Position numbers and translations under genes: made by a program. A DNA stretch of 64,000 nucleotides from the NCBI GenBank assembly GCA_964476185.1, contig CAYYZO010000006.1:16529-80528 (forward strand). The letters are read 5' to 3'. How positions within the stretch are numbered: the first letter of the stretch is position 1; each line of letters opens with the position of its first letter. The stretch comes from an uncultured Myxococcales bacterium (lineage in GTDB: Bacteria > Desulfobacterota > Binatia > UBA1149 > CAITLU01). Of this stretch, positions 1 to 64,000 are shown piece by piece. The notes under the pieces were generated by a model that saw only the letters and a program-made list of their open reading frames with translations, ran no database searches and was not told where the DNA came from.

Positions 1-307
1 CGAGACGCTGACCGAGCTTTGCGACGTTTCCGACACCGGCACGGTCACGACGTGGACCTGGGTCGCCGAACCGCGCGCGAAGCACCCGATGCAGAAGGCG
101 TTCGCGTGGGCCCTGGTCCGGCTCGACGGCTCGTCCACGTCGATGCTGCACGCCGTGGACGCCGGTGACGAGGCGTCGATGCGGACTGGGATGCGCGTCA
201 AGGCGCGCTGGCGCGAAGAACGCGCCGGCATGATCACCGACATCGAGTGTTTCGTTCCGGTGAGCGGCGGGGCCGGCGCCGAATCGGCAGGGGGCGCGCA
301 AGCGTGA
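1..307 (+). CDS. DUF35/OB-fold protein (ChsH2 C-terminal-like), 3' fragment; the 5' end lies outside the window
   Basis: Frame 2 is open from nt 2. The translation ...GTVTTWTWVAEPRAKHPMQKAFAWALVRLDGSSTSMLHAVDAGDEASMRTGMRVKARWREE has the OB-fold signature of DUF35 thiolase-partner proteins. Stop is TGA at 305-307. Confidence 0.55.
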   Translation, partial: ETLTELCDVSDTGTVTTWTWVAEPRAKHPMQKAFAWALVRLDGSSTSMLHAVDAGDEASMRTGMRVKARWREERAGMITDIECFVPVSGGAGAESAGGAQA

Positions 308-822
308 CGGTGGACAAGGTGGACAAGAAGGAACTCCCGACTCCGCTCAAGATGATCACGACGCCGATCAGCCTGGACTTCACGATCACGCCGGGCGCGG
401 CGCCAGCGCGCTTCCTCAAGGGCATGATGGAGGGGCGCATCCTCGCCGAGCGCTGCCCGAAGTGCCGCAAGGTCTACATGCCGCCGCGAGGCTCGTGCGC
501 GACCTGCGGGATCCCGACCGAGGAACAGGTCGAGCTTTCGGCCAAGGGGACGGTCACGACGTTCTGCGTGGTGAACCTGCCGTTCTACGGACAGGCCGTC
601 GACATCCCGTACGTCTGCGCCTCCGTCGTCCTCGACGGAGCGGACCTGCCGTTCTTCTGCCTGCTCGCGGAATGCCCCGTCGAGGACGTCCGCATGGGCA
701 TGCGCGTCGAGGCGGTCTGGTGCGAGCCCGAGGAGCGCAAGCCCTCGCTCGAGAACATCAGGTACATGCGACCGACCGGAGAGCCGGACGCGCCGTACGA
801 GACCTACAAGGAGCACCTGTGA
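304..822 (+). CDS. DUF35 protein (rubredoxin-like Zn ribbon + OB-fold), SCP-x thiolase partner type
   Basis: Zn-ribbon CPKCRKVYMPPRGSCATCG is followed by an OB-fold (GTVTTFCVVN...MRVEAVW). GTG at 304 overlaps the upstream stop as GTGA; an alternative start is ATG 352. Stop 820-822 overlaps the next ATG. Confidence 0.7.
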   Translation: MTVDKVDKKELPTPLKMITTPISLDFTITPGAAPARFLKGMMEGRILAERCPKCRKVYMPPRGSCATCGIPTEEQVELSAKGTVTTFCVVNLPFYGQAVDIPYVCASVVLDGADLPFFCLLAECPVEDVRMGMRVEAVWCEPEERKPSLENIRYMRPTGEPDAPYETYKEHL

Positions 823-1889
823 TGCGCGAGATCGCGATCGTGTCGTTCGCGCAGGCCCGCAGCGTCCGCCGCGACATCCGCCACAACGAAGTCGAGATCC
901 TGATGCCGGTGGTCGCCGAGGCGGTCGCCTCCGCCGGCATCGAGCGCGACCGGATCGGCTTCACCATCTCGGGGAGCTGCGACTATCTCGCCGGGGCTCC
1001 GTTCTCGTTCGTGATGGCGCTCGACGGCGTCGGGGCGTGGCCGCCGATCGAGGAGTCCCACGTCGAGATGGACGGGGCCTGGGCGCTGGCGGAAGCCTGG
1101 ACCCGGCTTCAGCACGGGGACATCGACAGCGCCCTCGTGTACGGCTTCGGCAAGTCGTCGGTGGGTGAGTTGCCGGACGTGCTCACGTTGCAGCTCGATC
1201 CTTACCTGGTGGCTCCGCTTTGGCCCGACTCGATCAGCGTCGCGGCGCTGCAGGCGCGCGCGATGCTCGACGGGGGACTCGTGACGGAGCGGGCGATGGC
1301 CGAGGTGGCGGTGCGCAGCCGTCGCGACGCGAAGTCGAACCCGTACGCGCAACTCGCGGGCGATTTCGACGTCGACGCGCTCCTCGCCGAGCCGTGCATC
1401 TCATCCCCGTTGCGCCGTCACGACTGCGCGCCGATCTCCGACGGAGCCTCGGCCGTGGTGCTCGCGGCCGGGGATGTCGCCCGCGCCCTGTGCGAGAAGG
1501 CCGGTCGCACGCCCGCGTGGATCCGCGGCCTCGACCACCGCGTCGATGCGCAGAACCTCGGCCTTCGCGACCTCGCGACGTGTCCGTCGGCGCGTCTGGC
1601 GGGCGAGAAGGCCGGTGTCGGCAAGGGACCCGTGGACGTGGCCGAGATCTACGCTCCATTCTCGCACCAGGAGATCCTGCTGCGTCGCGAACTCGGGCTC
1701 GGCGAGAAGACGAAGATCAACCCGTCGGGCGGCGCGCTCGCCGCGAACCCGATGATGGCCGCCGGCTTGATCCGCATCGGCGAGGCCGCCTCGCACATCC
1801 ACCGCGGCGAGGCGCGTCGCGCCGTCGCCCATGCGACGTCCGGGCCGTGCCTGCAGCAGAACCTGGTTTGCGTCCTGGAGGGAGAGTGA
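822..1889 (+). CDS. SCP-x-type thiolase-like protein (lipid-transfer protein / Ltp-like)
   Basis: Translation MREIAIVSFAQARSVRR...CDYLAGAPF...DCAPISDGASAVVLAAGD...NPSGGALAANPMMAAGLIRIGEAASHI is the thiolase fold of the nsLTP/SCP-x subfamily. ATG 822 overlaps the preceding TGA. The N-terminal 120 aa of the track ORF are out-of-frame GC noise. Confidence 0.8.
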   Translation: MREIAIVSFAQARSVRRDIRHNEVEILMPVVAEAVASAGIERDRIGFTISGSCDYLAGAPFSFVMALDGVGAWPPIEESHVEMDGAWALAEAWTRLQHGDIDSALVYGFGKSSVGELPDVLTLQLDPYLVAPLWPDSISVAALQARAMLDGGLVTERAMAEVAVRSRRDAKSNPYAQLAGDFDVDALLAEPCISSPLRRHDCAPISDGASAVVLAAGDVARALCEKAGRTPAWIRGLDHRVDAQNLGLRDLATCPSARLAGEKAGVGKGPVDVAEIYAPFSHQEILLRRELGLGEKTKINPSGGALAANPMMAAGLIRIGEAASHIHRGEARRAVAHATSGPCLQQNLVCVLEGE

Positions 1890-3046
1890 TGGCCCGCTAT
1901 TGCGCCGTCGTCGGAATCGGCCAGACCCGTCATGCCGCCAAGCGCGGCGACCTCTCGATGGTCGGCCTCGTTCGCGAGGCGGCGCTCGCCGCCCTCGAGG
2001 ATTCGGGGCTCGACTGGAAGGACGTGGAGGCGCTCGTGATCGGCAAGGCGCCGGACATGTTCGAGGGCGTCATGCAGCCGGAGCTTTTCCTGGCCGACGC
2101 GCTCGGCGCGGCCGGCAAGCCGATGATCCGCGTGCACACCGCCGGCAGTGTCGGCGGCTCGACCGCGATCGTCGCGGCGCACCTCGTGCAGTCCGGGCAG
2201 TTCTCCCGCGTGCTGACCGTCGCGTTCGAGAAGCAATCCGAGAGCGAGGCGACCTGGGCGATCACGCCGAAGCTTCCGTTCCAGCCGCCGCTCGTCGCCG
2301 GCGCCGGCGGTTATTTCGCGCCGATCATCCGGGCGTACATCGACCGGTCGAAGGCGCCTGCCGACGTCGGCCTTCGCGTCGCCGTCAAGGACCGCCAGAA
2401 CGCGCTCCGCAACCCGTTCGCACACCTCCACCTTCCGGACATTGACATTGAGACGGTCGCGAACTCGCCGCTGCTCTGGGATCCGCTGCACTACCTTGAA
2501 TGCTGTCCGTCCTCGGACGGGGCCTGCGCGATGGTGCTGGCCGACGAAGCGTCCGCGCGCCGCGTCGAGAAGAAGCCGGCCTGGGTGCTCGGCACCGCGA
2601 TGCGCAGCGAGCCGACGATGTTTCCCGGTCGCAACCAGATCAATCCGCGCGCGGGACGCGAGTGCGCGGCCGCGGTGTACCGTCAGGCCGGGATCGACGA
2701 CCCGCGCAAGCAGATCGACTGCGCCGAGGTCTACGTCCCGTTCAGCTGGTACGAGCCGATGTGGATGGAGAACCTCGGCTTCGCCGAGCTGAACGAAGGC
2801 TGGAAGATGACGCTCGACGGCGTCACGGCGTTCGACGGCGCGCTGCCGATCAACCCGTCCGGCGGCGTGCTGTCGTCGAACCCGATCGGCGCGTCCGGGA
2901 TGCTTCGCTTCGCCGAGGCGGCGATGCAGGTTCGCGGCGCGGCCGGCGAGCACCAGGTCGACGGCGCGAGGATCGCGCTGGGCCACGCCTACGGCGGCGG
3001 ATCGCAGTTCTTCTCGATGTGGATGGTCGGCGCCGAGCGCCGCTGA
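1889..3046 (+). CDS. SCP-x-type thiolase-like protein (second paralog)
   Basis: Translation MARYCAVVGIGQTRHAAK...CCPSSDGACAMVLADE...NPSGGVLSSNPIGASGMLRFAEAAMQVRG. ATG 1889 overlaps the upstream TGA as TGATG. Confidence 0.8.
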   Translation: MARYCAVVGIGQTRHAAKRGDLSMVGLVREAALAALEDSGLDWKDVEALVIGKAPDMFEGVMQPELFLADALGAAGKPMIRVHTAGSVGGSTAIVAAHLVQSGQFSRVLTVAFEKQSESEATWAITPKLPFQPPLVAGAGGYFAPIIRAYIDRSKAPADVGLRVAVKDRQNALRNPFAHLHLPDIDIETVANSPLLWDPLHYLECCPSSDGACAMVLADEASARRVEKKPAWVLGTAMRSEPTMFPGRNQINPRAGRECAAAVYRQAGIDDPRKQIDCAEVYVPFSWYEPMWMENLGFAELNEGWKMTLDGVTAFDGALPINPSGGVLSSNPIGASGMLRFAEAAMQVRGAAGEHQVDGARIALGHAYGGGSQFFSMWMVGAERR

Positions 3047-3066
3047 ACGAGCGACGGAGACGGCCG

Positions 3067-4686
3067 GTGGAACTCAACCTGGCGGACCTGTTCGAACTGG
3101 TCGTGGATACGGCGCCGGAGCGCGAGGCGCTCGTCTGCGCCGAGCGGCGCTTCACGTACGAGGAACTCGACCGCGAGGCGAACCGGCTCGCGCACTTCCT
3201 CCGCGACCGGGGCGTGAAGCCCGGCGAGCACGTCGGCATGTACCTCTACAACTGCCACGAGTACCTCGTGGCGATGCTGGCCGCGTTCAAGATCCGCGCC
3301 GTGCCGGTCAACGTGAACTACCGGTACGTCGAGGAGGAACTCGCCTACCTGCTGAACGACAGCGACCTGGTCGCGCTGTTCTACCAGCGCGAGCTCGCCG
3401 ATCGTCTCGCCGCCGTGCGCGCGAACGCGCCGAAGATCCGGGTGCTCGTCGAGGTCGACGACGCGAGCCCGCGCGCAGGCGTGCAGGAGGGCGCGGTGCG
3501 CTACGACGACGCGCTGGCCTCGTCTAGCCCCGAGCGCGGCTTCGAGCCGAGGTCCGGCAAGGATCTCTACATCATCTACACGGGCGGGACGACGGGCATG
3601 CCGAAGGGCGTCCTGTGGCGCCACGAGGACGTGCTCTACGCCGGACTCCAGGGCGGCAACCCGGGCGGAACGCCGATCGAGCGCGGCGAGCAGATCGCCG
3701 ACGTCGTCCGGAACGGACTCGCGCTGACCTTCCTGCCCGCGGCCCCGCTCATCCACGGCGCGGCGGAATGGGCGTCGTTGATCGCGTTCTTCGGCGGCGG
3801 GAAGTGCGTCCTGCAGCGCGGGAAGAGCTTCGATCCGAGGACGGTGGCGCGCCTGATCCGTGACGAGAAGGTCAATACGTTGACGCTCGTCGGTGACGCG
3901 ATGGCGCGGCCGCTGGCCGAGGCCATCGCGGAGATGGGCGACGAGGCCGACACGTCGACGGTGTTCGTCATCGGCTCGGCCGGCGCCGTGCTTTCCGAAG
4001 CCGTCAAGGAGCAGCTGCGCGCCGCGATCCCGTCGACGATGATCGTCGACAGCTTCGGCGCGACCGAGACCGGCCACCAGGGGCAGATGGCGCCGGGAAC
4101 CGGGCACGGCGCCGGGCAGAGCCCGCTCTTCTACATGAACGACACGAACTGCGTCCTCGACGAGAATCGCGTGCCCGTGGCTCCCGGAAGCGGCGTGGTC
4201 GGCAAGCTCGCGCGCCGCGGCCACATCCCGGTCGGTTACTACAACGACCCGGAGAAGACCGCCGCGACGTTCTTCGAGATCGACGGGGTGCGCTGGGTGA
4301 TGCCCGGCGACCTCGCGACGGTCGAGGCCGACGGCAGCATTCGCGTGTTCGGTCGCGGCTCGGTCTGCATCAACAGCGGCGGCGAGAAGATCTTCCCGGA
4401 GGAAGTCGAAGCCGCCCTCAAGGCGCACCCGGACGTGCTCGACGCCGTCGTCGTCGGCATCCCCGACGAGCGCTGGGGACAGCGCGTCGCGGCGCTCGTG
4501 CAGCCTCGGCCCGGAGCGGCGCCGACGGTCGAAGAGCTGGACCGGCACTGCCGCACGAAAGTCGCCGGCTACAAGGTCCCGCGCTTCGTCAGCTTCGTCG
4601 ACCAGGTCGCGCGCCAGCCGAGCGGCAAGCCGGATTACCGCTGGGCCGCGAGCTGCGCCGCCGAGCGCGCCGCGTCCGGATCCTGA
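3067..4686 (+). CDS. AMP-dependent acyl-CoA synthetase/ligase (FadD3/FadD19-like)
   Basis: AMP-binding motif YIIYTGGTTGMPKGV is present, with C-terminal GYKVPRFVSFVDQVARQPSGKPDYR. GTG 3067 (VELNLADLFELV) is chosen over the GC-noise N-terminus of the 728-aa track ORF. Confidence 0.85.
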   Translation: MELNLADLFELVVDTAPEREALVCAERRFTYEELDREANRLAHFLRDRGVKPGEHVGMYLYNCHEYLVAMLAAFKIRAVPVNVNYRYVEEELAYLLNDSDLVALFYQRELADRLAAVRANAPKIRVLVEVDDASPRAGVQEGAVRYDDALASSSPERGFEPRSGKDLYIIYTGGTTGMPKGVLWRHEDVLYAGLQGGNPGGTPIERGEQIADVVRNGLALTFLPAAPLIHGAAEWASLIAFFGGGKCVLQRGKSFDPRTVARLIRDEKVNTLTLVGDAMARPLAEAIAEMGDEADTSTVFVIGSAGAVLSEAVKEQLRAAIPSTMIVDSFGATETGHQGQMAPGTGHGAGQSPLFYMNDTNCVLDENRVPVAPGSGVVGKLARRGHIPVGYYNDPEKTAATFFEIDGVRWVMPGDLATVEADGSIRVFGRGSVCINSGGEKIFPEEVEAALKAHPDVLDAVVVGIPDERWGQRVAALVQPRPGAAPTVEELDRHCRTKVAGYKVPRFVSFVDQVARQPSGKPDYRWAASCAAERAASGS

Positions 4687-4742
4687 ACCCGCGCGACGCG
4701 TTTCCCGCGTCGCGACGACCGAGCACCGGAGGAACGATCGCC

Positions 4743-5555
4743 GTGTCCGAACAGCCAGCCCTTCTCGTCGAACGCGACGGCCACGTCGTGACCGTCACGA
4801 TGAACCGCCCCGAAGCGCGCAACGCGCTGAACCCGGAGATGATCTGTCGGCTTGCCGATGCGTGGGACCTGATCGACGACGACGACGACGTTCGCGTCGC
4901 GATCCTCACCGGCTCCCACGGCCATTTCTGCGCCGGCGCCGACCTCGACAAGCTCGTCTCGCGCTCGCTCAAGGGCCTCCCGCCCGAGAACGTGTGGGAG
5001 GAGCGCATCCGCGACAACTACCAGGTGATCTTCCGGGGCCTGCTCCGCACCCGCCGCACGGTGAAGCCGCTGATCGCGGCCATCGAGGGCTCCTGCATCG
5101 CCGGCGGCGTCGAGATCCTGCAGGCCACCGACATCCGGGTGGCCGCCGAGGGCGCGAAGCTGGGCGTTTCCGAAGTCCGCTGGGGCCTGTTCCCGCAAGG
5201 CGGGAGCACGACGCGACTGCCACGCCAGATCCCGTTCACCCGCGCGATGGAAGTGCTGCTGACCGGAGACCACTACAGCGCCGGCGAAGCGCTCGAGATG
5301 GGCCTCATCGGCCGTGTCGTGCCCGACGGGCAGGCGCTCGCGAAGGCGCGCGAGATCGCCGGCCGCATCGCCGAGAACGGCCCGGTCGCCGTGCGGAACA
5401 TCAAGCGCGCGGTGCTCGAGGTCGAGGGCATGACCGAGGACGATGCCCGGGAGGTCGAGATGCGACTCGGCATGGAGGTGTTCTCGACCGAGGACGCGAA
5501 GGAAGGGCCGCGCGCCTTCAAGGAAAAGCGCAAGCCCGAGTTCAAGGGCCGCTGA
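4743..5555 (+). CDS. enoyl-CoA hydratase/isomerase (crotonase family)
   Basis: Translation VTVTMNRPEARNALNPEM...HFCAGADLDKL...AAIEGSCIAGGVEILQATDIRVAAEGAKLG carries the crotonase oxyanion-hole motifs. GTG start at 4743. Confidence 0.85.
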   Translation: MSEQPALLVERDGHVVTVTMNRPEARNALNPEMICRLADAWDLIDDDDDVRVAILTGSHGHFCAGADLDKLVSRSLKGLPPENVWEERIRDNYQVIFRGLLRTRRTVKPLIAAIEGSCIAGGVEILQATDIRVAAEGAKLGVSEVRWGLFPQGGSTTRLPRQIPFTRAMEVLLTGDHYSAGEALEMGLIGRVVPDGQALAKAREIAGRIAENGPVAVRNIKRAVLEVEGMTEDDAREVEMRLGMEVFSTEDAKEGPRAFKEKRKPEFKGR

Positions 5556-5616
5556 CGGACCGCCGCGCACGACCGGTCCGCGGCGTCGGTTCCGGGGGCA
5601 GGGGGGCAGTCGCGGC

Positions 5617-6765
5617 CTATCCGGGCGAGAGCGCCCGTCGCACGAGCGGCACGAGCCGGCGGACGCCGAGCGGCGAGGGGTGCGAGTGGTCGACGTAGAG
5701 CGCCAGCGCCGCGAACTGCGTGCCGCGCCGAGCCTGTTCCCGCGTGGTGATGTCGAGGAAATCGATCACGCCGAAATCCGCCTCGCGCGCGAGCCGCAGG
5801 AGCTCGTGCTTCTCGTCGCGGTACGTCGGGAACCCGTGGTGCTCGTGGCCGCGCACGCGCGTGAGCTCGGGAACCGTGTTGTAGATGTACGGGGCGTACA
5901 GCACGGTGACGCGCCGGGCGGATTCCCTGGTGCGAAAGTCGCGCAGCCAGGCGACGATCTCGGCGGGACGGCCGTACGGCTCGTCCGCCGACCAGTCGTT
6001 CTCGCAAAGCACGTACAGGATCTGGTCGATCCGTCCCCGGTACTGCCCTGCCGCCCGCTCGAGCGCGCAGACCACGTCGGCCGCCTTCGCGCCGGCGATG
6101 CCGAGGTTCACGTATCGGCGCCCGGGATCCCGCTGCTGCAGTCGTGAGGCGAGCGTCTCGCTGTCGTCGAGCATGGCGCCGTTGGCCACGCTGTCGCCGG
6201 CGACGAGCACGACGCGTTCGGCGTCGACCACGGGGAGCGTGAGGCGTTCCCCGCGGGCGTTCGTGGTGTGACGCACCCGGCGAAAGGCGTAACGCTGCAG
6301 GAACGCCTCGAGCTCCGCGGGAAGCTCGCGCGAACCGTCGTAGAAGAACGTCATCGGGTCGAACGGGTTGAACAGGTTCGTGCGCAGGAACCCGACGATC
6401 TTCGACAGGTTCGGCTTCTGCACGCGGCATGGGCCGTCGTCCGCGTTGATCGACATCTCCTCGGTCCGCAGTCGCGAGAACGGCGAGTTGCCGAGCCCCA
6501 TCCCGGATTCCTGCATGAGCGGCAGAAGGCGACGGATCCCGGCGACGCTCTCGAGCACGCGCGTCGATGCGTCGGACGGATCGGCGGGGCCGGGACCGTC
6601 GGTCGTCCTCACGCGCTCGCGCAGCGCCGACGCGAGGCTGGCCTCGGCACGAGATCCTCTCGCGAGCGCGGCGACTCCTTCGGCGAAGATCCACGCGATC
6701 GCCGCCGAGGCGACCGTGGCGGTGCACGCGAACAGCGCCCGCCGCAGGCCGGGCGGGGGCTTCAT
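5617..6765 (-). CDS. SGNH/GDSL-family hydrolase (esterase/acyl-esterase) with N-terminal transmembrane anchor
   Basis: Start MKPPPGLRRALFACTATVASAAIAWIF contains a TM helix. GDS(x) block VVLVAGDSVANGAML and a C-terminal DxxH-like region are present. ATG at 6765 overlaps the upstream GT4 stop as ATGA. The upstream 600 aa of the 981-aa track ORF are frame noise. Confidence 0.65.
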   Translation of the reverse strand: MKPPPGLRRALFACTATVASAAIAWIFAEGVAALARGSRAEASLASALRERVRTTDGPGPADPSDASTRVLESVAGIRRLLPLMQESGMGLGNSPFSRLRTEEMSINADDGPCRVQKPNLSKIVGFLRTNLFNPFDPMTFFYDGSRELPAELEAFLQRYAFRRVRHTTNARGERLTLPVVDAERVVLVAGDSVANGAMLDDSETLASRLQQRDPGRRYVNLGIAGAKAADVVCALERAAGQYRGRIDQILYVLCENDWSADEPYGRPAEIVAWLRDFRTRESARRVTVLYAPYIYNTVPELTRVRGHEHHGFPTYRDEKHELLRLAREADFGVIDFLDITTREQARRGTQFAALALYVDHSHPSPLGVRRLVPLVRRALSPG

Positions 6766-7994
6766 CGCGCGCCTCCCGTGGCGACGGCGGTCGGCGCGTC
6801 GGTCGCCTCGAGGGACGCGGTCGCGCCGGCGGCGCGGCGCAGCACTTCGAGGTAGCGGTCGACCGCGCGCGAGACGCCGAACTCGTCGGCGCGGGCGGCC
6901 AGCAGGCCCCTGGGAGGAGGTCGTTCGAGCACCGAGAGGATCGCGACGGCCAGCGCGTCGGCATCGCCGACCGGCACGAGAGGGCCGTACCGGCCGCCGT
7001 CGAGGATTTCCCGCGGGCCGCTCGGGCAGTCGGTGCTGGCGACGGGGCAACCGCAGGCCATCGCCTCGATCAGAACGCCGGGCAGGCCTTCCCACGCCGA
7101 CGACAACGCCAGGACCGCCGCCGCCGCGAAGTACGGCGCGGGCTCGCGGACGTATCCGGCGAAGTCCACGTCGGTTTCGATGCCGAGCTCGCGGGCGAGG
7201 GCCTTCAGCGCCGCGAGGCGCTTCGGTCGGTTCGCGCGGCCGAGGATCACCAGGCGCGTTTCGCGGACGGCGCGCACCTTCGCGAACGCTCGCAACAGGG
7301 TCGGGTAGTCTTTCTGGCGAACGAGTCGTCCGGCCGCGAGCACGACGGGCGGTTCTCCCGGCGCGAACCACGGATGCGCGAGCGGCTCGCACGCGCGTCG
7401 TCGCAGCGCGTCGGCAGGGATCGGGTTGTAGATCGTGACGATTCGCTCGCGGGGATAGCCGGTCGCGCGCGCGAGGTCGTCGCCGACTCCGGCGGAGACC
7501 GCGATGACGGCCCCGGCGTCGAAGTACAGCCGGCGAGCGAGCAGCCGGGCGAGGGGACGCTTCGCGGGCGGCGAGCCGTCGCCGCGATCGCGGGTGAGGT
7601 GGTTGCTGATGCGCAGCACGACGGGCACGTCGCTGCCTGCGAGCCGGCGCGCGAGCAGGGCCGGCGCGTGCACGTGGCTGGCCGCGGAGAGCAGCACGCG
7701 CGGCGGAGTCCGGCGCAATCGCCGCGCCAGCAGCGGCATGGCGAGCAGCAGCTGCACGCGACGCGGCAGGCGCGCGAGCGGATGGGCGCCGCGCCAGCGG
7801 GTGAGCTCGACGACGCGCACGCGCGCGTCGATCTCCCGTTCGAGCGGGCCTTCGGCGGTGACCATCCAGAGCTCGATCGCCAGCCCACGGCGCGCGAGCT
7901 CGTTGACCAGCGTGACGGTGCGCCGCTGCGCGCCGCCGCCGCTCGGGCTGTGAAGGAAAACGGCAGCATCGGCGGGCGATCCGCGCGAAGTCAT
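6762..7994 (-). CDS. GT4-family retaining glycosyltransferase (GT-B fold)
   Basis: N-terminal HSPSGGGAQRRTVTLVNELARRG, donor-binding GRLVRQKDYPTLLRAF and the EX7E region SSAWEGLPGVLIEAMACGCPVASTD. ATG 7994 overlaps the upstream GT4 stop (ATGA); stop 6762-6764 overlaps the SGNH ATG. Confidence 0.8.
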   Translation of the reverse strand: MTSRGSPADAAVFLHSPSGGGAQRRTVTLVNELARRGLAIELWMVTAEGPLEREIDARVRVVELTRWRGAHPLARLPRRVQLLLAMPLLARRLRRTPPRVLLSAASHVHAPALLARRLAGSDVPVVLRISNHLTRDRGDGSPPAKRPLARLLARRLYFDAGAVIAVSAGVGDDLARATGYPRERIVTIYNPIPADALRRRACEPLAHPWFAPGEPPVVLAAGRLVRQKDYPTLLRAFAKVRAVRETRLVILGRANRPKRLAALKALARELGIETDVDFAGYVREPAPYFAAAAVLALSSAWEGLPGVLIEAMACGCPVASTDCPSGPREILDGGRYGPLVPVGDADALAVAILSVLERPPPRGLLAARADEFGVSRAVDRYLEVLRRAAGATASLEATDAPTAVATGGAR

Positions 7995-9148
7995 GCGACG
8001 GCCCTCTGCAGGACGGCGAGATAGGCCTCGGCGACGCGGGCGACGTCGAACTCCGCTGCGCGGCGGCGCAGTCCGCCACGGTCGGGTCGCTGGTCGAGGG
8101 CGTCGTCGATCGCGGCCGCCAGCGCGCGAGGATCGCCGACCGGGACGAGCCGACCGTATCGTCCGTCGTCGAGGAACTCGCGCACGCCGCCCGGGCAGTC
8201 CGTCGCGACGACGGGGCAGCCGCACGCGAGCGCCTCGGCGATCGCGTTGCTGAATCCCTCCCAGCGCGAGGCGGATACGAACAGGTCCGCGCGCGCCATG
8301 CTCGCGAAGGGGTTGTCGTCGAAGCCGGCGAAGCGGACGGCCTCGGCGACGCCGAGATCGGCGGCGAGGGAGGTGAGGCGCGGCAACTGTTCGCCGGCGC
8401 CGAGCACGACCAGGCGGGCCGGGCGTCGCCGACGCAACTCCTGCAGCGCACGGAGCAGGGTTGGATAGTCTTTCTGGGACTTGAGCTTCCCGACGGCGAG
8501 CAGGACGGGTTCGCCGTCGTTTCTCGACCCGGCGGGCGAGGGGCCGCGGGAGAGCCACGCATGGGAGGGGGTTTCCCGCGCCAGCGCCGCGATGCGCGAG
8601 ACGGCGACCGGCGACGGGATCACGGTCACGAGGTCTCGAGACATTCCTGCGAACCCGATGGCGTCGTCCGCCACGGATCGGGCCAGCGCGATGGCCGCGT
8701 CGCATTGCGGGTACAGGCGGCGTACGAGTCGCGCGGCGGCGGGCCGGCCTTTCTCGGTCGTGGAGCGCGAGATCGGCATGTTGATCGAGATCACGATCGG
8801 CACGCGGGAAGCGGCGAGCTTGCGCGCCAGCAGTCCGGCGAGGTTCGCCGGCGTCGAGCTTCCGAGCAGGACGTCCGGTGGATCACGGCGCAGGACGCCG
8901 GCGAGCGCCGGCAGGCCGACGAGCATGCGCAGGCTCTTCCTGCGCTCGACGCCGGCGACGGCGCGCCGGGCGGCCCGCAGCGGGACGACGAGCGCTCCGT
9001 CCGGGACGAGACCCGCGAACCGACCGCGCGGGCTGCCGACGAGCAGCGAGACGCCATGCCCTCGACGTACGAACTCGCCGGCCAGCGTCAGCAGCCGCCG
9101 TTGTGCGCCGCCGCCGTCGAGTCCGGTCAGGAGGATCCCGATGCGCAT
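7991..9148 (-). CDS. GT4-family glycosyltransferase (tandem paralog of 6762-7994)
   Basis: Translation MRIGILLTGLDGGGAQRRLLTLAGEFVRRGHGV...GKLKSQKDYPTLLRAL...SRWEGFSNAIAEALACGCPVVATD. It is about 40% identical to the neighbouring GT4 by eye. Confidence 0.8.
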   Translation of the reverse strand: MRIGILLTGLDGGGAQRRLLTLAGEFVRRGHGVSLLVGSPRGRFAGLVPDGALVVPLRAARRAVAGVERRKSLRMLVGLPALAGVLRRDPPDVLLGSSTPANLAGLLARKLAASRVPIVISINMPISRSTTEKGRPAAARLVRRLYPQCDAAIALARSVADDAIGFAGMSRDLVTVIPSPVAVSRIAALARETPSHAWLSRGPSPAGSRNDGEPVLLAVGKLKSQKDYPTLLRALQELRRRRPARLVVLGAGEQLPRLTSLAADLGVAEAVRFAGFDDNPFASMARADLFVSASRWEGFSNAIAEALACGCPVVATDCPGGVREFLDDGRYGRLVPVGDPRALAAAIDDALDQRPDRGGLRRRAAEFDVARVAEAYLAVLQRAVA

Positions 9149-9158
9149 GGCACCGCGC

Positions 9159-9929
9159 TCACGACGAAAGCGACGGCGCGACGGCCGCCCTGCGCGACGG
9201 CCGCGCCCACTGCGAGGCAAGGGCGTGGGCTCGGGCGAGGTCCTCGGGGACGTCGATCTCCGCGTAGCCGAGTCCGTCCACCGGCACCGTGCGGACGAGC
9301 CCGCGCAACGCCAGCCGCTCGACTGCCGAGAGGTACCAGCGTCGTTCGGCGCCGGGTTCGCGCGAGACCTCGCGCAGCGCCTCGGCGAACAGGGTCGGAC
9401 CTTCGTCGCGCCAGATCGAGACGCCGATGGCTTCGCCGGAGACGCCATCGGTGGGCAGGTGCTTGCCGATGTGGTCGAGCCACCCGAGGCCGCTCGCCAC
9501 CTTCATGTCGTCCTCGTCGTAGGCCGGCTTGGCGGTCACCGCCACGCCGGCGATCACGCCACGCGCGGCGCAGAGCCACGCGAGGAGGGCCGGGTCGACG
9601 AGCGTGTCGCCGTTCAGGAGGAGGAAGTCCTCGTTCATCTCGGACGCGGCAGCGAGGCAGCTCACGAGGTTGTCGGCGCGCTCGAAGTCGGGGTTGAACA
9701 ACGTGCGCGTCCGAAGCCGTCCGGGCGCGCGGAGCGCGAGGTGCCGCACGACGCCCGCGGCGCCGAACCCCGTGACGACGACGGCCTCGGTGACGCCGCA
9801 CGCCTCGAGGGCGTCGAGCTGCCAGTCGAGCACGCTGCGGCCCGCGATCCGCAACAGGCACTTCGGGCGGTCGAGCGTGAACGGGAGCAACCTCTTCCCG
9901 CGCCCGGCACTGAGCACGATGGCTTTCAT
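9159..9929 (-). CDS. LicC/IPCT-family CTP:phospho-alcohol cytidylyltransferase (nucleotidyltransferase)
   Basis: MKAIVLSAGRGKRLLPFTLDRPKCLL is the G-x-G-x-R nucleotide loop. ...LFNPDFERADNLVS...LNGDTLVD...GVSIWRDEG...YAEIDVPEDLARA matches LicC (FNDKYADYNNFYSL / GVSFWD / IYEIDSVQDY). ATG 9929 overlaps the upstream stop (ATGA). Confidence 0.8.
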   Translation of the reverse strand: MKAIVLSAGRGKRLLPFTLDRPKCLLRIAGRSVLDWQLDALEACGVTEAVVVTGFGAAGVVRHLALRAPGRLRTRTLFNPDFERADNLVSCLAAASEMNEDFLLLNGDTLVDPALLAWLCAARGVIAGVAVTAKPAYDEDDMKVASGLGWLDHIGKHLPTDGVSGEAIGVSIWRDEGPTLFAEALREVSREPGAERRWYLSAVERLALRGLVRTVPVDGLGYAEIDVPEDLARAHALASQWARPSRRAAVAPSLSS

Positions 9930-11149
9930 GTCTGTCCCCTCGCTTCTTCCAGTGTCCCGAGCACCGGAGCAGGTCGTGCGGCGAACGGTCGGGCATGGAC
10001 CGGCAGGTGGCGAGCATCGCACGGCAGCGCGGCCAGCCACGGTTCGAGTCGATGTCGGCGAAAGCGCAGCCAGCCGGCTTGCGACACGCGCAGGACGAGA
10101 AGCACGGAGCAGGCCGCGGTCCATGCCGCGACGGCGACGAGGCCGTGATCGGGCCGGCCGGCGATCGCGAACGCGCTCAGCAGCAGCAGGTTCGGGTTCC
10201 GGCGCGCCAGGACGAGGCGGAAGTAGGAGTCGGCCGGGCGCCATGCGAACAGGGAGAATCCCGCCAGGAGTCCTTCGAAGCACCCCTCGGCGAGCCGGCC
10301 CGCCACGTAGCCGGCGAGGATGACGGAGAACGCGGGCGCGGGATCGAAGCCTTCGATCACTCCGGCGGCGCCCCAGCCCCAGGCGAGATACCACAGCGGC
10401 GGGTGCAGCAGGTCGAGCACGTGATCGAACAGGTGCCCGAGCCGTGACGACGTGACGGTGACGCGCGCGAGCTTGCCGTCGACGGTGTCCAGGAACGTCA
10501 TCGCCCACGCCATCGCGAGGCCACCGGCGAAGTCGCCGACCGCGAAACGCCAGGTCGCGGCGATCGCCAGAACCCAACTCGCCGTCGTGACGGTGTTCGG
10601 CGACAGACCCAGCCGCGCGCAGATGCCGGTGACCAGCCGGGCCGGGGCGGGCCAGACCCATTTCGTGACGAGATCGGTCACCCCTTTGTACGCGCCGTCG
10701 AACAGGTAGCGGGCCAGCGTCCGGGCCTGGTCGCGCCGGATCGGGATGGCGGCGGCGGCCGAAGCCTTGAGCATGGGCCCGGTCCAGGCGTTGGAGAGGG
10801 ACGCCGGCGTTTCGAGATGGATCCGGCCGAGCGATTGGAGAAGTGCCCGACCTTCGATGACCTCGCGCGCCGTGGCCGCGGCCTCGCAGGACACGTGCGC
10901 GGCGACGGGAACGGAGTACGCTTGCGCGCCCGTGGCAAGCAGCACGCTCCCCGGTCGCGCGAGCATCGACCGGAGCAGGCGGTCGTCGAACAACCAGTCG
11001 CCGCGGACGAGGAGCGTGCTGGCGGCCTCGCCGTCGGCCGCGCCGACGACGGCTCCCGCCGCGCGCAACTGACGCTCGAGGCGGGTGGCGCCGTCGAGTC
11101 CCCACAGTCGCACGGTGGAATTGCCCACGATCGTGGCGTTCGTCTTCAC
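9926..11149 (-). CDS. CDP-alcohol phosphatidyltransferase with about 130-aa cytoplasmic N-terminal extension
   Basis: The family motif D-x2-DG-x2-AR...G-x3-D-x3-D is present as FLDTVDGKLARVTVTSSRLGHLFDHVLDLL, within at least 5 predicted TM helices. GTG 11149 (VKTNATIVGNST...) overlaps the gpmA stop as GTGA. An alternative internal start MLKASAAAAIP would remove the extension. Confidence 0.7.
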   Translation of the reverse strand: MKTNATIVGNSTVRLWGLDGATRLERQLRAAGAVVGAADGEAASTLLVRGDWLFDDRLLRSMLARPGSVLLATGAQAYSVPVAAHVSCEAAATAREVIEGRALLQSLGRIHLETPASLSNAWTGPMLKASAAAAIPIRRDQARTLARYLFDGAYKGVTDLVTKWVWPAPARLVTGICARLGLSPNTVTTASWVLAIAATWRFAVGDFAGGLAMAWAMTFLDTVDGKLARVTVTSSRLGHLFDHVLDLLHPPLWYLAWGWGAAGVIEGFDPAPAFSVILAGYVAGRLAEGCFEGLLAGFSLFAWRPADSYFRLVLARRNPNLLLLSAFAIAGRPDHGLVAVAAWTAACSVLLVLRVSQAGWLRFRRHRLEPWLAALPCDARHLPVHARPFAARPAPVLGTLEEARGQT

Positions 11150-11913
11150 GGGCGTCCTTCGGCTCGGGGGCGGGCCTCGGTCAACGGGGTCGTCGGCCGG
11201 AGCCTCGCATCGTCGCGGTCGAACCGGAGGATGCGGGGGCGCCCGCGGCCGAACCCGAGAAACGGCGGCTCCTCTTCGAGCAGCCAGAGCAGCACCTGCA
11301 GCAGGTTCCTGTGCGACACCACGAGCACGTGGCGGCCGTCGGCCAGTTCCGGGACGATGTGCTCGCGCCAGCACGGCAGAACGCGCATGGCGACGTCGCG
11401 CAGGCTCTCGGCGTGGGGCAGCAGGTGCCGGTCGATGCCCGCATACCGTGCATCGCGGTGGGGAGAGCGCGGATCGGATTCCGACAGCGACGGCGGACGC
11501 TCGCGGGCGCGGCGACGACAGCGCAGCACGCGACGCGGGCCGTAGCGCATCGCCGCTGCCCACGGGGTGAGTCCCTGCAGTGCACCGTAGTGGCGTTCGT
11601 TCAGTCGCCAGCAAGGGCGGATCGGTACGCCGGGTTGTCCGCGCGCGGCCAGCGCGATCTCCGCGGTGTCGATCGTGCGGCCGAGCATCGACGTGAAGCA
11701 GACGTCGACGGGCGGGACGTCCCCGCGCAGCGCCCGCCCGGCGTCGGCGGCTTCGAGCCGGCCGCGCGCGCTCAGTCCGATGTCTTCCCAGCCCGTGAAG
11801 CGAAGAGAACGGTTCCAGCGACTCTGGCCGTGTCGCAGGAGCGTAAGGACGGCCGGCGGAGCGACGGTCCGCGATTCCGACGGGATCGTGGGGAGGACAG
11901 GGAGTGCGCGCAC
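11146..11913 (-). CDS. gpmA: 2,3-bisphosphoglycerate-dependent phosphoglycerate mutase
   Basis: LTLLRHGQSRWNRSLRFTGWEDIGLSARG, WRLNERHYGALQGL, DPRSPHRDARYA and VVSHRNLLQVL are near-identical to E. coli GpmA blocks (LVRHGESQWN..., WKLNERHYGALQGL, AAHGNSLRAL). GTG start at 11913; the true start may be a few codons downstream. Confidence 0.85.
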   Translation of the reverse strand: MRALPVLPTIPSESRTVAPPAVLTLLRHGQSRWNRSLRFTGWEDIGLSARGRLEAADAGRALRGDVPPVDVCFTSMLGRTIDTAEIALAARGQPGVPIRPCWRLNERHYGALQGLTPWAAAMRYGPRRVLRCRRRARERPPSLSESDPRSPHRDARYAGIDRHLLPHAESLRDVAMRVLPCWREHIVPELADGRHVLVVSHRNLLQVLLWLLEEEPPFLGFGRGRPRILRFDRDDARLRPTTPLTEARPRAEGRP

Positions 11914-12198
11914 TACGCTCTCCGCTCAGGACCCCGCGCGTCGCGTGAACGACCCGCCGTCCTGACGTCTCCGCCTTCGCCGCGGAACCCCGTGCAACCA
12001 CCGCACCATCGCGGGAGATGCTAGGCCGCCGCCGCGCGAGCGCCCATGACGGATGTCATGGTGACGCTCCGCGTCGTGGCGCGCAAACCGGCGGCACGGC
12101 GGGATGTAGCGCACCTGTCAGCGCTGATTAGCGATCCTGTGCTCCTGCGCGGCGGCGACGGCCCGTGCGTGCCGCGCGCCCGGCCCCGGCCGGTCGTC

Positions 12199-13815
12199 TC
12201 AGGGGCATCCGCCGACTCCCGGCGTGTACGTCGTCTGGGGATCGCTCGCGCAGTACAGCGTGACGGCGGATTGCAGCTGGAGCCGGCCCGGGCCGGGCAG
12301 GCCGACGACGGTGTTGACCGAGGCCGAAGAGGTCGGCGGCGAGCAGAACGTTCCGCCGACGTACGGCACGTAGGGGTTGGGCATGCCCTGGGTCACGATC
12401 GGATCCAGGAAACAATCGCGTCGCTCCACCAGCGTGCAGGTCCCCGCGTCGATCCCCAGCGTCGCCGGCTCGCAGTCGACGTTGCTCCCGCATCCGATCA
12501 GTCCGGTGCCTTCGGCGCGCAGTACCATGTCGCAGTACAGGTCGTCGGGACCGACGGCGCACAAGCCTTCCTCGCCGCCGACGTCGTCGCACTGGCCGGT
12601 GTCGCACGCGTTCGGCAGTGTCAGCGAGCCGCTGCCGTTGCTCGCACAGGCGCCGGCGGACAGGGCCTCGCACTCGGCGTGGCTGTTGCATGCGATCGTC
12701 GGATCGCCCGTGCAGAGCCGGCACGGGCACAACAGGTCACTGCCGGGGCCGTCGGTCGCGCACGGAACGTTCGCATGGAGTTCGTCCCGGCCGGTCGCCA
12801 GGCGCGTCTCGATGCGCAGGCCGGGGCCCGTGATGTTCGCACCGGCGAGCGGGTAGCAATCGAGGCTGTAGAGCGCGCCGGTCGGCGGCACGAACGTCGC
12901 GTTGTACGCCTGCGCGTCGCAGGTCTGTCCGGCGTTGGCGCCGCCGACGCAGGTCCCTCCGCGCTGCCCGTCGGCCGGCGTCGGGTCGTCAACGCAGAGT
13001 GGGCAGGGCTGCAGCAGGGAGATGCCGAGGTAGATCTTCTCTGCGAGATGAAGGTTGATGAACCCCGAACCCTCGTCGACGTTCACGTCGCCGTCGGGCT
13101 GGGAGGCCAGCGTGTTCAGCACGCAGACGGGCGTGTTGCCGGAAGACAGCGGCAGGGGCGGCCCGAAGTGGCAGATGCACTCGGCGCCGCCGCAGAACTG
13201 CTCGTCGGGCCCGGCGACCGTGAAGCACGGCTGGCGGTTGTCGTTCTCGCACCGGCAGTTCCCGAGCGAGGGGTCGTGGCCGGTCACCTCGCATTGTCCG
13301 CACGGAGCCGGCCCTTCGCAGCCGAGGAACACGCGCGCCGGAACCGGGTCGTCGGTGTCGTAGTCGTGCGAGAGGCCGGTCCATCCGACGTCGGCCTCGG
13401 TCCCGGTGCGGCAGCGTCCGAGGGTCGTGTCGCACACGGAAAAGGGCGCGCAGTCGGAGTTCGAGGCGCAGGCGCCACGGATCTTGGAGAACAATGCGAA
13501 CTGGGCGACGGACGGGCACCCGCTGTCGTCCGGCTCGCAGGCAGGGCAGTCGAGGGTGACGTCGAGGCCGACGGCGAGGCGGAGAACGGTCAGTGCGTCG
13601 GTGCTGGTCGTCTCGCCGGAATCGTTCACGTCGCAGACGCAGAGGTCGCACGACTCCAGATCGACGGACGTACGCAGCACGAAGAGTGCATCGGAGGCGT
13701 CGGCCGGATCGTGGAGCGGCATGCCGCAGTCGCCCACGTCGGCGCCGGCGCGGCCAGCGACGGCGAACAGCAGGAGCGAGGCGAGCAAGAGCTTCATCCG
13801 CTTCTCGAGACCCAT
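12199..13815 (-). CDS. secreted cysteine-rich protein with N-terminal two-repeat dockerin-like (EF-hand-like Ca-binding) segment; function unknown
   Basis: Signal peptide MGLEKRMKLLLASLLLFAVAGRAGA with a GGAGG RBS 7 nt upstream of ATG 13815. Dockerin-like repeats HDPADASDALFVLRTSVDLES and CDVNDSGETTSTDALTVLRLAVGLD span about 13561-13713. The remainder has about 50 Cys in a CxxC/CxC-rich module ending ...TLYCASDPQTTYTPGVGGCP. It is a paralog of 26883-29291. Confidence 0.7.
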   Translation of the reverse strand: MGLEKRMKLLLASLLLFAVAGRAGADVGDCGMPLHDPADASDALFVLRTSVDLESCDLCVCDVNDSGETTSTDALTVLRLAVGLDVTLDCPACEPDDSGCPSVAQFALFSKIRGACASNSDCAPFSVCDTTLGRCRTGTEADVGWTGLSHDYDTDDPVPARVFLGCEGPAPCGQCEVTGHDPSLGNCRCENDNRQPCFTVAGPDEQFCGGAECICHFGPPLPLSSGNTPVCVLNTLASQPDGDVNVDEGSGFINLHLAEKIYLGISLLQPCPLCVDDPTPADGQRGGTCVGGANAGQTCDAQAYNATFVPPTGALYSLDCYPLAGANITGPGLRIETRLATGRDELHANVPCATDGPGSDLLCPCRLCTGDPTIACNSHAECEALSAGACASNGSGSLTLPNACDTGQCDDVGGEEGLCAVGPDDLYCDMVLRAEGTGLIGCGSNVDCEPATLGIDAGTCTLVERRDCFLDPIVTQGMPNPYVPYVGGTFCSPPTSSASVNTVVGLPGPGRLQLQSAVTLYCASDPQTTYTPGVGGCP

Positions 13816-14083
13816 TCCGGCACCTCCGTGTGTGGTTGTTTGCCAGCAACAGTGTGACGTCCTCGATCGGGTATTGGCAACGGAGAACACGGAGAAAGCC
13901 GGTACGCAGTGTCCGGCAGTAAGTGGATAGTCTCACTTGGCGTCAGGTCGTACGGGGTCGACGGTGGCGGAAGGACGCTGGCTCGCCCGATCGAGCGTCG
14001 AGCGCGCAGGACGCGTGAGGGCGTGGCCTCTCGCGCTTGCGCGGCGTGGATCTACCCGCCGCGCTTCGATGCGCAGCGTCCGG

Positions 14084-15670
14084 TCAGAACCCGTGCGCCG
14101 CGAGCGCTGTCGAGATGCGATCGCGCACGGAAGGGTCGGGGAAGGGGAACGACGCGAGAAAGTCGACGAGACCCAACGTGGGAGCGCGCCGGCGCACTTC
14201 GGCGGCCCATGCGTCGGCGCGTCGGGAGTCGCCTCGCATTGAGTGCGCCGCGACCGCGATCATGGCGATCATCACGTGGGCACCAGGCGAGCGGGCGGCG
14301 AGCTCCGCCCAGGTGGCGCCGTCGTCATGCTGCGAGCGAACGATGTGGGAGAGCGCACGGGTCGCGGTCATCGCGTAGTGCAGGGGATCGAGCGGGCTCA
14401 GCGCCATGGCGGCGTCGGCGTCCCGCTGCCCCTCGCGGCCCCGGCCGGACAGCGTGTGCGTCCAGGCACGCGCGTAGACGCCCTGCGCGTAGTTCGGGCA
14501 CAGCGCGACCGAACGTTCGATCCAGATCAGCGCCGAGTCGAGGTCGCGCTCGAGCCAATGGGCCCGACCCATCGAGAAGTTCGCGAACGGGTCGAGGGAG
14601 TCGAGCTCCACCGCGCGCTCCGCCGCGCTGCGTGCGAGCGCGGCCGAAGCGGCGTCGTGCGGCACGAAGTGCAGGAACGCATTCTGGAAATGCACGAAGG
14701 AGCGACCCGCGTGGGCGCGGGCGAAGGAGGGGTCGAGGTCGATCGCCCGGTCGAAGCATTCTCCGGCAAACGCGTTGTCGCTGCGGTTGAAGCGGAACAT
14801 GTGGTGGCGGCCGAGGTGGTAAGCAGTCCACGCATCGAGATGCCCGGGGCTCGCTTTGGCTACGGTGGCCTCGTGCTCCGGGATACGCAGTTCCAGCGCG
14901 GAGACGACGCTGGATGCGATCCGTGCCGGCGTCTCCTGCACGTCGTCGAGCGAGATGCCGTACCGCTCGGCCCAGAGTACGTTGGCGTCGTGCGTTTGCG
15001 TGAGTCGTACCGAGACGACGAGTCGACGACCGCTCGTCTCGACGCTGCCGGTCACCACGTAGCGGACGCCGAGCAGGCGCCCGACATCCGCCGGATCGAC
15101 GGCGTCCGGCCGCAGCCGAAACGACGACCCGCGTGCGACGACGAACAGCCAGCGCAGTCGCGCGAGCTCGGTGATCAACTCGTCGGCCAGCGCCTCGGCC
15201 ACGGCGCCGTCCGGGGTCGGGTCGCCGACCCGCCCGAGCGCGAGCACCGCGATCGAAGGCCGTCCCGACTGCGCCGGCGCCTCGGCGTCTCGCGGTTCGT
15301 CGCCGCCTCGCGCGACCCGGGGCACCGCGCGTACGTCGGCCACGAAGCGGAACCCGCGCCCGTGCACGGTCCGGATCAGCCGCTGCGAGCGGCCGTCGTC
15401 GCCGATCGCGCGGCGGGCCGACTTGACGCGGCTGGAGATCGCGGCGTCCGAAACGACGCGGCCGTCCCAGACCTTCTCGACGATCTCGTCGCGCGAGACG
15501 AGTCGGTCGGCGTTCTCGACGAGCAGGAGAAGCAGCGCGAAGACCTGCGGCTCGACAGGGACGGGGCTGTCTTCCCGGCGCAGCTCGGCCCGCGCCGGGT
15601 CCAGCTCGAAGGTTTCGAAGCGGTGGATCACGGGCGGGACGATACCCGGAACCGCGCGGCCCGTCTCCAC
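14084..15670 (-). CDS. CadC/OmpR-type winged-helix transcriptional regulator with TolB-like and TPR C-terminal domains
   Basis: FELDPARAELRREDSPVPVEPQVFALLLLLVENADRLVSRDEIVEKVWDGRVVSDAAISSRVKSARRAIGD is a trans_reg_C DNA-binding domain. Downstream is a TolB-N-like region (IAVLALGRVGDPT...VRYVVTGSVE) and TPR-like helices. GTG start at 15670. Confidence 0.75.
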   Translation of the reverse strand: METGRAVPGIVPPVIHRFETFELDPARAELRREDSPVPVEPQVFALLLLLVENADRLVSRDEIVEKVWDGRVVSDAAISSRVKSARRAIGDDGRSQRLIRTVHGRGFRFVADVRAVPRVARGGDEPRDAEAPAQSGRPSIAVLALGRVGDPTPDGAVAEALADELITELARLRWLFVVARGSSFRLRPDAVDPADVGRLLGVRYVVTGSVETSGRRLVVSVRLTQTHDANVLWAERYGISLDDVQETPARIASSVVSALELRIPEHEATVAKASPGHLDAWTAYHLGRHHMFRFNRSDNAFAGECFDRAIDLDPSFARAHAGRSFVHFQNAFLHFVPHDAASAALARSAAERAVELDSLDPFANFSMGRAHWLERDLDSALIWIERSVALCPNYAQGVYARAWTHTLSGRGREGQRDADAAMALSPLDPLHYAMTATRALSHIVRSQHDDGATWAELAARSPGAHVMIAMIAVAAHSMRGDSRRADAWAAEVRRRAPTLGLVDFLASFPFPDPSVRDRISTALAAHGF

Positions 15671-15772
15671 GTCGTCTCCACGAGATCTTCAAGCCTTCCG
15701 GTCGGGCTGCGGTTACACAGGGAGCACGGCCGCCGGAATCGGTCCGGGGGCTGAAGCCGAGGAGAAGATCCC

Positions 15773-15997
15773 ATGCCGATGGTGACGATCGACGTGATCA
15801 AGGACGTGTTCAGCCCGGAGCAGAAGCAGGCCCTGATGGAACGGGTGACCGAAGCGGTGGTCAGCGTGGAGGGGGAGAACCTGCGCCCCGTGACCTGGGT
15901 GCGCGTGCAGGAGTTCGAACAGGGGGACTGGGCGATCGGGGGCCGCCGCCTGCTCGCGGCCGACGTCCACGCCATGAAGGCCGGCAAGGCAGCCTGA
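15773..15997 (+). CDS. tautomerase family protein (4-oxalocrotonate tautomerase-like, Pro1)
   Basis: [34 protein letters not shown] is the canonical N-terminal Pro beta-alpha-beta fold. The product is 74 aa. Confidence 0.7.
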
Positions 15998-16001
15998 ACG
16001 T

Positions 16002-16039
16002 CGCCAGGCCGGCCGCCCGCTGGAGCGGCCGGCCTGGCG
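16002..16039. terminator. perfect 15-bp GC-rich inverted repeat (bidirectional terminator-like hairpin) between convergent genes
   Basis: CGCCAGGCCGGCCGC - 8 nt loop - GCGGCCGGCCTGGCG lies between the tautomerase stop (15997) and the ferredoxin stop (16042). No U-tract is present. Confidence 0.45.
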
Positions 16040-16041
16040 AA

Positions 16042-16236
16042 TCAGTCTTCCGCGATCGAGATGGCCTGCCGCGGGCAGAGCCGCACGGCCTCCTTCAGCT
16101 TGTCGCGCATCGACTCGGGAGGGTTCTCGACGAGGACGTTCAGGCTGTCCTGGTCGTCCACCTGGAACACTTCGGGCAGGATGCGCATGCAGACCGCGTT
16201 GGCTTCGCACAGATCGTAGTCGACGACGACTTTCAT
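16042..16236 (-). CDS. 3Fe-4S/4Fe-4S single-cluster ferredoxin (P450 redox partner type)
   Basis: MKVVVDYDLCEANAVCMRILPEVFQVDDQD...RLCPRQAISI has the CxxxxxC...CP spacing of FdxD/Fdx-type ferredoxins. It lies immediately downstream of the P450. Confidence 0.8.
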   Translation of the reverse strand: MKVVVDYDLCEANAVCMRILPEVFQVDDQDSLNVLVENPPESMRDKLKEAVRLCPRQAISIAED

Positions 16237-16270
16237 GATTCCCGGACCTTAGCGGTTGCGGAAGTCGCAG

Positions 16271-17584
16271 TTAAGCGGAGGCCGCACCGGCCTGTTCCTG
16301 GTGGAACGGGCAGCCGCCGGAGGTCGTCGCCGATGCCTCGGAGCGCTTCGCCGGAGTGTACCGTACCGGCATCTCCTTGACGCCGTGGATGAAGTTGGAG
16401 CGGAGGAAGCGGATCGGGCCGGCCGCCTCGATGTCCGGGACCCGCGTCAGCAGTTCGGTGAAGATCGAGCGCAACTGGCAGCGCGCGAAGCTCGCGCCGA
16501 GGCAGTAGTGCTCGCCGATGCCGAGGCCAAGGTGCTCGGGGATGCGGCGCGTGACGTCGAAGCGGTCGGGGTCCTCGAACACATCCTCGTCGCGGTTGGC
16601 CGACGGATACCACATCACGACCTTGTCGCCTTTCTTCAGCGTCTTGCCGCGCAGCTCGAAGTCCTCGGTCAGGGTGCGCCGGAAGTGCATCACGGCCGGG
16701 TTGTAGCGAAGGAACTCCTCGACGGCGTTCGGGATCAGCGACGGGTTCTCGACCAGCTTCCTGCGCTCCTCGGGGTGCTCCATCAGGAGGCGCATGCCGT
16801 GCGCGGTCAGCGTGCGGGTGGTCTCGTTTCCCGCGATCATCAGCATCAGGAAGAAGTAATTGTACTGGAACGCGTCCATCGACTCGCCGTCGACCTTGCC
16901 GTGGTAGAGCGCGCTCGCGAGGTTGTCCTTCGGGCACTCGGCGACGAGGTCGCGCAGTTTCTGCCCGTACATGCAGACTTCGGCCGCCGCGATCCGTCCC
17001 TCGTCGAAGGAACCGATCAGTTCCGGATCGTCGAAGCCCACGAGCCGGTTGCTGAGGTCGAACAGCCGCGCCTGGTCTTCTTCCGGCACGCCGACGATCT
17101 CCATGATCGTCTTCATCGGCAGCTGGGCGGCCACGTCCATGACGAAGTCGCAGCTGCCCCGCTCGACGATGTCGTCGACGATCTCGCGCGCGAGGTCGCG
17201 GATGTGCGGCTCCAGGCGCTCGATCATCCGGGGAGTGAAGTTGTGGGCGACCAGGCGCCGGTACTTCACGTGCGTCGGCGGGTCCATGTTGAGCATCATG
17301 GACCGCGTTCCGTCGAGGTCCTCGCCGTGCAGGTCGAAGATGTTCGTGCCGCCCTCCCACGACGAGAACAGCATCGGGTTGCGCGACATCATCTTGATGT
17401 CCTCGTACTTCGTGATCGACCAGAAGCCGCGCCCGTTGCGCTCGACCTCGTGGCGCGTGTCGTTCCAGTGCACCGGATCCTCCCGGCGCAACCGGCGGAA
17501 GTAGTCGTGCGGGAATCCGTCGGCGAACGAGTCGGGGTTCGCCAGGTCGAGGTCGGGAAGGCTGGAAGCATCGGTTCGGGTCAT
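16271..17584 (-). CDS. cytochrome P450 (CYP125/CYP142/CYP124-like)
   Basis: Heme-binding loop LGLGIGEHYCLGASFAR, the EXXR block EEFLRYNPAV and the I-helix MLMIAGNETT. N-terminal MTRTDASSLPDLDLANPDSFADGFPHDYF. Confidence 0.9.
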   Translation of the reverse strand: MTRTDASSLPDLDLANPDSFADGFPHDYFRRLRREDPVHWNDTRHEVERNGRGFWSITKYEDIKMMSRNPMLFSSWEGGTNIFDLHGEDLDGTRSMMLNMDPPTHVKYRRLVAHNFTPRMIERLEPHIRDLAREIVDDIVERGSCDFVMDVAAQLPMKTIMEIVGVPEEDQARLFDLSNRLVGFDDPELIGSFDEGRIAAAEVCMYGQKLRDLVAECPKDNLASALYHGKVDGESMDAFQYNYFFLMLMIAGNETTRTLTAHGMRLLMEHPEERRKLVENPSLIPNAVEEFLRYNPAVMHFRRTLTEDFELRGKTLKKGDKVVMWYPSANRDEDVFEDPDRFDVTRRIPEHLGLGIGEHYCLGASFARCQLRSIFTELLTRVPDIEAAGPIRFLRSNFIHGVKEMPVRYTPAKRSEASATTSGGCPFHQEQAGAASA

Positions 17585-17710
17585 CGCTGCAACTCCCTGT
17601 GTGGTCTTGGGCGCCGGGCCGTCCTAGACTCCGGGTTCGCTCGAGCGCGCGGTCCGGCACGGAGCCGGGCCGCTGCGCGAGGATCGAGCGTGAACGAACG
17701 TTTGTTGGGT

Positions 17711-17718
17711 AACAGGTT
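17711..17718. promoter_or_regulatory. AACAGGTT core (KstR-like AACnnGTT half-palindrome) in divergent P450/tetR intergenic region
   Basis: ...TTGGGTAACAGGTTTGCC... at 17705-17722. The same AACAGGTT core recurs upstream of the second TetR gene at 41302-41311. It is short and unsupported by other evidence. Confidence 0.2.
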
Positions 17719-17835
17719 TGCCGAGGTGCGGCAAGACCTGAATTGTCCCCGGTGCGGGCGGCTCGCCGCTTCGAGAGCGGCCGAATCCCCGGTTGATCTC
17801 GCGGCTCCGCCCCGGCGGGCCGCACAGGAGACGCC

Positions 17836-18474
17836 ATGACGACCGGAACCATCGATCCCGCGGCCGGGGACGTCCGGACGACCCGGGAACGCATCCTCGA
17901 TGCCGCCGAGCAGGTGTTCGCCGAAAAGGGCCTCGGGGCGGCGCCGGTCCGGGACATCGCGGCGCGGGTCGGGCTCAATCCGGCGAGCCTCTACAACCAC
18001 TTCGCCGGCAAGGAAGAACTCTACGAGGCCGTGCTCGAACGGGGGCTGACCCCCGTGCTCGAGATGCTCTCGGACCTCATGAGCGGCCAGCGCACCCGGG
18101 ACCGCGAGGAGAAGGCGATCGACCGCGTGGTGCTCCACTTCGCGGCCAGCCCGAACCTGGCCAAGCTGATCCACTACGAGACCCTGTCCGGCGGGGAGCG
18201 GCTCGCGAAGATCGCCGGGCGCTGGTTCGAGCCGGTCTACCAGCGCGGCTTCGAGGTGCTGAACGCGAGCCGGGCCGCCGAGCTCTGGAGCGAGCAGGAG
18301 ATCCCGCTGCTGCTGCTGGCCTTCCAGAACCTGATCGTCGGCTATTTCGCGATGGTCCCGCTCGTGCAGCAGGTGTTCGGGTTCGATCCTGTCTCCCCCG
18401 AAGGAATCGAGCGCCAGACCGCCTTCCTGCACAAAGTCGCCTACCTGCTGGTCCCGCCCCGCGACGGAGAGTGA
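17836..18474 (+). CDS. TetR/AcrR-family transcriptional regulator (divergent from P450)
   Basis: RERILDAAEQVFAEKGLGAAPVRDIAARVGLNPASLYNHFAGKEELYEAV is the TetR HTH. The product is 212 aa. Confidence 0.85.
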   Translation: MTTGTIDPAAGDVRTTRERILDAAEQVFAEKGLGAAPVRDIAARVGLNPASLYNHFAGKEELYEAVLERGLTPVLEMLSDLMSGQRTRDREEKAIDRVVLHFAASPNLAKLIHYETLSGGERLAKIAGRWFEPVYQRGFEVLNASRAAELWSEQEIPLLLLAFQNLIVGYFAMVPLVQQVFGFDPVSPEGIERQTAFLHKVAYLLVPPRDGE

Positions 18475-20474
18475 GCGAGGCTCGCGAACGCGGCCGCGGC
18501 AAACGGACCCGCCGCCGGGGACGCCTGCTGGTCGTCCTCGCGTTCGTCGTCGCGCTGGCCGCGCTGGTCCGGGCGCTGCTCGGCCTCTATTCCGCGGACC
18601 TCTTCCTCGTCGTCGCCCGCGAGGCCGCGCGCGGCGGCGGACTCCAGATTCTTCTCGAGGAAGAGCCGACGGTGAACCTCGCCGGTTTCGAGGCTCGAAG
18701 CGTCACGGTGCGGGACGCCTCGGGCGAGGAGCTGCTCCGGGCAGGTGGCATCTCCGGGCAGGTCCAATGGTTCCTGCACGACCCCTGGATCGGCCTGTCG
18801 CTCACGCTTCGTGACACCCTCGTTCCGTGGCGCGAGAGTTCCGGCGCCAGCCGGGCGGAGCGACCGCAGGGGCCGCTCGTTCCGTCGGTCCCGGCGCAAC
18901 TGGCGGGCGTCGTGCTGGAGCGCGCGCGTGTCGAACTCGGCGAGGGACGCGCGGTGCAGCTCGACGCCGAGTTTCGGTTCGACGGCGGAATCGCGGCCGA
19001 AGTCCGGCGGCTCGACTACGAGGAGCTGACCGGCGAGATCGTCGCCGAGAAGCTGGCGGGCTCGCTTCGCCTCGATCGCGCAGCGGCGCCGGCCGAGTCG
19101 TGGAACGTGGATGTCGCGGTGCGCTCCGGTAGCGCGCTGGTCGGGCCGGTGCTGCTCGATCTCGAGACCCACGCATTCACCGTCTCGGCGAACATCGCCC
19201 GCGATGCGGGCGCATCGCTGCTGGTTTCCGGCGCGACCGCGACGTTCGGACGCCTCCTGCGCGGCTCGGGCCAGCTGCGGTGGTCCGCGGACGGGGGCGT
19301 CGAGGGCGCGGACGTCCAACTCGCCACGAGCACGCTTGGCGACGCGTTCGTCACGCTCGTGCGCGAGCCGTTCTCCGGCGTGGCGCCGCCGCTGGCGGGG
19401 ACGTCGGTGGAGGGCCGCGCCGAGTTCGCGCTGCGTTTCGACCGACCGTCGGCCGGGGCTGCGGTCGCCACGCTCTCTGTTTCCCTGCCGACGCTGCGCG
19501 CCCCCGCCGTCGAGGCCGAGCGGCTCGAGGCGGTCCTGCCGTGGAGCGGCGTCGCGGTTCCCGGCCGCGCTGCGCGCGAGGGCCGTCTGCGCGCCGAAAG
19601 GTTGTCGCTGATGGGACTCGGCTGGACCGGCGTCGCCGCGCCGCTCGTTGCGATACCCGGGCGGCTTCGCACCACCGCCGCCCAGGATTGGAAGAGCGAC
19701 GCCGGGACGATTCACCTGGCTGAGCTTGCGGTCGTCGAGGACTCGTCCGGCTTCCGGTTGGAAGCCGTCGTGGACCGGCTCGAACTCGACGTCGCGCGGC
19801 TCGGTGCTGCCCTCGGCGTCCAAGGCCTGGACGGGCGTTTGACCTCCGGTCGCAGCCGCCTTCGTCTGGACGCCGAGACGCTGCGCAGTGACGCCACGCT
19901 GACGGTCTCCGCATTCGGCGGCACGATCGAGCTGTCGAACCTGTTCGCCGACCATCCGTTCCGGCGCGTTCCCGAGTTCGGTTTGGACGCGAGGCTCGCG
20001 GAGGTCGATCTCGGGTCGCTGACGTCGTGGCTCGGCGCCGGCCGCGTGACCGGCGTGCTCGAAGGAACCGTTCGCGGTCTGGTCATCGCGGACGGCCAGC
20101 CGCAGGCGCTCGACGCGGACCTGCACACGGTCGAGCGACGCGGGGTCTCGCAGCACGTGGACGTTCGCGCGATCGTCCAGCTCGGGGTCCTCGGCGGCGG
20201 CGACAGCGGGTCGCTGACGGGGACGCTCCTCCGGTTCGTGGACCGTTACCGCTATGCAAAGCTCGGCGTGCGCTGCCGGTTGCGGAACGACGTGTTCGAA
20301 CTGCGCGGGGTCGAGACGCAGGGCGGCAAGGACTACATCGTCAAGGGCAGCCTGCTGCCGCCGTCGGTCAGCGTGGTCAGTCATTCGCAAGTCGTGTCGT
20401 TCTCGGAGATGCTTCGACGCATCGAGAGGATCACGGCGATGGACGAAGGAGGAACCCCCGATGCGGAGCCATGA
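18471..20474 (+). CDS. YdbH-like AsmA-family protein (large periplasm-spanning, N-terminal TM anchor)
   Basis: GTG 18471 overlaps the tetR stop (GTGA). TM helix LLVVLAFVVALAALVRALLGL; long beta-rich repeats; C-terminal ...GVRCRLRNDVFELRGVETQGGKDYIVKGSLLPPSVSVV. The domain assignment rests on the gene order YdbH then YnbE/YdbL. Confidence 0.65.
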   Translation: MSEARERGRGKRTRRRGRLLVVLAFVVALAALVRALLGLYSADLFLVVAREAARGGGLQILLEEEPTVNLAGFEARSVTVRDASGEELLRAGGISGQVQWFLHDPWIGLSLTLRDTLVPWRESSGASRAERPQGPLVPSVPAQLAGVVLERARVELGEGRAVQLDAEFRFDGGIAAEVRRLDYEELTGEIVAEKLAGSLRLDRAAAPAESWNVDVAVRSGSALVGPVLLDLETHAFTVSANIARDAGASLLVSGATATFGRLLRGSGQLRWSADGGVEGADVQLATSTLGDAFVTLVREPFSGVAPPLAGTSVEGRAEFALRFDRPSAGAAVATLSVSLPTLRAPAVEAERLEAVLPWSGVAVPGRAAREGRLRAERLSLMGLGWTGVAAPLVAIPGRLRTTAAQDWKSDAGTIHLAELAVVEDSSGFRLEAVVDRLELDVARLGAALGVQGLDGRLTSGRSRLRLDAETLRSDATLTVSAFGGTIELSNLFADHPFRRVPEFGLDARLAEVDLGSLTSWLGAGRVTGVLEGTVRGLVIADGQPQALDADLHTVERRGVSQHVDVRAIVQLGVLGGGDSGSLTGTLLRFVDRYRYAKLGVRCRLRNDVFELRGVETQGGKDYIVKGSLLPPSVSVVSHSQVVSFSEMLRRIERITAMDEGGTPDAEP

Positions 20475-21087
20475 CGACGTTTCTTCCGGATGGACCCGAT
20501 GGCGCTCGCGCCTGCTGCTGCCCGTGCTCGCCGCCGCCGCGTTTTCGGCCTGCGTGACGGTCAACATCTACTTCCCGGCTCCGGAGGTCCGGCAGGCCGC
20601 CGAACAGATCGTCGAGGAAACCTGGGGATCGGCCGAGGCGCCGGCCGCGCCTGGGCCGCAGTCGCGCGTGCTGCGCAGCCTGTTCTTGGCGGCCTCGGCG
20701 TTGCTGTCGCCGGCCGAGGCCCACGCAGCCGACGTGGACGTGAACGTCTCGACAGCCTCGATCCGCGCGCTGAAGGAGAGCATGCGCACGCGGGCAGCCG
20801 AACTGAAGCCGCACCTGGCGAGCGGCCTCGTCGGCATCGGCCGCGACGGCATGCTCGTGGAGCGCGACGGCTCCGGCGCGGACCTGGCGACCAAGGCCAA
20901 GGTGAGGCGGCTCGTCGATGCCGAGAACCGCGATCGCGAGGCCCTCTACCGCGAGATCGCGACCGCGAACAACTACGGCAGCGAGCGCGTCGACGACATC
21001 CGGCGCATTTTCGCGCAGACCTGGAAGGACAAGGCCGAGCCCGGCTGGTGGATCCAGGACGCGAGCGGCGCCTGGAAACGCAAGTAG
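20461..21087 (+). CDS. YnbE-like lipoprotein fused to YdbL (DUF1318)-like domain
   Basis: Signal peptide plus lipobox ...LLLPVLAAAAFSAC followed by VTVNIYFPAPEV (YnbE-like). The C-terminus ASGLVGIGRDGMLVER...KAKVRRLVDAENRDREALYREIATANNYGSERVDDIRRIFAQTWKDKAEPGWWIQDASGAWKRK matches the YdbL/DUF1318 consensus. The start overlaps the ydbH-like 3' end by 14 nt. Confidence 0.7.
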   Translation: MRSHDDVSSGWTRWRSRLLLPVLAAAAFSACVTVNIYFPAPEVRQAAEQIVEETWGSAEAPAAPGPQSRVLRSLFLAASALLSPAEAHAADVDVNVSTASIRALKESMRTRAAELKPHLASGLVGIGRDGMLVERDGSGADLATKAKVRRLVDAENRDREALYREIATANNYGSERVDDIRRIFAQTWKDKAEPGWWIQDASGAWKRK

Positions 21088-21097
21088 GGCCGCCGGA

Positions 21098-22642
21098 TCA
21101 CGGCGGGGTCTGGTTTCGCCAGGACCGCTGCAGGCCGAACAGCACCGTGAGCGCCGCGAGCAGCCCGGCGATGCTGGGCACGAGTCCGGGTGCCGTCGCC
21201 GCCAGAGTCATGCGCGAAGGCGGCGACGGGATCTCGAAGAGGCCGACGGCCTTGCGGCGCTGGATCGGGATGCCGATGTCGGCGCCGTCCGGGGCGATCG
21301 CGCCGGAGATACCGCCGTTGGCCGCGCGAACCATCGGGCGCCGCAGTTCGACCGTGCGCAAGGCGCTCATCGCGTAGTGCTGTTCGGGGCCCGCGCCGCC
21401 GGAGAACCAGGCGTCGTTCGAGAGGTTGACGAGCAGGTCCGCTCCGCCGAGCACGGCTTTTCGGGCGTACTCGGGATAGACCGCCTCGAAGCAGATGAGC
21501 GGGGAGACCTTCCAGCCCTTCACCTCGAACCACGCTGCCCGGTCGCCGGCGCGATAGTGCGCCGCGTCCACGATCTCCGAAGACCCGGCCGGTGAGCTCT
21601 CCACGTACGGAAGCAGGCGCTGCTTGTCGTACGTGCGAGGCTCGGACGCATCGGGCGGGAAGAACCATGCGCTGTTGTAGACGGCAGCACGGCCGTCGCC
21701 GGTCGATTCGCTCCGCGGCGCTCCGAGCAGGATCGCGGCGCGCAGCGACGAAGCCAGTCCGGACAGGCGCGAGCGGGCCGAGGAGTCGGAATCGAGCAGG
21801 AACGGAACCGAGCTCTCCGGCCACACGACGAGGTCGACCGTGCCCGGCTCGAGGTTCCGCGTCGCGTTCATGTAGGCGTTCCAGTGCTCGATGCGACGGG
21901 CGGGATCCCAGACCTCGCGGCTGGGGATCTCGGCCTGGACCACGGCGACGCGAAGCGGCTTGTGCGGCGAGATGCGCTGCTCGCGGGTCTGCTCGGCGAG
22001 GCCGAGTCCCGTCAGCACCAGCAGCGACAGGAGCGTCAGCTTCATGCAGTTCGACGCGCTTCGCGAGTCCGCGTCGGGCTGCACGCCGACCCCGATGGCG
22101 CTGCCGCAGACGGCGGCTGCCCATCCGAGGAAGGCCTCGCCGCCGAACGAGGCCGCTTCGCGCAGGACCGGCAGGCCGGCGAAGGCCTGGCCGAGCGTTG
22201 CCCACGTGTTGCCGAACGGATCCATTCCGCGGATCGCCTCGACCGTCGTCCAGACCGACGCGATCCCGAGGACGCGCAGGACCGGCGGCACGAACGCGAG
22301 AAGGCGGATGCCGATGAAGGCCGGCACATAGAACGTCGCGACGTACGCCGCGTTGACCACCAGCGTGAACCCGAGCGACCACAGGATGCCGCGATCGAAG
22401 TAGTCGGCCGCCGCGCTGAACATCCAAGGCCCGACGATCGCCAGCGAAGCGAGCCAGCCGAACGCGAAGCCCCAGAGTCCCGCGCGCGGGATCGAGCAGC
22501 GCATCGTCGGGTTCGCGAACACGAGCGTGATCGGCGTCAGGGCCAGGAACACGAGCGGCGCGACGTGGAACGGATGGTACAGCAGCGCGAACACGATCGT
22601 CGCTACGGCGACGCTGGCGGCCTGGACGATCAGCGGCGACAT
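21098..22642 (-). CDS. lnt: apolipoprotein N-acyltransferase
   Basis: A multi-TM N-terminus is followed by a CN-hydrolase domain (RVAVVQAEIPSREVWD...VDLVVWPESSVPF...LICFEAVYPEY). ATG 22642 (MSPLIVQAAS). It is convergent with the YnbE::YdbL gene with a 10-nt gap. Confidence 0.85.
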   Translation of the reverse strand: MSPLIVQAASVAVATIVFALLYHPFHVAPLVFLALTPITLVFANPTMRCSIPRAGLWGFAFGWLASLAIVGPWMFSAAADYFDRGILWSLGFTLVVNAAYVATFYVPAFIGIRLLAFVPPVLRVLGIASVWTTVEAIRGMDPFGNTWATLGQAFAGLPVLREAASFGGEAFLGWAAAVCGSAIGVGVQPDADSRSASNCMKLTLLSLLVLTGLGLAEQTREQRISPHKPLRVAVVQAEIPSREVWDPARRIEHWNAYMNATRNLEPGTVDLVVWPESSVPFLLDSDSSARSRLSGLASSLRAAILLGAPRSESTGDGRAAVYNSAWFFPPDASEPRTYDKQRLLPYVESSPAGSSEIVDAAHYRAGDRAAWFEVKGWKVSPLICFEAVYPEYARKAVLGGADLLVNLSNDAWFSGGAGPEQHYAMSALRTVELRRPMVRAANGGISGAIAPDGADIGIPIQRRKAVGLFEIPSPPSRMTLAATAPGLVPSIAGLLAALTVLFGLQRSWRNQTPP

Positions 22643-22737
22643 CGGGTCGGGCTCCCGGGGGCCGGGCAGGGGCCGCGCTGCGCCGCTTCCGCGCGTCCGT
22701 GTTGCGAACACGGGGAGAGTGCGGCATCGGGGTGGGC

Positions 22738-23325
22738 ATGGGCGAAGAACGGGGCCAGCGGTTCGCGGGCGTGCATGTCGCGCCCAGTGCTTCCATCTAC
22801 GGCGAGGTCGACATCGGGGCGGGCTCGTCGGTCTGGCCGAACGCCGTCGTGCGGGCCGAGTGCCAGCACGTCCGCGTCGGCCGGGTGACGAACCTGCAGG
22901 ACTTCGCGATGGTCCACGTCGGGTACGACCACCCGACCTTGATCGGCGACTTCTGTTCGATCACGCACCACGCGACCATCCACGGCGCGACGGTGGGCGA
23001 CGCCTGCCTCGTCGGCATCGGCGCCGTGCTGATGGACGGCGTCGTGCTGGGCGCCGGATCGATCGTGGCCGGCGGGGCCGTCCTGACCGAAGGGTCGGTG
23101 TTCGAGCCGGGCTCCATCGTGGCGGGAGTGCCGGCCCGGACGATCAAGCGGCGAGACGCGACGCGCGAGAATCGGTTGAACGCCTGGCTCTACCACCGCA
23201 ACGCGCTCGCGTACGCGCGCGGCGAGCATCGCGCCTGGCACGGCGAGGAGTTCGATCGCTGGAAGGCCGAACTGCTGCGCGAACTCGAGACCGACGCGGA
23301 TCTCGAGCGCCTGCGGCGAACGTGA
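22738..23325 (+). CDS. gamma-class carbonic anhydrase / hexapeptide-repeat (LbH) family protein (PaaY/YrdA-like)
   Basis: MGEERGQRFAGVHVAPSASIYGEVDIGAGSSVWPNAVVRAE...GRVTNLQDFAMVHVG...IGDFCSITHHATIHGATVGDACLVGIGAVLMDGVVLG are hexapeptide repeats. Confidence 0.8.
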   Translation: MGEERGQRFAGVHVAPSASIYGEVDIGAGSSVWPNAVVRAECQHVRVGRVTNLQDFAMVHVGYDHPTLIGDFCSITHHATIHGATVGDACLVGIGAVLMDGVVLGAGSIVAGGAVLTEGSVFEPGSIVAGVPARTIKRRDATRENRLNAWLYHRNALAYARGEHRAWHGEEFDRWKAELLRELETDADLERLRRT

Positions 23326-23378
23326 TTGCGCGGCCCGCGTTCGCGCGGCGCCGTCTTCCCCTGGATCCCGAACGAGGG

Positions 23379-23792
23379 TCACGCGAACACGACGATCGCC
23401 GAGCCCGGCGTCGTTTTCTTCCCCTCCGCGTTCTCGGTCCAGATGTCGAGCTCGACGACCTTTTCCCCCGCGTCGTTCGACTTCTTCTTCACGGTTCCCT
23501 TGCAGACGAATTCCTTGTTCGGCAGGTCCATGCCGCGGTACTGGCAGGAGATCTTGCGGATTCGGCCGGCATGCCCGAGCCAGTTCGACACGTACTCTCC
23601 GAGCGAGGCGTACTTGAACCGGCCGTGCACGATGATCGACCCGATCTGCTTGGCCTGCGGGAAGGCGTAGTCGTGGTGCAGCGGGTTGAAGTCGCCGCTC
23701 CCGGCCGAGTACTTGACGAGCGTCTGCAGCGTCGGCGTCTTGCGCATCTCGGGGAGCGCGTCCCCTTCGCGGATGTCTTCGAATCGAGCCAT
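23379..23792 (-). CDS. MaoC-like (R)-specific enoyl-CoA hydratase, hotdog fold (C-terminal-type subunit)
   Basis: MARFEDIREGDALPEMRKTPTLQTLVKYSAGSGDFNPLHHDYAFPQAKQIGSIIVHGRF has the NPLH motif. Confidence 0.8.
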   Translation of the reverse strand: MARFEDIREGDALPEMRKTPTLQTLVKYSAGSGDFNPLHHDYAFPQAKQIGSIIVHGRFKYASLGEYVSNWLGHAGRIRKISCQYRGMDLPNKEFVCKGTVKKKSNDAGEKVVELDIWTENAEGKKTTPGSAIVVFA

Positions 23793-23803
23793 GTCCCCGT
23801 GCC

Positions 23804-24291
23804 TCAGTAATAGATGACCTGGGAGGTCTGCCTGGCGGCGATCCTGCCCGTGGCCTTGTTGGTGTACGTGGTGACCATCGTGACGAGCAGCATCCTGCCG
23901 CCGAGGGCGGGGCTCGGCGCGACCTTGAGGTCGACGAGCTTCTGCACCGCGACGAGCGTGTCGCCGGCGCAGATGTCGTCGAAGGTCTCGGTCTCGGTGC
24001 CGCCGTCGAGCAGTCCCTTGAGGCCGTGGTTCACGTTCGGAATGCCTTCGGTCGGGCCGCTGAACGTGTCGCTGCAGCGTCCGGGCAGGAACACGGCCGT
24101 CCCGAGGTAGGTGGGCGGCGCGGGGAGACTCCGGTAGCCGGCCTGCCGGGCCGCCTCGACGTCGAAGTAGACGGGGTCGGTGTATCCGACCCCGCGCGCG
24201 AACATCCGCACGCTGGTGGTCGTGACCTCGAAGTCCCAGGGCGGCGATTCCTTGCCGATCTGGGCCTTCATGTCGTCGGTGAGATCGATGG
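23804..24291 (-). CDS. MaoC N-terminal-like hotdog protein (non-catalytic partner subunit of heterodimeric hydratase, ChsH1/ChsH2-N-like)
   Basis: [68 protein letters not shown] start at 24291 (alternative ATG 24261). It is adjacent to and co-oriented with the MaoC gene. Confidence 0.7.
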
Positions 24292-24690
24292 TTTCGGCCA
24301 CGGGGTGCTCCTCGGCGGGGCCGTCGCGCGTTCGGTCGGATGGGGGGCGGTCGAAAACGGACGGCGGGTTTCGGCAGTCGCGATTCAAGCAGCCCGCCTG
24401 GGGTAGAGCAACGCAGCGAAGGTGCCGAAAACGCTGGACGGGCGCGCGGGGTAGGGCCGACGGGGGCGGGCGTGGGGTCGACGCCCGACCGAGGGCGCGG
24501 TCGCCGGTTGGGCGTAGCGCGTCCGGCGCGGCGAGCGGAGTGCTCCTGGCCGGACCGGGGCGCCGCCGGATCGGTCGTGGCTCGCTTTCGGCGCGGCGTT
24601 CGGTTAACTGCAAGGTCGTGCACCGCGGCGGGCGGGCGCCAAATCCAGCAGTCCGGCCCGACCGGCCGGCCGATCGAACAGGAGAGCAGC

Positions 24691-25881
24691 ATGGGCAGGA
24701 AAGTATTCGTCGTCGGTGTCGGCATGACCAAGTTCGAGAAGCCCGGAGCGAAGGCCTGGGACTACCCGGACATGGCGAAGGAGGCCGGCACGCGCGCGCT
24801 CGAGGACGCCGGGGTGTCGTTCGACAAGATCGAGCAGATCGCGGTCGGTTACTGCTACGGCGACTCGACCGCCGGACAGCGCGCCGTCTACGAGCTCGGG
24901 ATCACCGGCGTGCCGATCTACAACGTGAACAACAACTGCTCGACCGGTTCGACGGCGCTCTTCATGGCCAAGCAGTTCATCGAGGGCGGCCTCGCCGACT
25001 GCACCCTCGCGCTCGGCTTCGAGAAGATGGAGAAAGGCTCCCTCGGGATGAAGTTCCAGGACCGCACGAACCCGATGGACAAGCACTTCGGCGAGATGGT
25101 CGCGCTGCGCGGCTTCGCGAGCGCCCCGGGCGCGCCGCAGTTCTTCGGCAACGCCGGCATCGAGCACATGGAGAAGTACGGGACGACGGCCGAGTCGTTC
25201 GCGCGCATCGGCCAGAAGAACCACAAGCACTCGGTCAACAACCCGTACTCGCAGTTCCGCGACGAGTACTCGCTCGAGGACATCCTGAACGCGCCGACCG
25301 TCTACGGGCCGCTGACGAAGCTGCAGTGCTGCCCGACCTCCGACGGCGCGGGCGCCGCGATCCTCGCCAGCGAGGACTTCGTGAAGAAGCACGGCCTCGA
25401 GAAGACCGCGGTCGAGATCGTCGGCATGGCGATGGCCACGGACTTCCCGTCCACGTTCGAGGAGCACTCGTGCATCAAGCTCGTCGGCGCGGACATGACG
25501 CGCAAGGCGGCCGAGAAGGTCTACGAGCAGTCCGGCCTCGGACCCGACGACGTGCAGGTCGTCGAACTGCACGACTGCTTCTCGTGCAACGAGCTGATCA
25601 CCTACGAGGGCCTGAAGCTGTGCCCGGAGGGCAAGGGCGGGGAGCTGATCGATTCCGGCGCCGTCACCTACGGCGGCAAGTGGGTCGTGAACCCGTCCGG
25701 CGGCCTGATCTCGAAGGGCCACCCGCTCGGCGCCACGGGCCTCGCGCAGTGCGCGGAGCTGAACTGGCAGCTGCGCGGCCAGGCCGACAAGCGCCAGGTC
25801 GAAGGCGCGCGGGTGGGGTTGCAGCACAACCTCGGTCTCGGCGGCGCGGCCGTCGTGACGATGTACCGTCGCGAGGCTTGA
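24691..25881 (+). CDS. SCP-x-type thiolase (Ltp3/Ltp4-like propanoyl-CoA C-acyltransferase family)
   Basis: [19 protein letters not shown]...[14 protein letters not shown]...[18 protein letters not shown]...[34 protein letters not shown] lies upstream of ATG 24691. Confidence 0.85.
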
Positions 25882-26100
25882 AGCGGCGCTGCTCGACGCC
25901 GGCGCCGGTCGTCCCTCGGGTCGGCCGGCTGCCGGCGGCGCCGCGACCTGGACAGGGCGGTTCGGGGCGTTCGGGCAACCGTTGCGACATTTCACCATCG
26001 ACTTCACGGCGGAGCCGCCGATCGCAAGGAGGCGCTCCTTCATTCGCCGGCACGGGCGCGCATCCGCGCCGGGCTACCGCGACGGGAGAACGAGGGACCC

Positions 26101-26787
26101 ATGGCCGATCTCGACCTGAGCCGCGACGGGGACGTGTTCGTCCTTCGCATGAAGAGCGGTGAGAACCGCTTCAACCCCGATTTCATCGCCGCGATGAACA
26201 CCGCGCTCGACGAGGTGGAGGCGGCGCGCGGCGCGGCCGCGCTCGTCACGACCGGCGACGGCAAGTTCTACTCGAACGGCCTCGACCTCGACTGGCTCTC
26301 CCAGCAGGAGCACGCGGTCGCGATGAAGTTCCTCGCGACCGTCCTGCAGTTGTTCGCGCGCGTCGTCGCGTTCCCGATGGCGACCGCCGCGGCGTGCAAC
26401 GGCCACGTCTTCGCCGGAGGAGCGATGCTCGCGCTCGCGCACGACTGGCGCGTCATGCGCCGCGACCGCGGCTTCTTCTGCCTGCCGGAACTGGACCTCG
26501 GCATGCCGCTGCCGATCGGCATGCGCACGCTGATCAAGGAACGCATGAGTCCGGCGGCCTTTCGCGACACCGTGCTGACGGCAGGACGCTTCGGGGCCGA
26601 CGACTGCGTGCGCCTCGGCTTCGTCGATCAGGCGGCCGACGAGGCCGACGTGCTTTCCGCCGCGATCGAGCGCGTGCGGCCGCATGCCGGCAAGAGCCGC
26701 GACGCGTACCGCGCGCTGAAGCGCGGCATGTATGCGGAGATGATCGAGGACCTCACGGGACCGCGCGCGGTCGCGATTCCGCAATAA
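26101..26787 (+). CDS. enoyl-CoA hydratase/isomerase family protein
   Basis: VFVLRMKSGENRFNPDFIAAMNTALDEVEAA...CNGHVFAGGAMLALAHDWRVM is a crotonase fold. The product is 228 aa. Confidence 0.8.
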   Translation: MADLDLSRDGDVFVLRMKSGENRFNPDFIAAMNTALDEVEAARGAAALVTTGDGKFYSNGLDLDWLSQQEHAVAMKFLATVLQLFARVVAFPMATAAACNGHVFAGGAMLALAHDWRVMRRDRGFFCLPELDLGMPLPIGMRTLIKERMSPAAFRDTVLTAGRFGADDCVRLGFVDQAADEADVLSAAIERVRPHAGKSRDAYRALKRGMYAEMIEDLTGPRAVAIPQ

Positions 26788-26823
26788 CCAAACCAGGCGG
26801 CCGGCAGCGGCGCAGCGGCGCTG

Positions 26824-26862
26824 GGCGAAGCCCCGGCGCGGTTCACGCGCCGGGGCTTCGCC
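26824..26862. terminator. perfect 17-bp inverted repeat hairpin (bidirectional terminator-like) between convergent genes
   Basis: GGCGAAGCCCCGGCGCG - GTTCA - CGCGCCGGGGCTTCGCC lies between the crotonase stop (26787) and the Cys-rich gene stop (26883). Confidence 0.5.
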
Positions 26863-26882
26863 GTTCGCGGCGACGATTCGGG

Positions 26883-29291
26883 CTACGGGCAGCCGCCCAC
26901 GCCTGGCGTGTACGCCACCATCGGGTCCCCGGCGCATCGCAGGCTCAGCGTGGTCTGCTGGACCTGGCGGACCAGCCCCGGGAGGCCGGCCACCGCGTTG
27001 ATGCCCAGGTTCGAGGTAGGCGGAACGCAATGGCTGCCGGCGAGTAGCGGCGCGGTGGCGCTGGACGCTCCCGTAGCGACGACAGGGTCGAGGAAGCACG
27101 CGCGTCGCTCGACGATGGTGCAGTCGCCGGCATCGATGCCGACCGTGGCGGGGGTGCAGTCGTCGTTCGTCGAGCACGCGAGAATCCCGCGGCCGTCAGC
27201 TCTTGTGACGCCGTCGCAGAAACGGTCGTCGGGCCCGGTCGTGCACTGGCCCTCGCCGCCGCCGAGATCCGTACAGAGAAGGTCCTCGCAGTCGTTGGGA
27301 AGCGGATCGACGCCGAAGCCTCTGCTGCTGCAGGTGGCGGGCTCGCAGGAACCGAGATTCGCGTCCTGGCAGTCCGCGTCCACGCTGCACGGCAGGGACA
27401 GCAAGCCCGTGCAGCGATGCAAGGCCGGGTGGCAGGTGCCGACGTCGACGGTAGCGCAGTCGGCGTTCTCGTCGCATTGATGGAGGGGGGCCGCGGCGCA
27501 GCCGCCTCGCAGCGCGGCGCAGTCGGTGTCACCGGCGCAAGCGACCGAGGGGTCGGAACTGCAGAGCAGGCACGGACAGTCCAGGCCGGCTCCGGTTCCG
27601 GGACAGGACAGGCCGGAGGCGTGCGAACTCGCCCCCGTCTTCTGCGACAGGTTCAGCTTCAGCCCGGATCCGCTGACGTTGAGGCCGGCGGACGGCAGGC
27701 AGTCGAGGCTGTACCCGCTTCCGCCTCCACCTCCGGCAAAGGCGGGCAGCGAGGCATTCGCGCCCAGGACATCGCAGGACAGGCCGTTGGACTGGCCGCC
27801 CACGCATGTCCCGCCGCGAAGTCCGTCGCCCGCGACCGGGTCGAGGTCGCAGGAGCCGCCGGGGCAGTCGAAGTCGCGCTGGCACGTGGCGGCGGGATTG
27901 TTCGAGCAGGTTCCGCCGCAGGTCGGACAGGGCGCTACCGTGGTCGAGCCGAGGTAGATCCTCGAACTCAGGCTTGCCTCGAGCACGACGTCTCCGGTGT
28001 CCACGTCGATCGAACCGTCGGGGTGCTCCGTGATCCGGTCGACGACGCAAAGGGGAGTGCCTCCGAAGCTGAGCGGCGCCGGCGGGCCGGCGTAACACTG
28101 GCAGGCGCCGCTGCCCGGGCAGTCGTCCGAGTGCGGAGCGAACGGGTCGTCGCAGACGATCCGCGGATCGTCGATGCAGCGGCAGTTGCCGGGGGCCGGG
28201 TCGAGCGCGACGATGTCGCACGAACCGCACGTCGGCCCGGCCGGTCCTTCGCAATACAGCCTCAACCCGAGGCGAACGCCGTCGTTGGAGTCGGATTCGT
28301 GGCCGAGTCCGGTCCAGCCGAGGTCCACGTCGGTGACAGAGGTGCAGTGGCCCAGCGTCTGGTCGCAGGTGCGTGGGGCGGCGCAGTCGCCGTTGTCCGA
28401 GCACGGCACCTTCGTGTCGCGGGAGAGCAGGACCAACTCTGCGCTCCCGGGGCAAGCCGGATCGCCGACCGGGATCGTGGTCGGCGTCGGCAGCTGGAGC
28501 AGCTCTTCGACGAAGACCTTGCCGCCGTCGTCCAGTGTCGACACTACGCAACTCGCCAGCAGGGAAGGATCGGTCGCTCCGCCGCAAGAGTCGAGGTCAC
28601 CGTCGGGCAGGACCTCCGCGCACGGACCGTTCAGGATGCTCTCTTCGACCTTGGCGCTCGCCTCGCTGAGAAGAGCCGGATACTCGGCGTCCGTGCATTC
28701 CGTCACGGTCACGGCGCCGGCCTTCTCGGCGTCGGACTGGCACTTCGAGACGCTCCTGAGGATCGCGTCGAAGAAGCGCGAGCTGCTCTTGGTGACCGAG
28801 CGGTGGCACTTTCTCGAAGGGGTCGCGAGTGGCACGGCGGGATCTCCGTACGCGGCGTCCGCCAGTTCCTCGATGCGCGACCGGTTCAGGCATACGAGGC
28901 ATTCTGCCACCTCGTCGAATCCGGTCAGCGCGGGGACGGTTACGTCGCATGGCGCCGGACACTGCTGGAACAGGACCGTCGATGGGAGGATCCCCTCGCA
29001 TCGGGCCGTGACGTTCTGCACGAACTTCGCTTCGGCCTGCGGGAGCTTGTCCTTCAAGTCGGCGGTCGCGGGGGAGTTGCAGTCGAGCGCGCCGGCGCCG
29101 GTGTTGCGGTAGTGGTGGCAGTCGGCGATGGCGCGCATCGTCGCCTTGGCGAGTTTCGCTCCAGCCTTGGCCACGGTCGACCGGCAACGAAGCTGCTCGG
29201 GACTGAACTGGCCGAAGGCGGTTCCGGGGGATCCGGGCAGGATCGTCGTGAGGACGATCATGGTAGTGAACAACAAGGCGGAACGACGCAT
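26883..29291 (-). CDS. secreted cysteine-rich protein, paralog of 12199-13815 with different N-terminal module; function unknown
   Basis: Signal peptide MRRSALLFTTMIVLTTILPGSPGTAFG, with an AGGAG RBS before ATG 29291. About 70 Cys. The C-terminal 350 aa align with the 12199-13815 protein (DLGWTGLGHESDSNDG... / DVGWTGLSHDYDTDDP...; ...CTIVERRACFLDPVVATG... / ...CTLVERRDCFLDPIVTQG...) and both end in YTPGVGGCP. Confidence 0.75.
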   Translation of the reverse strand: MRRSALLFTTMIVLTTILPGSPGTAFGQFSPEQLRCRSTVAKAGAKLAKATMRAIADCHHYRNTGAGALDCNSPATADLKDKLPQAEAKFVQNVTARCEGILPSTVLFQQCPAPCDVTVPALTGFDEVAECLVCLNRSRIEELADAAYGDPAVPLATPSRKCHRSVTKSSSRFFDAILRSVSKCQSDAEKAGAVTVTECTDAEYPALLSEASAKVEESILNGPCAEVLPDGDLDSCGGATDPSLLASCVVSTLDDGGKVFVEELLQLPTPTTIPVGDPACPGSAELVLLSRDTKVPCSDNGDCAAPRTCDQTLGHCTSVTDVDLGWTGLGHESDSNDGVRLGLRLYCEGPAGPTCGSCDIVALDPAPGNCRCIDDPRIVCDDPFAPHSDDCPGSGACQCYAGPPAPLSFGGTPLCVVDRITEHPDGSIDVDTGDVVLEASLSSRIYLGSTTVAPCPTCGGTCSNNPAATCQRDFDCPGGSCDLDPVAGDGLRGGTCVGGQSNGLSCDVLGANASLPAFAGGGGGSGYSLDCLPSAGLNVSGSGLKLNLSQKTGASSHASGLSCPGTGAGLDCPCLLCSSDPSVACAGDTDCAALRGGCAAAPLHQCDENADCATVDVGTCHPALHRCTGLLSLPCSVDADCQDANLGSCEPATCSSRGFGVDPLPNDCEDLLCTDLGGGEGQCTTGPDDRFCDGVTRADGRGILACSTNDDCTPATVGIDAGDCTIVERRACFLDPVVATGASSATAPLLAGSHCVPPTSNLGINAVAGLPGLVRQVQQTTLSLRCAGDPMVAYTPGVGGCP

Positions 29292-29504
29292 GGGCTGCTC
29301 CTTTTCACGGCGGTTTCAGGGCGGTTGCCGGACGAACCGACCACGCGAGCCCCCGTTGCCTCGCGAGAGTGCTCCCCCTGTAGCGCTGCGGTCGTCGCAA
29401 TGACAAGGCATTTCCCGCACTTCCGTGAAAATATTCACTCGATGCAGGAATGAACGTTCCGTCGTCGTTCGCGATTCGTCCCGCGTTGGCAGCGGCCTGC
29501 GCGG

Positions 29505-30440
29505 TCAGCGCTGATGGACGAGGGCGAGTCCGGGCACCGGGCTGCGAGCGTGCAGCACGTAGTCGACCGCGATGCTGCCGATGTAGAGGTCACGCAGGTC
29601 CGCGCCTCCCCAGCTGACGTTGGTCGGGTGGTTCAGCACCGCGCCGTCGGGATCCTCGAGGATCGTGACGACTTCTCCGTCCGGACGGATCGCGACGACC
29701 TTGTTCGCCGTGACGAGCGTGACCCACAGGTTGCCGTCGGCATCGAAGCCGCAGCCGTCGGTCAGCCCGAGCGTGCGCAGCACTTCGACCGGAGGAAGGC
29801 CCTCCGCGAGCGCCCCTTCGGGAATGCGCGCGCCGAGCAGGGGGCCGTACGGTTGGGCGGGTCCGACCGAGCCGTCCTGGTGGATGGCATAGCGCAGGAC
29901 GTTACAGCCGGTGGTCTGGCAGACGTAGACGTGCGACTCGTCGGCGTCGAGTGCGATGCCGTTGGCGAACTGGATCCCCTTGGCGACGATCCGCGCGGAG
30001 CCGTCCGGCGCGACCCGGTACAGGAACCCGTCGCTGCGACCGTCGAGCGCGGCTTCCCACGGCTCGGCATCCGTCGAGTTCGTGCACCAGATGTTGCCGC
30101 GGCTGTCGACGATCGGGTAGTTCGAGTGCCGGAGCCGGACGCCGTCGACCTCGGCGACGACGGTCGTCACTTCGCCGGTCGCCGGGTCGAGCCGCTGCAA
30201 CGGCCCGTCGAAGAAGTTCGCGATCAGGATCGTGCCGTCGGTGTCCATGTTGATCCCGTTCGGCGCCCCGCCGGCGCTGCCGACGCGTCGCAGGCTGCCG
30301 TCGGGCAGGATCTCGGCGCAGGCGCTCAGCTGGTCGGACGCCCAGACGCGACCGTCGCGCGAGACGACGACGTCTTCCGGCCGCGCGAGTCCGAGGCCGA
30401 TCTTGCGGACCGAGGAAAGGGGAATGGGCTGCAGTCGCAT
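29505..30440 (-). CDS. SMP-30/gluconolactonase/LRE-like (SGL) six-bladed beta-propeller protein
   Basis: Repeated ...DG.I..A.. blades (PNGINMDTDGTILIAN; ANGIALDADESHVYV; GCGFDADGNLWV). AGGTGA RBS before ATG 30440 (MRLQPIPLSS). The upstream 38 codons of the track ORF are discarded. Confidence 0.7.
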   Translation of the reverse strand: MRLQPIPLSSVRKIGLGLARPEDVVVSRDGRVWASDQLSACAEILPDGSLRRVGSAGGAPNGINMDTDGTILIANFFDGPLQRLDPATGEVTTVVAEVDGVRLRHSNYPIVDSRGNIWCTNSTDAEPWEAALDGRSDGFLYRVAPDGSARIVAKGIQFANGIALDADESHVYVCQTTGCNVLRYAIHQDGSVGPAQPYGPLLGARIPEGALAEGLPPVEVLRTLGLTDGCGFDADGNLWVTLVTANKVVAIRPDGEVVTILEDPDGAVLNHPTNVSWGGADLRDLYIGSIAVDYVLHARSPVPGLALVHQR

Positions 30441-30628
30441 CGGGTCACCTCGCTGGAGGGCCATTGTTGCAGATGGCCCGGCTCTACGGGAAAAGGCGGC
30501 GTGTCGCCGTTCGATCACGAAGGCATTGCCGGGGACAGCGCCCCCCGGGACCAAACGAGCCGTTTCGGACGGCGGCGACGGTCCCCGGGCCGGCCCGCGC
30601 GTCCGGCCGCGCGCCGAGGAACTCCACG

Positions 30629-30991
30629 ATGAAGGACGAGGACGCCACGACGAGGCCGCCGAAAACCTACGATGCGTTCGTGCGCGAGTTTCCGCACCTC
30701 GGCGAAGCCTGGGAGTCCATGCGCAAGGCGGAGGAAGAGGGGCCGTTCGATGCGCGTGAGCTTCGCCTTCTCAAGCTGGCCGTAGCGATCGGCAGCGGGA
30801 AGGAAGGGCCGGTCCATTCGGCCGTGCGCAAGGCACGGTCGGCCGGCTGCACCGACGGGGAGATCCGGCACGTGGTCGCGCTCGCGGCCAGCACCATCGG
30901 GCTTCCGCCGGCGGTGGCGGCCTATTCGTGGGTCGTCGAGGAACTCGGCAAACCCGCCGCGCGTGCTGGGAAAGGCACGCGCGAAGCTTGA
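30629..30991 (+). CDS. carboxymuconolactone decarboxylase (CMD/AhpD-like) family protein
   Basis: MKDEDATTRPPKTYDAFVREFPHLGEAWESMRKAEEEGPFDARELRLLKLAVAIGSGKEGPVHSAVRKARSAGCTDGEIRHVVALAAST. GAGGA RBS upstream. Confidence 0.7.
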   Translation: MKDEDATTRPPKTYDAFVREFPHLGEAWESMRKAEEEGPFDARELRLLKLAVAIGSGKEGPVHSAVRKARSAGCTDGEIRHVVALAASTIGLPPAVAAYSWVVEELGKPAARAGKGTREA

Positions 30992-31221
30992 CGGTCGGCG
31001 GTGCGCCGCGTACAACCGCCGCTCGCCATGTTCACCGCCCTTACGAACTTCGCAGTCTCGCCCAAGCGCATGCCCTGGCATGTCGCCACGGCGTTGCGGT
31101 TCGTTTGAAGCGCTGAGCTCCAGGAACCGCAACCCTTCGCCGAAGCCGGCTGAAGGTCGAAGCGGTTCTGCTCCTCCCCCCGCTTTCTCTCTTCGGTCCG
31201 GCTCCGGCGCGGAGAGAGACC

Positions 31222-32430
31222 ATGCGACCGATGACCACCGCAGCCGCGGCCCCGATTCCCCTGACCACGGGCGACGCCCGCGTTCGCCTGTGGACGCCTG
31301 CGTTCGTGCGCCTGCTCGTCGCCGGCAGCGCGTACGGCTTCGCGTTCTCGAGCTTCCACTTGATGCCGAAGTTCCTGGCGACCGAGTTCGCCGCGTCTCC
31401 GTCCGCGATCGGCTGGGCGGCGGGCGTGTTCGGGATCGCGTCGGTGCTCGCGAGCGTCGTCGTCGGCGCGTGGATCGATCGCGTGTCGCGCCGCCGCATG
31501 TTCGCCGCGTCGGCGTTCCTGCTCGCCGCGACTGCGATCGGCTTTGCCTTCGTCGACCGCATGGGGCCGTTCGTCCTCGCGCTGCGGGCGCTGCAGGGCA
31601 TCGCCTTCACGATGCAGATGGCGTCGTTCTCGACGCTCGTGGCGGAACTCGCCCCCGCGTCGCGCCTCGGGGAGGCCGTCGGCCTGGCCGGCAGCAGCAT
31701 GCTGATCATGAACGCGGTGGCCCCGGCCGTCGACGAACCGCTGGCGCGCGCCGCCGGCTGGTCGTCGGCGTTCGTGCTGGCCGCGGTGGGCGCCTTCGCC
31801 TCGGCGGTCCTCGTTCTCGAGAACGGTGCGAGTCGTCGCGAACTGCGCAGCGGGGGAGGGTCCCTCGCTGCCGTGCTGCGACGCCCGGCGACCCGCGTGT
31901 ATTGCGCCGTCACGCTGCTGACGGCGATCGCGTTCGCGACGATGTTCACGTTCCTGCAGCCCGCGGCGCTCGAGGCGGGCTATCGCGACGTCGGGTCGTT
32001 CTTCGTGTCCTACGCGGTGGCGGCCTGCGCGGTGCGGCTGCTGGCGGGCTGGCTTCCGGATCGCTACGGCCGGCGGCGTGTCGCCACCGGCGCCCTCGTT
32101 CCGTACGCCCTGGTCGTCGCGTACGTGGCGGCCTGCGGCCCGACATCGCTCGTCGCGATCGGAGCCGTGTTCGGTCTCGCGCACGGCGTGCTGTTCCCGG
32201 CGCTGAACGCGCTCGCGATCGAGACGACGCTGGTGGCGGAGCGCGGACGACTGCTGACGGTGTTCGCGGGCACCTTCAACCTCGGCGCGTGGGGCGGCGC
32301 GGCCGCGCTCGGGCCGGTGGTGGAAGCGTTCGGATACTCGTCCGTGTTCGGGATCGGGGCCGCGTCCGCAGCGGGAGCGCTCTTCGTGATCGCCCGCAGT
32401 CGCGGGTTCCGTTTGCCGGATCCGGAGTGA
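31222..32430 (+). CDS. MFS transporter
   Basis: 12 predicted TM helices; MFS motif region GAWIDRVSRRRMFAASAF; a second half repeat GWLPDRYGRRRV. Confidence 0.85.
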   Translation: MRPMTTAAAAPIPLTTGDARVRLWTPAFVRLLVAGSAYGFAFSSFHLMPKFLATEFAASPSAIGWAAGVFGIASVLASVVVGAWIDRVSRRRMFAASAFLLAATAIGFAFVDRMGPFVLALRALQGIAFTMQMASFSTLVAELAPASRLGEAVGLAGSSMLIMNAVAPAVDEPLARAAGWSSAFVLAAVGAFASAVLVLENGASRRELRSGGGSLAAVLRRPATRVYCAVTLLTAIAFATMFTFLQPAALEAGYRDVGSFFVSYAVAACAVRLLAGWLPDRYGRRRVATGALVPYALVVAYVAACGPTSLVAIGAVFGLAHGVLFPALNALAIETTLVAERGRLLTVFAGTFNLGAWGGAAALGPVVEAFGYSSVFGIGAASAAGALFVIARSRGFRLPDPE

Positions 32431-32458
32431 CGGGGAGCGCGGCCGGGCTCAGCCGGGC

Positions 32459-33286
32459 TCAGCCGGGCTCGGCCGCGCTCTCGGCGCTGCGCGCGAACAC
32501 CTCGCGCGCGGCGTCGAGAGCGGCCGCGTCGACGGTGAAGCGCAGCGAGCCGCAGGTCTCGGAGCAGCGGGCGGCGTAGCGAACGTCGTGGAAGTACGAC
32601 GTCACTTCGGCGGACAGCGGCATGACTTGCAGGCCGGGGTCCCACCGAACCGGGGCGCCGCTCGCGTCCCGCACCGCGCCGCCGGCCAGCGCCAGCGTCG
32701 CGTCGGCCAGCGACAGCGCGCCGAGGTCGCGCAGCAGAGCCTCGAAGCGACCCTGCTCGACGGGATCGAGGAACAGGAACAGGCGCGAGCGCCAGAAGAT
32801 CGCCGCGTCGTGGAAGAACTTCGGAAGCGCCGCGACGCCGTTCTTGCCGAGCTGCCGCGCGATGCGAACCGCCACGCGGAACGCGAGCCGTAGCACGCCG
32901 AGTCCGGGGTGTTCCTGGAGCGGGAGCCGCTCGTGGCCGGCGTCGAAGCTCCTCGCCGGGTCCTGCTCCCGCAGCCAGTAGACGACGACGAGGTCGAGGT
33001 CGGGGAGCACGGGGATGTCCTCGCGCGCCGCTGCCGGGCGCGGCTGCGCGCCGGCCGGAACACGAACCTCGCTCAGGCAGGCGTCGAGAAGCAGCAGGCG
33101 CGCGTCGCCCTTGCACGCGAACAGGCGCGCGTGGGTCAAGGGGCCTTCCGACGCGTCCAGTTCGAATGCCGGATCGCGATAGCCCCGCCGCGCGATGGCG
33201 GCGAGCACACCGGCTTCGTCGAACAGCCGAAGAAGATCGTTCGCGCCGAGGCTTCCGAGCAGCAGCGGCTCGCCGGTCGCCGTCAC
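32459..33286 (-). CDS. hypothetical protein (conserved-looking, no recognisable domain)
   Basis: GTG 33286 overlaps the HDAC-like gene stop as GTGA, suggesting translational coupling. The upstream part of the 490-aa track ORF is Arg-rich frame noise. Confidence 0.45.
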   Translation of the reverse strand: MTATGEPLLLGSLGANDLLRLFDEAGVLAAIARRGYRDPAFELDASEGPLTHARLFACKGDARLLLLDACLSEVRVPAGAQPRPAAAREDIPVLPDLDLVVVYWLREQDPARSFDAGHERLPLQEHPGLGVLRLAFRVAVRIARQLGKNGVAALPKFFHDAAIFWRSRLFLFLDPVEQGRFEALLRDLGALSLADATLALAGGAVRDASGAPVRWDPGLQVMPLSAEVTSYFHDVRYAARCSETCGSLRFTVDAAALDAAREVFARSAESAAEPG

Positions 33287-34197
33287 GACGGCGCACCGAG
33301 CAGCCAGGAGAAATAGTTGCGGTAGATCCGCCAGCTCGACGGCCCGTAGCCGCCGGCCATCACGACCGCCGTCGGGATGCCGCGGCTTCGAAGCTGCCGC
33401 GTCACGAAGCGGTCGCGGGCGAGCATCCCTTCCTCGCTGACGAGCGCGTCGCCGAGGGTGTCCTCGACGAAGGGGTCGCTTCCGGCGAGATAGAACGCGA
33501 GGTCCGGCTGGAAGCGCCCGAGCACGCGGGGCAGCGTCGACTCGAGGGCGTCGAGGTACTCCCGGTCGCCGGCGCGGGGCGGGAGAAGGACGTCCTCGTT
33601 GTTCGTCTTCTCGACGAAGCACCAGGGCACGTTGTGCAGCGAATACGTGAAGACGCTCTCGTCGTTCGCGAAGATCAGCGCGTTGCCGTTGCCGTGGTGG
33701 TAGTCGAGATCGACGATCAATGCGCGCTCGAGCCGCTGCTCCTGCTTCAGGACGCGGATCGCGATCGCGACGTCGGCGATCGCGCAGAAGCCCTCGGCCT
33801 TGTCCGGCTGCGCATGGTGGAACCCGCCGCCGAAGTTGATCGACGTCCCGCCGGTCTCGAGCGCCGATCGTGCGGCCGCCAGAGTCCCGCCGGACGCGAA
33901 CAGGAAGGGCTGGAGCAACCGGTCGTCCCACGGGTGCTGCGGGTCGAGAAGGAGGTAGCCCGCGAGCGTCCCGGGATCCTGGATCGCGGCGACGTACCCG
34001 GGCGTGTGCACCAGCTCGAGCTGCTCGTTCGTCAGGGCGTCGGCGGCGAGGAAGTCCTCGCCGACCGCGGCGCCCGCGCTGACGAGCGCATCGCGGACGC
34101 GGCGCGGGCGCAGCACGTCGAACGTGTGCCGCAGCCCTGCCTCGAGGACGTCGTAGATGTACTCGTCGCGGTAGAAGAGGGTGGGCTTCGCGTTCAT
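33283..34197 (-). CDS. histone deacetylase-family (arginase/deacetylase fold) protein, AcuC/HDAC class
   Basis: MNAKPTLFYRDEYIYD...HTPGYVAA...SINFGGGFHHAQPDKAEGFCAIADVAIAI...IVDLDYHHGNGN...YLAGSDPFVEDTLG contains the Zn/active-site blocks. Confidence 0.8.
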   Translation of the reverse strand: MNAKPTLFYRDEYIYDVLEAGLRHTFDVLRPRRVRDALVSAGAAVGEDFLAADALTNEQLELVHTPGYVAAIQDPGTLAGYLLLDPQHPWDDRLLQPFLFASGGTLAAARSALETGGTSINFGGGFHHAQPDKAEGFCAIADVAIAIRVLKQEQRLERALIVDLDYHHGNGNALIFANDESVFTYSLHNVPWCFVEKTNNEDVLLPPRAGDREYLDALESTLPRVLGRFQPDLAFYLAGSDPFVEDTLGDALVSEEGMLARDRFVTRQLRSRGIPTAVVMAGGYGPSSWRIYRNYFSWLLGAPS

Positions 34198-34291
34198 CGC
34201 CGTCCCCCGGGTCTCCCGGTGGCGGCGATCGGACCGCGGCGGGGCGGGGGATCGCTCGCGGGTGAGGCGAGCGCGGTGGTCGAAGCGGGGA

Positions 34292-35722
34292 TCAAGAGGT
34301 CTCGTAGCCGAGGACCCGGATGTAGTCGGCACGGATCGCCTCGATCCGGTCGTCGAGGTCGTCGTGGCTCCAGTCGGTCGTCGGGACGGGCGGCAGCACC
34401 GTCACCTCGACCGTCGCCGGACGGATCACGATCGCATGCTTCGGGAGCGCATCGATCGAGTTGTGGATCACGATCGGGACGATGGGCACGCCGCCCGCGA
34501 CGGCCATGTGGAACGCGCCTTTCTTGAAGCGGCCGAGGCGCGGCCCGATGCTGCGCGTTCCTTCCGGAGCGATGGCGATCGACTGGCCCTGGCGCAGCGC
34601 CTCGACGGCCGGTTCCAGCGCCTTCACCGCCTCGGCGTGGTTGAAGCGGTCGATGAAGATCGTGCCGGCCAGCTCGAACAACTGGCCCAGCAACGGGATG
34701 CCGCGGACCTCCTGCTTGCTGATCGCGACGAAGTCGCGCCGCAGCAGCTTGCAGATCAGCAGCGGGTCGATCCCGCTCTGGTGGTTGAACAGGAAGACGG
34801 CCGGCCGCTTCGACCAGAGGTGTTCCTCGCCGGAGACGGTGACGTGCACGCCGGCGAGCGCCGTCCCGAGTTCGCCCCAGGTCGTCGCCGCGAGGTTGAC
34901 CGCCTGGCGGAAGTCGCCGTCGAGGATCGCGGCCGGAAGGCCGAGCAGCAGCGACGGGATCGTGCTTCCGATCGAGAGGGACGTGCGCAGCACGTCGGTC
35001 GCGCTCGGGATGCCGCGGCTCGTGAACGTGCGCACCGGCCAGACGCGCTTGGCCGCGATCGCCTGGAGTCGCCGGCTCGGGTTGATGGGGCGAGGGCGCC
35101 CGACGATCAGGAGCAGGGGCAGGTCCTCGTCGCTGTCGGTGTAGAACCAGCTCTGCGCGAGGTCGATGCCCCGCTCGGCCGAGAAGCGCTGCGCAGCCTC
35201 CGCCTTCCCGGGGCCGTAGCAGGCCGGTTTCACGATCTGTCCGGTGAGCCGGCCGTCCTTCACCTCGAGCTCGGTGCAAAAGATGTGTTCGATGCCGAGC
35301 TCGCGCGCGACGGGCGCGATCTGGGACCGCGTCGCGGACGAGATGACGGCCAGCGTGTGCCCCTTGGCGCGATGCGCGTCCACGAGCGCGCGCGACTCGG
35401 GAAAGATGTCGGCCGCGATGCTGGTGCCGAACAGGCGCTCGCCGATCTCGTCGAACTCGGCCTCGGTCAGTCCCCGCACCATGCCGAGGCTCTCGGACAC
35501 GAAGGCCGAGAAGTTCTTGCGGCCGAGCTGGAACGCCGTGGCAGCCGCGATCATGGCGGCGACGTCTCCCGCCGCGGCCCGGCCGCTGGTGAGCCACTCG
35601 CGCGCGAAGGTCGTGCCGGAGAATCCGGCGATCAACGTGCGGTCGAGGTCGAAGAACGCGCCGACCTGCGGGCCTTCGGGACCCTCGTCGACCTCGCGTG
35701 TGAGAATTCCGCGATGAGGCAT
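34292..35722 (-). CDS. fusion protein: HAD-IB phosphatase domain + lysophospholipid (1-acyl-sn-glycerol-3-phosphate) acyltransferase PlsC/LPLAT domain
   Basis: HAD motif I FFDLDRTLIAG and motif III/IV ...WFYTDSDEDLPLL form the N-terminal domain. The LPLAT domain shows HX4D FLFNHQSGIDPLLI and IAPEGTRS. ATG 35722 (MPHRGILT) is chosen; an alternative ATG lies at 35746. Confidence 0.8.
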   Translation of the reverse strand: MPHRGILTREVDEGPEGPQVGAFFDLDRTLIAGFSGTTFAREWLTSGRAAAGDVAAMIAAATAFQLGRKNFSAFVSESLGMVRGLTEAEFDEIGERLFGTSIAADIFPESRALVDAHRAKGHTLAVISSATRSQIAPVARELGIEHIFCTELEVKDGRLTGQIVKPACYGPGKAEAAQRFSAERGIDLAQSWFYTDSDEDLPLLLIVGRPRPINPSRRLQAIAAKRVWPVRTFTSRGIPSATDVLRTSLSIGSTIPSLLLGLPAAILDGDFRQAVNLAATTWGELGTALAGVHVTVSGEEHLWSKRPAVFLFNHQSGIDPLLICKLLRRDFVAISKQEVRGIPLLGQLFELAGTIFIDRFNHAEAVKALEPAVEALRQGQSIAIAPEGTRSIGPRLGRFKKGAFHMAVAGGVPIVPIVIHNSIDALPKHAIVIRPATVEVTVLPPVPTTDWSHDDLDDRIEAIRADYIRVLGYETS

Positions 35723-35801
35723 TTCGTTTCCGGGGCCGCGGACCATAGCACAGGGTCGCCCGCGTTGCGTTGTCCCCATCGGCTGCTTTACAAGGCCCTT
35801 C

Positions 35802-38291
35802 GTGACAGCGCGACTCGCAGGATCCGGCCCGGCCGGCGAGGCCGGGGCACCGCCGGCCGGCGTCGCGCCGGAGCCGTCCGTCGAGGCGGCGTGGCCCGCC
35901 GGCGCCGGCCACGTGATCTTCCTGCTGGATGCGTCGAGCGCGCTCGAACGCCGAATGCTCGAGGATTGGATCCGCGGGTCGCGTCCTGCGTCCGTGCCCG
36001 AGAACGCGGTGGAGTCCGTCGCGATCCCGCCATCGAGGCGCCGTCGCCGGAAGTCCCCCGGCCTCGCGCGCCTCGAGACGGCGATCGCGGCCGGCGGCAA
36101 TCCCCTCATGGCGCCGCTTCGCGTCGCCTGGCTGCCCGCCAACGCCGACGGCTCGCCGCGACTCAGTCCCCTCGACATCGTGACGATGACCGACCCGCGC
36201 GACCCGGGGCCGCTGCGGCAGCGCTGGATCGCGAGCCGTCACCCGGAGCGGGTGCGGGTCGTCGCGGGCGAGCCGGCGCCGCTCGCCGAGCTTCGCCGCA
36301 CCTGGCGCGAGAGCGGGGGCCAGTTCGAGAGCGAGACCACCGGCCTGGCGGAGTTCATCGCGCGACGCGCGACGCTCGCGCTCGAGCGCTCGGAGCGTCG
36401 CCTTCGCGGAGCGCGCTACAAGGTGCCGCGGCTGGTCACCGAGGACATCCTGGCGCGGCCCGCGTTTCGCGGAGGCATCGCGCGGCTCGCGCGTGAGGTG
36501 GGCAAGGGCGAGGCGGCGGTCGCGGCCGAGGCCGCGGGCTACCTCGACGAGATCGCCGCGACGCACGACCCGTTCGTGATCGACGTCGTGGCCTGGTTGA
36601 TCGGCGTCCTGTACCGCCGCGGCTATGGGGAGAACATCCACTACGACCGCGGGCGGCTCGAGCGGATCTATGCAACGGCGCAGCGCCACCCTGTCGTGTT
36701 CCTGCCGACGCACAAGTCGAACCTCGATCACCTCGTGCTGACCTACGTCCTGCACGAGAACGGCCACCCGCCGAACCACACGGCCGGCGGCATCAACATG
36801 AACTTCTTCCCCGTCGGTCCGCTGATGCGGCGCGCCGGGGTGTTCTTCATCCGCCGCACGTTCAAGGACAACGAAACCTACAAGTTCGTGCTGCATCACT
36901 ACGTGGACTACCTGGTCGAGAAGAGGTTCACGCTCGAGTGGTATCTCGAAGGCGGGCGCTCGCGCTCCGGCAAGCTGCTCCCGCCGCGCTTCGGCATGCT
37001 CGCGTACGTCGTCGACGCGTGGCAGCGGGGCAAGAGCGAGGACGTCGTGCTCCTGCCGGTCTCCATCGCCTACGACCAGATCCAGGACGTCGGCGAGTAC
37101 GTCGCCGAGGAGCGCGGGGGCGGCAAGGAGAAGGAGAACTTCGGCTGGTTCCTGAAGGTCGTGCGGCGGCTCCGCCGGCGCTACGGCGACATCCACGTCC
37201 GCTTCGGCGAGCCGCTCTCCCTGCGGGAGTTCTACGGCGAGGCCGCGGCCGGCCCGGGAGCGCCGGGAGTCCCGGACGAGAACCATCTGGCGCTGCAGAA
37301 GCTCGCGTTCGAGCTCAGCGTCCGCATCAATCGCGCGACGCCGATCACGCCGACCTCGCTCGTGACGCTCGCGCTGCTCGGGGTCGGCGACCGCGCGCTG
37401 TCGGTCGAGGAGACCGCCGCGGCGCTGACCAACCTCGTCGCCTACGTCGAGGCCCGCCGGCTCCCGGTCACCGAGGACTTCGACCTGCGCCGGCCGGAGG
37501 AGGTGCAGCGCGTGCTGGATCACCTCGTCGAGAACGGCGTCGTCTCGGCGTTCACGGAGGGCCCCGAGGCCGTCTACGCGATCCGGCCGGAGCAGTTCCT
37601 GACGGCCGCGTACTATCGCAACACGGTGATCCACTTCTTCGTGACGGGATCGATCGCGGAGGTCGCTCTGGTCGCGGCCATGGAGGCGACGACGGGGGAC
37701 CGCCTCGAGATCTTCTGGACGAAGGCTCTCGCGCTGCGCGACCTCATGAAGTTCGAGTTCTTCTTCGCCGACCGTGCGGACTTCCACGAGGAGATGCGCG
37801 CGGAGATGTCGCTGCACGATCCCGGCTGGGAGGAGAAGCTGCGGACCGGGGGGAAGGAGATCGAGGCGCTGCTGCTCGCGGTCAAGCCGTTCAATTCGCA
37901 CCGGGTCCTGCGCCCGTTCCTGGAAGCCTATCGCGTGGTGGCGGACCAGCTCGCCCTCCTTCCGCCCGACACGAGGATCGACGAAGCACGATTCGTGTCG
38001 CAGTGCCTCGCGCTCGGCCGCCAGTACCTGCTGCAGAAGCGGGTCACGCGCGCGGAGTCGATCTCCAAAGTGCTGTTCCAGAACACGCTCCGGCTGGCGG
38101 CCAACCGCAACCTGCTGGATGGCGCCCCCGGCGAGGAACTCGCGGCTCGCCGCCTCGCGTTCTCGCGGGAGATCCAGCGCGCGATCCGCCGGGTGGACGC
38201 GATCGACGTACTCGCGGCAAGCCGGCGCACCGGGCTGCTCGGCCGCGGCGACTCGGACGACGCGCCGGGCGCGAGGAGGGCAGGGCGATGA
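35802..38291 (+). CDS. plsB: glycerol-3-phosphate 1-O-acyltransferase (PlsB-type GPAT)
   Basis: HX4D block VVFLPTHKSNLDHLVL, GVFFIRRTF and WYLEGGRSRSGKLLPPRFG match the PlsB catalytic motifs. The product is 829 aa. GTG start at 35802. Confidence 0.85.
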   Translation: MTARLAGSGPAGEAGAPPAGVAPEPSVEAAWPAGAGHVIFLLDASSALERRMLEDWIRGSRPASVPENAVESVAIPPSRRRRRKSPGLARLETAIAAGGNPLMAPLRVAWLPANADGSPRLSPLDIVTMTDPRDPGPLRQRWIASRHPERVRVVAGEPAPLAELRRTWRESGGQFESETTGLAEFIARRATLALERSERRLRGARYKVPRLVTEDILARPAFRGGIARLAREVGKGEAAVAAEAAGYLDEIAATHDPFVIDVVAWLIGVLYRRGYGENIHYDRGRLERIYATAQRHPVVFLPTHKSNLDHLVLTYVLHENGHPPNHTAGGINMNFFPVGPLMRRAGVFFIRRTFKDNETYKFVLHHYVDYLVEKRFTLEWYLEGGRSRSGKLLPPRFGMLAYVVDAWQRGKSEDVVLLPVSIAYDQIQDVGEYVAEERGGGKEKENFGWFLKVVRRLRRRYGDIHVRFGEPLSLREFYGEAAAGPGAPGVPDENHLALQKLAFELSVRINRATPITPTSLVTLALLGVGDRALSVEETAAALTNLVAYVEARRLPVTEDFDLRRPEEVQRVLDHLVENGVVSAFTEGPEAVYAIRPEQFLTAAYYRNTVIHFFVTGSIAEVALVAAMEATTGDRLEIFWTKALALRDLMKFEFFFADRADFHEEMRAEMSLHDPGWEEKLRTGGKEIEALLLAVKPFNSHRVLRPFLEAYRVVADQLALLPPDTRIDEARFVSQCLALGRQYLLQKRVTRAESISKVLFQNTLRLAANRNLLDGAPGEELAARRLAFSREIQRAIRRVDAIDVLAASRRTGLLGRGDSDDAPGARRAGR

Positions 38292-39724
38292 ACGGGTTCG
38301 CCTACGAGCCGCTGTCGGCCGCCGACAACGCGTTCCTCGAGCTCGAGGACAGCGGCGCCCACATGCACATCGGCGCGACGTCGATCTTCGAGGCGTCTTC
38401 GCTCGCGCGCGAGGACGGCGGGCTCGACATCGACCGCATCCGCGCCTACGTCGAATCGCGCCTGCACCTCATTCCGCGCTACCGGCAGCGTCTCGCCTAC
38501 GTGCCGCTCGGGCGCCTGCCGGTCTGGGTCGACGACGAGCACTTCAACCTCGAGTACCACGTCCGGCACACGAGCCTGCCGAGGCCGGGGTCGATGGACC
38601 AGCTGAAGGCGCTTGCAGCCCGCGTTCAGTCGCAGCGGATCGACCGCCTGAAGCCGCTCTGGGAGTTCTGGGTGGTGGAGGGGCTCGAGGGCGGACGTCG
38701 CTTCGCGGTTCTCCAGAAGGTCCACCACTGCATGATCGACGGGATCTCCGGCGTGGATCTCCTGGCCGTGCTGCTGAGCCCGATGGCGTCGACGACATTC
38801 GAGCACGGTCCGCAGTTCATCCCGCGGCCGGCGCCGGCTGCGCCGGCGCTCGCCGTCTCGGAGGCGTGGCGCAGCGTGCGGGAACCGCTCGGCGCGCTGG
38901 TTTCGGTCGGCTCGCGCCTGCGGGACCCGGCGTCACTCGCGCGCGACGTGCTCGATGGCGTCGAAGGAATCGCCGAGGCCCTGACGTCCAGCGCTCGGCC
39001 GGCGTCGTGGACGCCGTGGAACCAGCCGATCGGTCCTCACCGTCGCTTCGAATGGTTGCGGCTCGATCTCGCCTCGATCAAGGCCGTGAAGGACCGGCTC
39101 GGCGGGACGGTGAACGACGTCGTGCTGGCGACGGTTGCCGGCGCGGTGCGACGCTTCCTGCTCCAGCGCGGCGAGGATCCCGACGAACTGCGCATTCGCG
39201 CGAACGTCCCGGTCAGCGTGCGCGCGGCCGACGAGCGTGGCAACCTCGGCAACCGCATCGCGCTGTGGATGACGGACCTGCCCGTCGACGAAGCCGATCC
39301 CGTCGCGCGCCTGGAACGGGTGCGGATCACCACGCATCGGCTGAAGGAATCGAAGCAGGCCCTCGGCGCGCAGGTCCTCGCGAGCGTGAGCGACATGACC
39401 ACGTGGCGGCTGCTCGCGACGGCGATCCGCCTGTCGATGAGCTCGCGCCCGTACAACCTCGTGGTGACGAACGTCCCGGGACCGCAGCTCGAACTCTATC
39501 TGCTCGACGCGCCGCTGCGCGAGATCTATCCGATGGTGAACCTGCTCCAGGGGCAGGGGCTCGGCGTCGCGCTGTTCAGCTACGCCGGCGTCCTGCACTG
39601 GGGCGTCCTCGCCGACTGGGACCTCGTCCCCGACCTCGACCTGTTCGTCGCCGACCTGGCGCGGTCCTTCGAGGAACTCCGCGCCGCTGCCGGCGTCGGC
39701 AGGGCTCAGGCCGCTTCGCTGTAG
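38288..39724 (+). CDS. wax ester synthase/acyl-CoA:diacylglycerol acyltransferase (WS/DGAT)
   Basis: Active-site HHCMIDGISG is present. N-terminal MNGFAYEPLSAADNAFLELEDSGAHMHIGA; C-terminal ...NLVVTNVPGPQ. The ATG overlaps the plsB stop as ATGA. Confidence 0.85.
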   Translation: MNGFAYEPLSAADNAFLELEDSGAHMHIGATSIFEASSLAREDGGLDIDRIRAYVESRLHLIPRYRQRLAYVPLGRLPVWVDDEHFNLEYHVRHTSLPRPGSMDQLKALAARVQSQRIDRLKPLWEFWVVEGLEGGRRFAVLQKVHHCMIDGISGVDLLAVLLSPMASTTFEHGPQFIPRPAPAAPALAVSEAWRSVREPLGALVSVGSRLRDPASLARDVLDGVEGIAEALTSSARPASWTPWNQPIGPHRRFEWLRLDLASIKAVKDRLGGTVNDVVLATVAGAVRRFLLQRGEDPDELRIRANVPVSVRAADERGNLGNRIALWMTDLPVDEADPVARLERVRITTHRLKESKQALGAQVLASVSDMTTWRLLATAIRLSMSSRPYNLVVTNVPGPQLELYLLDAPLREIYPMVNLLQGQGLGVALFSYAGVLHWGVLADWDLVPDLDLFVADLARSFEELRAAAGVGRAQAASL

Positions 39725-40656
39725 AACTGCCGGCACCAGTTGCGGAAGATCCCGATCGGGCCGTCCCCGTCGCAGAGCACGGGCCGGTCGAGGAACGCCT
39801 TGTTCTCCCAGATCGGGATGTCCTCGCGCATCTGCTTCTCGATGTCCATGACGAGCGCCTTGCCGACGCCGCGCGTGGTGCGCTCGTCGCCGAGGCTCTT
39901 GACCATGAACGAGAAGCGCACGTCGACGTACTCGCCGTCGATCGGCGTCACCGACGTGACCAGGCACGTCTCGACGATGCCGCGGAACAGCACCTGGCCG
40001 AAGCCGAAGCCCCAGGACTTCGACTCGATGCTGCCGTCCACTTCGCCCATCGGCGTGCCCATCTTCATCTGCGACAGGACGTGCAGCAGCGGGCCGTCGG
40101 TCGTCGCCTGGCTCTGGGGAACGGTCAGGGTGCCGTGCACGTAGCGGAAGTGGGCCTGGTCGACCGAGTTCTCGGCCATGTCCTGGTTGTGCGTGCGGAT
40201 CTTCCAGCGCCGCTTCACGTACGGCGTCCAGTCCTGGAGGCCGTGCTGTTCGACGACCGGCACTTCCCAGTCCGGCGCGCTCCCGCCGGCATGGTGCCAG
40301 AGCATCACGAGGCCGTTGCGCTCCGTCACCGGGTGCCCGGCGAGTCTGGCCGAAGGCGGGATGCGCTTGCCGTAGGGGATCTCGTCGCACTTGCCGCTGC
40401 AGTCGTAGCGCCAGCCGTGGAAGGGGCAACGGATCGCGTTGCCCTCGACCTTGCCGCCGTAGCCGAGGTGCGCGCCGAGGTGCGGGCAGTGCGCGTCGAA
40501 GACGCGAGCCGTTCCGTCCTCGCCGCGGTACAGGACGTAGTCGCGTCCGAAGTAGTGCAGCGGCTCGACCTGGCCGGCCTCGAGCTCGTCGCTGTACGCG
40601 ACCTGGAACCAGCCGTTCGGGAAGGGCGTCATCGGGTAGCGCTGGGCAGTGGTCAT
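39706..40656 (-). CDS. Rieske [2Fe-2S] non-heme iron oxygenase (KshA/Neverland/VanA-like class)
   Basis: Rieske ligands CPHLGAHL...CPFHGW at the N-terminus, with a C-terminal catalytic domain (...NSVDQAHFRYVHG...). The 3' end overlaps the WS/DGAT 3' end convergently by 19 nt. Confidence 0.75.
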   Translation of the reverse strand: MTTAQRYPMTPFPNGWFQVAYSDELEAGQVEPLHYFGRDYVLYRGEDGTARVFDAHCPHLGAHLGYGGKVEGNAIRCPFHGWRYDCSGKCDEIPYGKRIPPSARLAGHPVTERNGLVMLWHHAGGSAPDWEVPVVEQHGLQDWTPYVKRRWKIRTHNQDMAENSVDQAHFRYVHGTLTVPQSQATTDGPLLHVLSQMKMGTPMGEVDGSIESKSWGFGFGQVLFRGIVETCLVTSVTPIDGEYVDVRFSFMVKSLGDERTTRGVGKALVMDIEKQMREDIPIWENKAFLDRPVLCDGDGPIGIFRNWCRQFYSEAA

Positions 40657-41291
40657 CGTCGGTCGTCTCCGTTCGTGGCGGCGTGTCCGCTGTTGGAGGT
40701 GGCGCGCGTGAGCAGCGCGGTCGCGGTGCTCATGCGCTCGATCACTTCGTTCTGTCCCATCAAGCCGCCTGCCCAGCCGATCAGGCAGGAGAACCAGATG
40801 TGCTGCAGCAGGGCGGCGACCGCGATCTCGTCCTCGCGCACCGGCGTGCCGGGGGCGTCGCCGTTCCCCGATGCCGGCGCGGCGACCGGCCCACCGTGCA
40901 TCGCGGCGAGGATCATCGCGCTCATTCGCGTGTGGAACGCGGCCACCTTCTCGGCCAGTTCGTGGTCACCGGACGCGGCGGCGCGAAGGATCGCGCGGGC
41001 GAGGCGCGGGCGGCGCATCAGGCCCTTGGTCGCGGTGCGAAAGAACGCGTCGACCCGGTCCAGGGGCGTGGCGCCGGCCATCGGGCGCGCGTGGATGCGG
41101 GCCTCGAGCGCCTCGACCTCCGAATTCAGCGCGGCGATCAGCATGTCCTCCTTGCTGCGGAAGTAGCGGTAGAGGGTGCCCAGCGCGACGTCGGCCTCGG
41201 CGGCCACGTCGCGCAGGCGAACGGCCTCGAAACCGCCCTTCTCGGCAAGATCGATGGCGGTGTCGACAATGCGGCGCGCGCGCGGGTTCAC
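40653..41291 (-). CDS. TetR-family transcriptional regulator
   Basis: ARRIVDTAIDLAEKGGFEAVRLRDVAAEADVALGTLYRYFRSKEDMLIAA is the TetR HTH. GTG 41291 (VNPRARRIV). The stop overlaps the Rieske ATG as ATGA. Confidence 0.75.
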   Translation of the reverse strand: MNPRARRIVDTAIDLAEKGGFEAVRLRDVAAEADVALGTLYRYFRSKEDMLIAALNSEVEALEARIHARPMAGATPLDRVDAFFRTATKGLMRRPRLARAILRAAASGDHELAEKVAAFHTRMSAMILAAMHGGPVAAPASGNGDAPGTPVREDEIAVAALLQHIWFSCLIGWAGGLMGQNEVIERMSTATALLTRATSNSGHAATNGDDRR

Positions 41292-41301
41292 GGGCAAATT
41301 A

Positions 41302-41311
41302 GAACAGGTTC
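41302..41311. promoter_or_regulatory. GAACAGGTTC short palindrome (AACnnGTT core) immediately upstream of the tetR start, in divergent region with the thioesterase gene
   Basis: It sits in a locally AT-richer stretch CAAATTAGAACAGGTTCCACC. The core is the same as at 17711. Candidate operator. Confidence 0.25.
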
Positions 41312-41457
41312 CACCAGCCCAAGCCAGCCCTCCGGCCGGGCGCGGCGCGGCCGGACCGCCCGGCGGTTCGCAACCGGCGGGGTTGACTGGCGCGCCGCCC
41401 GGATCGAGAAGCGCCGGGGGTGCGGGTTTGGGCAACGATCGCAAGACCAGTGCCGGA

Positions 41458-41895
41458 ATGGGCTGCTTCGGCTGCAGCGCCGAGAATCAGCGGGGGCTCG
41501 GGCTCGTGTTCGAGCGCCGGGACGGCCTCGTCGAGGCGCGGGCGACCCTCGGCGAGTCGTTCGCCGGCTACGACGGGCTGGTCCACGGCGGGATCGTCTC
41601 GACGCTGCTCGACGAGGCCATGGGCTGGGCGATCCTCGAACTGGCCGGGCGGTTCGCCGTCACGCGTTCGCTCGCCGTCGACTTTCGCCGTCCGGTCTTC
41701 GTCGACCGTCCGCTGCGCGTGCACGCGCGCATCGCCGGCGAGGAGCCGGACGGCGCCCTGCGCGTCGAGGCGGGCGTCGTCGACGCTCGCGACCGACTGC
41801 TCGCGAGCGCGGTGGGAATCTGGGTGCCGGTGCGCGACAGTCGCGTGCGCGGCGCCCGCGCGAAGCCGCTGTCCGCGGACCGGCCGGAGGGGTAG
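41458..41895 (+). CDS. PaaI/YbgC-like hotdog-fold acyl-CoA thioesterase
   Basis: MGCFGCSAENQRGLGLVFERRDGLVEARATLGESFAGYDGLVHGGIVSTLLDEAMGWAI has the HGG motif. Confidence 0.7.
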   Translation: MGCFGCSAENQRGLGLVFERRDGLVEARATLGESFAGYDGLVHGGIVSTLLDEAMGWAILELAGRFAVTRSLAVDFRRPVFVDRPLRVHARIAGEEPDGALRVEAGVVDARDRLLASAVGIWVPVRDSRVRGARAKPLSADRPEG

Positions 41896-41897
41896 CC

Positions 41898-42983
41898 GTG
41901 ACGAAGAAATCCCAGGCTGCTGTCCACGTGTTTCTCGGCGAGGCGAGCGTCGTCGATCCGCTCGTGCACGGGGTCATCGACGAACGGATGGGCCGCGAGT
42001 CGCAGTCGCTCGACCTCGAGACGTTCCGCTTCGGCGAGCGGCCCCTGTCGGAGATGGAAGGTGCGCTCCGTCAGGTCGGCATGTTCAGTCGCGATCGCTG
42101 CGTCTGGCTGCGCAGTTTCGTCGAGCCGAAGCGCAAGCCGCCTCCCGAGGACGGCGAGACGGACGAACCCGACGAAGAGGAAGAGGAGCAGAACGATGTC
42201 GTCGTTCTGCTGGCGCTGCTCGAGGCCGGGATCCCACAGGGCACGACGCTGATCGTGTCGGCGCCGACGCTCGACGCGCGAGGCAAGCTCTGGAAGTGGC
42301 TGGCGAAGAACGCTGCGATCGTGGACTGCCGGCTGCAGGAGCAGAAAGGAAAGCCGAACGAGGACGGGATGCGCGTGGCGATCCGCTCGCGTCTTGCGGA
42401 GCTCGGCGTTGCGAACGTGGGCGCCGGCGTGGTCGACGAGATCCTGAAGCGCAGCGGCGTTGTGCTCGGCGAGACGCTGCAGGAGATCGACCGTCTCGTG
42501 CTCGCCCAGGACGATCCGACGCGGCTCGACGTGGCCGCCGTCCGTTCGGGGATGCGCGACCTCGCCCTGGGCTGGGTGTTCGACTTCACGACCGCGATCG
42601 AGAAGCGGGACCTGGCCACGGCCGAGCGGCTGGTGGCCAGGCTGCTGGCGGACGGCGAGGCGCCGCTTCGACTGACCGCGCTGCTGGCGACCCTGTTCGG
42701 GGAACTCGTCGCGGCCCGGGCTCTCGTCGAACGCCTGCCGGCCGCGGCCCTGGGGATGAAGGGACACGAATTCCTGAAGGGGCCGGGGGCGTCGCTTCCC
42801 CCTCCGTTCAACCAATGGAAGGGATACTTTCGTATCGACGCCGCCAAGGGCTTCGCGCCGGGGGAACTCGAGCGCCTGCATGGAGAGGTGCTTCAGCTCG
42901 ACCTCGCGCTCAAGAGCTCGCCGACCTCGCCGCTGCTGCTGTTCTCCCGCCTCCTGCAGAGCGCCTGCCTTCCCGCCGGTTGA
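41898..42983 (+). CDS. holA: DNA polymerase III delta subunit
   Basis: The product is 362 aa. N-terminal AAVHVFLGEASVVDPLVHGVID matches the delta N-terminus, a middle acidic insert follows, and a C-terminal helical domain ends LLLFSRLLQSA. GGAGGGG RBS; GTG 41898 abuts the thioesterase stop. Confidence 0.55.
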   Translation: MTKKSQAAVHVFLGEASVVDPLVHGVIDERMGRESQSLDLETFRFGERPLSEMEGALRQVGMFSRDRCVWLRSFVEPKRKPPPEDGETDEPDEEEEEQNDVVVLLALLEAGIPQGTTLIVSAPTLDARGKLWKWLAKNAAIVDCRLQEQKGKPNEDGMRVAIRSRLAELGVANVGAGVVDEILKRSGVVLGETLQEIDRLVLAQDDPTRLDVAAVRSGMRDLALGWVFDFTTAIEKRDLATAERLVARLLADGEAPLRLTALLATLFGELVAARALVERLPAAALGMKGHEFLKGPGASLPPPFNQWKGYFRIDAAKGFAPGELERLHGEVLQLDLALKSSPTSPLLLFSRLLQSACLPAG

Positions 42984-43146
42984 CCGGCGGCTCGGCGGCC
43001 GACTTTCCCCGCGGGTCCGTTGAACGCCGCCCCCCGTGTTGGTAGCCTCGGAGCTTGGCGCCCGATGCCGGGGACGACGCTGGCGTCGTTCGAAGCCGGG
43101 TCGCCGTGGACGCGCGAACCGCGCGCGTGCGGTGGAGGTGAGGCGG

Positions 43147-44982
43147 ATGATGTGGACCACTCTGGGGCTTTCCCGCGATCCGTTCGATCGCTGTCCCGAG
43201 CTCGACGATTCGTGTCTGCCGAACACGATGGCGTCCGTGCTCTCGGAACTCCTGTCCGACCTGCGGACGTCGCACGGCGTCAGCCTCGTCACGGCTGAGG
43301 CCGGCAGCGGCAAGTCGATCCTGCTCGCCGCGCTTTCCCGCCGTCTCGCCGTGACGGCCCAGGTCGCCGTGGTCGACGAACCCGCGTCGTCGCTGGCTGC
43401 GATCGCACGCGCCGCACTCGAGCAGATGCGCGACGAGCAACCGCAGGGCGCCGCCGTCGACTGGGTCGCGGCGTTGCAGGAAGTGATCGCCGAGGAAGCC
43501 GGCGCAGGGCGTTCGACGGCGATCGTCGTCGACGACGCGCACCGGCTGTCCCCACAAACCCTGGAAGACCTCGCCCGGTTGTTCGGTGACGGCCGGTCGT
43601 CGCGCCTGCACCTGTTCCTGTTCGGACGTCGGCGGCTGGTCGAGCGGCTGAACGCGGCGTCGGGCCACGCGCTGGACGACCACCTTCTTCAGGTGGTCGA
43701 GCTGGATCCGCTGAGCGTGCGCGAGAGCGTGCGCTACCTCGAGCGGCGAATCGCGATCTGCGGCGGCGAACTGCTTCGCCTGTTCGACGAAGGCGCCGTC
43801 GACGAGGTCGTGCAGCGCTCGGGCGGTTTCCTCGCGCGGCTCGAGGAGATCGCGGTCGAGGCCCTGCGACGGGCAAGCGGACGCGGAGCGAAGCGAGCCC
43901 TGGTCAGCGACGTGGTCGCGAGCGCGCGCGTGGCGGAACGCGACGAGGAGGATGTCATGGCTGCGAAACAGCAACCGCTTCGGTTCGAACTCTCGGGCGC
44001 CGCGGCCGCGGAACCCGCCGACTGGCACGTCGGCGACGAAGACGGTGACGGCGAGGAAGCGTGGGAAGACGAAGAACCCGCGAGCGACGAGGATTGGCAC
44101 GCGGAGGACAGCGAAGAAGAGGAGGAGCTCTCCTGGGAAGCTTCCGGCGAGAGCGTCGACATCGAGGAGGACGACGGCGAGGAAGACTCGGCCGACGAAT
44201 ACGACGACGAAGACGGCCTGGAGGCAGAGGAAGAGGAGGACTCGCGATTCCTCGCGGCGACCAGGCGATCGCCGGCGCGCCGACGGCTCGTCGGACCGGC
44301 CGTCTTGAGCCTCGCCGCCGGACTGGCGCTGGTCTGGGCGGCGAATCAGATTCCGGGGCCGTCCGCGGATTCCCCGCGCGGCCGTGACGCCGTGCTGTTC
44401 GCCGAACCTCTGGCGTCGAAGCCCCAGGAGATCCTGCGCCTGGCGGCAACGGCGGAGGACGCCGACGCCGATGCGCAGGTCCAGGCCTGGCTCTCGCAGC
44501 CGAAGGAGAGGCCGGCGCCGGTCGAGGTGGCGAAGGCAGCGCCGGTGGAGGAACCCCCCGTGGCGAAGTCGGGTTCGGTCGCCGAGGCGAAGCCGTCCGA
44601 GGGGACGGCCAGTGTCCGGACGACGGAGCCTACGTCGGGGGACCCCGCGGCCGCCTCGGGGGCGGTCGCGCCGACGCCCGTGAAGGTCGCGGCGAAACCG
44701 GCGACTCCCAAGACCGCCGCGAAGGCTCCCGCCAAGCCGTCCGTGGCCAAGGCGGCCGCGCGGACGCCCGTCTACACGGTCCAACTCGGCGCGTTCAAGG
44801 CGCGCCGCAATGCCGAGGAACTCGCACTCAAACTGCGCGGGAACCCGACCCATATCCTCGAGGAGGGCGGGCTCTACCGCGTCGTCAGCGGGTCGTTCCG
44901 GAAGAAGAGCGACGCCGCCTCGCACGAAACCAGGCTGAAGCGGGCGGGCTACTCGACGTACGTGCGGACCGCGGTGTTCTGA
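43147..44982 (+). CDS. ExeA/MshM-like AAA+ ATPase fused via acidic linker and TM segment to C-terminal SPOR (peptidoglycan-binding) domain
   Basis: MMWTTLGLSRDPFDRCPELDDSCL...AEAGSGKSILL (Walker A) ...VVDDAH (Walker B). The acidic linker EDGDGEEAWEDEEPASDEDWHAEDSEEEEELSWEA... is followed by TM helix VGPAVLSLAAGLALVWAA and SPOR VYTVQLGAFKARRNAEELALKLRG...GLYRVVSGSF. Strong GGAGGTGAGG RBS. Confidence 0.75.
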   Translation: MMWTTLGLSRDPFDRCPELDDSCLPNTMASVLSELLSDLRTSHGVSLVTAEAGSGKSILLAALSRRLAVTAQVAVVDEPASSLAAIARAALEQMRDEQPQGAAVDWVAALQEVIAEEAGAGRSTAIVVDDAHRLSPQTLEDLARLFGDGRSSRLHLFLFGRRRLVERLNAASGHALDDHLLQVVELDPLSVRESVRYLERRIAICGGELLRLFDEGAVDEVVQRSGGFLARLEEIAVEALRRASGRGAKRALVSDVVASARVAERDEEDVMAAKQQPLRFELSGAAAAEPADWHVGDEDGDGEEAWEDEEPASDEDWHAEDSEEEEELSWEASGESVDIEEDDGEEDSADEYDDEDGLEAEEEEDSRFLAATRRSPARRRLVGPAVLSLAAGLALVWAANQIPGPSADSPRGRDAVLFAEPLASKPQEILRLAATAEDADADAQVQAWLSQPKERPAPVEVAKAAPVEEPPVAKSGSVAEAKPSEGTASVRTTEPTSGDPAAASGAVAPTPVKVAAKPATPKTAAKAPAKPSVAKAAARTPVYTVQLGAFKARRNAEELALKLRGNPTHILEEGGLYRVVSGSFRKKSDAASHETRLKRAGYSTYVRTAVF

Positions 44983-45098
44983 GCGTACGCTTTCGGACCG
45001 GGCGGTACGGTCTCGTGCGATCGGGATCGTCCTTCGGGCACGGCCCGAGGAGTCGCGGGAGCCGGTTCCGTCAGTAGGATCAGGGGTTTGCGTAGGAA

Positions 45099-45112
45099 CC
45101 GAAAAGTTTCGG
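45099..45112. promoter_or_regulatory. palindrome CCGAAAAGTTTCGG (extended AACCGAAAAGTTTCGGATT) in the intergenic region upstream of the small ORF
   Basis: 6-bp perfect arms with a 2-nt centre. This is too tight for a hairpin loop, so it looks like a dimeric protein-binding site. It is in the least GC-rich stretch of the 200-nt intergenic region. Confidence 0.25.
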
Positions 45113-45185
45113 ATTAGATGCGCCGCGGCAGGCCCGCGGCTTGCTCCGGTTCCCGGGCGCATCCAGCGCGCCAAGGGGAACCCCG

Positions 45186-45434
45186 ATGATCATCGACGAG
45201 AAGAGCTTCCTGGACCTGGCCGTTCACCTGCGTCACGCCTCCGACAACCTGGTGACCGCGGCCCAGCGCCTTTCGCGCCTGTGCGATCCCGCGTGCCAGG
45301 TCGGTGACGACCGCAGCGAACTCGTCTCGACGCTCGATGACCTCGTGTGCATGAACCGCGAGTTCACGAACGCCGAGCGGCTGATCCGGACGGTTTGGGA
45401 AGAGAACCGGCCCCGGGCGGCGCGGGCAAACTGA
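45186..45434 (+). CDS. small hypothetical protein (82 aa)
   Basis: AAGGGGA RBS 5 nt before ATG 45186 (MIIDEKSFLDLAVHLRHASDNLVTAAQRLSRLCDPACQ...). No recognisable domain. Confidence 0.45.
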   Translation: MIIDEKSFLDLAVHLRHASDNLVTAAQRLSRLCDPACQVGDDRSELVSTLDDLVCMNREFTNAERLIRTVWEENRPRAARAN

Positions 45435-45459
45435 ACGGCGAACGAACGGACCGCGAGGG

Positions 45460-46443
45460 TCAGAGCTCGCGGTCGACGAGCTGTTCGATCAGGGAGCGGA
45501 TCGCGCCCCGGAACTCGGATTCCGCCAGCGTGTCGACGACGGCCGCTGCGCGCGCGGCGTGCTCCACGGCGAGGTCCCGGACCCTGTCCAGGATGCCCTC
45601 CGCGCGGATCTCGGCGATTGCCCCGTCGATCACGGAGCGATCGCACCCCTCCTCGAGAAACGCCCGCCGAACCGACGGCAGGCCGAGCCCCCAGATCACC
45701 GGCAGCGAGGGATTGCCGTCGACGAGGTCGGTGCCGACCCTCTTGCCGATCTTGTTCGGGTCGCCTTCGACGTCCAGCACGTCGTCGATCATCTGGAACG
45801 CCATGCCGACGTCGCGACCGCAGCGTGCCATCTCCTCGACGCGATGCCCGGGAAAGCCGGCAAGGTGCCCGGCGATGCGCGTGCCGACCTCGAACAGGGA
45901 CGCGGTCTTGCGGGCGATGATCTCGAAGTAGTCGGCTTCCGTCACCGTTTCGTTACGGCGGAAGCGGCCCTGCATGATCTCGCCCTGGCAGAGCTGCACG
46001 CAGGCTTCGGACGCCCAGTTCACCACCTTCTCCTCGAAACGGCCGCAGACCTGGAAAGCGCGCGAGAACAGGAAGTCGCCCGTCACGAGCGTGTCCGCCA
46101 GGCCGAACCGCACCGGCGCGGCGTCCTTGCCGCGCCGCACGTCGTTCGAGTCGATGATGTCGTCGTGCAGCAGCGTCGCCGTGTGGATCAGCTCGAGGGA
46201 AACCGACAGGTCCACCATGTCGGTCGCATCCATGCCTCCACAGGCCCGGAAGAGGAGCAGGGCGACGGCCGGGCGCACCCGCTTGCCGCCTGCGTTGATC
46301 AGGTAGTCGGCGATCTCGGTGAGCCGCGGCTCGGTGGCCGAGATCATCTCCGCGACCCGGCGCTCGACGCCAGCGAGGTCGGCGTCGATCAGCCGAAGAG
46401 GAGCGCTCGAAGCGGCGTTCGGGACGGCGGACGGAGACGACAC
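45460..46443 (-). CDS. polyprenyl diphosphate synthase (trans-isoprenyl diphosphate synthase, IspB/GGPPS-like)
   Basis: FARM LLHDDIIDSNDVRRG, SARM FQMIDDVLD and GGKRVRP. GTG 46443 gives 328 aa. The in-frame ATG 46539 would add a low-complexity 32-aa extension. Confidence 0.8.
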   Translation of the reverse strand: MSSPSAVPNAASSAPLRLIDADLAGVERRVAEMISATEPRLTEIADYLINAGGKRVRPAVALLLFRACGGMDATDMVDLSVSLELIHTATLLHDDIIDSNDVRRGKDAAPVRFGLADTLVTGDFLFSRAFQVCGRFEEKVVNWASEACVQLCQGEIMQGRFRRNETVTEADYFEIIARKTASLFEVGTRIAGHLAGFPGHRVEEMARCGRDVGMAFQMIDDVLDVEGDPNKIGKRVGTDLVDGNPSLPVIWGLGLPSVRRAFLEEGCDRSVIDGAIAEIRAEGILDRVRDLAVEHAARAAAVVDTLAESEFRGAIRSLIEQLVDREL

Positions 46444-46637
46444 GGTGCCGGGGCTTGGACCACAACCGGGATGGAAAGCGAAACGCCGGCCGGAGCTCGA
46501 AAAGCGCCCGCCCAAGGGGGCCGCTGCGGTGCTCTCCAAGCTTTACTACGCCGCAGCCCCGTGCCACGATTCGCGAACTTTGCTTGCGGGCGTGCCACTG
46601 GGGCGTCCGTCGTCAGGAGTAGCGTGCAGTGGCCACG

Positions 46638-46964
46638 ATGATCACAGAAGAGTGCATCAACTGCGGAGCCTGCGAGCCCGAGTGCCCGAACACCGCCATC
46701 TACGAGGGCGGCGTGCAGTGGGAGGCTCCCGACGGCTCGATGCATGACGCGATCACGGAGGACATCTACTACATCGTCCCCCAGAAGTGCACGGAGTGCG
46801 TCGGGTTCTTCGACCAGGAGCAGTGCGCGGCAGTCTGCCCCGTGGACTGCTGCGTGCCGAATCCCGACATCGCCGAGACGGAGGACGTGTTGCTCGCCCG
46901 CGCGAAGGAACTCCACCCGGACACGCAGATCCCGGAGCCGCCCCCGTCGCGCTTCCGGCGCTGA
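46638..46964 (+). CDS. 2x[4Fe-4S] ferredoxin-family protein (YfhL-like)
   Basis: [12 protein letters not shown] and [22 protein letters not shown] are the cluster motifs. ATG 46638 (alternative GTG 46629). Confidence 0.8.
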
Positions 46965-46988
46965 CGCGCCGGCCGGATTCTCGGCCAG

Positions 46989-48002
46989 ATGCCGTCCCAG
47001 GGTCGCCGGGCGCTGCAGTTCGCAGTCGGCCTCGGTCTTTCCGGCCTCTTTCTCTGGCTCGCCCTGCGCGGCGAGGATTGGGGTCAGATTCGCGAGGGGC
47101 TCGCGAGCGCTGACTACCGCTACGTCGCCCTCATGGTACCGACGGGCATCTACACTCTTTACGTCCGGAGCCAGCGCTGGCGGATCCTGCTCGAGAAGAG
47201 CCACGGCCGCAGCGTCGCGATGATGCCGATCTTCTCGGCGTCCGCGATCGGCTTCATGGCCAACATGGTCCTGCCGTTCCGCGTCGGGGAGGTCGCGAGG
47301 CCGCTGATTCTCGCGCGCGACGCCGGGCTTCCGCCGGCGACCACGATGGCGACCGTCGTCGTCGAGCGCATCCTCGACCTGGTCGCGCTGGCGGCCTTCG
47401 GGCTGGCCATCGTGACGATCGCGGACGTGCCGCCCGAGATCGAACGCGTCGCCCAGGCGGCCGCGTTCGCCGCGGCCGTCGGCTTCGTCGGAGTCTACGT
47501 CGTGGTCGTCCGCAGGCAGACGCTGTTGCCGCTGCTGGACCGGCTCTGGAAGCGCATCCCGAAGCTGGGTCCGGTGATCCTTCGCGTCGAGCACGAGGTC
47601 GTCGACGGCATGTCGGCGATCGCCGATCCGATGACGATGCTGCGAACCGTGGCCCTGTCGTTCTACGTCTGGTTCATCGTCGCGATCAGCTTCGCGCTAG
47701 GCTTCGACGCGGTCGGGCTCGACGTCCCGTTCTTCGGCGGAGGGGTGACCGTCGCGACGATCGTCGCGCTGGCCGTTTCCGTGCCGTCGGCGCCGGGCTT
47801 CGTCGGGCAGTTCGAGTGGGGCTGCAAGGTCGCGCTCGAGCAGATTTACGATGTCGAGGCGGGAGCCGCCGTCTACTCGATCCTCGTGCACACGCAGCAG
47901 TTCCTGACGACCGTCGCGCTCGGCGTCGTCTTCCTCGCGCGGGAGGGGCTGAGCCTGCGGGACCTGAGCAGCATGAAGGACAAGGCCGGGGAGACCGTCT
48001 GA
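46989..48002 (+). CDS. UPF0104/flippase-like membrane protein (MprF transmembrane-domain family)
   Basis: 8 TM helices; ...YVRSQRWRILL...PIFSASAIGFMANMVLPFRVGEVARPLIL... matches the lysyl-PG synthase TM-domain family. Confidence 0.75.
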   Translation: MPSQGRRALQFAVGLGLSGLFLWLALRGEDWGQIREGLASADYRYVALMVPTGIYTLYVRSQRWRILLEKSHGRSVAMMPIFSASAIGFMANMVLPFRVGEVARPLILARDAGLPPATTMATVVVERILDLVALAAFGLAIVTIADVPPEIERVAQAAAFAAAVGFVGVYVVVVRRQTLLPLLDRLWKRIPKLGPVILRVEHEVVDGMSAIADPMTMLRTVALSFYVWFIVAISFALGFDAVGLDVPFFGGGVTVATIVALAVSVPSAPGFVGQFEWGCKVALEQIYDVEAGAAVYSILVHTQQFLTTVALGVVFLAREGLSLRDLSSMKDKAGETV

Positions 48003-49201
48003 TGGGCCTTCTGGTCGGCAGGAGGGTGCTGCTCGCGGTCGGCGGCGGGATCGCGGCGTACAAGTCGCCCGAGATCGTCCGGCGCCTCGTTGCCGAAGGC
48101 GCGGAGGTGCAGGTCGCGATGACGCGTTCGGCGCGCGAGTTCGTGACGCCGCTCGTCCTCCAGACGTTGTCGAAACGGCCGGTCGCGCTCGACCTGCTCG
48201 ATCCCCGCGAGGACGCCGCGATCGGCCACATCCGCATCGCCGAGGAAGCGGACGCCGTGCTTGTCGCGCCGGCGACGGCGAACCTCGTCGCGCGCCTGGC
48301 GCTCGGCATCGCGGACGACATCGTGACGACGGCGCTGCTGGTCGCGCGCTGTCCCGTGGTCGTCGCCCCGTCGATGAACTCGAACATGCTCGCGCACCCG
48401 ACCGTGGAGACGAATCTCCGAACGCTCGCCGGGCGGGGCTGCCGCATCGTGGAGAGTGACCGCGGCGAACTCGCGTGCGGGTACGAAGGAGCGGGACGGC
48501 TTCCGGACGCGGACGCCCTCGTCGCCGAGGTCGCCGCCGCGATCGCGCCGAAGGATTTTGCCGGCCGGCGCGTGCTCGTCTCGGCCGGACCGACGCGCGA
48601 GGCTCTCGATCCCGTGCGCTATCTCACGAACCGCTCGAGCGGGCGCATGGGGTACGCAGTCGCCGCGGCCGCTTGGCGCCGAGGGGCGTCGGTCACGCTG
48701 GTGTCCGGCCCGACCGCCCTCGCGTGCCCGCGCGGCGTCGAGCGGGTCGACGTCTCGAGCGCAGCGGAGATGCACGACGCGATGCTTTCCAGGGCCGCCA
48801 CCAGCGACGTCGTCGTCATGGTGGCCGCCGTCGCGGACTACCGTCCCGCCGAAGCGGCGACGGAGAAGATCAAGAAGAAGCGGGGAGAGCCGCTCGAACT
48901 GCGGCTGGCCGAGAACCCGGACATCCTGGCGACGCTCGGCACGTTGCCGGGGCGCCGCGTGCTGGTCGGATTCGCGGCCGAGACGAACGACGTCGTGCGG
49001 CACGCGCGCGAGAAGCTCGAGCGCAAGCGCGCGCACCTGATCGTCGGCAACGACGTCACGCTTCCGGGCGCCGGCTTCGAGACCGAGACGAACGCCGCGG
49101 TGCTGGTCGACGCTTCGGGCGAGCGGGCGACCGGGATGGTGCGAAAAGACGAACTGGCCGATCTCATCCTCGACCGCGTACGCGCGCTGTCGGGCTCCTG
49201 A
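48002..49201 (+). CDS. coaBC: bifunctional phosphopantothenoylcysteine decarboxylase / phosphopantothenate-cysteine ligase
   Basis: VLLAVGGGIAAYKSPEIVRRL is the flavoprotein N-terminal domain. The CoaB domain shows ...VSAGPTREALDPVRYLTNRSSGRMGY...VGFAAET. The ATG overlaps the upstream TGA. Confidence 0.9.
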   Translation: MGLLVGRRVLLAVGGGIAAYKSPEIVRRLVAEGAEVQVAMTRSAREFVTPLVLQTLSKRPVALDLLDPREDAAIGHIRIAEEADAVLVAPATANLVARLALGIADDIVTTALLVARCPVVVAPSMNSNMLAHPTVETNLRTLAGRGCRIVESDRGELACGYEGAGRLPDADALVAEVAAAIAPKDFAGRRVLVSAGPTREALDPVRYLTNRSSGRMGYAVAAAAWRRGASVTLVSGPTALACPRGVERVDVSSAAEMHDAMLSRAATSDVVVMVAAVADYRPAEAATEKIKKKRGEPLELRLAENPDILATLGTLPGRRVLVGFAAETNDVVRHAREKLERKRAHLIVGNDVTLPGAGFETETNAAVLVDASGERATGMVRKDELADLILDRVRALSGS

Positions 49202-49242
49202 GCCGGTCGCGTTCGGGGCGCACGGCAGGTGGGCGGAGCACG

Positions 49243-49995
49243 ATGGAACAGGTGACTCGCAAGGAGGTCCGGGCGTGGCTCGAACGCGAGGTGGCGCTCG
49301 GGCTGGACGTGCTGCCCCACGCCGCCCCGCCGCCTCCCGGGGCCAGCGCGCTGTCCGAGGTGCTGGTCGAACCCGGTATCCGCGCGGCCGCGACCCTCGA
49401 CGAGCTTCGCGTGGTGCTCGGCGACTGCGAGCGATGCAAGCTCTGCCGCGGGCGCACCAACATCGTGTTCGGCGTCGGGCACCCGAACGCCCGCCTGATG
49501 TTCGTCGGCGAGGGGCCCGGGGAAGACGAGGACCTGCAAGGGGAGCCGTTCGTCGGAAACGCCGGCGCCCTGCTGACCGACATCATCACGAAGGGCATGG
49601 GGCTTTCGCGTGCCGACGTCTACATCGCCAACGTCGTCAAGTGCCGTCCGCCGAACAATCGCAATCCGGAACCGGACGAGATCGTGGCCTGTGAACCGTT
49701 CCTCAAGCGCCAGATCGAGATCGTGCGGCCCGAAGTGATCGTCACCCTCGGCAATTTCGCGACCCAGGCCCTGCTCGGAGACCGCACCTCGATCACGCGC
49801 CGGCGGGGACGCTGGCACGACTTCCACGGCATCGCCCTGATGCCGACTTTCCATCCGTCGTACCTGCTGCGAACCCCCTCGGACAAGCGGCTCGTCTGGC
49901 AGGACATCCAGCTGGTCATGGAGAGGCTCGGGATCCCGTTGCCGTCGAAAGCGTCGAAGGGCCCGTCACCAGCCGGAAGGGGCGGTCCGGCGTGA
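49243..49995 (+). CDS. uracil-DNA glycosylase family 4 (4Fe-4S type)
   Basis: Family 4 motif GEGPGEDED; CERCKLCRGRTNIVFGVG...HPSYLLR. Confidence 0.85.
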   Translation: MEQVTRKEVRAWLEREVALGLDVLPHAAPPPPGASALSEVLVEPGIRAAATLDELRVVLGDCERCKLCRGRTNIVFGVGHPNARLMFVGEGPGEDEDLQGEPFVGNAGALLTDIITKGMGLSRADVYIANVVKCRPPNNRNPEPDEIVACEPFLKRQIEIVRPEVIVTLGNFATQALLGDRTSITRRRGRWHDFHGIALMPTFHPSYLLRTPSDKRLVWQDIQLVMERLGIPLPSKASKGPSPAGRGGPA

Positions 49996-51059
49996 AACCA
50001 GCCCCGTTGTCCGACGACGCCGACGGTCCCTTCTGGAGCGGGGATCTCGACTATCGCTTGCCGGCCGACCGCATCGCACAGTCGCCGGCCGAGCGGCGCG
50101 AGGGATCGCGACTGATGGTCCTCGACCGCCCGAGCGGCGCGATCGAGCACGCGACGTTCGCGGACATCGCGAGGTTCCTCCCGGCGTCGGCGCTGCTCGT
50201 CGCGAACGACTCGCGGGTGATCCCGGCCAGGCTGCGCGGTCGCAAGGCCGGGAGCGGCGGCGCGGTCGAGGCGCTGTTGCTCGGCGTCGGATCCGGTTCG
50301 GTCGTCCCGGCGATGGTGCGCGTCGCCAAGCCGCTGCGCGAAGGCCAGGTCGTCGAATTCGCCGGCGGCGTGACCGCGCGCGTCGTTTCGCCGCCCGAGC
50401 ACGGCCGGGCCGAGCTCGATTTCGGTCCGGTCCCGGTCGAGGAGGCGCTCGCCCGCGCCGGGGAGCTTCCGCTTCCGCCGTACATCGAACGCAGCGCCGG
50501 CCCGACCGAAGAGGACCTCGAACGCTACCAGACCGTCTACGCGCGGCGCCCGGGATCGGTCGCCGCGCCGACCGCCGGGCTGCACTTCACCCCCGGGCTG
50601 CTGGGCGAGCTCGGCGAGCGCGGCTTCGAGTTCGCGACCGTGACGTTGCACGTCGGTCCGGGCACCTTCACGCCGGTGCGCGGTGATCTCGGGACGCACC
50701 AGATGGAGGAAGAGGCGTACGAAATCGGCGGCGACACGGCTTCGCGCATCGCGCTCGCGCGCCGGCAGGGGCGGCCGGTGGTCGCGATCGGCACCACGAC
50801 GGTGCGCACGCTCGAGAGCGCCGCGCAGCGCGACGGGACGGTCGCGACCGGACCCGGCCGCAGCCGGCTCTTCATCCGTCCCGGCCACCGGTTCGCGGTC
50901 GTCGACGCGCTGGTGACGAACTTCCACCTTCCCGGTTCGACCCTGCTCGCGCTCGTGATGGCGCTGGCCGGACGCGACCTCGTCCGCCGCGCCTACCAGG
51001 TCGCGGTCGAGGACGGCTACCGCTTCTACAGCTACGGCGACGCGATGCTGATTCGATGA
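49992..51059 (+). CDS. queA: S-adenosylmethionine:tRNA ribosyltransferase-isomerase
   Basis: LDYRLPADRIAQSPAERREGSRLMVL...PLPPYIER...TAGLHFT...VAIGTTTVRTLES. GTG 49992 overlaps the udg stop (GTGA). Confidence 0.9.
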   Translation: MKPAPLSDDADGPFWSGDLDYRLPADRIAQSPAERREGSRLMVLDRPSGAIEHATFADIARFLPASALLVANDSRVIPARLRGRKAGSGGAVEALLLGVGSGSVVPAMVRVAKPLREGQVVEFAGGVTARVVSPPEHGRAELDFGPVPVEEALARAGELPLPPYIERSAGPTEEDLERYQTVYARRPGSVAAPTAGLHFTPGLLGELGERGFEFATVTLHVGPGTFTPVRGDLGTHQMEEEAYEIGGDTASRIALARRQGRPVVAIGTTTVRTLESAAQRDGTVATGPGRSRLFIRPGHRFAVVDALVTNFHLPGSTLLALVMALAGRDLVRRAYQVAVEDGYRFYSYGDAMLIR

Positions 51060-52180
51060 GTACCCTGCGATTCGAAGTCCTCGCGACGGCGCGCGGCGGC
51101 GGCCGCCGGGGCCGTCTCACGCTGCCCCACGGAACGGTCGAGACGCCGGCGTTCATGCCCGTCGGGACCTACGGGAGCGTTCGCGGCCTGACGCCGCGGC
51201 AGCTGCGCACCGCCGGCGTGCAGATGGTGCTCTCCAACGCCTACCACCTCGCGCTCCGGCCCGGAGCCGAGCGCATCCGCGCGCTCGGCGGCATCCAGCG
51301 TTTCATGGGGTGGGACGGTCCCGTGCTCACCGACAGCGGCGGCTTCCAGGTGTTCAGCCTCGCCGACACGGTGAAGATGGACGAGCAGGGGGCCGTGTTC
51401 CGGTCGCACCTGGACGGCTCGAAGCTGCGCCTGACGCCGGAGAGCGTCGTCGAGCTCGAGCGGGCCCTCGGGGTCGACATCGGCATGGCGTTCGACGTCT
51501 GCGTCGCGCGGCCGGGCGATCGCGAGGCCGCCGCGGCCGGCGCGGCCCGCACGCTGCGCTGGGCGGTGCGGACGCGGGAGGTCCTCGAGGACACGTCGCC
51601 GACCTCGATCTTCGCGATCCAGCAGGGCGGCCTGTTCGAGGACCTGAGGCGCGAGAACTCCGAGGGGCTCGTGGAACTGGACTTTCCGGGCTACGCGGTG
51701 GGAGGCCTTTCGGTCGGCGAGGCTCGCGACGAGACGATGCGCACGGCCGAGTTCTCGGTCGCGATGCTGCCCGTTCACAAGCCCCGCTACATGATGGGGA
51801 TGGGGACCCCCCTCGATCTCGTGGACCTGTGCGGATGGGGCTACGACCTGTTCGACTGCGTGCTCCCGACCCGCAACGGGCGCAACGGCAGCGCGTTCAC
51901 GGCGGAGGGCCCCCTGACGATCCGCAATGCCCGTCACGCGAGCGACGACCGGCCGCTCGAGGACGGTTGCGATTGTGAAGCTTGTCTAGACTTTTCGCGC
52001 GGTTACTTGCATCATCTGGCGCGGCGCGGAGAGATGCTCGGAGCCATTCTCACGAGCCTTCACAACGTACGATTCTACCAGCGGCTCATGGCGGACATCC
52101 GCTCTGCGCTCTCGTCCGACACGTACGAAGCGTTCCGGACCGCGTTTCGCGCCCGCTACGAAGGAGAACCCCATGGCTAG
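51056..52180 (+). CDS. tgt: queuine tRNA-ribosyltransferase
   Basis: TPAFMPVGTYGSVRG...VLTDSGGFQVFSL...DCVLPTRNGRNG...CDCEAC. ATGA overlap with queA. Confidence 0.9.
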   Translation: MSTLRFEVLATARGGGRRGRLTLPHGTVETPAFMPVGTYGSVRGLTPRQLRTAGVQMVLSNAYHLALRPGAERIRALGGIQRFMGWDGPVLTDSGGFQVFSLADTVKMDEQGAVFRSHLDGSKLRLTPESVVELERALGVDIGMAFDVCVARPGDREAAAAGAARTLRWAVRTREVLEDTSPTSIFAIQQGGLFEDLRRENSEGLVELDFPGYAVGGLSVGEARDETMRTAEFSVAMLPVHKPRYMMGMGTPLDLVDLCGWGYDLFDCVLPTRNGRNGSAFTAEGPLTIRNARHASDDRPLEDGCDCEACLDFSRGYLHHLARRGEMLGAILTSLHNVRFYQRLMADIRSALSSDTYEAFRTAFRARYEGEPHG

Positions 52181-52499
52181 CGCCCCCACCGAGTTGATCC
52201 TCGCGCAGGCCGCGCCCGACGCGCTGATGCAGATGCTGCCGCTGGCGATGATCCTGGCGGTTTTCTATTTTCTGCTGATCCGCCCGCAGCAGCAGAAGGC
52301 GAAAGAGCACGAAGACTTCGTGAAGGCGCTCAAGCGCGGCGAGATGGTCCTCACGACGAGCGGCCTGTTCGGCCGGATCGTCGAACTGAAGGACCAGGAA
52401 GTGTTGCTCGAAATCGCCCCGAACGTGCGCGTGCGGTACGAGCGTTCGAAGATCGCTTCCGCCGTCAAGTCGACGGCCGCGGCGGCCAAGGCAGACTGA
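52173..52499 (+). CDS. yajC: preprotein translocase subunit YajC
   Basis: MLPLAMILAVFYFLLIRPQQQKAKEHEDFVKALKRGEMVLTTSGLFGRIVEL. Confidence 0.85.
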   Translation: MASAPTELILAQAAPDALMQMLPLAMILAVFYFLLIRPQQQKAKEHEDFVKALKRGEMVLTTSGLFGRIVELKDQEVLLEIAPNVRVRYERSKIASAVKSTAAAAKAD

Positions 52500-52542
52500 A
52501 CCTGAACGCTCGCGACTCGAGCGGCCCCAAGGAGGGAAGAAC

Positions 52543-54105
52543 GTGGAACGCGGTTTGAAGTGGCGGCTCGTCACCGTGCTGGCCAGCCTGGCGATCGGCC
52601 TGGTGGCGCTGGTGCCCAATTTCACGGCGGATCTGCCGGATTGGTGGAAAGTCGTGCTGCCGAGCCAGCCGATTTCCCTCGGCCTGGACCTTCGCGGCGG
52701 CATCCATCTGGTGCTCGAGGTGCAGGCGGACAAGGCGGTCGAGAATCACGTTGACGCGCTGATCGAGCAGCTTCGCCGGGACGCGCGCGAGGACGAGATC
52801 GCCACGCGGGACTGGAAGCGCGACGGCATGGACACGCTCTCCTTCACCGTCGTCGGCGACGGGAAGGCGGCCGCGATGCAGAAGCTCGTTGCCGACCGGT
52901 ACCCGGTTCTCGTCCCGGCCTCCGGGGCGGAAGGCGGGCTGCGCTATCGCATGGCCGAGGACGAGGTGAAGGGCATCAAGGACCTCGCCGTCGACCAGGC
53001 GCTCGAGACGATCCGGAATCGCGTCGACGAGTTCGGGGTCGCCGAGCCGACGATCCAGCGCAGCGGGAGCGACGGCATCCTGATCCAGCTTCCGGGCGTC
53101 CAGGACCCGGCGCGCGCGAAGGCCCTGATCGGCAAGACCGCGCAGCTCGAGTTCATCATGCTGGCCGACGATCCCAAGGCGCCGGGAGTACGACAGCTCA
53201 TCGGGTTCGAGACGGATCCGGTCACGCACACCGTTCGCGAGGTGCCGTACAGCGTCGAGCCGACGGTGCTGATGACGGGGGAAGTTATCTCCGACGCCAG
53301 GCATCGCCCGGGCCAGCTCGGGGAGGCGCCCTACGTGCAGGTGACGCTGACCTCCCAGGGCGCGTCCACGTTCGAGCGCATCACCGGCGAGAACGTCGGC
53401 AGGCGCATGGCCATCGTGCTCGACGGGAAGGTCCAGAGCGCGCCGGTCATCCAGGACCGGATCGGCGGGGGGCGCGCGGTGATCACCGGAAGCTTCACGC
53501 TCGACGAGGCCCGCGACCTCGCCCTGGTTTTGCGAGCCGGCGCCCTCCCGGCGCCGGTCGTCATCGCCGAGGAGCGAAGCGTCGGTCCGTCGCTCGGGCG
53601 CGACTCGATCGAGGCCGGCACGCGTTCGTTCCTGATCGGCGGCCTCGCCGTCATCGTGTTCATGGCGGCCTACTACCGCTTCGCCGGGGTCGTGGCCGAC
53701 CTCTCGCTCGTGCTCAACGTCGTGCTGCTGCTGGCCTGCCTCTCGGCGTTCCGCGGAACGCTGACGCTTCCCGGCATCGCCGGCGTGGTGCTCACGATCG
53801 GCATGGCCGTCGACGCGAACGTCCTCATCAACGAACGCGTCCGCGAGGAGATGCGGCGCGGCCACACGTCCCACGCGGCGCTCGAGGCCGGTTACCGTGA
53901 AGCGCTGCCGGCGATCCTGGACTCCAACATCACGACGTTCCTCGCCGGCCTCATCATGTTCCAGTTCGGGTCGGGTCCGGTGAAGGGCTTCGCGCTGACG
54001 TTGTGCATCGGCATCCTGACGACGGTGTACTCCGCGGTGTTCTGCTCGAAAACGCTCCACGAATTCATGGTCTGGCGAAATCCCAAGTCGCCGATCAGCA
54101 TCTGA
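52543..54105 (+). CDS. secD: protein translocase subunit SecD
   Basis: LGLDLRGGIHLVLEV..., a periplasmic domain and a C-terminal 6-TM bundle. Conserved yajC-secD-secF order. Confidence 0.9.
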   Translation: MERGLKWRLVTVLASLAIGLVALVPNFTADLPDWWKVVLPSQPISLGLDLRGGIHLVLEVQADKAVENHVDALIEQLRRDAREDEIATRDWKRDGMDTLSFTVVGDGKAAAMQKLVADRYPVLVPASGAEGGLRYRMAEDEVKGIKDLAVDQALETIRNRVDEFGVAEPTIQRSGSDGILIQLPGVQDPARAKALIGKTAQLEFIMLADDPKAPGVRQLIGFETDPVTHTVREVPYSVEPTVLMTGEVISDARHRPGQLGEAPYVQVTLTSQGASTFERITGENVGRRMAIVLDGKVQSAPVIQDRIGGGRAVITGSFTLDEARDLALVLRAGALPAPVVIAEERSVGPSLGRDSIEAGTRSFLIGGLAVIVFMAAYYRFAGVVADLSLVLNVVLLLACLSAFRGTLTLPGIAGVVLTIGMAVDANVLINERVREEMRRGHTSHAALEAGYREALPAILDSNITTFLAGLIMFQFGSGPVKGFALTLCIGILTTVYSAVFCSKTLHEFMVWRNPKSPISI

Positions 54106-54119
54106 GGCCGGGGTTCGAG

Positions 54120-55052
54120 ATGTTCGAGCTGATCAAGCCCAATACCAACATCGATTTCATGCGACTGCGGCCGTATGCGTTCGCGTTCTCGGCCCTCCTG
54201 ACGATTCTCGGGGTCGTCGCGCTCGTTGCTCGCGGCGGACCGAACTACGGCGTCGACTTCACCGGCGGCGTGATGCTCCACATCGCGGTCGACCCGGCCG
54301 TCGGGATCTCCGAGCTGCGCTCGGCGGTCGACGAGCTCGGTCCGGAGGCCGCGGGCGCTTCCGTGCAGGACTTCGGCAACGCGAAGGGCGAGTACCTCGT
54401 GCGCCTCCCGACCGCCGAGGAGAACTTCGAGCAGAAGTCGGTCGCGCATCTGCATGACGCCCTGGCGAATCGCTTCGCGGCCAAAGGCTACCGGGAACTC
54501 CGGACCGAGATCGTCGGGCCGCGCGTCGGCAGCGACCTTCGTCGGCGCGGCGTGCTGTCGGTGATCTTGTCGGCGCTGGTGATGGGCGCCTTCATCGCGT
54601 TCCGCTTTGACGCCCGCTTCGGGCTCGGCGCGGCTCTGGCGCTGCTCCACGACGTGCTCGTCGTGGTGGGGGCGCTGGCGCTGACGAACACCGAGGTGGA
54701 CCTGACGGTCGTCGCCGGTCTTCTGACGGTCGTGGGCTACTCCGTGAACGACACCGTGGTCGTCTCGGACCGCATCCGCGAGAACATGCACCACAGCCAG
54801 AAGGAAGAGATCGGCCACCTGATCAATCGCAGCCTCAACGAGACGCTGTCGCGCACGGTCCTTACCGGCGGCACGACGCTGCTGGTGCTGGTCGTGCTGT
54901 TCTTCCTCGGGGGCGGCGTCATCCACGGTTTCGCGTTCACGCTGATCGTCGGGATCCTGATCGGCACGTACTCGTCGATCTTCATCGCGAGCCCGATCGT
55001 CGAGATGTGGAAGGGCGGCGCCTCGTCGTCCCTGAGCAAGTCCAAGGCCTGA
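54120..55052 (+). CDS. secF: protein translocase subunit SecF
   Basis: MFELIKPNTNIDFMRLRPYAFAFSALL...GVDFTGG...YSVNDTVVVSDRIREN. Confidence 0.9.
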   Translation: MFELIKPNTNIDFMRLRPYAFAFSALLTILGVVALVARGGPNYGVDFTGGVMLHIAVDPAVGISELRSAVDELGPEAAGASVQDFGNAKGEYLVRLPTAEENFEQKSVAHLHDALANRFAAKGYRELRTEIVGPRVGSDLRRRGVLSVILSALVMGAFIAFRFDARFGLGAALALLHDVLVVVGALALTNTEVDLTVVAGLLTVVGYSVNDTVVVSDRIRENMHHSQKEEIGHLINRSLNETLSRTVLTGGTTLLVLVVLFFLGGGVIHGFAFTLIVGILIGTYSSIFIASPIVEMWKGGASSSLSKSKA

Positions 55053-55068
55053 CGGGAAGGGCGGCCTC

Positions 55069-55800
55069 ATGCGAACCAAGCCTGGTCGAACGCCCGGTGG
55101 GGCGAGGAAAGGGGATGGGCGCGGCCGGCGCGAGCGCGTGAACACGCGCAAGACGCGCGTCGAGTTGCCGCACCACAGTCGCATCTATTCGGACCTGGCG
55201 GGCCTGTACGACCACGTGTTCACCCGCGTCTTTCGCCGGCGCATCGACCAGGTCGTCAAGGGCCTGCGGATCCCGGATGGCGCCAAGGTGCTCGAGGTCG
55301 GCATCGGCACGGGCCTCTCGGTCGACGCCTACCCGCCGCACGCCGACGTGATCGGGATCGACCTGTCGCAGGACATGCTCGACCACGCGGCCCAGAAAAT
55401 GGACCCGCTGCGGCACGGGCACATCCGCCTCCAGCAGGGCGATGCGCTGAATCTCGACTTTCCGGACGAGACCTTCGACTTCGTGACGGCGTTCCACGTG
55501 ATCACCGTGGTTCCCGACCCGAAGCGGATGCTCGAGGAGATGGTGCGCGTCTGCCGTCCGGGCGGGAAGATCGTGATCATCAACCACTTCTCGAGCGAGC
55601 GGGCACTGATCCGTTTCGTCGTGGACCGTGTCGACGCGATCACTCGCCACCTGGGCTGGAGCACGAAGCTGAGGCTGCAGGACGTGCTGGATCCGGGCGT
55701 CCTCGTGCTCGAGAAGCGCTACAAGACCAAGCCGTGGTCGCTGTTCACGATCGTCGAGGCCCGCAAGCTCGAAGACGAGCTTCCCGGCCGCACGCGCTGA
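55069..55800 (+). CDS. class I SAM-dependent methyltransferase (UbiE/PmtA-like)
   Basis: Motif I VLEVGIGTGL and post-I DVIGIDLSQDML. The N-terminal 30 aa are basic and low-complexity; the true start may be TTG 55165. Confidence 0.7.
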   Translation: MRTKPGRTPGGARKGDGRGRRERVNTRKTRVELPHHSRIYSDLAGLYDHVFTRVFRRRIDQVVKGLRIPDGAKVLEVGIGTGLSVDAYPPHADVIGIDLSQDMLDHAAQKMDPLRHGHIRLQQGDALNLDFPDETFDFVTAFHVITVVPDPKRMLEEMVRVCRPGGKIVIINHFSSERALIRFVVDRVDAITRHLGWSTKLRLQDVLDPGVLVLEKRYKTKPWSLFTIVEARKLEDELPGRTR

Positions 55801-55839
55801 GCAGGCGGGTCGCGGCGGCGCGGCCCGCGCGAGGCCCGG

Positions 55840-56859
<1,020 letters not shown>

Positions 56860-56949
56860 TCGCGCAGCGTGAGTTGCGACGCGCGCGGGGTCAAGCTGGC
56901 ATTCTGCCGGCCGCGAAAGGTCGCGGTCGATGCGCGAGCGGGCGTCTCG

Positions 56950-58050
56950 TCACTCGCGAGCAGCAGCGGCCGTGGCGATCGCATCCGCGAGTTCGCGCTG
57001 AACCGGCGGCACGGCTTCGCGTCGCAGCGCCGCGTCGAGCGCGAGCCGTGCTTCGGAGCCCGCGACGGTGGCAAGACGGCCCAGCGCCCACGCCGCATGG
57101 GCGCGCACGAGCGGCTCGTCGTGGCCCAGCGCACGGGCGAGGGGAGCCACTGCGTCCGGGTTGCCGGTGTTGCCGAGCACGACCGCGGCGTTGCGGGCGA
57201 GGCCGCGGCGCTTGGGTCGCAGGAGGGCGGTGCCCGCGAAACGCTCGCGGAACTCCGCATCGCTCATCTCGAGCCACGCCGGAAGCCACGGATCCTGCTG
57301 CGGGTGCGGTTCGCGCTCGGGCTCGTTCCAGGGGCAGACATCCTGGCACGCGTCGCAGCCGAACACCCAGTTCCCGACACGCTCGCGCAGCGCGCGAGGA
57401 ATCGGGCCGCGATGTTCGATGGTCAGGTACGAGATGCAGAGCCGCGCGTCGATCGTCGGCCCGTCGTCGAGCGCGCCGGTCGGGCAGGCCGGGATGCAGG
57501 CGCGACAGGTGCCGCAGTGCGACGCCTCGAACGGCGGATCCGGCTCGAGTTGCGCGGTGGTGACGAGCGCGCCGAGCACGAACCCGGACCCGAGTCCCGG
57601 CCGCAGCAGGTTCGTGTTGCGGCCATACCAGCCGATTCCGGCTCTTCGGGCGAGTTCCTTCTCGACGAGCGGGCCGCCGTCGACGTGGACGACCGCCTCG
57701 GCGCCGGTCGCCTCGCGCAGCCATTCGGCCAGTTGCTCGAGGCGCCCGGCCACGTGCGCGTGGTAGTCGCCGCCGAGCGCATACGCCGCGACGCGGCCCC
57801 GCAGTTCCTCGCGCCATCGCGCCGGAGCCGGCAGCGCGACGGCGTACGCCGACGCCACGACGACCGCGGAGCGGGCCCCTTCGAGAGCGAGCGAGGGGCG
57901 AAGCCGACGCTCGTGCTTCTCCGCGAGGTACTGCATGTCCCCGTGACGGCCGGCGGCGAGCCACTCGGACAGCAGGGGGCCGCAGGCCAGGTCCTCGGCG
58001 GTCGTGATCCCGCAGGCGGCGAAGCCGAGAGCCGCGGCCCGACGCCGCAC
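56950..58050 (-). CDS. queG: tRNA epoxyqueuosine(34) reductase
   Basis: Cobalamin/4Fe-4S region HCGTCRACIPACPTGAL...CISYLTIEHRG...GCDACQDVCPWN plus C-terminal HEAT-like repeats. GTG 58050 is chosen because the longer track ORF would overlap the divergent iscA-like start. Confidence 0.75.
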   Translation of the reverse strand: MRRRAAALGFAACGITTAEDLACGPLLSEWLAAGRHGDMQYLAEKHERRLRPSLALEGARSAVVVASAYAVALPAPARWREELRGRVAAYALGGDYHAHVAGRLEQLAEWLREATGAEAVVHVDGGPLVEKELARRAGIGWYGRNTNLLRPGLGSGFVLGALVTTAQLEPDPPFEASHCGTCRACIPACPTGALDDGPTIDARLCISYLTIEHRGPIPRALRERVGNWVFGCDACQDVCPWNEPEREPHPQQDPWLPAWLEMSDAEFRERFAGTALLRPKRRGLARNAAVVLGNTGNPDAVAPLARALGHDEPLVRAHAAWALGRLATVAGSEARLALDAALRREAVPPVQRELADAIATAAAARE

Positions 58051-58158
58051 CTCGGCTTCGAAGGGCCGGTGGTCGTCGGGCGCGCCGTCGTTCCGATCGA
58101 CTGCGTTGCGCGCGCCGGCTCCAGTGTTAGAGTCGTCGTCTCTCAACGGAGAGCCGCA

Positions 58159-58506
58159 ATGACAGATCGCATCGTCGAACTCACACCACTGGCCGTCGAG
58201 CGGGTTCTGGCCGCACGCTCCGAGGAAGGACACCCGGCCGACGCCGGCCTGAGGCTGGCCGTCGTGAAGGGCGGCTGTTCAGGCTACGAGTATTCCGTGA
58301 AGTTCGTGCCTGAACCGGACCGAAACGACTACGTTTTCGAGGTCGGCGGGCTTCGCGTGTTCGTCGATCGCGACAGCGAGCGCCTGCTGCGCGGCACGGT
58401 CCTCGACTACGTCGACGGTCTGCACGGCGCCGGCCTCCGGTTCGTGAACCCGAACGCGGGGCACGACTGCGGTTGCGGCGCATCGTTCGCTGCCGCCGAA
58501 GGCTGA
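58159..58506 (+). CDS. iron-sulfur cluster insertion protein (IscA/SufA/ErpA HesB family)
   Basis: GLRLAVVKGGCSGYEYSVKF...VNPNAGHDCGCGASFAAAEG carries the conserved Cys triad. Confidence 0.85.
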   Translation: MTDRIVELTPLAVERVLAARSEEGHPADAGLRLAVVKGGCSGYEYSVKFVPEPDRNDYVFEVGGLRVFVDRDSERLLRGTVLDYVDGLHGAGLRFVNPNAGHDCGCGASFAAAEG

Positions 58507-59609
58507 GCAGCACCATCTCCCCCTCGCGCCGGCACCAGCGGATCGCGGTCTACGTCTCCGCCCACGGGATGGGGCACGCGGTTCGCGCCGCGGCAGTGAT
58601 CGAACGACTCCGTCTTCTCGCTCCCTTGAAGGTCACCGTCCTGGCCGACCGCGAGCGCGGCGTGTGGCCCCTGCGACTCCAGGATGCGATAGCGGCCTGG
58701 CACCGGCTGCCTTGCGATGTCGGGGTCATCCAGAGCGACGACGTCACGGTCGACCGGGTCGCGACCGGGGCGGCGCTGGATCGCTGGCTCGCCGACCTTC
58801 CCGCCATCGTCGAACGAGAGCGACGGCGCCTCGAAGGGCACTTCGACCTGGTGATCGGGGATGTGCCGTCTCCCGCGTTCGAGGCGGCGGAACTTGCGAA
58901 AATTCCAGCATTTGCGGTCGCAAACTTCAGCTGGGACTGGATTTATTCCGAGCTCGGATTCCCGGACGCGGCCCGTGCCGCGGGGGAGGGCTACCGCCAC
59001 GCGACCCTGCTGCTCGAGGCGAGCCCGAGCGCGCCGATGCCTTCGTTTCCCAGACGAAAGCCGGTCGGTCTGGTCGCGCGCGAGCCGTCGACCGGTCGGG
59101 ACGCGGCCCGTTCCCGCCTCGGCCTGAAGACTGGGGAGTCGCTGGTCCTGCTCGCGTTCCAGCCTGTGTCCGCGCCACAGGTACGGTTGCCGACGCCGCG
59201 GCCCGGGCGACTTTTCCTCGTGCCGGCGGGCTGGATCGGCGAGACCCGCGGCGATCTTCGCGAACTGCCCGAAGAACTTGGCTTCCTCGAGGCCATTGCC
59301 GCCGCCGATGTCGTCGTCGGCAAGCCCGGCTACGGACTGATCGGGGACATCGAGGCCGCCGGGGCGCGGTTCCTGTACGTGCCGCGCCCGGGGTTTCCCG
59401 AGAACGAGGTTCTCGAGCGGCACCTCGCCGCGCGCGGTGGCACCGCGTCCCTGGCGGCGGCGCGACTTGCGGAGGGGCACTGGGGAGACGAACTCGGTGA
59501 ACTCGAGGCCTACGAGTCTCCGCGTCCGGCGGACGCCGGCGGCGCTGCGGTCGTCGCCGGGGAGATCGCGTCCGCGCTGGGAATCGACTCCGGTGGCGCG
59601 ACGGACTAG
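58473..59609 (+). CDS. putative GT-B fold glycosyltransferase-like protein (MurG/GT28-like N-terminus, HGxGH motif)
   Basis: IAVYVSAHGMGHAVRAAAVIERL. TTG start at 58473 overlaps the iscA-like 3' end by 34 nt. No ATG or GTG exists before the conserved region. Confidence 0.4.
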   Translation: MRRIVRCRRRLSSTISPSRRHQRIAVYVSAHGMGHAVRAAAVIERLRLLAPLKVTVLADRERGVWPLRLQDAIAAWHRLPCDVGVIQSDDVTVDRVATGAALDRWLADLPAIVERERRRLEGHFDLVIGDVPSPAFEAAELAKIPAFAVANFSWDWIYSELGFPDAARAAGEGYRHATLLLEASPSAPMPSFPRRKPVGLVAREPSTGRDAARSRLGLKTGESLVLLAFQPVSAPQVRLPTPRPGRLFLVPAGWIGETRGDLRELPEELGFLEAIAAADVVVGKPGYGLIGDIEAAGARFLYVPRPGFPENEVLERHLAARGGTASLAAARLAEGHWGDELGELEAYESPRPADAGGAAVVAGEIASALGIDSGGATD

Positions 59610-59618
59610 CGTCGCGCC

Positions 59619-60152
59619 GTGTCCTCTCCTGTCGCGCCAACCTCGCTGAACGGGAACGCCGCCGACTCCGGCGCGACGTCCATGCCATCCGGTCGAGCCC
59701 CGGCCTGGTCGGTATCGGTGTTGATCACCAGCGTCGCACTCTGGATCGGCGCGGCCGTGTACCTGTCCGCCGGCGTGCTTCCGCTGCTGTTCATGAACCT
59801 CGAGCCGGCCGAAGCCGGCCGCATCGCGGCGCTCGTGTTTCCGCTCTATTTCCGTGCGGGGCTCGCGCTCGGCCTCGTCGCGACGCTGGCAGCCGCGGTC
59901 GTGGCCCGCGGCGGCGGGCGTCGATGGGCCGGGGTCATGGCGTTGCTGGCGGCGATGACGCTGGCGCAGGGATGGTCGGCCGTCGTGGTCCACCCGGAGA
60001 TGGCGGCGATCCGCGGAGTCGAGGCGGAACTCGCGCGCTTCCAGCAACTGCACGCCCTGTCCGTCCGCTTGAACTCGATCGTGCTGTTCGGCGGCGGGCT
60101 GCTGCTCGTCGGTTCCGGCTTCCTGTTCTCTCGCAACCGTGGCCGTTCCTGA
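59619..60152 (+). CDS. DUF4149-like small membrane protein (4 TM)
   Basis: TM helices WSVSVLITSVALWIGAAVYLSAGVLPLLF etc. GTG 59619; an alternative ATG at 59682 (MPSGRAPAW) is equally plausible. Confidence 0.5.
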   Translation: MSSPVAPTSLNGNAADSGATSMPSGRAPAWSVSVLITSVALWIGAAVYLSAGVLPLLFMNLEPAEAGRIAALVFPLYFRAGLALGLVATLAAAVVARGGGRRWAGVMALLAAMTLAQGWSAVVVHPEMAAIRGVEAELARFQQLHALSVRLNSIVLFGGGLLLVGSGFLFSRNRGRS

Positions 60153-60891
60153 AGCCCTCGTCTTCGACCTGTTCGGCACGCTCGTCTTCTTCGACGACAC
60201 GCGCGTGCCCTGGGTGGAAGTCGCAGGGCGACGCATGCCGGGCACGGTGGCGAGCCTGCCGCAGCTGCTGGCCGAGGCGCTGCCGGGCTGCGAGCCTCGG
60301 GCGTTCCTCCAGGGCCTCGCGCGCGTGAGCGCCGCGATCGCGGAGCAGAAGAGCCGCGAGGGCATCGAACTTCACAGTTCGGTGCGCTTCGAGCGCACGC
60401 TCGTCGAACTCGGCGCGGAGGCCGCCGTGGCGGCGTCGGTCGCGAAGAGGATGGCGGCGGAACACATGGACGCCCTCGCGCGAGCGATCGTCTGCCCTCC
60501 GGGTCGCGCCGACCTGCTGCGCGACCTTTCCCGCGCCCATCGTCTCGCGCTGCTCTCGAACTTCGACGACGGCGCGACGGGACGGCGCATCCTCGCGGAA
60601 GCGGGCTTGCTCGACGCGTTCGAAGTCGTGGTGATCTCGGAAGAAGAGGGGATCCGGAAACCCGCCGGAGAAATCTTCGCGCGAACCTGCGGGCGCCTCG
60701 GCGTGGCTCCCGGCGACTGCCTGTATCTCGGGGACACTCTCGTCGAGGACATCGAGGGCGCGACCGCGGCCGGCTTGCGCGCGCTGTGGGTCGGGTCGTC
60801 GGCCGGCAGCCGGGAATCGCCGGCCGTCGGCGTGCTCGCGGACGTTGCGGCGCTGCCCGGGTGGCTCGCGCACGAGCGACGCCGGGAATGA
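60139..60891 (+). CDS. HAD-superfamily hydrolase, subfamily IA
   Basis: Motif I LVFDLFGTLV, motif II LLSNFD, and motifs III/IV ...LYLGDTLVEDIEGA. Confidence 0.75.
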   Translation: MAVPEALVFDLFGTLVFFDDTRVPWVEVAGRRMPGTVASLPQLLAEALPGCEPRAFLQGLARVSAAIAEQKSREGIELHSSVRFERTLVELGAEAAVAASVAKRMAAEHMDALARAIVCPPGRADLLRDLSRAHRLALLSNFDDGATGRRILAEAGLLDAFEVVVISEEEGIRKPAGEIFARTCGRLGVAPGDCLYLGDTLVEDIEGATAAGLRALWVGSSAGSRESPAVGVLADVAALPGWLAHERRRE

Positions 60892-60894
60892 GGT

Positions 60895-61713
60895 TCAGGC
60901 CGGTCGTGGACGCGCGTTGCGACGCAGGACGGTGATGAACCCGGTGTGCGCGACCATGCGATGGTCGGGCCGCATGCTCACGGCGTCGACGTGCCATCGG
61001 CGCTCGAGCACCTCGAAGGTTTCCGCCTGGCCGAGGTCGTCGCGGTCGCGCACGGCGTCGTGGATCGCCTTGACCTGCAGCACCGTCGGCGCGAACGCGA
61101 CCAGGATGCCGCCGTCGCGAAGCGCAGCGGCCGCCGACGGCAGCACCGAGACCACGTCCGGGACGTCGATCACGATCCGATCGACGTCCTGTTCGTCGAG
61201 ACCGGAGGCGGCGTCGCGCACGCGGATCGTCCACCACGGCGTCTCGCCCTCGTAGCGCGCGACGTTTCGCCGCGCTTCCTCGGCGAAGTCCTCCCGGATC
61301 TCGTACGTGAAGAGCCGGCCGGTCGGCCCGACGCCGCGCAGCAGCGCCATCGACATCGCGCCGCAGCCCACGCCGATCTCGACGGCGGTCTGGCCCGGAC
61401 GGATGTCGCCGCGCATCAGGATCAGGCCCGCGTCCTTGGCGAAGATCGGCTCGGCCGGTCGTTCGAACAGCGGCACCACCTCGGCGTAGCCGGGCCGGAA
61501 CACCTGGAACTCCTCCTCCCGGGGGCCGCCGCCGCCGCGGATCCACGAACCCTCGGGGAGGCCGATCAGCCGGTCGCACGCGAGGATCGAGGAGCGGATG
61601 GTGAGGCGATGGCCCGCCCGCAGGCGCTTCAGGTGCCGGCGGCCGCGGCGATCGACGAGCAGCACCGGGTCTCCGTCGGCGAGGGCAGCGCGAACTGGGG
61701 TGGGGCTGGCCAT
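60895..61713 (-). CDS. trmI: tRNA (adenine-N1)-methyltransferase (TrmI/GCD14 family)
   Basis: N-terminal beta-domain LLVDRRGRRHLKRLRAGHRL; Rossmann VEIGVGCGAMSMALL...DVDRIVIDVPD. ATG 61713. The upstream 70 aa of the track ORF are discarded. Confidence 0.8.
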   Translation of the reverse strand: MASPTPVRAALADGDPVLLVDRRGRRHLKRLRAGHRLTIRSSILACDRLIGLPEGSWIRGGGGPREEEFQVFRPGYAEVVPLFERPAEPIFAKDAGLILMRGDIRPGQTAVEIGVGCGAMSMALLRGVGPTGRLFTYEIREDFAEEARRNVARYEGETPWWTIRVRDAASGLDEQDVDRIVIDVPDVVSVLPSAAAALRDGGILVAFAPTVLQVKAIHDAVRDRDDLGQAETFEVLERRWHVDAVSMRPDHRMVAHTGFITVLRRNARPRPA

Positions 61714-61882
61714 GGCGGCGCCCCTTCGCGCATACGGCGGAGCGTTGCAACGGGCGTCGGGCTGACGCACGTCGTGTTGACTGCAAGGCCCGACCCGGTA
61801 GGATCCCGCGTTCCGCCGCGCACCCGTCCCTCGAGAGGGAGACGGCCTGCCGGTCCAGCTTACCCGGTCGCACGAGAGAGCC

Positions 61883-62050
61883 ATGGGCGCGAAGAAAGCC
61901 AAAACCGCACAGAAGACCTCCACACAGCAGAAGCACGCCTGTCCCGATTGCGGGGCCGAGGCCCGGATCGTGATGTACGCCGGATTCGGGGACCGTGGTC
62001 TCTTCTGGGTCTGCGAGAAGGCCTGCGGCTACAAGCAGCGCACTCGCTGA
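61883..62050 (+). CDS. small basic Cys4 zinc-ribbon protein (55 aa), absent from the six-frame track because it is under 60 aa
   Basis: MGAKKAKTAQKTSTQQKHACPDCGAEARIVMYAGFGDRGLFWVCEKACGYKQRTR translated by hand. GAGAGAG RBS before ATG 61883. CxxC...CxxxC ligands. Confidence 0.45.
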   Translation: MGAKKAKTAQKTSTQQKHACPDCGAEARIVMYAGFGDRGLFWVCEKACGYKQRTR

Positions 62051-62060
62051 GGCGTCCACG

Positions 62061-62525
62061 GTGGGGCGAGCGAAGAAGAAGGGGGCGTCGGGCAACGGCG
62101 AATTCAGTCTCTTCGACGACGGCGATACCTCCGATTCGGACGCCGACGAGGATCTTCCACGCGACGAAGCCGGTCGCGCGAAGATCAAGCACCAGTACGT
62201 CGACCTGCTCGGGATCCGGGTGCAGAAGCTCGCGGGGCGGATTCTCAACCGCGAGCGCATCAACAAGACGCTCGAGGGCATCTACTTCGTCTGCGTGAGC
62301 TGCAAGACGGTCTGTCACAATCTCGACGAAGGCCTCGTCGAGGATGCCGAGAACAAGGCCAACATCTGCACGCCGTGCTCCAGGCAGCCCTCCGAACCGG
62401 CCAAGGCGCCGGCCAGGAAGCCGGCAGCCGCGCGCGCGGACGACGATGCCGAGCGCGCCCCGGCCCGCAAGAAGGCCACGAAGTCGAAGCCCGCGGCCAA
62501 GGCCGCTCCGAAGAAAAAACGCTGA
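62061..62525 (+). CDS. zinc-finger protein with acidic N-region and Lys/Ala/Pro-rich histone H1-like C-terminal tail (putative nucleoid-associated / DNA-binding)
   Basis: GTG 62061. CVSCKTVCHNL...CTPC is a C4 finger. The tail is PAKAPARKPAAARADDDAERAPARKKATKSKPAAKAAPKKKR. Confidence 0.5.
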   Translation: MGRAKKKGASGNGEFSLFDDGDTSDSDADEDLPRDEAGRAKIKHQYVDLLGIRVQKLAGRILNRERINKTLEGIYFVCVSCKTVCHNLDEGLVEDAENKANICTPCSRQPSEPAKAPARKPAAARADDDAERAPARKKATKSKPAAKAAPKKKR

Positions 62526-62526
62526 G

Positions 62527-63420
62527 CTAGCGCGGCGACCGCCGCAGCAGCGCGAGGGCCCTGAGGAAGTCGCCCGGAGGACTCGCCGTCACGTCGATTT
62601 CGCCGGCGATCTCGACGCGCAGCGCGTGCAGCAGTTGTCCCTGCCGCGCGCAGCCGGCCAGCGGCTCTCCCCCATAGCGCTCGTCACCGAGGATCGGATG
62701 GCCGATCAGGGCCAGGTGGGCTCTCACCTGGTGCGTGACCCCGGTGCGCATCGTTGCGAGCACGAGCGTCCAGTCCCGACCGCTTTCGAGGGGCTCGAAG
62801 AGGGTCTCGGCTTCCATCGCCTCCCCGGCGGTAGCGTCGGCCGGGGCCACGCCCGATGCCCGCCTGGCCAGGGGCTGGTCGACGCGAACGATGCGTCGGA
62901 GCCTGCCGGAGGCCAGCGCGAGGTAGCTTTTCCTGGTCGCGCCGGCGGAGAACGCACGCCGCAGTCGCAACCAGGTGGCGCGATCCATCGCCGCGACCAC
63001 GGCTCCGGAGGTGTCGCGGTCGAGCCGGTGCACGAGTCCGCCCTCCGCAGCCCGGTCGCCGATCGAACCACGTTCCCCGAAGCGCTCCTCGAGCAGTTCC
63101 GCAACCGAACCGGCCGAGCGACCCTGCTCACAGTGGAGGCCGGCGGGCTTGTCGACGACGACGAGGCGGGGGTCCTCGTATACGATGCGGATCGCAAGCC
63201 GGGGAGGGGCGGCCGGAAGGTCGGCAGGCGGTTCGACCACGACCGTGCTGCCGGCGGGCGGAACATCGGAGCCCCTGCCGGTCCGTCCGTCGACCCGGAC
63301 GCGTCCGGCCTGCAGCCACTCGCGGACGAGCCGGCGGCCGCGACCCGTCGCGTCGGCGACGAGGCGGTCGAGTCGCTCTCCGGTGGGCGGCACGACGAAT
63401 CGAATCGCGTCTTCGGTCAC
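62527..63420 (-). CDS. RluA-family pseudouridine synthase (RluD/RluC-like)
   Basis: S4-like N-terminus RLDRLVADATGRGRRLVREWLQAGRVRVDG; catalytic HRLDRDTSG; ...RTGVTHQVRAHLALIGHPILGD. Confidence 0.85.
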   Translation of the reverse strand: MTEDAIRFVVPPTGERLDRLVADATGRGRRLVREWLQAGRVRVDGRTGRGSDVPPAGSTVVVEPPADLPAAPPRLAIRIVYEDPRLVVVDKPAGLHCEQGRSAGSVAELLEERFGERGSIGDRAAEGGLVHRLDRDTSGAVVAAMDRATWLRLRRAFSAGATRKSYLALASGRLRRIVRVDQPLARRASGVAPADATAGEAMEAETLFEPLESGRDWTLVLATMRTGVTHQVRAHLALIGHPILGDERYGGEPLAGCARQGQLLHALRVEIAGEIDVTASPPGDFLRALALLRRSPR

Positions 63421-63626
63421 GGACGGTGACGCTATGCAGCACCGGCGTGACAGGCAACGTGGTGGAACTTGCTTTTCGGGGTTTGGACGTTGAGGATCGA
63501 GTCTCCGTGACCAGTCGGAAGAAACGAACGAGCGCGGCCAGGAGGCCGGCGCAGGGCGGCGGCGTCCCCGCCGCTCCGGCGCGAAGCCGCGGCGTGCCCG
63601 CCACGACGCGCGGTCGCGGCGTGCCC

Positions 63627-64000
63627 ATGTCCCGCCGCTTCGCGGTCGTGCTGGCCGGCGGCGTCGGCTCCCGCTTCTGGCCGTGGAGCCGGGAAGCGAA
63701 GCCGAAGCAGTTGCTGGCCCTGACGTCGGACCGCTCGATGCTCGCGGAAACGGTCGAGCGCCTGCGCGGGATCGTTCCGGAAGGCAACGTGTTCGTCGTG
63801 ACGGGCCGGCGGTATCGCCGCCCGGTGCTCGAGGAATGTCCCGGCCTCGACCCGGCGTGCGTGCTGGGCGAGCCCGTCGGCCGCAACACGGCAGCCGCGA
63901 TCGCGTGGGCGACGCTCGAGGTGCGACGCCGCACGCCCGACGCGGTCATCGCGGTGCTTTCCGCCGACCATCGCATCGACGACACGCGTTCGTTCGGGCG
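63627..64000 (+). CDS. mannose-1-phosphate guanylyltransferase-like sugar nucleotidyltransferase, 5' fragment (continues beyond window)
   Basis: MSRRFAVVLAGGVGSRFWPWSREAKPKQLLAL...GRNTAAAIAWA is the ManC/GMP N-terminus. An in-frame GTG 63507 would add a basic 40-aa extension. Hand-translated; no stop within the window. Confidence 0.7.
   Translation, partial: MSRRFAVVLAGGVGSRFWPWSREAKPKQLLALTSDRSMLAETVERLRGIVPEGNVFVVTGRRYRRPVLEECPGLDPACVLGEPVGRNTAAAIAWATLEVRRRTPDAVIAVLSADHRIDDTRSFG

What the first reader, a model, noticed from the sequence alone, without database searches (positions are those of the whole stretch)
5617..11913. Six-gene ATGA/GTGA-coupled operon: gpmA - CDP-alcohol phosphatidyltransferase - LicC/IPCT-like cytidylyltransferase - GT4 - GT4 - membrane SGNH hydrolase
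Every gene junction on the minus strand overlaps by exactly 4 nt or nearly abuts (gpmA/CDP-OH-PT GTGA; CDP-OH-PT/cytidylyltransferase ATGA; 10-nt gap; GT4/GT4 ATGA; GT4/SGNH ATGA). This implies tight stoichiometric co-translation. A soluble LicC/IPCT-family cytidylyltransferase next to a membrane CDP-alcohol phosphatidyltransferase is the logic of di-myo-inositol-phosphate synthesis (IPCT/DIPPS) or the CDP-choline route to phosphatidylcholine. Here the two proteins are separate and followed by two paralogous GT4 transferases and a TM-anchored SGNH esterase/acyltransferase-like protein. That predicts a glycosylated, possibly acylated, phospho-alcohol product such as a glycosyl-DIP-type compatible solute or a glycosylated phospholipid head group. 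I know of no characterised pathway with this exact composition. The tightly abutting true GpmA ortholog is unexpected and could supply a phosphoglycerate-derived precursor or simply be a syntenic neighbour.
Basis: partly seen in the sequence, partly recalled or inferred. Interest (0 to 1): 0.75.

Follow-up and report, generated by a model that had tools for sequence, protein, structure and literature searches.

The report
CDP-glycerate lipid head-group operon
This six-gene operon most likely makes activated phosphoglycerate (CDP-glycerate) and attaches it, together with sugars, to a membrane lipid; it is a new arrangement of the recently described bacterial pathway for anionic sphingolipids, with its own phosphoglycerate-mutase-like enzyme.

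Summary
Six minus-strand genes lie at 5617-11913, joined by GTGA, ATGA, a 10-nt gap, ATGA and ATGA.

The CDP-alcohol phosphotransferase and the cytidylyltransferase are not di-myo-inositol-phosphate or phosphatidylcholine enzymes. They belong to two families found together in more than 150 loci with ceramide-synthesis genes, a ceramide-kinase-type gene, a Tam41-like gene and LptF/G. That is the gene set of Caulobacter ceramide diphosphoglycerate (CPG2) synthesis, where CpgD makes CDP-glycerate and CpgA is thought to transfer phosphoglycerate.

The "gpmA" is not housekeeping GpmA. It is a divergent dPGM-family paralogue that lacks Lys100 and has Gly185 replaced by Lys/Arg. It occurs only beside cpgA/cpgD-like genes in one Binatia-type clade. 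I found no paper describing this link.

The mutase-like/CpgA-like/CpgD-like trio is the conserved core. It stands alone in four other loci. The whole six-gene block recurs in one contig at about 60% identity and partly in a Binatia MAG. Elsewhere the GT4 and SGNH genes occur separately.

Best reading: a phosphoglycerate-adding module fused to a glycosylation/esterase module for an anionic, probably sphingolipid, envelope lipid. The acceptor is unproven, because no ceramide genes lie in the 64-kb window. This is a new variant of a known kind.

The parts
11146..11913 (-). Divergent 2,3-BPG-dependent phosphoglycerate-mutase-family paralogue (255 aa). Proposed supplier of 2-phosphoglycerate; alternatively a phosphatase.
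   Evidence: PF00300 at 7e-32. TIGR01258 scores 200 bits (cut-off 81.7), but all GpmA equivalog models fall below cut-off. The best PDB hits are genuine dPGMs (best E 6e-48). All 12 cpg-linked sequences (the window and 11 orthologues) keep RHG, R62, ERHY and H184, lose K100, and have G185 replaced by K/R. The same signature appears in the best library representatives, while canonical GpmA representatives score lower. The gene is found next to cpgA/cpgD-like genes in 15 fetched loci.
9926..11149 (-). CpgA-like CDP-alcohol phosphotransferase (407 aa): an N-terminal cytosolic AF2299/IPCT-like domain lacking the NTP-transferase signature, plus a 6-TM catalytic domain. Proposed phosphoglycerate transferase using CDP-glycerate.
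   Evidence: PF01066. The motif D221xxDGxxARx8GxxxDxxxD246 is invariant in 28 homologues. The AF2 model has pLDDT 85.7. Foldseek top hits are AF2299 (E 1e-10, about 380 aligned columns), PIP synthases and IPCT-DIPPS 4mnd. The family is flanked by DAGK_cat in 68/86 loci, a Tam41-like gene in 76/86, LptF/G in 63/86 and a CpgD-like gene in 55/86 (same pattern).
9159..9929 (-). CpgD-like cytidylyltransferase (256 aa). Proposed reaction: CTP + 2-phosphoglycerate -> CDP-glycerate + PPi.
   Evidence: PF12804/PF00483. It is 46-68% identical to the nucleotidyltransferase genes in cpg/sphingolipid clusters. Family-invariant G9, R13, K23, N87, N106-G107-D108, M142 and K156 match the reported CpgD contacts R16, K26, N90, N110, M147 and K161, with the same 14-residue Met-Lys spacing (PMC13228409).
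7991..9148 (-). GT4 glycosyltransferase 'a' (385 aa)
   Evidence: Full GT4 architecture. The orthologue directly follows cpgD-like in L007 (57%) and L170 (58%). It is paired with GT4b but without the trio in L172.
6762..7994 (-). GT4 glycosyltransferase 'b' (410 aa), paralogue of GT4a
   Evidence: 41% identical to GT4a. Orthologues: L170 66%, L169 62%, L172 60%. Relatives at 46-52% lie inside sphingolipid clusters L039 (4-nt overlap with the CerS-like gene), L137 and L029.
5617..6765 (-). N-terminally membrane-anchored SGNH esterase or acyl-transferase-like protein (382 aa)
   Evidence: Weak GDSL hits. AF2 model pLDDT 90.6, with helix 5-36 followed by a beta-rich insert and the SGNH core. Foldseek hits are CgnD, Axe2, TesA and other SGNH esterases. 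Catalytic residues are invariant. The family is narrow (161 proteins, mostly Binatia). It is paired with GT4b in L169 and L170, and stands alone beside an SDF transporter in L167 and L168.
11914..12198 (.). 285-nt upstream intergenic region; presumed promoter of the operon
   Evidence: This is the only sizeable gap flanking the block. No sigma-70 consensus was found, so the assignment is an inference only.

Best explanation
The first three genes form a self-contained phosphoglycerate-activation and transfer module.

1. The dPGM-like paralogue is proposed to convert 3-phosphoglycerate to D-2-phosphoglycerate (inferred).
2. The CpgD-like enzyme condenses that with CTP to give CDP-glycerate. This reaction is shown biochemically only for Caulobacter CpgD and is inferred here from family membership and conserved contact residues.
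3. The CpgA-like membrane enzyme transfers phosphoglycerate from CDP-glycerate to a hydroxyl group of a membrane-lipid head group, releasing CMP. This rests on genetic evidence in Caulobacter only, plus the intact CDP-alcohol motif seen here.

The last three genes are co-transcribed and partly translationally coupled with the trio. They are two paralogous GT4 glycosyltransferases and a membrane-anchored SGNH esterase. They are proposed to add hexoses to the same lipid and to remove or transfer an acyl group on it. The product would be a glycosylated, phosphoglycerate-bearing anionic envelope lipid. The acceptor is most likely ceramide-based, because nearly all relatives of both core enzymes sit in sphingolipid clusters. 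The ceramide genes would then lie elsewhere in this genome.
For: Family context:
- In 86 species genomes and 80 metagenome loci, the CDP-OH-PT family is flanked by a ceramide-kinase-type DAGK_cat gene, a Tam41-like gene, LptF/G, the CpgD-like gene, a Metallophos gene, a second NTP transferase, a GNAT-type CerS, Spt, ACP, CerR and an acyl-ACP synthetase. This is the published CC_1152-CC_1168 gene set (PMC11324152).
- The Azomonas and Pseudomonas duriflava loci (L068, L072) match the published description of the A. vinelandii and P. luteola clusters, including the absence of CC_1158.

Biochemical precedent:
- CpgD makes CDP-glycerate and prefers D-2-PG (PMC12275187, PMC13228409).
- The counterparts of its glycerate and CTP contact residues are invariant in 81 family members, including the window protein.

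The mutase-like gene:
- The closest PDB relatives are genuine dPGMs (best E 6e-48).
- It is linked to cpgA/cpgD-like genes in 15 loci. In five of these, counting the window, the trio stands alone.

The whole block:
- It is conserved in L170 at 52-68% identity with GTGA/ATGA/GTGA overlaps. The first four genes are present in L007 before the contig ends.
- GT4b-like genes at 46-52% identity lie inside sphingolipid clusters. In L039 the gene overlaps the CerS-like gene by 4 nt.
- In the tree, stand-alone trios interleave with cpgB/cpgC-linked loci, so there is no separate paralogue lineage.
Against: - No Spt, CerS, CerR, ceramide kinase, CpgC-like, LptF/G, ABC exporter, ELM1-like or TagF-like gene lies in the 64-kb window. 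The acceptor is therefore unknown.
Orthology rests on synteny and residue patterns.
- CpgA activity has never been reconstituted in any organism.
- The GT4 and SGNH genes occur without the trio in L169, L172, L167 and L168. In one MAG the trio and a GT4-plus-GDSL pair lie on different contigs (L004 and L171). The two halves may therefore be functionally independent.
- The mutase-like protein lacks Lys100, has Gly185 replaced by Lys/Arg and has a different C-terminal tail. It may not be a mutase.
Confidence: 0.6

Rival explanations
1. The operon holds two independent modules that merely share a transcript. The trio serves ordinary CPG2-type sphingolipid synthesis. GT4a-GT4b-SGNH decorates an unrelated glycoconjugate, such as a glycolipid, an exopolysaccharide or LPS element, or a glycoprotein.
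For: - GT4b-SGNH occurs alone in L169, and GT4a-GT4b occurs alone in L172.
- SGNH stands alone beside an SDF transporter in L167 and L168.
- In MAG GCA_016218925.1 the trio (L004) and a GT4-plus-GDSL pair (L171) lie on different contigs.
- The best NCBIfam hits of the GT4s are PglJ-, XrtA-system- and EpsE-type transferases, all far below cut-off.
Against: - The fusion is conserved in gene order at about 60% identity in L170, and for the first four genes in L007.
- No priming phosphoglycosyltransferase, flippase or polymerase lies in or beside the operon.
- GT4b relatives sit inside sphingolipid clusters.
Confidence: 0.22
2. The overall pathway is the same, but the His_Phos protein is a phosphatase rather than a mutase. 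The CpgA-like enzyme would resemble PgsA, PIP synthase or DIPP synthase and yield a phosphorylated intermediate. The His_Phos protein would then dephosphorylate it. In other lineages the Metallophos protein (CC_1158-like) would do this job.
For: - The closest structural relatives of the transferase (AF2299, PIP synthases, DIPPS) belong to the class that uses phosphorylated acceptors (own knowledge of those pathways).
- His_Phos and Metallophos genes are never found in the same locus. Fifteen loci have His_Phos and none of these has Metallophos. Metallophos is present in 54 of the 86 genome loci.
- The dPGM substrate-binding Lys100 is lost, Gly185 is replaced by Lys/Arg and the C-terminal tail differs.
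- Olea-Ozuna et al. propose a final phosphoesterase step by CC_1158 (PMC11324152).
Against: - The protein is far closer to genuine mutases than to the known phosphatase branches in NCBIfam (TIGR01258 at 200 bits; cobC, GpmB and PspA models at 63 bits or less).
- R10, H11, R62, E89-R90-H91-Y92 and H184 are retained. N186 is retained in the window and most orthologues (His in three). The window also keeps R116 and R117.
- CC_1158 is dispensable for CPG2 in Caulobacter.
- The exclusivity could simply reflect one clade's history.
Confidence: 0.25
3. The enzyme pair makes a CDP-inositol-derived or CDP-choline-derived product, either a DIP-type compatible solute or phosphatidylcholine, which is then glycosylated.
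For: - The fold resembles IPCT-DIPPS and AF2299.
- There are weak NCBIfam hits to AIPS, PIPS and IPCT/DIPPS models.
- The top structural neighbour of Caulobacter CpgD is T. maritima IMPCT (PMC12275187).
Against: - All of those models score far below cut-off (24-54 bits against 170-580).
- No inositol-1-phosphate synthase or choline kinase appears in any neighbourhood.
- The family sits in sphingolipid clusters in mesophilic Gram-negative lineages, not in hyperthermophiles.
- A phosphoglycerate-mutase-like gene, not an inositol gene, is coupled to the pair.
- The glycerate-contact residues of CpgD are conserved.
Confidence: 0.04
4. The acceptor is a glycerolipid or glycoglycerolipid rather than ceramide. 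This would be a PIM-like logic: a head group installed by a CDP-alcohol phosphotransferase, then GT4 glycosylation and acyl editing, by analogy with mycobacterial PgsA1-PatA-PimA.
For: - No ceramide genes lie within 64 kb.
- Stand-alone trios exist in L004 and L099. L099 is from a MAG labelled Limnocylindrales, a Chloroflexota lineage.
- GT4 enzymes commonly glycosylate diacylglycerol or phosphatidylinositol (own knowledge).
Against: - The stand-alone trios nest among cpgB/cpgC-linked relatives in the tree.
- The L099 trio still lies beside an MsbA-like exporter and an ELM1-like gene. Both recur in sphingolipid clusters.
- Binatia MAGs L012 and L080 carry full ceramide clusters.
Confidence: 0.1

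Closest known systems
Caulobacter crescentus CPG2 (ceramide diphosphoglycerate) pathway: CpgD (CCNA_01210/CC_1152) and CpgA (CCNA_01217/CC_1159)
   Same: - It uses the same two protein families: a COG1213-type cytidylyltransferase and a PgsA/CDP-alcohol phosphotransferase.
- The proposed chemistry is the same: CTP + 2-PG -> CDP-glycerate, then phosphoglycerate transfer to a lipid head group.
- Relatives of both window genes sit in clusters with the full published gene set (PMC12275187, PMC11324152).
   Different: - Here the pair is detached from cpgB, cpgC, spt, cerS and lptFG.
- It is translationally coupled to a dedicated dPGM-like paralogue. The papers read here (PMC11324152, PMC12275187, PMC13228409) mention no mutase gene in the described Caulobacter cluster.
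- It is fused to two GT4s and an SGNH esterase.
- Direct sequence comparison with the Caulobacter proteins was not possible.
Archaeoglobus AF2299 and IPCT/DIPPS (di-myo-inositol-phosphate synthesis)
   Same: The architecture matches: a cytosolic nucleotidyltransferase-like N-domain fused to a 6-TM CDP-alcohol phosphotransferase (Foldseek E 1e-10 to 2e-7 over about 380-440 columns). A soluble CDP-alcohol serves as donor.
   Different: - The N-domain lacks the GxGxR signature, and the active cytidylyltransferase is a separate gene.
- The equivalog HMM is far below cut-off.
- There are no inositol genes.
- The context is a mesophilic Gram-negative sphingolipid one.
Housekeeping 2,3-BPG-dependent phosphoglycerate mutase GpmA
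   Same: Roughly 45% identical judged from the printed alignments, with E about 1e-45 to solved dPGMs. The phosphohistidine motif RHG, R62, E89-R-H-Y and H184 are conserved.
   Different: - It scores below all GpmA equivalog cut-offs.
- Lys100 is lost, Gly185 is replaced by Lys/Arg, and there is no Lys-rich C-terminal tail.
- It belongs to a small sub-clade that is genomically tied to cpgA/cpgD-like genes.
Mycobacterial PgsA1-PatA-PimA operon (phosphatidylinositol mannosides); own knowledge, not tested here
   Same: One operon combines a CDP-alcohol phosphotransferase with GT4 glycosyltransferase(s) and an acyl-editing enzyme, all acting on one lipid head group.
   Different: - The donor and acceptor chemistry differ (CDP-DAG plus inositol-phosphate).
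- The acyl enzyme is a LPLAT-type transferase, not an SGNH protein.
- There is no cytidylyltransferase or mutase.
TagD/TagF CDP-glycerol teichoic-acid system
   Same: A CDP-activated three-carbon polyol or acid phosphate is transferred to a membrane-anchored acceptor. TagF-like genes occur beside GT4b-like genes in 12 of the related loci.
   Different: The cytidylyltransferase and the transferase have unrelated folds. No TagF-like gene lies in the window.

Membership tests
CpgA-type phosphoglycerate transferase (CC_1159 family) | CDP-alcohol phosphotransferase motif Dx2DGx2ARx8Gx3Dx3D | tested here: met
   D221...D246 is intact and invariant in 28 homologues. PF01066 hit.
CpgA-type phosphoglycerate transferase (CC_1159 family) | Family members encoded beside the ceramide kinase cpgB and the Tam41-like cpgC in sphingolipid clusters | tested here: met
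   For the family: DAGK_cat in 68/86 loci and a Tam41-like gene in 76/86, with the same pattern in metagenome loci. The gene order Metallophos-CDP-OH-PT-DAGK-Tam41 in Geobacter equals CC_1158-CC_1161.
CpgA-type phosphoglycerate transferase (CC_1159 family) | The window locus itself lies in a sphingolipid cluster | tested here: not met
   tblastn finds no Spt, CerS, CerR, DAGK, Tam41-like or LptF/G gene in the 64-kb window.
CpgA-type phosphoglycerate transferase (CC_1159 family) | Direct sequence orthology to Caulobacter CC_1159 | not testable with these tools
   The Caulobacter sequence could not be obtained. The indirect link is through L068 (Azomonas) and L072 (P. duriflava), which match the published A. 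vinelandii and P. luteola clusters.
CpgA-type phosphoglycerate transferase (CC_1159 family) | Transfers phosphoglycerate from CDP-glycerate to CPG | not testable with these tools
   This has not been shown biochemically in any organism. In Caulobacter the evidence is genetic only (PMC9393093).
CpgD CTP:phosphoglycerate cytidylyltransferase (CC_1152 family) | COG1213-type nucleotidyltransferase fold with the GxGxR...K...NGD catalytic residues | tested here: met
   PF12804/PF00483. G9, G11, R13, K23 and N106-G107-D108 are invariant.
CpgD CTP:phosphoglycerate cytidylyltransferase (CC_1152 family) | Glycerate-contact residues Asn90, Asn110, Met147 and Lys161 of the CpgD crystal structures | tested here: inconclusive
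   N87, N106, M142 and K156 are invariant in 81 family members, with matching offsets and the same 14-residue Met-Lys spacing (PMC13228409). The mapping was made without the Caulobacter sequence.
CpgD CTP:phosphoglycerate cytidylyltransferase (CC_1152 family) | Co-location with cpgA-type genes | tested here: met
   55/86 genome loci. In the window, L004, L007, L099 and L170 the gene is immediately downstream of the cpgA-like gene.
Housekeeping GpmA (2,3-BPG-dependent phosphoglycerate mutase) | Score above the NCBIfam equivalog cut-off | tested here: not met
   The best equivalog scores 197 bits against a cut-off of 305. Only the subfamily model TIGR01258 is passed.
Housekeeping GpmA (2,3-BPG-dependent phosphoglycerate mutase) | Substrate-binding Lys100, the His184-Gly185 motif and the Lys-rich C-terminal tail | tested here: not met
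   K100 is replaced by P/L/T/A, and G185 by K/R, in all 12 cpg-linked sequences, and the tail differs. Canonical representatives keep LNK/LDK, AAHGNSLR and ANQGK.
Housekeeping GpmA (2,3-BPG-dependent phosphoglycerate mutase) | Catalytic core R10-H11, R62, E89, H184 | tested here: met
   Conserved in the alignments.
IPCT/DIPPS (di-myo-inositol-phosphate synthesis) | Equivalog-level similarity to the bifunctional IPCT/DIPPS | tested here: not met
   NF041135 scores 53.9 bits (cytidylyltransferase) and 23.7 bits (transferase) against a cut-off of 580.
IPCT/DIPPS (di-myo-inositol-phosphate synthesis) | Inositol-1-phosphate synthase in the neighbourhood | tested here: not met
   No Inos-1-P synthase Pfam family appears in any of the annotated loci. 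It was not searched for specifically in the rest of the window.
LicC / CDP-choline route | Full-length similarity to LicC and an associated choline kinase | tested here: not met
   LicC (1jyk) matches residues 1-98 only, at E 1.5e-6. No kinase gene lies in the operon.
SGNH hydrolase | Blocks I, II, III and V, giving the Ser-Asp-His triad and the Gly/Asn oxyanion hole | tested here: met
   GDS192, G222, N256 and D359xxH362 are invariant in 31 sequences. The fold matches Axe2, TesA and CgnD.

The most novel reading that the evidence does not exclude
The dPGM-like paralogue may be the 'dedicated yet unidentified enzyme' that Dhakephalkar et al. (2025) postulated for supplying phosphoglycerate to CPG2 synthesis. 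Alternatively, it may be a lineage-specific replacement for the CC_1158 phosphoesterase. Together with two GT4s and an SGNH esterase, the operon would specify a so far undescribed class of glycosylated and acyl-edited phosphoglycerate sphingolipids in Binatia-type bacteria.
Probability: 0.3. Interest if true: 0.7.

Novelty: new variant of a known kind. Interest (0 to 1): 0.55.

Why it matters
CPG2-type anionic sphingolipids can partly substitute for LPS in Caulobacter and are the target of polymyxin there. The pathway is only half solved. CpgA has no assay. The phosphoglycerate isomer used in vivo is unknown. The authors of the CpgD work explicitly raise the possibility of a dedicated phosphoglycerate-supplying enzyme.

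A mutase-like gene translationally coupled to cpgA-like and cpgD-like genes in a whole clade gives a concrete candidate. It also gives a minimal three-gene module that could be reconstituted.

The data also show that the cpgA-type family is far more widespread than the published Alpha-, Beta- and Gammaproteobacteria. It occurs in at least 592 species genomes, including Nitrospirota, Thermodesulfobacteriota, Binatia and Myxococcota. In some lineages it is joined to glycosyltransferases, which hints at unexplored head-group diversity in outer-membrane sphingolipids.

Tried and rejected
- **Window's own contig.** Looking it up through P0001 gave no record, so nothing beyond the 64 kb could be read.
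- **CpgD in the PDB.** A sequence search found only generic nucleotidyltransferases. The 2026 CpgD structures are not in the copy searched.
- **Promoter and terminator scan.** Uninformative in this 72% GC region.
- **A naive GC3 gene caller on stop-to-stop ORFs.** It missed the operon genes because they are embedded in long spurious ORFs. I used homologue-guided starts instead.
- **DIP synthesis.** Considered and rejected: equivalog scores are far below cut-off and there are no inositol genes.
- **CDP-choline / LicC.** Considered and rejected: only the N-terminal nucleotide-binding part matches.
- **A classical EPS or O-antigen cluster.** Considered and rejected: there is no priming transferase, flippase or polymerase.
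- **Anti-phage 'conflict-system' GT4.** Considered and rejected: PF20706 hits are much weaker than the generic GT4 hits.
- **Stand-alone trios as a separate paralogue lineage.** Tested and not supported by the tree.
- **Literature search.** No paper in the searchable library ties a phosphoglycerate mutase paralogue to CDP-glycerate or to bacterial sphingolipids.

Full report
**1. The observation**

The window has about 70% GC.
- His_Phos/dPGM-like, 11146-11913.
- CDP-alcohol phosphotransferase, 9926-11149. Its GTG start overlaps the upstream stop as GTGA.
- Nucleotidyltransferase, 9159-9929 (ATGA overlap), followed by a 10-nt gap.
- GT4a, 7991-9148.
- GT4b, 6762-7994 (ATGA overlap).
- SGNH-like protein, 5617-6765 (ATGA overlap).

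The chosen starts agree with homologue N-termini. The block is bounded upstream by a 285-nt gap. Beyond that gap lies a Cys-rich 563-aa protein with no Pfam family. Downstream, 61 nt away, is a convergent enoyl-CoA hydratase gene. The other neighbours are beta-oxidation-type genes, a Trans_reg_C/TPR regulator, a P450 and a TetR. Pfam and NCBIfam confirm the domain assignments. The two GT4s are 41% identical.

**2. What the two central enzymes are**

*Family size.* The 407-aa transferase belongs to a large family of about 400-410-aa proteins. There were more than 5,900 hits among the scored candidates, and at least 592 species genomes encode a relative.

*Neighbourhoods.* In Geobacter benzoatilyticus the homologue lies in the order Metallophos, CDP-OH-PT, DAGK_cat, Tam41-like. 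It sits next to lptF/lptG, two nucleotidyltransferases, a 393-aa protein, an AMP-binding enzyme, an epimerase-type reductase, an ACP and a class-I/II aminotransferase. A 7-Mb genome and a 92-kb contig show the same set plus a lipid desaturase and a GNAT-like protein.

*Systematic count.* I ran tblastn over 86 genome loci and 80 metagenome loci. In the genome set, the Tam41-like gene is present in 76/86 loci, DAGK_cat in 68, LptF/G in 63/62, the homologue of the window cytidylyltransferase in 55, Metallophos in 54, the second NTP transferase in 50 and the CerS-like gene in 46. The metagenome loci show the same pattern.

*Match to the literature.* This is the gene content of the Caulobacter CC_1152-CC_1168 region. 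There CC_1160/CpgB is a ceramide kinase, and CC_1161/CpgC has a CDP-DAG-synthase-type domain. CC_1159/CpgA carries the PgsA/CDP-alcohol domain and is needed to convert CPG to CPG2. CC_1158 is a phosphoesterase, and CC_1153 and CC_1152 are nucleotidyltransferases (PMC9393093; PMC11324152). CC_1152/CpgD has been shown in vitro to be a CTP:phosphoglycerate cytidylyltransferase that makes CDP-glycerate and prefers D-2-phosphoglycerate. Crystal structures define its contact residues (PMC12275187; PMC13228409).

*Link to published orthologues.* The published survey reports contiguous clusters lacking CC_1158 in Azotobacter vinelandii and Pseudomonas luteola. My loci from Azomonas macrocytogenes (L068) and P. 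duriflava (L072) look exactly like that. This ties the family searched here to the published orthologues.

**3. Features of the window proteins**

*The transferase.* It has the complete D221xxDGxxARx8GxxxDxxxD246 motif, invariant in 28 homologues. Its AlphaFold model has pLDDT 85.7 and pTM 0.83. The model matches AF2299 (E about 1e-10), AfCTD-fused PIP synthases and IPCT-DIPPS (4mnd) over about 380-440 columns, that is, over both the cytosolic N-domain and the membrane domain. Isolated IPCT gives weak matches to the N-domain. The N-domain has no Pfam hit and no GxGxR signature. It is therefore an AF2299-type, probably non-catalytic, nucleotidyltransferase-like domain.

*The cytidylyltransferase.* It is 46-68% identical to the cluster-linked homologues. 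In an alignment of 81 family members the following are invariant: G9, G11, R13, K23, D86-N87-L88, N106-G107-D108, M142-K143 and K156. These line up with CpgD Gly12, Arg16, Lys26, Asn90, Asn110-Gly111-Asp112, Met147 and Lys161, including the identical 14-residue Met-Lys spacing. I made this mapping without the Caulobacter sequence, which I could not obtain, so it is suggestive and not proof.

**4. The 'gpmA'**

The protein is clearly of the 2,3-BPG-dependent mutase family. TIGR01258 scores 200 bits against a cut-off of 81.7, and the best PDB hits are genuine dPGMs (best E 6e-48, several near 1e-45). However, it falls below every GpmA equivalog cut-off, for example 197 against 305.

Homologues of it lie next to cpgA/cpgD-like genes in 15 fetched loci: L004-L009, L012, L087, L088, L096 (the same contig as L005), L099, L102, L103, L107 and L170. 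All of these fall in one clade of the transferase tree, made up of Binatia and 'Deltaproteobacteria' MAGs.

I aligned 12 non-identical cpg-linked sequences (the window and 11 orthologues). All 12 keep RHG, R62, E89-R-H-Y and H184. All replace Lys100 (E. coli numbering) with P, L, T or A, and Gly185 with Lys or Arg. Their C-terminal tails differ from the Lys-rich GpmA tail.

In an exhaustive search of 1.8 billion representatives, the best single-domain hits share this signature. Canonical representatives (LNK/LDK, AAHGNSLR...ANQGK) score lower. So this is a specialised paralogue, not the housekeeping enzyme.

The simplest role is supply of 2-PG, the preferred CpgD substrate. That fits the CpgD authors' remark that a dedicated phosphoglycerate-producing enzyme may exist.

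A phosphatase role cannot be excluded. His_Phos and the Metallophos gene (CC_1158-like) never occur in the same locus. In addition, the nearest structural relatives of the transferase make phosphorylated intermediates that need a phosphatase.

**5. Conservation of the block**

The trio His_Phos, CpgA-like, CpgD-like is the conserved unit. It stands alone in four other loci:
- L004, a Deltaproteobacteria MAG, at 52/56/58% identity.
- L007, a Binatia MAG.
- L099, a 947-kb contig.
- L170.

In the sister group the same three genes are embedded in full sphingolipid clusters. An example is L005: Spt, reductase, His_Phos, LptF, LptG, CpgA, DAGK, CpgC-like, CpgD, desaturase, NTP transferase, CerS-like.

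The complete six-gene order recurs in L170, a 5.8-kb contig with both end genes cut. Identities there are 52, 58, 68, 58, 66 and 64%. Its junctions are GTGA, a 39-nt gap, a 15-nt gap, ATGA and GTGA. L007 carries the first four genes before the contig ends.

Elsewhere the second half is separable:
- GT4b-SGNH alone in L169.
- GT4a-GT4b alone in L172.
- A GT4a-like gene plus a different weak GDSL protein in L171, which is the same MAG as L004 but another contig.
- SGNH alone beside an SDF transporter in L167 and L168.

On the other hand, GT4b-like genes at 46-52% identity lie inside sphingolipid clusters. In L039 the gene overlaps the CerS-like gene by 4 nt. In L137 and L029 it lies beside a TagF-like gene.

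In the neighbour-joining tree, stand-alone trios interleave with cpgB/cpgC-linked loci (L087, L089, L090, L102). There is therefore no sign of a separate paralogue lineage with a new function.

**6. The SGNH protein**

It belongs to a narrow family of 161 proteins, mostly from Binatia. Invariant GDS192, G222, N256 and D359xxH362 indicate an active enzyme. The model (pLDDT 90.6) has an N-terminal helix at residues 5-36, a beta-rich insert and an SGNH core. The core resembles CgnD, acetyl-xylan esterase Axe2 and TesA/lysophospholipase L1.

The basic N-terminus before the helix suggests that the catalytic domain lies outside the cytoplasm. This is an inference from the positive-inside rule. Its substrate cannot be deduced.

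**7. Synthesis**

*Shown here:* the gene structure, the family memberships by sequence, structure and synteny, the clade-specific link of a divergent dPGM paralogue to cpgA/cpgD-like genes, and the partial conservation of the six-gene fusion.

*Taken from the literature:* the CpgD reaction and the genetic role of CpgA.

*Inferred:*
- The window enzymes carry out these reactions.
- The paralogue supplies 2-PG.
- The GT4s and the SGNH enzyme act on the same lipid.
- The lipid is ceramide-based, even though no ceramide genes lie within 64 kb.

The cytidylyltransferase/transferase logic and the guess about a phosphoglycerate-derived precursor are.

**8. Novelty and score**

The pathway type is known from work published between 2022 and 2026, so this is not categorically new. 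Three things appear new:
- The mutase-like component. No paper in the searchable library mentions one.
- The detached three-gene module.
- Its fusion with a GT4-GT4-SGNH module.

The wide phylogenetic spread of the cpgA-type family, beyond what the Caulobacter papers report, is also notable.

I rate this as a new variant of a known kind, with interest 0.55. It offers a directly testable candidate for an open step in a young field, but the function of half the operon and the acceptor remain conjectural.

Noticed in passing
Related loci L004-L009, L012, L087, L088, L096, L099, L102, L103, L107, L170 compared with the rest of L001-L166: The His_Phos (dPGM-like) gene and the Metallophos phosphoesterase gene (CC_1158-like, usually divergent from cpgA) are mutually exclusive. 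None of the 15 His_Phos loci has Metallophos. Metallophos is present in 54 of the 86 genome loci and many metagenome loci. This could be a non-orthologous replacement or simply clade history.
   Followed up: partly
L137:5569-6708(-), L029:12046-13212(+), and homologues in 12 loci (L022, L023, L026, L027, L029, L039, L046, L070, L115, L137, L160, L164): A TagF-like protein (Pfam Glyphos_transf, weak to borderline) recurs in cpg/sphingolipid clusters. In L137 and L029 it lies next to a GT4b-like glycosyltransferase. This is interesting because the CpgD authors drew an analogy to TagD/TagF.
   Followed up: partly
L099:4893-9240, with homologues in 24 loci (ABC exporter) and 11 loci (ELM1-like): An MsbA-like ABC exporter and a 'Mito_fiss_Elm1' (PF06258) protein recur next to cpgA-type genes, including beside the stand-alone trio of L099. 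Neither is present in the window.
   Followed up: partly
Genome-contig scan, L007-L086: The cpgA-type family, usually with cpgB-like and cpgC-like neighbours, is present in at least 592 species genomes. These include Nitrospirota, Thermodesulfobacteriota, Binatia, Myxococcota, Methylomirabilota/Rokubacteria and Beta- and Gammaproteobacteria. The Caulobacter papers report CpgC homologues only in Caulobacterales and Sphingomonadales, and clusters only in a few proteobacteria.
   Followed up: partly
L099 (Ga0196963_10000002, 947 kb; protein P0067): A source labels this contig's protein as Candidatus Limnocylindrales (Chloroflexota). A phosphoglycerate-transfer trio in a lineage usually considered to lack an outer membrane would be odd. 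Mis-binning or mis-labelling was not excluded.
   Followed up: no
window 12199-13890 (-): Directly upstream of the operon lies a 563-aa, very Cys-rich protein with an N-terminal hydrophobic segment and no Pfam family. It looks like a secreted or surface protein of unknown function.
   Followed up: no
window 14084-15670 (-), 16271-17623 (-), 17797-18474 (+): An OmpR-type winged-helix plus TPR regulator, a cytochrome P450 and a TetR regulator lie upstream. Thiolase-like, acyl-CoA synthetase and enoyl-CoA hydratase genes (1220-5555, + strand) lie downstream. None of these recurs next to the operon's relatives.
   Followed up: partly
L171:6798-9148 (MAG GCA_016218925.1, contig 79) and L004 (same MAG, contig 68): The same MAG carries the stand-alone trio on one contig. 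On another contig it has a GT4a-like gene overlapping a 373-aa weak GDSL/SGNH protein that is not detectably similar to the window SGNH. The GT4-plus-esterase pairing therefore recurs with a different esterase.
   Followed up: partly
Protein search for GT4a, hit P0277: A GT4a relative (45% identity) is annotated in Nitrosomonas, a genus reported to carry CPG2 cluster orthologues.
   Followed up: no

Follow-up and report, generated by a model that had tools for sequence, protein, structure and literature searches.

The gene at positions 12199–13815 of the window, by which we mean the whole 64 kb stretch of DNA that was analysed, encodes an exported protein made of two modules. At its N-terminus is a diverged dockerin that recurs at either end of otherwise unrelated exported proteins in Binatia-type MAGs, while the C-terminal module is a cysteine-rich domain without a known relative in Pfam, NCBIfam or the PDB. 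The features of the gene and its product are as follows.

12199..13815, minus strand: target coding sequence, 538 aa plus the stop codon (12199–12201); a complete open reading frame, equal to database protein P0001
13823..13827, minus strand: Shine-Dalgarno sequence GGAGG, 7 nt 5′ of the ATG (13815–13813)
13741..13815, minus strand: Sec-type signal peptide, residues 1–25, read by eye; cleavage predicted between AGA and D
13537..13728, minus strand: dockerin-like module, residues 30–93, bounded by the conserved cysteines C30, C56, C59, C61, C90 and C93
13654..13725, minus strand: repeat 1, residues 31–54; loop GMPLHDPADASD degenerate, helix ALFVLRTSV kept (AF2 helix 40–50)
13561..13632, minus strand: repeat 2, residues 62–85; canonical F-hand loop DVNDSGETTSTD, then helix ALTVLRLAVG (AF2 helix 71–81)
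12202..13527, minus strand: cysteine-rich beta domain, residues 97–538, with 38 cysteines, ending ...YTPGVGGCP

The third-position GC content of the open reading frame is 0.87, which is typical of coding sequence, in a window of 70% GC, and about 45 full-length orthologues of the 538-aa protein share 51–83% identity with it. Alignment of the upstream regions showed GGAGGTG to be the sole 5′ element common to the target gene and the orthologue loci. A more distant GTG start at 13890 would add 25 residues, which are present in no orthologue. By eye, the N-terminus (MGLEKRMKLLLASLLLFAVAGRAGA followed by D) is Sec-like with an A-x-A cleavage site, and the AF2 model has a helix at residues 3–19 followed by disordered residues 20–27 with pLDDT <50, both in agreement with the signal peptide that had been claimed for this protein. 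Binatia are taken to be diderm, so that a Sec signal alone takes the protein only as far as the periplasm. Promoter and terminator scans found nothing. The gene appears to stand on its own.

Dockerin homology and fold of residues 30–93

The original prediction, made from sequence alone, described the module as a complete two-repeat dockerin, and the two peptides quoted for it, DPADASDALFVLRTSVD and DVNDSGETTSTDALTVLRLAVGLD, are both present in the translation. Repeat 2 matches the calcium-loop consensus; in repeat 1 only D12 and the following helix are kept and the ligand positions 1, 3 and 5 are not, so that 'complete' says too much. Across 82 family modules, loop 2 has D at position 1 in 80, N or D at position 3 in 79, S, D or N at position 5 in 80, G at position 6 in 65, I or V at position 8 in 67 and D at position 12 in 81; in loop 1 of these modules, only D12 and the next helix are kept, and P, S/T and G prevail at positions 1, 3 and 5, respectively. 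Both repeats retain the helix start [ST]-[ST/A]-D-A-L-x-x-L-[RQ]. Because repeat 2 keeps the calcium-loop consensus, a single Ca2+ site, located in that repeat, would be expected in the module, and because the first F-hand is without calcium ligands, classical dual-mode cohesin binding is doubtful.

Scanning with Dockerin_1 (PF00404), a check proposed along with the prediction, gave a divided answer. The full-length protein had no match in Pfam or NCBIfam, Dockerin_1 included, and the isolated module fragment scored 15.7 bits (E 0.018, second repeat only), so that the target protein does not reach the gathering threshold of 22.9 bits; relatives, by contrast, pass it. The module of the homologous protein P0096 scored 33.1 bits over profile positions 5–56, covering both repeats, and when 46 homologous modules were scanned singly, 25 matched Dockerin_1 at E <= 0.1, with a best value of 2.9e-10. 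Homology of the target module, at 37–74% identity, extends to modules of about 70 other proteins. A search of all PDB sequences with the module profile gave 11 matches at E <= 10, for the most part (nine of the 11) cellulosomal dockerins, with 1ohz_B as the best match (E 1.2e-3).

The predicted structure leads to the same assignment. In the AF2 model of the whole protein (78-sequence alignment, mean pLDDT 92.2, pTM 0.81), the module contains helices at residues 40–50, 58–61 and 71–81, superposes on dockerin structures and shows the three-helix dockerin fold; a Foldseek search against the PDB returned the dockerin 4uyq_B with a probability of 0.96. We conclude that residues 30–93 are a diverged dockerin, and we consider this assignment sound by transitive homology and by fold, drawn as it is from the homologous modules, the PDB profile search and the AF2 model and not from the protein's own, sub-threshold Pfam score. 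A match to DUF6233 (19 bits against a cut-off of 27.6 bits) was dismissed, being below threshold and overlapping a dockerin helix.

Four relatives still have DxNxDG in loop 1 (L014, L016, L021 and P0096), and in the first three of these the canonical DxNxDG is found in both repeats alongside a CxxCxC cysteine cluster. From their sequences, these four look like intermediates that link the Binatia subtype to ordinary dockerins.

The description of the protein as cysteine-rich was borne out, with a lower count than the 'about 50 cysteines' first given: the whole protein has 44, or 8.2% of residues, compared with 0.93% across 19 other window ORFs (binomial p ~4e-27). The N-terminal module contributes six of these and the C-terminal domain the other 38. 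The complete set of module cysteines (C30, C56, C59, C61, C90 and C93) is present in 115 of the 122 modules that are fully covered. In two modules C59 and C93 are absent together, a joint loss that hints at a C59–C93 disulfide. These six residues are probably paired in three disulfides, which would take over the stabilizing role of the lost Ca2+ site. Since C30 lies just before loop 1 and C90 and C93 lie at the C-terminal end, we infer that a covalent disulfide clasp joins the N- and C-termini of the module.

Distribution of the module and family of the cysteine-rich domain

In the target family the module directly follows the signal peptide. In other carriers it forms the final 55–70 residues, often joined to the rest of the protein by a poly-Thr linker; these C-terminal carriers comprise PQQ/GSDH dehydrogenases, CSLREA beta-helix proteins and CarboxypepD_reg, PKD, VCBS and disintegrin-like proteins. 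A putative peptidase is also among the carriers of the module. Across unrelated cargoes the modules are 55–74% identical. One protein (P0097) has the cysteine-rich domain first and the dockerin module last, an order reversed with respect to the target, which indicates that the two parts shuffle independently. The presence of the module at either terminus of unrelated exported proteins fits a docking tag and makes a role as a C-terminal sorting signal unlikely. To judge from these sequences, the module behaves as a shared, mobile docking or targeting tag.

A scan of GTDB genomes with the strict pattern [LT]CVCDVND gave at least 15 module loci, a lower bound given the strictness of the pattern, from MAGs that carry the labels Binatia, 'Deltaproteobacteria' or 'uncultured Myxococcales'. 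At least five module loci belong to a single MAG and at least four (three plus the orthologue P0020) to another; the 64 kb window has one copy. A large protein search with the module profile returned matches that were almost all short fragments. The cargo of one of the putative intermediates (L021, 671–4171) is a 1166-aa protein with the HExxH-like motif HEYVHYLD.

The remaining ~442 aa of the target had been said to resemble no recognizable family, and every search agreed. There was no Pfam or NCBIfam match even at E <= 10, a profile of the whole-family alignment found no match among PDB sequences, and Foldseek returned no significant match to the domain in the PDB. A search of 1.84 billion representative proteins with the domain profile, however, gave 3248 matches at E <= 1e-3, 1309 at E <= 1e-10 and 530 at E <= 1e-30. 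By profile similarity, then, the domain is a member of a large unannotated family, comprising 530 clusters at the last of these thresholds. All 45 of the 45 orthologues have exactly 38 cysteines in residues 97–538, corresponding to 19 predicted disulfides and thus to some 22 predicted in the whole protein, while the cysteine-rich domain of paralogues has 40–68 cysteines, with additional CxxDxDC-type hairpins.

Structure prediction, which had been proposed for this part of the protein, gave a confident beta-rich AF2 model with pLDDT mostly >90. The model weakly resembles eight-stranded beta-barrels such as YceI, avidins, NspA and OmpW, its structural neighbours being binding or membrane barrels, and we propose on this basis that the domain may have a barrel-like core of eight up-and-down strands, to which hairpins stapled by disulfides are added. 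That it is a membrane barrel was rejected on composition: the domain is rich in cysteine, has few aromatics and ends in ...GGCP, in contrast to the Cys-poor amphipathic strands, aromatic girdles and C-terminal aromatic beta-signal that mark the OmpA/OmpW/NspA type.

The domain is usually situated at, or a few residues from, the C-terminus of the protein. Among the 144 family representatives listed, 15 carry the dockerin module, 14 of them N-terminal to the domain and one C-terminal; the partner regions of the other listed representatives are helical cysteine-containing regions or DUF4215 repeats, with no recognizable enzyme. One paralogue lies in the window itself.

26886..29291, minus strand: paralogue P0054, 802 aa, 64 cysteines; cysteine-rich domain 39% identical to that of the target, with an all-alpha N-terminal domain in place of the dockerin

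P0054 consists of a signal peptide, an all-alpha bundle (residues 31–265) and a cysteine-rich beta domain with extra disulfide hairpins. Its N-terminal domain was considered as a cohesin-like partner for the dockerin and rejected, being an all-alpha bundle with generic helical matches only. The helical motif ..C-R-x-x-[IV]-A-K-x-G-x-K-L-x-K-x..C-H of P0054, which Pfam does not match, is also found at the N-terminus in many other proteins of the family.

Genomic context

The genes to which the following text refers are these.

14084..15670, minus strand: regulator with Trans_reg_C (wHTH) and TPR domains (Pfam/NCBIfam); a neighbour of the target, not a conserved partner
15773–15997, plus strand: tautomerase-like ORF, named from its sequence alone
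16042–16236, minus strand: 64-aa ferredoxin
16271–17584, minus strand: P450
39709–40965, minus strand: KshA-like Rieske oxygenase

The winged-helix-TPR regulator reported next to the target gene is indeed there. It is absent, however, from all five of the orthologue neighbourhoods in which the upstream side can be read, and these five neighbourhoods have no gene in common; the adjacency is therefore without functional weight. The closest orthologue is uninformative for the upstream side, because its contig begins 321 bp upstream of the gene. Window positions 15773–22960 are syntenic with a locus from a Binatia MAG (L003, 1–11617), in which the order is Lnt, DUF1318, a ~700-aa protein without a Pfam match, TetR, P450 and ferredoxin, followed directly by the target. 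Compared with that locus, the window has the tautomerase-like ORF and the regulator inserted between ferredoxin and target.

A Pfam scan of 23 window proteins revealed no cohesin, and those of the 23 with matches are lipid-metabolism and housekeeping genes. Around the Rieske oxygenase and the P450/ferredoxin genes are genes for thiolase, enoyl-CoA hydratase and acyl-CoA ligase, a set suggestive of lipid, sterol or alkane oxidation. Elsewhere in the window, the ORF at 43024–44979 (plus strand) encodes a protein with both an AAA_22/AAA_16 ATPase domain and, at its C-terminus, a peptidoglycan-binding SPOR domain, and the ~3.3 kb from 4638 to 7969 contain long overlapping ORFs, all on the minus strand (4638–5570, 5276–6964 and 7250–7969), which have no Pfam match and among which a GC3 filter gave no clear coding frame. 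Scans of the whole 64 kb (1–64000) for tRNA genes and for Rfam families above the gathering score came back empty.

Proposed role, alternatives and related systems

The account that we favour, and that we hold on balance to be probable, is that the protein is exported, oxidized and tethered by its dockerin to a putative receptor, with the beta domain acting as a binding or adhesive head. The protein would be exported via Sec and oxidized to about 22 disulfides. Module 1 (residues 30–93), with its three-helix dockerin fold and one F-hand of calcium-loop consensus, would hold the protein on a putative receptor, cohesin-like or other, in the envelope or matrix, and the same tag would gather different exported cargoes on one common receptor. 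Module 2 (residues 97–538) would be the cargo, for which a binding or adhesive role seems most likely, rather than a catalytic one. A wider version, which we offer tentatively and think unlikely as a whole, is that a lineage-specific dockerin variant of Binatota, with one calcium site and its termini clasped by a disulfide, gathers dehydrogenases, beta-helix proteins, peptidases and the 19-disulfide domain on a putative receptor.

The module might instead be dockerin-derived without docking to any protein, serving as a domain stabilized by Ca2+ and disulfides that aids folding or solubility, or that binds polysaccharide or matrix. The degenerate loop 1 in most family members and the lack of a cohesin among the 23 window proteins scanned are consistent with this, as are the annotation of all matches as hypothetical and a searchable literature in which we found no paper that links dockerins to Binatia or Binatota, or cellulosomes to Binatota. 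In type I dockerins, however, the helix-start region carries cohesin-contact positions, and that start is kept in both repeats here, while the 55–74% identity across unrelated cargoes suggests a common, specific ligand; we judge the non-docking explanation possible without thinking it likely. A related question is whether the cysteine-rich domain is itself an extracellular enzyme that the dockerin merely localizes. H150, R188, S317 and D319 are conserved residues without a structural role, each present in 91–99% of 174 diverse domains, and they could form a catalytic or metal site, which would count against a purely binding role; furthermore, the same tag is found on enzymes such as PQQ dehydrogenases and the putative peptidase. 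Against this, no catalytic family of Pfam, NCBIfam or the PDB resembles the domain, the structures nearest to it are binding or membrane barrels, and its fusion partners in the wider family are only repeats and stalk-like regions, so that we regard an enzymatic cargo as rather improbable.

Two further explanations were weighed. That the target is functionally paired with the wHTH-TPR regulator beside it, and is controlled by it, is suggested by their common strand and the 268 bp between them, but is very unlikely given the five orthologue contexts that lack the regulator, the syntenic locus in which the target directly follows P450-ferredoxin whereas the window has inserted ORFs, and upstream regions that share no motif except the RBS. 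Least credible of all is self-assembly, in which the dockerin of one molecule would bind the cysteine-rich domain of a second copy, or that of a paralogue, to give a surface lattice without cohesin. Here one can point to the 13 kb that separate the target and the dockerin-less paralogue P0054 in the window, to the usually C-terminal position of the cysteine-rich domain, and to two other family members (P0021 and P0048) that both report a longest contig of 24,778 bases, which suggests a second such pair and does not prove it. Direct evidence for self-assembly is absent, however; the cysteine-rich domain is unlike cohesin, and many carriers of the tag lack this domain.

If the wider version of this account were true, an uncultured phylum of diderm bacteria would have a system for surface assembly that is not a cellulosome, and the cargo domain of 440 aa would represent a new fold among extracellular binding proteins. 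A cysteine-braced, single-loop dockerin on many exoproteins of Binatia, which belong to an uncultured phylum of soil and groundwater, would likewise imply an undescribed form of extracellular protein organization, and could give protein engineering a small, redox-stabilized docking tag. The 38-cysteine domain family, with at least 530 clusters, no annotation and no solved relative, is a target for structural and functional work.

Dockerins are best known from cellulosomes, and many non-cellulosomal dockerins have, to our knowledge, no known partner. Compared with type I cellulosomal dockerins (PF00404; C. thermocellum Xyn10B, PDB 1OHZ_B / 2CCL_B), which are without the six conserved cysteines of the Binatia module, the latter has a degenerate first calcium loop, the target's own HMM score is below threshold, the module is N-terminal in the target family, and its host lineage is uncultured, does not look cellulolytic and shows no cohesin in the 23 window proteins scanned. 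Dockerin-like modules outside cellulosomes have been described before (Peer et al., 2009, as cited in PMC3821032); the target is like them in having a cargo unrelated to plant cell-wall degradation and no cellulosome, and differs in that its subtype is cysteine-braced with a single canonical loop. Known dockerins are stabilized by a non-covalent clasp between the termini, formed by stacking or salt bridges; in the R. flavefaciens ScaA dockerin such terminal contacts stabilize the calcium-bound fold (PMC3821032). At the corresponding place the target has C30, C90 and C93, where a disulfide clasp would take over. A cysteine-braced, single-canonical-loop subtype across Binatia exoproteins was not found in the searchable literature. 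What appears to be new here is thus this dockerin subtype, joined to an uncharacterized domain family, rather than a new mechanism.

The cysteine-rich half of the target invites comparison with the DUF4215 / Myxococcus cysteine-rich repeat proteins (PF13948), which are likewise exported and rich in cysteine, and whose repeats precede the cysteine-rich C-terminal domain in paralogous family members. The target protein has no DUF4215 match at E <= 10 and no 47-residue repeat; its cysteine-rich part is one beta domain of ~440 aa, in contrast to strings of 47-aa repeats. We know of no function for DUF4215 repeats. A diatom protein of adhesive trails is one place where they occur (bioRxiv 10.1101/2023.03.06.531300), which by analogy may be a faint hint towards adhesion.

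Follow-up and report, generated by a model that had tools for sequence, protein, structure and literature searches.

The 64,000-nt stretch of DNA analysed here (the window) probably holds two independent TetR circuits (probability about 0.7): TetR1 would act locally on a cytochrome P450-ferredoxin pair, and TetR2, a KstR-type protein, on a KshA-like gene. The reading draws on homology and synteny, on the conservation of operators and on matrix scores. An initial annotation had placed both regulators in one KstR-like regulon because the 8-mer AACAGGTT occurs beside each of them. We found instead that TetR1 resembles KstR only in its HTH, that it is associated with a different palindrome and that the box at its locus fails the KstR matrix. 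As far as its sequence tells, the AACAGGTT common to both sites is not a shared operator. Several TetR subfamilies recognise cores of the AAC..GTT type, and sharing one does not define a regulon.

The two TetR loci lie 23 kb apart, and their features are listed in Table 1. At the first locus all four ORFs were found where they had been annotated, with the tautomerase gene on the plus strand and convergent to the ferredoxin and P450 genes (minus strand), and tetR1 divergent from the P450 gene (plus strand). The suggestion of a non-actinobacterial lineage was also correct: named relatives at 84-88% identity point to Candidatus Binatia.

Table 1. Genes and sequence elements of the two TetR loci (positions in the window)
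Feature	Position	Strand	Basis
Tautomerase	15773-15997	+	Pfam Tautomerase
GC-rich hairpin in the gap separating the tautomerase and ferredoxin genes	16001-16041		Folding energy -45.9 kcal/mol, z-score -7.5
Single-cluster ferredoxin, 64 aa, 34 nt downstream of P450	16042-16236	-	Pfam Fer4_15, Fer4_13, Fer4_19
Cytochrome P450, CYP125/CYP124 clan, 437 aa	16271-17584	-	Pfam p450 match
Motif CCTGTGTGGTCTTGG...CGTCCTAGACTC (GTGGTC-N18-TAGACT) beside P450 start	17597-17631	+	Conserved; overlaps P450 5' UTR
Putative TetR1 operator, 20-bp quasi-palindrome GTGAACGAACGTTTGTTGGG	17690-17709		Phylogenetic footprinting; core AACGAACGTTTGTT at 17693-17706
Box GGTAACAGGTTTG of the initial annotation	17708-17720		8-mer AACAGGTT at 17711-17718; in Binatia-specific conserved block
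GCGGCAAG, second conserved block element, fixed distance from box	17728-17735		CGGCAAG conservation
TetR1, predicted TetR-family repressor, unnamed subfamily, PsrA-like HTH	17836-18474	+	Pfam TetR_N only
orf667 (no family match) and DUF1318 gene, 3' of tetR1	18471-21087	+	GTGA overlap 18471-18474
KshA-like Rieske oxygenase	39706-40656	-	Pfam Rieske and KshA_C
TetR2, predicted KstR-family TetR repressor	40653-41291	-	Pfam TetR_N and TetR_C_20; NCBIfam; PDB
Predicted KstR-type operator TAGAACAGGTTCCA (minus strand TGGAACCTGTTCTA)	41300-41313		KstR matrix, 22.6 bits

TetR2 is a KstR homologue with a canonical operator

The four best PDB matches of TetR2 are KstR entries (5aqc, 5cw8; E about 1e-25, residues 3-198), and KstR2 aligns with it over the HTH only. 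Its best NCBIfam match is transcr_KstR (125.7 bits, model positions 8-183 of 185), and its recognition helix, GTLYRYFRSK, differs very little from the GTLYRYFPSK of KstR. With an HTH and a KstR-type C-terminal domain aligned over the full length, and KstR as best named match, TetR2 falls within the KstR family; because its score lies below the NCBIfam KstR equivalog cut-off of 280 bits, it is a homologue and not a curated KstR equivalog.

The predicted TetR2 operator fits the canonical TnnAACnnGTTnnA, and its score is close to the median of the training sites (23.9 bits). It is overlapped by a -10-like TCTAAT (41303->41298) that leaves 6 nt to the GTG start, so that, as in KstR's own promoter, a TnnAACnnGTTnnA palindrome lies over the -10; the mycobacterial kstR promoter has the same operator/-10 layout (PMC1995591). 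At other Candidatus Binatia loci (L161-L163) the operator is kept as TGGAAC(C/A)TGTTCTA, together with the pair of TetR2 and KshA-like genes. The end of tetR2 and the start of the Rieske gene overlap by 4 nt (40653-40656) and are translationally coupled, and the oxygenase matches KshA over its full length (4qdc, E 7e-45). The annotated neighbourhood of a second TetR and a Rieske oxygenase is thereby confirmed and can be specified: the TetR is of the KstR family, the site before it is of canonical KstR type and its neighbour is KshA-like.

From these features, circuit 2 (39706-41313) would consist of a KstR-family repressor that binds the operator over its own -10 and represses kstR and kshA. 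Release from DNA by 3-oxo-steroid CoA thioesters is characteristic of the KstR family and, for TetR2, a possibility.

Within the 64-kb window, the predicted circuit is confined to this locus. We built the KstR matrix from the 47 sites in Table 3 of Kendall 2007, the weakest of which scores 12.9 bits, and as a positive control it found sites of 14.7-25.5 bits upstream of P450 homologues at 13 other loci. The scan that had been proposed as a check, run on the 64-kb window, returned one canonical site, at TetR2, and no other of at least 9 bits (next best, 8.6). No KstR-type site lies upstream of the DUF35, thiolase and MaoC clusters of the window.

TetR1 belongs to a different subfamily with its own palindrome

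Set against KstR and KstR2 in homology searches, TetR2 resembles KstR along its whole length and TetR1 matches both over the HTH alone. PDB and NCBIfam matches of TetR1 are confined to its DNA-binding N-terminus, about residues 5-110, and its C-terminal domain matched no named family. With the KstR2 entries 4w1u and 4w97 only residues 6-73 align, the 60 PDB matches listed do not include KstR, and the score on the NCBIfam KstR model is 22.6 bits. TetR1 and TetR2 share 34% identity over no more than 50 HTH residues. Nor does TetR1 belong to PsrA, since its match (49.3 bits, HTH only) is far below the equivalog cut-off of 300. The AF2 model (pLDDT 87) has a generic TetR fold; a fold search with it gave RutR, CecR, FasR, FadR and PsrA at TM 0.6-0.74, without a clue to the effector, and KstR was not in the top 50 matches.

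We detected 1316 TetR1 homologues (E<=1e-20), and nearly every orthologous locus links TetR1 to a P450. In Binatia the two genes diverge (L081, L082, L085, L086, L165); at 42-48% identity they stand in tandem, tetR1->P450 (L001, L089, L091-L097). Since the orf667 start overlaps the stop of tetR1, a common transcript of tetR1, orf667 and the DUF1318 gene is probable; the latter two genes follow tetR1 in L081 and L164-L166, and orf667 also in L082 and L083.

The intergenic region between the P450 gene and tetR1 measures 251 bp (17585-17835). Its sole inverted repeat is the palindrome GTGAACGAACGTTTGTTGGG, which is unique in the window. The 14-bp core AACGAACGTTTGTT is identical in six of the seven Binatia relatives that carry the block, the seventh (L165) having one substitution, in spite of divergence in the intergenic sequence around it. 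In L001, a Myxococcota MAG, the core is again identical and the palindrome reads GTAAACGAACGTTTGTTCGT. GTAAACAAATGTTCGTTyAC or a near variant precedes tetR1 in 9 of 11 distant loci, these nine having the tandem tetR1-P450 order, and in most of the nine it follows a TTGAC -35 by 17-18 nt. In the compared loci the palindrome stands upstream of TetR1 orthologues wherever these have the P450 linked to them, in Binatia, a Myxococcota MAG and soil metagenomes alike. Four TetR1 loci were fetched in which no P450 is visible: in three (L084, L167, L168) the palindrome is absent, and the fourth (L087) has only a partial trace, CGTTTGTTTGG.

The 8-mer box is partly conserved and does not resemble a KstR operator

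Both annotated boxes exist. The first lies inside the interval given for it (17705-17722); the second, AGAACAGGTTCC, includes AACAGGTT at 41303-41310 and occupies 41301-41312, its nearer end being 9 nt upstream of the TetR2 GTG start (41291, minus strand). The claim that the first is a KstR-type operator did not survive. On the KstR matrix it reaches 0.06 bits, versus at least 12.9 for all 47 published sites, and its half-sites deviate from those of KstR, the outer T and A being missing and the inner positions reading TAAC and GTTT. The 8-mer, which begins 5 nt beyond the palindrome core, is exact in four of seven relatives, with L081, L164 and L165 carrying broken versions; the orthologous positions score between -8.7 and 7.5 bits, and it was not found in distant orthologues. 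L164 carries AACAGCTT at this position, and the KstR operator is intact in L163 on the same 1-Mb contig.

The frequency of the 8-mer is a poor guide. AACAGGTT occurs four times in the window compared with 0.28 expected from shuffles, and AACNNGTT ten times compared with 3.5. Two of the four AACAGGTT copies (6371 and 19938) are coding, and both encode Asn-Leu-Phe in preferred codons; because half of the copies are codon-driven, the shuffle null overstates the enrichment, and we dropped it as evidence. The only intergenic copies in the window are the two beside the TetR genes.

That restriction to the two TetR loci would suit cross-regulation, in which the box is a low-affinity KstR-like site and the P450 operon answers jointly to TetR1 and the KstR-type regulon. 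So would the membership of cyp125 in the mycobacterial KstR regulon, the KstR sites found at many P450 homologues elsewhere, the GTAAC half-site tolerated in a bound KstR site (TCTGTAACATGTTCTAG, PMC1995591) and the conservation of the box above its flanks. We nevertheless regard joint control as very improbable given the deviation of both half-sites and the resulting score. In addition, three of the seven relatives depart from AAC or GTT, where real sites are 97-98% invariant, and an equally good site is expected by chance in about one of four 251-bp regions (the 17708 site ranks 4th among 3862 intergenic positions). The central AG is not kept in the operator of the KstR-like protein itself, which has CT or AT there, so that the identity of the two 8-mers is partly coincidental. 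Weak cross-binding of the box by the KstR-like protein is possible.

At the other extreme, the box could be a functionless 8-mer that arose by chance and persists through close kinship of the compared genomes. Its absence from all distant orthologues, its variation in three of seven relatives and the two further copies that are merely Asn-Leu-Phe codons would fit. We find this scarcely credible, however, as the columns just before the palindrome, like those separating the box from GCGGCAAG, show largely random bases across the Binatia sequences, whereas TAACAGGTTT and the distance from it to GCGGCAAG hold in relatives as remote as L166, whose TetR1 is 67% identical. Conservation above the flanks within the Binatia clade implies some function. 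Most likely the box is a promoter hexamer or spacer, or an auxiliary PsrA-type half-site for TetR1, and not a KstR operator.

Promoter-like elements and the reach of TetR1

A scan of positions 15650-18550 for sigma-70 promoters and terminators detected none, so all that is said about promoters here derives from conservation. In Binatia, the palindrome, TAACAGGTTT, a spacer and GCGGCAAG form a specific block of roughly 45 bp. CGGCAAG (GGGCAAG in L165) stands at constant spacing in all eight sequences while the bases between vary, and GCGGCAAG is probably a promoter hexamer, in either direction. The block contains two possible hexamer pairs, GTAACA-N18-AAGACC on the plus strand and TTGCCG-N17-TACCCA on the minus strand. 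The latter was modelled on the TTGAC-N17-operator layout of the distant loci, and as a P450 promoter it became uncertain on inspection of L164 and L166, where a 4HBT thioesterase gene lies between the P450 gene and the block. The plus-strand pair suits these two loci but has a poor -10. A second conserved motif, at 17597-17631, is promoter-like on the plus strand; it is kept in close relatives, in L164-L167 and in L168, of which L167 and L168 lack the P450.

In our preferred reading, the Binatia block (palindrome, TAACAGGTTT and GCGGCAAG) would be the promoter/operator of circuit 1 (15998-18474), and TetR1 a local repressor dedicated to the CYP125/124-clan P450 and its 3Fe-4S ferredoxin. Bound to the palindrome in the divergent promoter region, a TetR1 dimer would block transcription until an effector released it; the candidate we infer is the lipid or sterol-type compound that the P450 oxidises, or an acyl-CoA formed from that compound. 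TetR1 would also regulate its own gene, and its control would probably extend to orf667 and the DUF1318 gene. Repression, transcript starts and promoter direction are in each case predictions of this model.

Direct control of the P450 is not obvious in L164 and L166, because the thioesterase gene intervenes and the block stays with tetR1. Binatia TetR1 might accordingly have ceased to control the P450, the block serving as an autoregulated promoter of tetR1-orf667-DUF1318 and the P450-ferredoxin genes being transcribed from near 17597-17631. The separate conserved motif that remains at the P450 start and the overlap of tetR1 and orf667 would agree with such uncoupling. We still judge it unlikely: the palindrome is missing at the loci without a P450 (L084, L167, L168), L167 and L168 retain tetR1 and the P450-proximal motif without it, and in distant lineages a tetR1-P450 operon has the same operator at its promoter. 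Repression of the P450-ferredoxin pair by TetR1 is the reading we retain.

The P450-ferredoxin pair and its surroundings

The pairing of the P450 and the ferredoxin as redox partners was borne out, as was the placement of the P450 in the CYP125/124 clan. Its best PDB match is CYP125MRCA, the reconstructed CYP125 ancestor (463 bits, about 51% identity), and its translation shows the AGNETT, ExxR and Cys-ligand motifs. Identity is about 37% to CYP125A1 and about 39% to CYP124A1; under the nomenclature rule, which asks for at least 40% identity with a named member of the family, assignment to the CYP125 family is borderline on present alignments. The ferredoxin has three cysteines only, C10-E-A-N-A-V-C16 ... 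C54-P (CxxNxxC...CP). Replacement of the second Cys of CxxCxxC and retention of the CP are those of a single-cluster 3Fe-4S ferredoxin, and the protein is likely to be the 3Fe-4S partner of the P450, the cluster type being deduced from this pattern. The P450 gene is followed by a ferredoxin orthologue in L082, L085, L086, L164 and L165.

No tautomerase homologue occurs in any related locus compared, and the gene sits at the edge of a lineage-specific insertion of ~10 kb. The hairpin between the tautomerase and ferredoxin genes is terminator-like but without a U tract. An Rfam scan of 15000-19000 gave no match.

The neighbourhood includes an acyl-CoA ligase, enoyl-CoA hydratases, MaoC hydratase subunits and SCP2-type thiolases with DUF35. 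This context appears compatible with, yet not specific to, steroid C26/C27 hydroxylase activity for the P450. PDB searches gave generic SCP2-thiolases, and no steroid-specific assignment, for one thiolase-like protein of the window, and no match for one MaoC-like protein. Besides the KshA-like gene, no ring-degradation genes were seen in the window.

Discussion

Both circuits belong to known kinds, current concepts are unchanged and the finding is mostly ordinary. It does provide two testable regulator-operator pairs from an uncultured phylum. A KstR homologue with a canonical operator outside Actinobacteria would widen the known range of KstR-type control; we found no paper naming both KstR and Binatia and no relevant paper on KstR with Proteobacteria or Myxococcota, and a study of Binatota and steroids concerns sterol biosynthesis (PMC9531527). 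The pair of TetR1 and its 20-bp palindrome is a possible marker or biosensor scaffold for the lipid oxidised by these P450s. Homologues of the P450 outside Actinobacteria are of some interest because steroid-degrading Proteobacteria are reported to lack orthologues of Cyp125 and Cyp142 (Bergstrand et al. 2016, PMC4810484).

A broader picture is tentative and, in our estimate, rather doubtful. Candidatus Binatia might possess an actinobacterial-style toolkit for sterol or isoprenoid side chains (P450-ferredoxin, SCP2-thiolase/DUF35, MaoC and KstR-KshA) whose regulation is split between a KstR-type protein and TetR1, with the TetR1 subfamily (>1300 homologues, own 20-bp operator) dedicated to such P450s in Binatia, Myxococcota and soil bacteria.

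Compared with KstR (Rv3574 / MSMEG_6042), the regulator of the mycobacterial cholesterol/lipid regulon, TetR2 has full-length similarity, nearly the same recognition helix, TetR_C_20, a TnnAACnnGTTnnA operator over the TCTAAT -10 of its own promoter and an adjoining KshA-type oxygenase. It differs in its host, Candidatus Binatia and not Actinobacteria, and in having a single site in 64 kb despite several beta-oxidation clusters. TetR1 and the box at 17711, in contrast, are not KstR-like at all. TetR1 would follow the TetR/tetA paradigm of a palindromic operator in the regulator's own promoter region beside the target gene. Its closest HTH is that of the fatty-acid-responsive PsrA (PDB 2fbq, NCBIfam NF053516; operator C/GAAAC-N2-4-GTTTG/C), with which it shares AAC/GTT(T) half-sites, the minus strand of the box reading CAAAC-CT-GTTAC; the putative TetR1 operator, however, is 20 bp long with other spacing, and the predicted target is a P450-ferredoxin pair and not fadBA or rpoS. 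The P450 shares its clan and an adjacent three-Cys ferredoxin with actinobacterial CYP125 (steroid C26-monooxygenase) and CYP124 (methyl-branched lipid omega-hydroxylase), and differs from them in phylum and, by our prediction, in being regulated by TetR1 in place of KstR.

The P450–tetR1 locus and its predicted operator

A codon-usage gene map together with Pfam and NCBIfam scans bore out the gene layout of the initial annotation, a P450–ferredoxin pair with a divergent TetR gene and a convergent tautomerase. The ferredoxin has exactly three cysteines, in the 3Fe-4S pattern C-x2-N-x2-C...C-P. Among solved structures, the P450 is closest to a reconstructed CYP125 ancestor (463 bits, ~51% identity) and ties between CYP125A1 (~37% identity) and CYP124A1 (~39%), both at ~286 bits; with these match levels, the label "CYP125/124 clan" is accurate and "CYP125" borderline. 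A near-perfect GC hairpin without a U tract (GCCAGGCCGGCCGC...GCGGCCGGCCTGGC; -45.9 kcal/mol, z = -7.5) separates the convergent tautomerase and ferredoxin genes. On the other side, the tetR1 stop codon overlaps the GTG start of orf667 (667 aa), for which no family match was found; next comes a DUF1318 gene. The two follow tetR1 in the same order in the related loci L081 and L164–L166 (orf667 alone was noted in L082 and L083), and lnt lies convergently downstream of the three genes in the window, L081 and L164–L166. This order and the lnt neighbourhood suggest that an envelope-related operon may also be under TetR1.

Features of the window and of related loci (L-handles)
Feature	Position	Strand	Details
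DUF35/thiolase/acyl-CoA-ligase/ECH cluster	304-5555		ligase and ECH (enoyl-CoA hydratase) at 3067-5555
Apparent insertion	5617-15997		GDSL-like ORF, two GT4 glycosyltransferases, nucleotidyltransferase, CDP-alcohol phosphatidyltransferase, histidine phosphatase, unknown ORF, OmpR-TPR regulator, tautomerase
Gene-internal GAACAGGTTC copies	6359-6381; 19935-19948		one within TCGAACGGGTTGAACAGGTTCGT
Tautomerase	15773-15997	+	4-oxalocrotonate-tautomerase family, 74 aa; codon-usage map, Pfam/NCBIfam
GC hairpin	16001-16041		
Ferredoxin	16042-16236	-	64 aa; codon-usage map, Pfam/NCBIfam
P450	16271-17584	-	437 aa; codon-usage map, Pfam/NCBIfam
Second conserved motif	17597-17631		promoter-like part 17601-17630
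TetR1 predicted operator	17690-17709		20-bp palindrome, GTGAACGAACGTTTGTTGGG
Box, AACAGGTT	17711-17718; 41303-41310		
TetR1	17836-18474	+	212 aa; codon-usage map, Pfam/NCBIfam
orf667, DUF1318 gene	18471-21087		
MaoC pair/thiolase/ECH cluster	23379-26787		
PlsB, WS/DGAT	35802-39724		
TetR2 (KstR-like)	40653-41291	-	
4HBT gene between P450 (or ferredoxin) and tetR1	L164 2179-2856; L166 1813-2472; L167 2286-2996		
KstR sites upstream of P450	L003 2549-2583; L018 3882-3949; L029-L042 ~3897-3932; L054/L056 3951-3964; L060, L061, L010		L003: 4-kb contig, two adjacent KstR-type sites
KstR-like gene region of a distant relative	L169 2960-3000		GCA_016218925.1

The genome scan contained no close relative of the P450, the best being 55% identical in the Myxococcota MAG L001. 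Scanning metagenomes with TetR1, searching proteins and looking up gene context yielded a graded series of orthologous loci. In almost all of these, TetR1 and the P450 are linked, divergently in Binatia (L081, L082, L085, L086 and L165; with a 4HBT thioesterase gene between them in L164 and L166) and as a tandem tetR1->P450 operon, at 42–48% identity, in L001, L089 and L091–L097.

The predicted operator is the sole inverted repeat of the 251-bp divergent region and has no second copy in the window. L001 and six of seven Binatia relatives have its 14-bp core, AACGAACGTTTGTT, unchanged, and L165 differs by a single substitution. In 9 of 11 distant loci, tetR1 is preceded by GTAAACAAATGTTCGTTyAC or a closely similar sequence, mostly 17–18 nt after a TTGAC -35; L001 has GTAAACGAACGTTTGTTCGT. 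The palindrome was missing from L084, L167 and L168, where no P450 was seen, and only a partial trace was detected in L087, likewise with no P450 seen (L084 and L087 as far as fetched; four such loci were fetched). Presence with the P450 and absence or decay without it is characteristic of an operator that serves a local repressor and is tied to the P450. L167 and L168 keep ferredoxin and tetR1 and have cleanly lost the P450. In L095 (~1380-1420), a second perfect 16-bp palindrome, GCGAACGATCGTTCGC, lies directly upstream of the usual operator, which suggests double operators in some family members.

TetR2, not TetR1, resembles KstR

The initial annotation had seen in the two TetR loci a hint of a KstR-like regulon. 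TetR1 did not fit this suggestion: its matches to PDB and NCBIfam families are confined to the N-terminal DNA-binding region (best PsrA/PA3006, the KstR2 HTH and ScbR), the NCBIfam KstR model gave 22.6 bits, and TetR1 and TetR2 share 34% identity over 50 residues and nothing outside. A fold search with its AF2 model (pLDDT 87) returned generic TetR folds only (RutR, CecR, FasR, FadR and PsrA), with KstR absent from the top 50. Judged by sequence and model, the first locus is not KstR-like.

The second locus is KstR-like. Residues 3–198 of TetR2 match the M. tuberculosis and M. smegmatis KstR structures in the PDB (E ~1e-25), the recognition helix (GTLYRYFRSK) differs from that of KstR (GTLYRYFPSK) at one position, Pfam TetR_C_20 is present, and the NCBIfam transcr_KstR model aligns end to end at 125.7 bits, below its equivalog cut-off of 280. 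Some relatives are already labelled "cholesterol catabolism regulator" in IMG. The GTG start is preceded, on the coding strand, by TGGAACCTGTTCTAATTTGCCCGTG with a perfect TnnAACnnGTTnnA, which scores 22.6 bits on a symmetrised matrix from the 47 KstR sites of Kendall et al (2007; PMC1995591); the training median is 23.9 and the runner-up anywhere in the window 8.6. A TCTAAT hexamer ending 6 nt before the start codon overlaps TnnAACnnGTTnnA, the layout of the mycobacterial kstR promoter (Kendall et al, 2007). The downstream Rieske gene overlaps kstR by 4 nt and encodes a full-length KshA homologue (Pfam KshA_C; PDB 4qdc, E 7e-45). Three further Binatia contigs have the kstR-kshA pair as well, with the same flanking synteny and with TGGAAC(C/A)TGTTCTA as operator. 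Since the central dinucleotide varies between CT and AT, the "AG" at the centre of the 8-mer shared by both loci is an unconstrained position.

In the more distant relative L169, the KstR-like gene has no adjacent kshA and one operator half is decayed (TGCCACCTGTTCTA, 11.8 bits). Genes for a PlsB-type glycerol-3-phosphate acyltransferase and a WS/DGAT wax-ester/triacylglycerol synthase adjoin kshA-kstR in the window and L163; WS/DGAT lies on that side also in L161, L162 and L169 (with PlsB in L169), the intervening gene being different or missing. This neighbourhood suggests that the KstR module is set among genes of neutral-lipid storage metabolism.

The shared box is not a KstR operator

The 8-mer with an AACnnGTT core (the box) is present at both TetR loci, as first annotated, and occurs four times in the window against 0.28 expected from shuffles. 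In the coding copies, at 6371 and 19938, the reading frame gives AAC-CTG-TTC (Asn-Leu-Phe), most simply a matter of codon usage, which makes the dinucleotide shuffle too lenient a null. In the 4.6 kb of intergenic DNA, the only two copies are those adjacent to the TetR genes.

The box does not qualify as a KstR operator. The 14-mer at the P450, GGTAACAGGTTTGC, scores 0.06 bits on the KstR matrix, whereas the weakest published site has 12.9. Its rank is 49 in the whole window and 4 among the 3862 intergenic positions, so any 251-bp region would equal it with a chance of ~25%. Four of seven relatives have the 8-mer unchanged, and the variants of the other three (AACAGTTT in L081, AACAGCTT in L164, ACCAGGTT in L165) each break the AAC or GTT triplet, which is 97–98% invariant in true KstR sites. 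L164 and L163 lie on the same 1-Mb contig, so this genome combines an intact KstR operator with a broken box. In a positive control, 13 of 80 genome loci, mostly Acidimicrobiia or Actinomycetes (one, L003, is binned "uncultured Myxococcales"), had matrix sites of 14.7–25.5 bits at 40–290 nt upstream of their P450 homologue; KstR-type control of this P450 clade is thus common elsewhere and absent in the window.

Binatia loci have, after the palindrome, GGnTAACAGGTTT, ~9 variable bases and a near-invariant GCGGCAAG at fixed spacing, and the box is a conserved part of this tetR1/P450 control region. Two readings fit it. It may be a promoter element, either GTAACA-N18-AAGACC on the plus strand or TTGCCG-N17-TACCCA with an extended TG on the minus strand, the latter paralleling the TTGAC-N17-operator arrangement of the distant loci. 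The block remains with tetR1 where the thioesterase gene is inserted (L164, L166), which favours a plus-strand role and means that TetR1 may or may not control the P450 directly in these two genomes. An auxiliary PsrA-type half-site fits as well: the minus strand reads CAAAC-CT-GTTAC, against a PsrA consensus of C/GAAAC-N2-4-GTTTG/C (PMC13104628). Beside the P450 start lies the second conserved motif, CCTGTnTGGTCTTGG...CGTCCTAGACTC, with a promoter-like GTGGTC-N18-TAGACT. It is retained in L167 and L168 despite P450 loss and probably serves as promoter for the 4HBT/tetR1 transcription unit.

Surroundings and regulon

The initial assignment to a non-actinobacterial high-GC lineage was correct: G+C is 70%, and TetR1 and TetR2 relatives at 84–88% identity carry the name Candidatus Binatia. 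For each of the two proteins there is also an entry with 100% identity, from an NCBI contig of 87.8 kb. The window also holds queA-tgt-yajC-secD-secF, lnt and plsB. Upstream scans of the DUF35-containing and MaoC-containing clusters with the KstR matrix gave best scores of -3 or lower, and solved homologues of the cluster proteins are generic SCP2-type thiolases. Within the window we found no evidence of a KstR regulon.

Orthologues of the acyl-CoA ligase and ECH directly abut ferredoxin-P450 in L086 and L165. The P450 therefore belongs functionally with the DUF35/thiolase/acyl-CoA-ligase/ECH beta-oxidation cluster, and the intervening ~10.4 kb in the window, tautomerase included, looks like a lineage-specific insertion. 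No tautomerase homologue was found in any related locus compared.

Two predicted circuits

The analyses show homology and synteny, conservation of the operators and their matrix scores. We propose two circuits, in which repression and effectors, the starts of transcripts and the direction of the promoters are inferred. A TetR1 dimer would sit on the 20-bp palindrome and repress both P450-ferredoxin and the operon to which it belongs (tetR1, orf667, DUF1318 gene) until released by an effector, presumably the P450's own lipid- or sterol-like substrate or an acyl-CoA arising from that substrate. Independently of this, the KstR-like protein would bind TGGAACCTGTTCTA over its own -10 and repress kstR-kshA.

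In our paper search, KstR and Binatia did not occur together in any paper. Cyp125 and Cyp142 orthologues were reported to be absent from steroid-degrading Proteobacteria (Bergstrand et al, 2016; PMC4810484), which makes it mildly interesting that Binatia combine a CYP125-clan P450 with KstR and KshA; alone, the combination is not evidence of steroid catabolism. Both TetR circuits are additions to already known regulator types.
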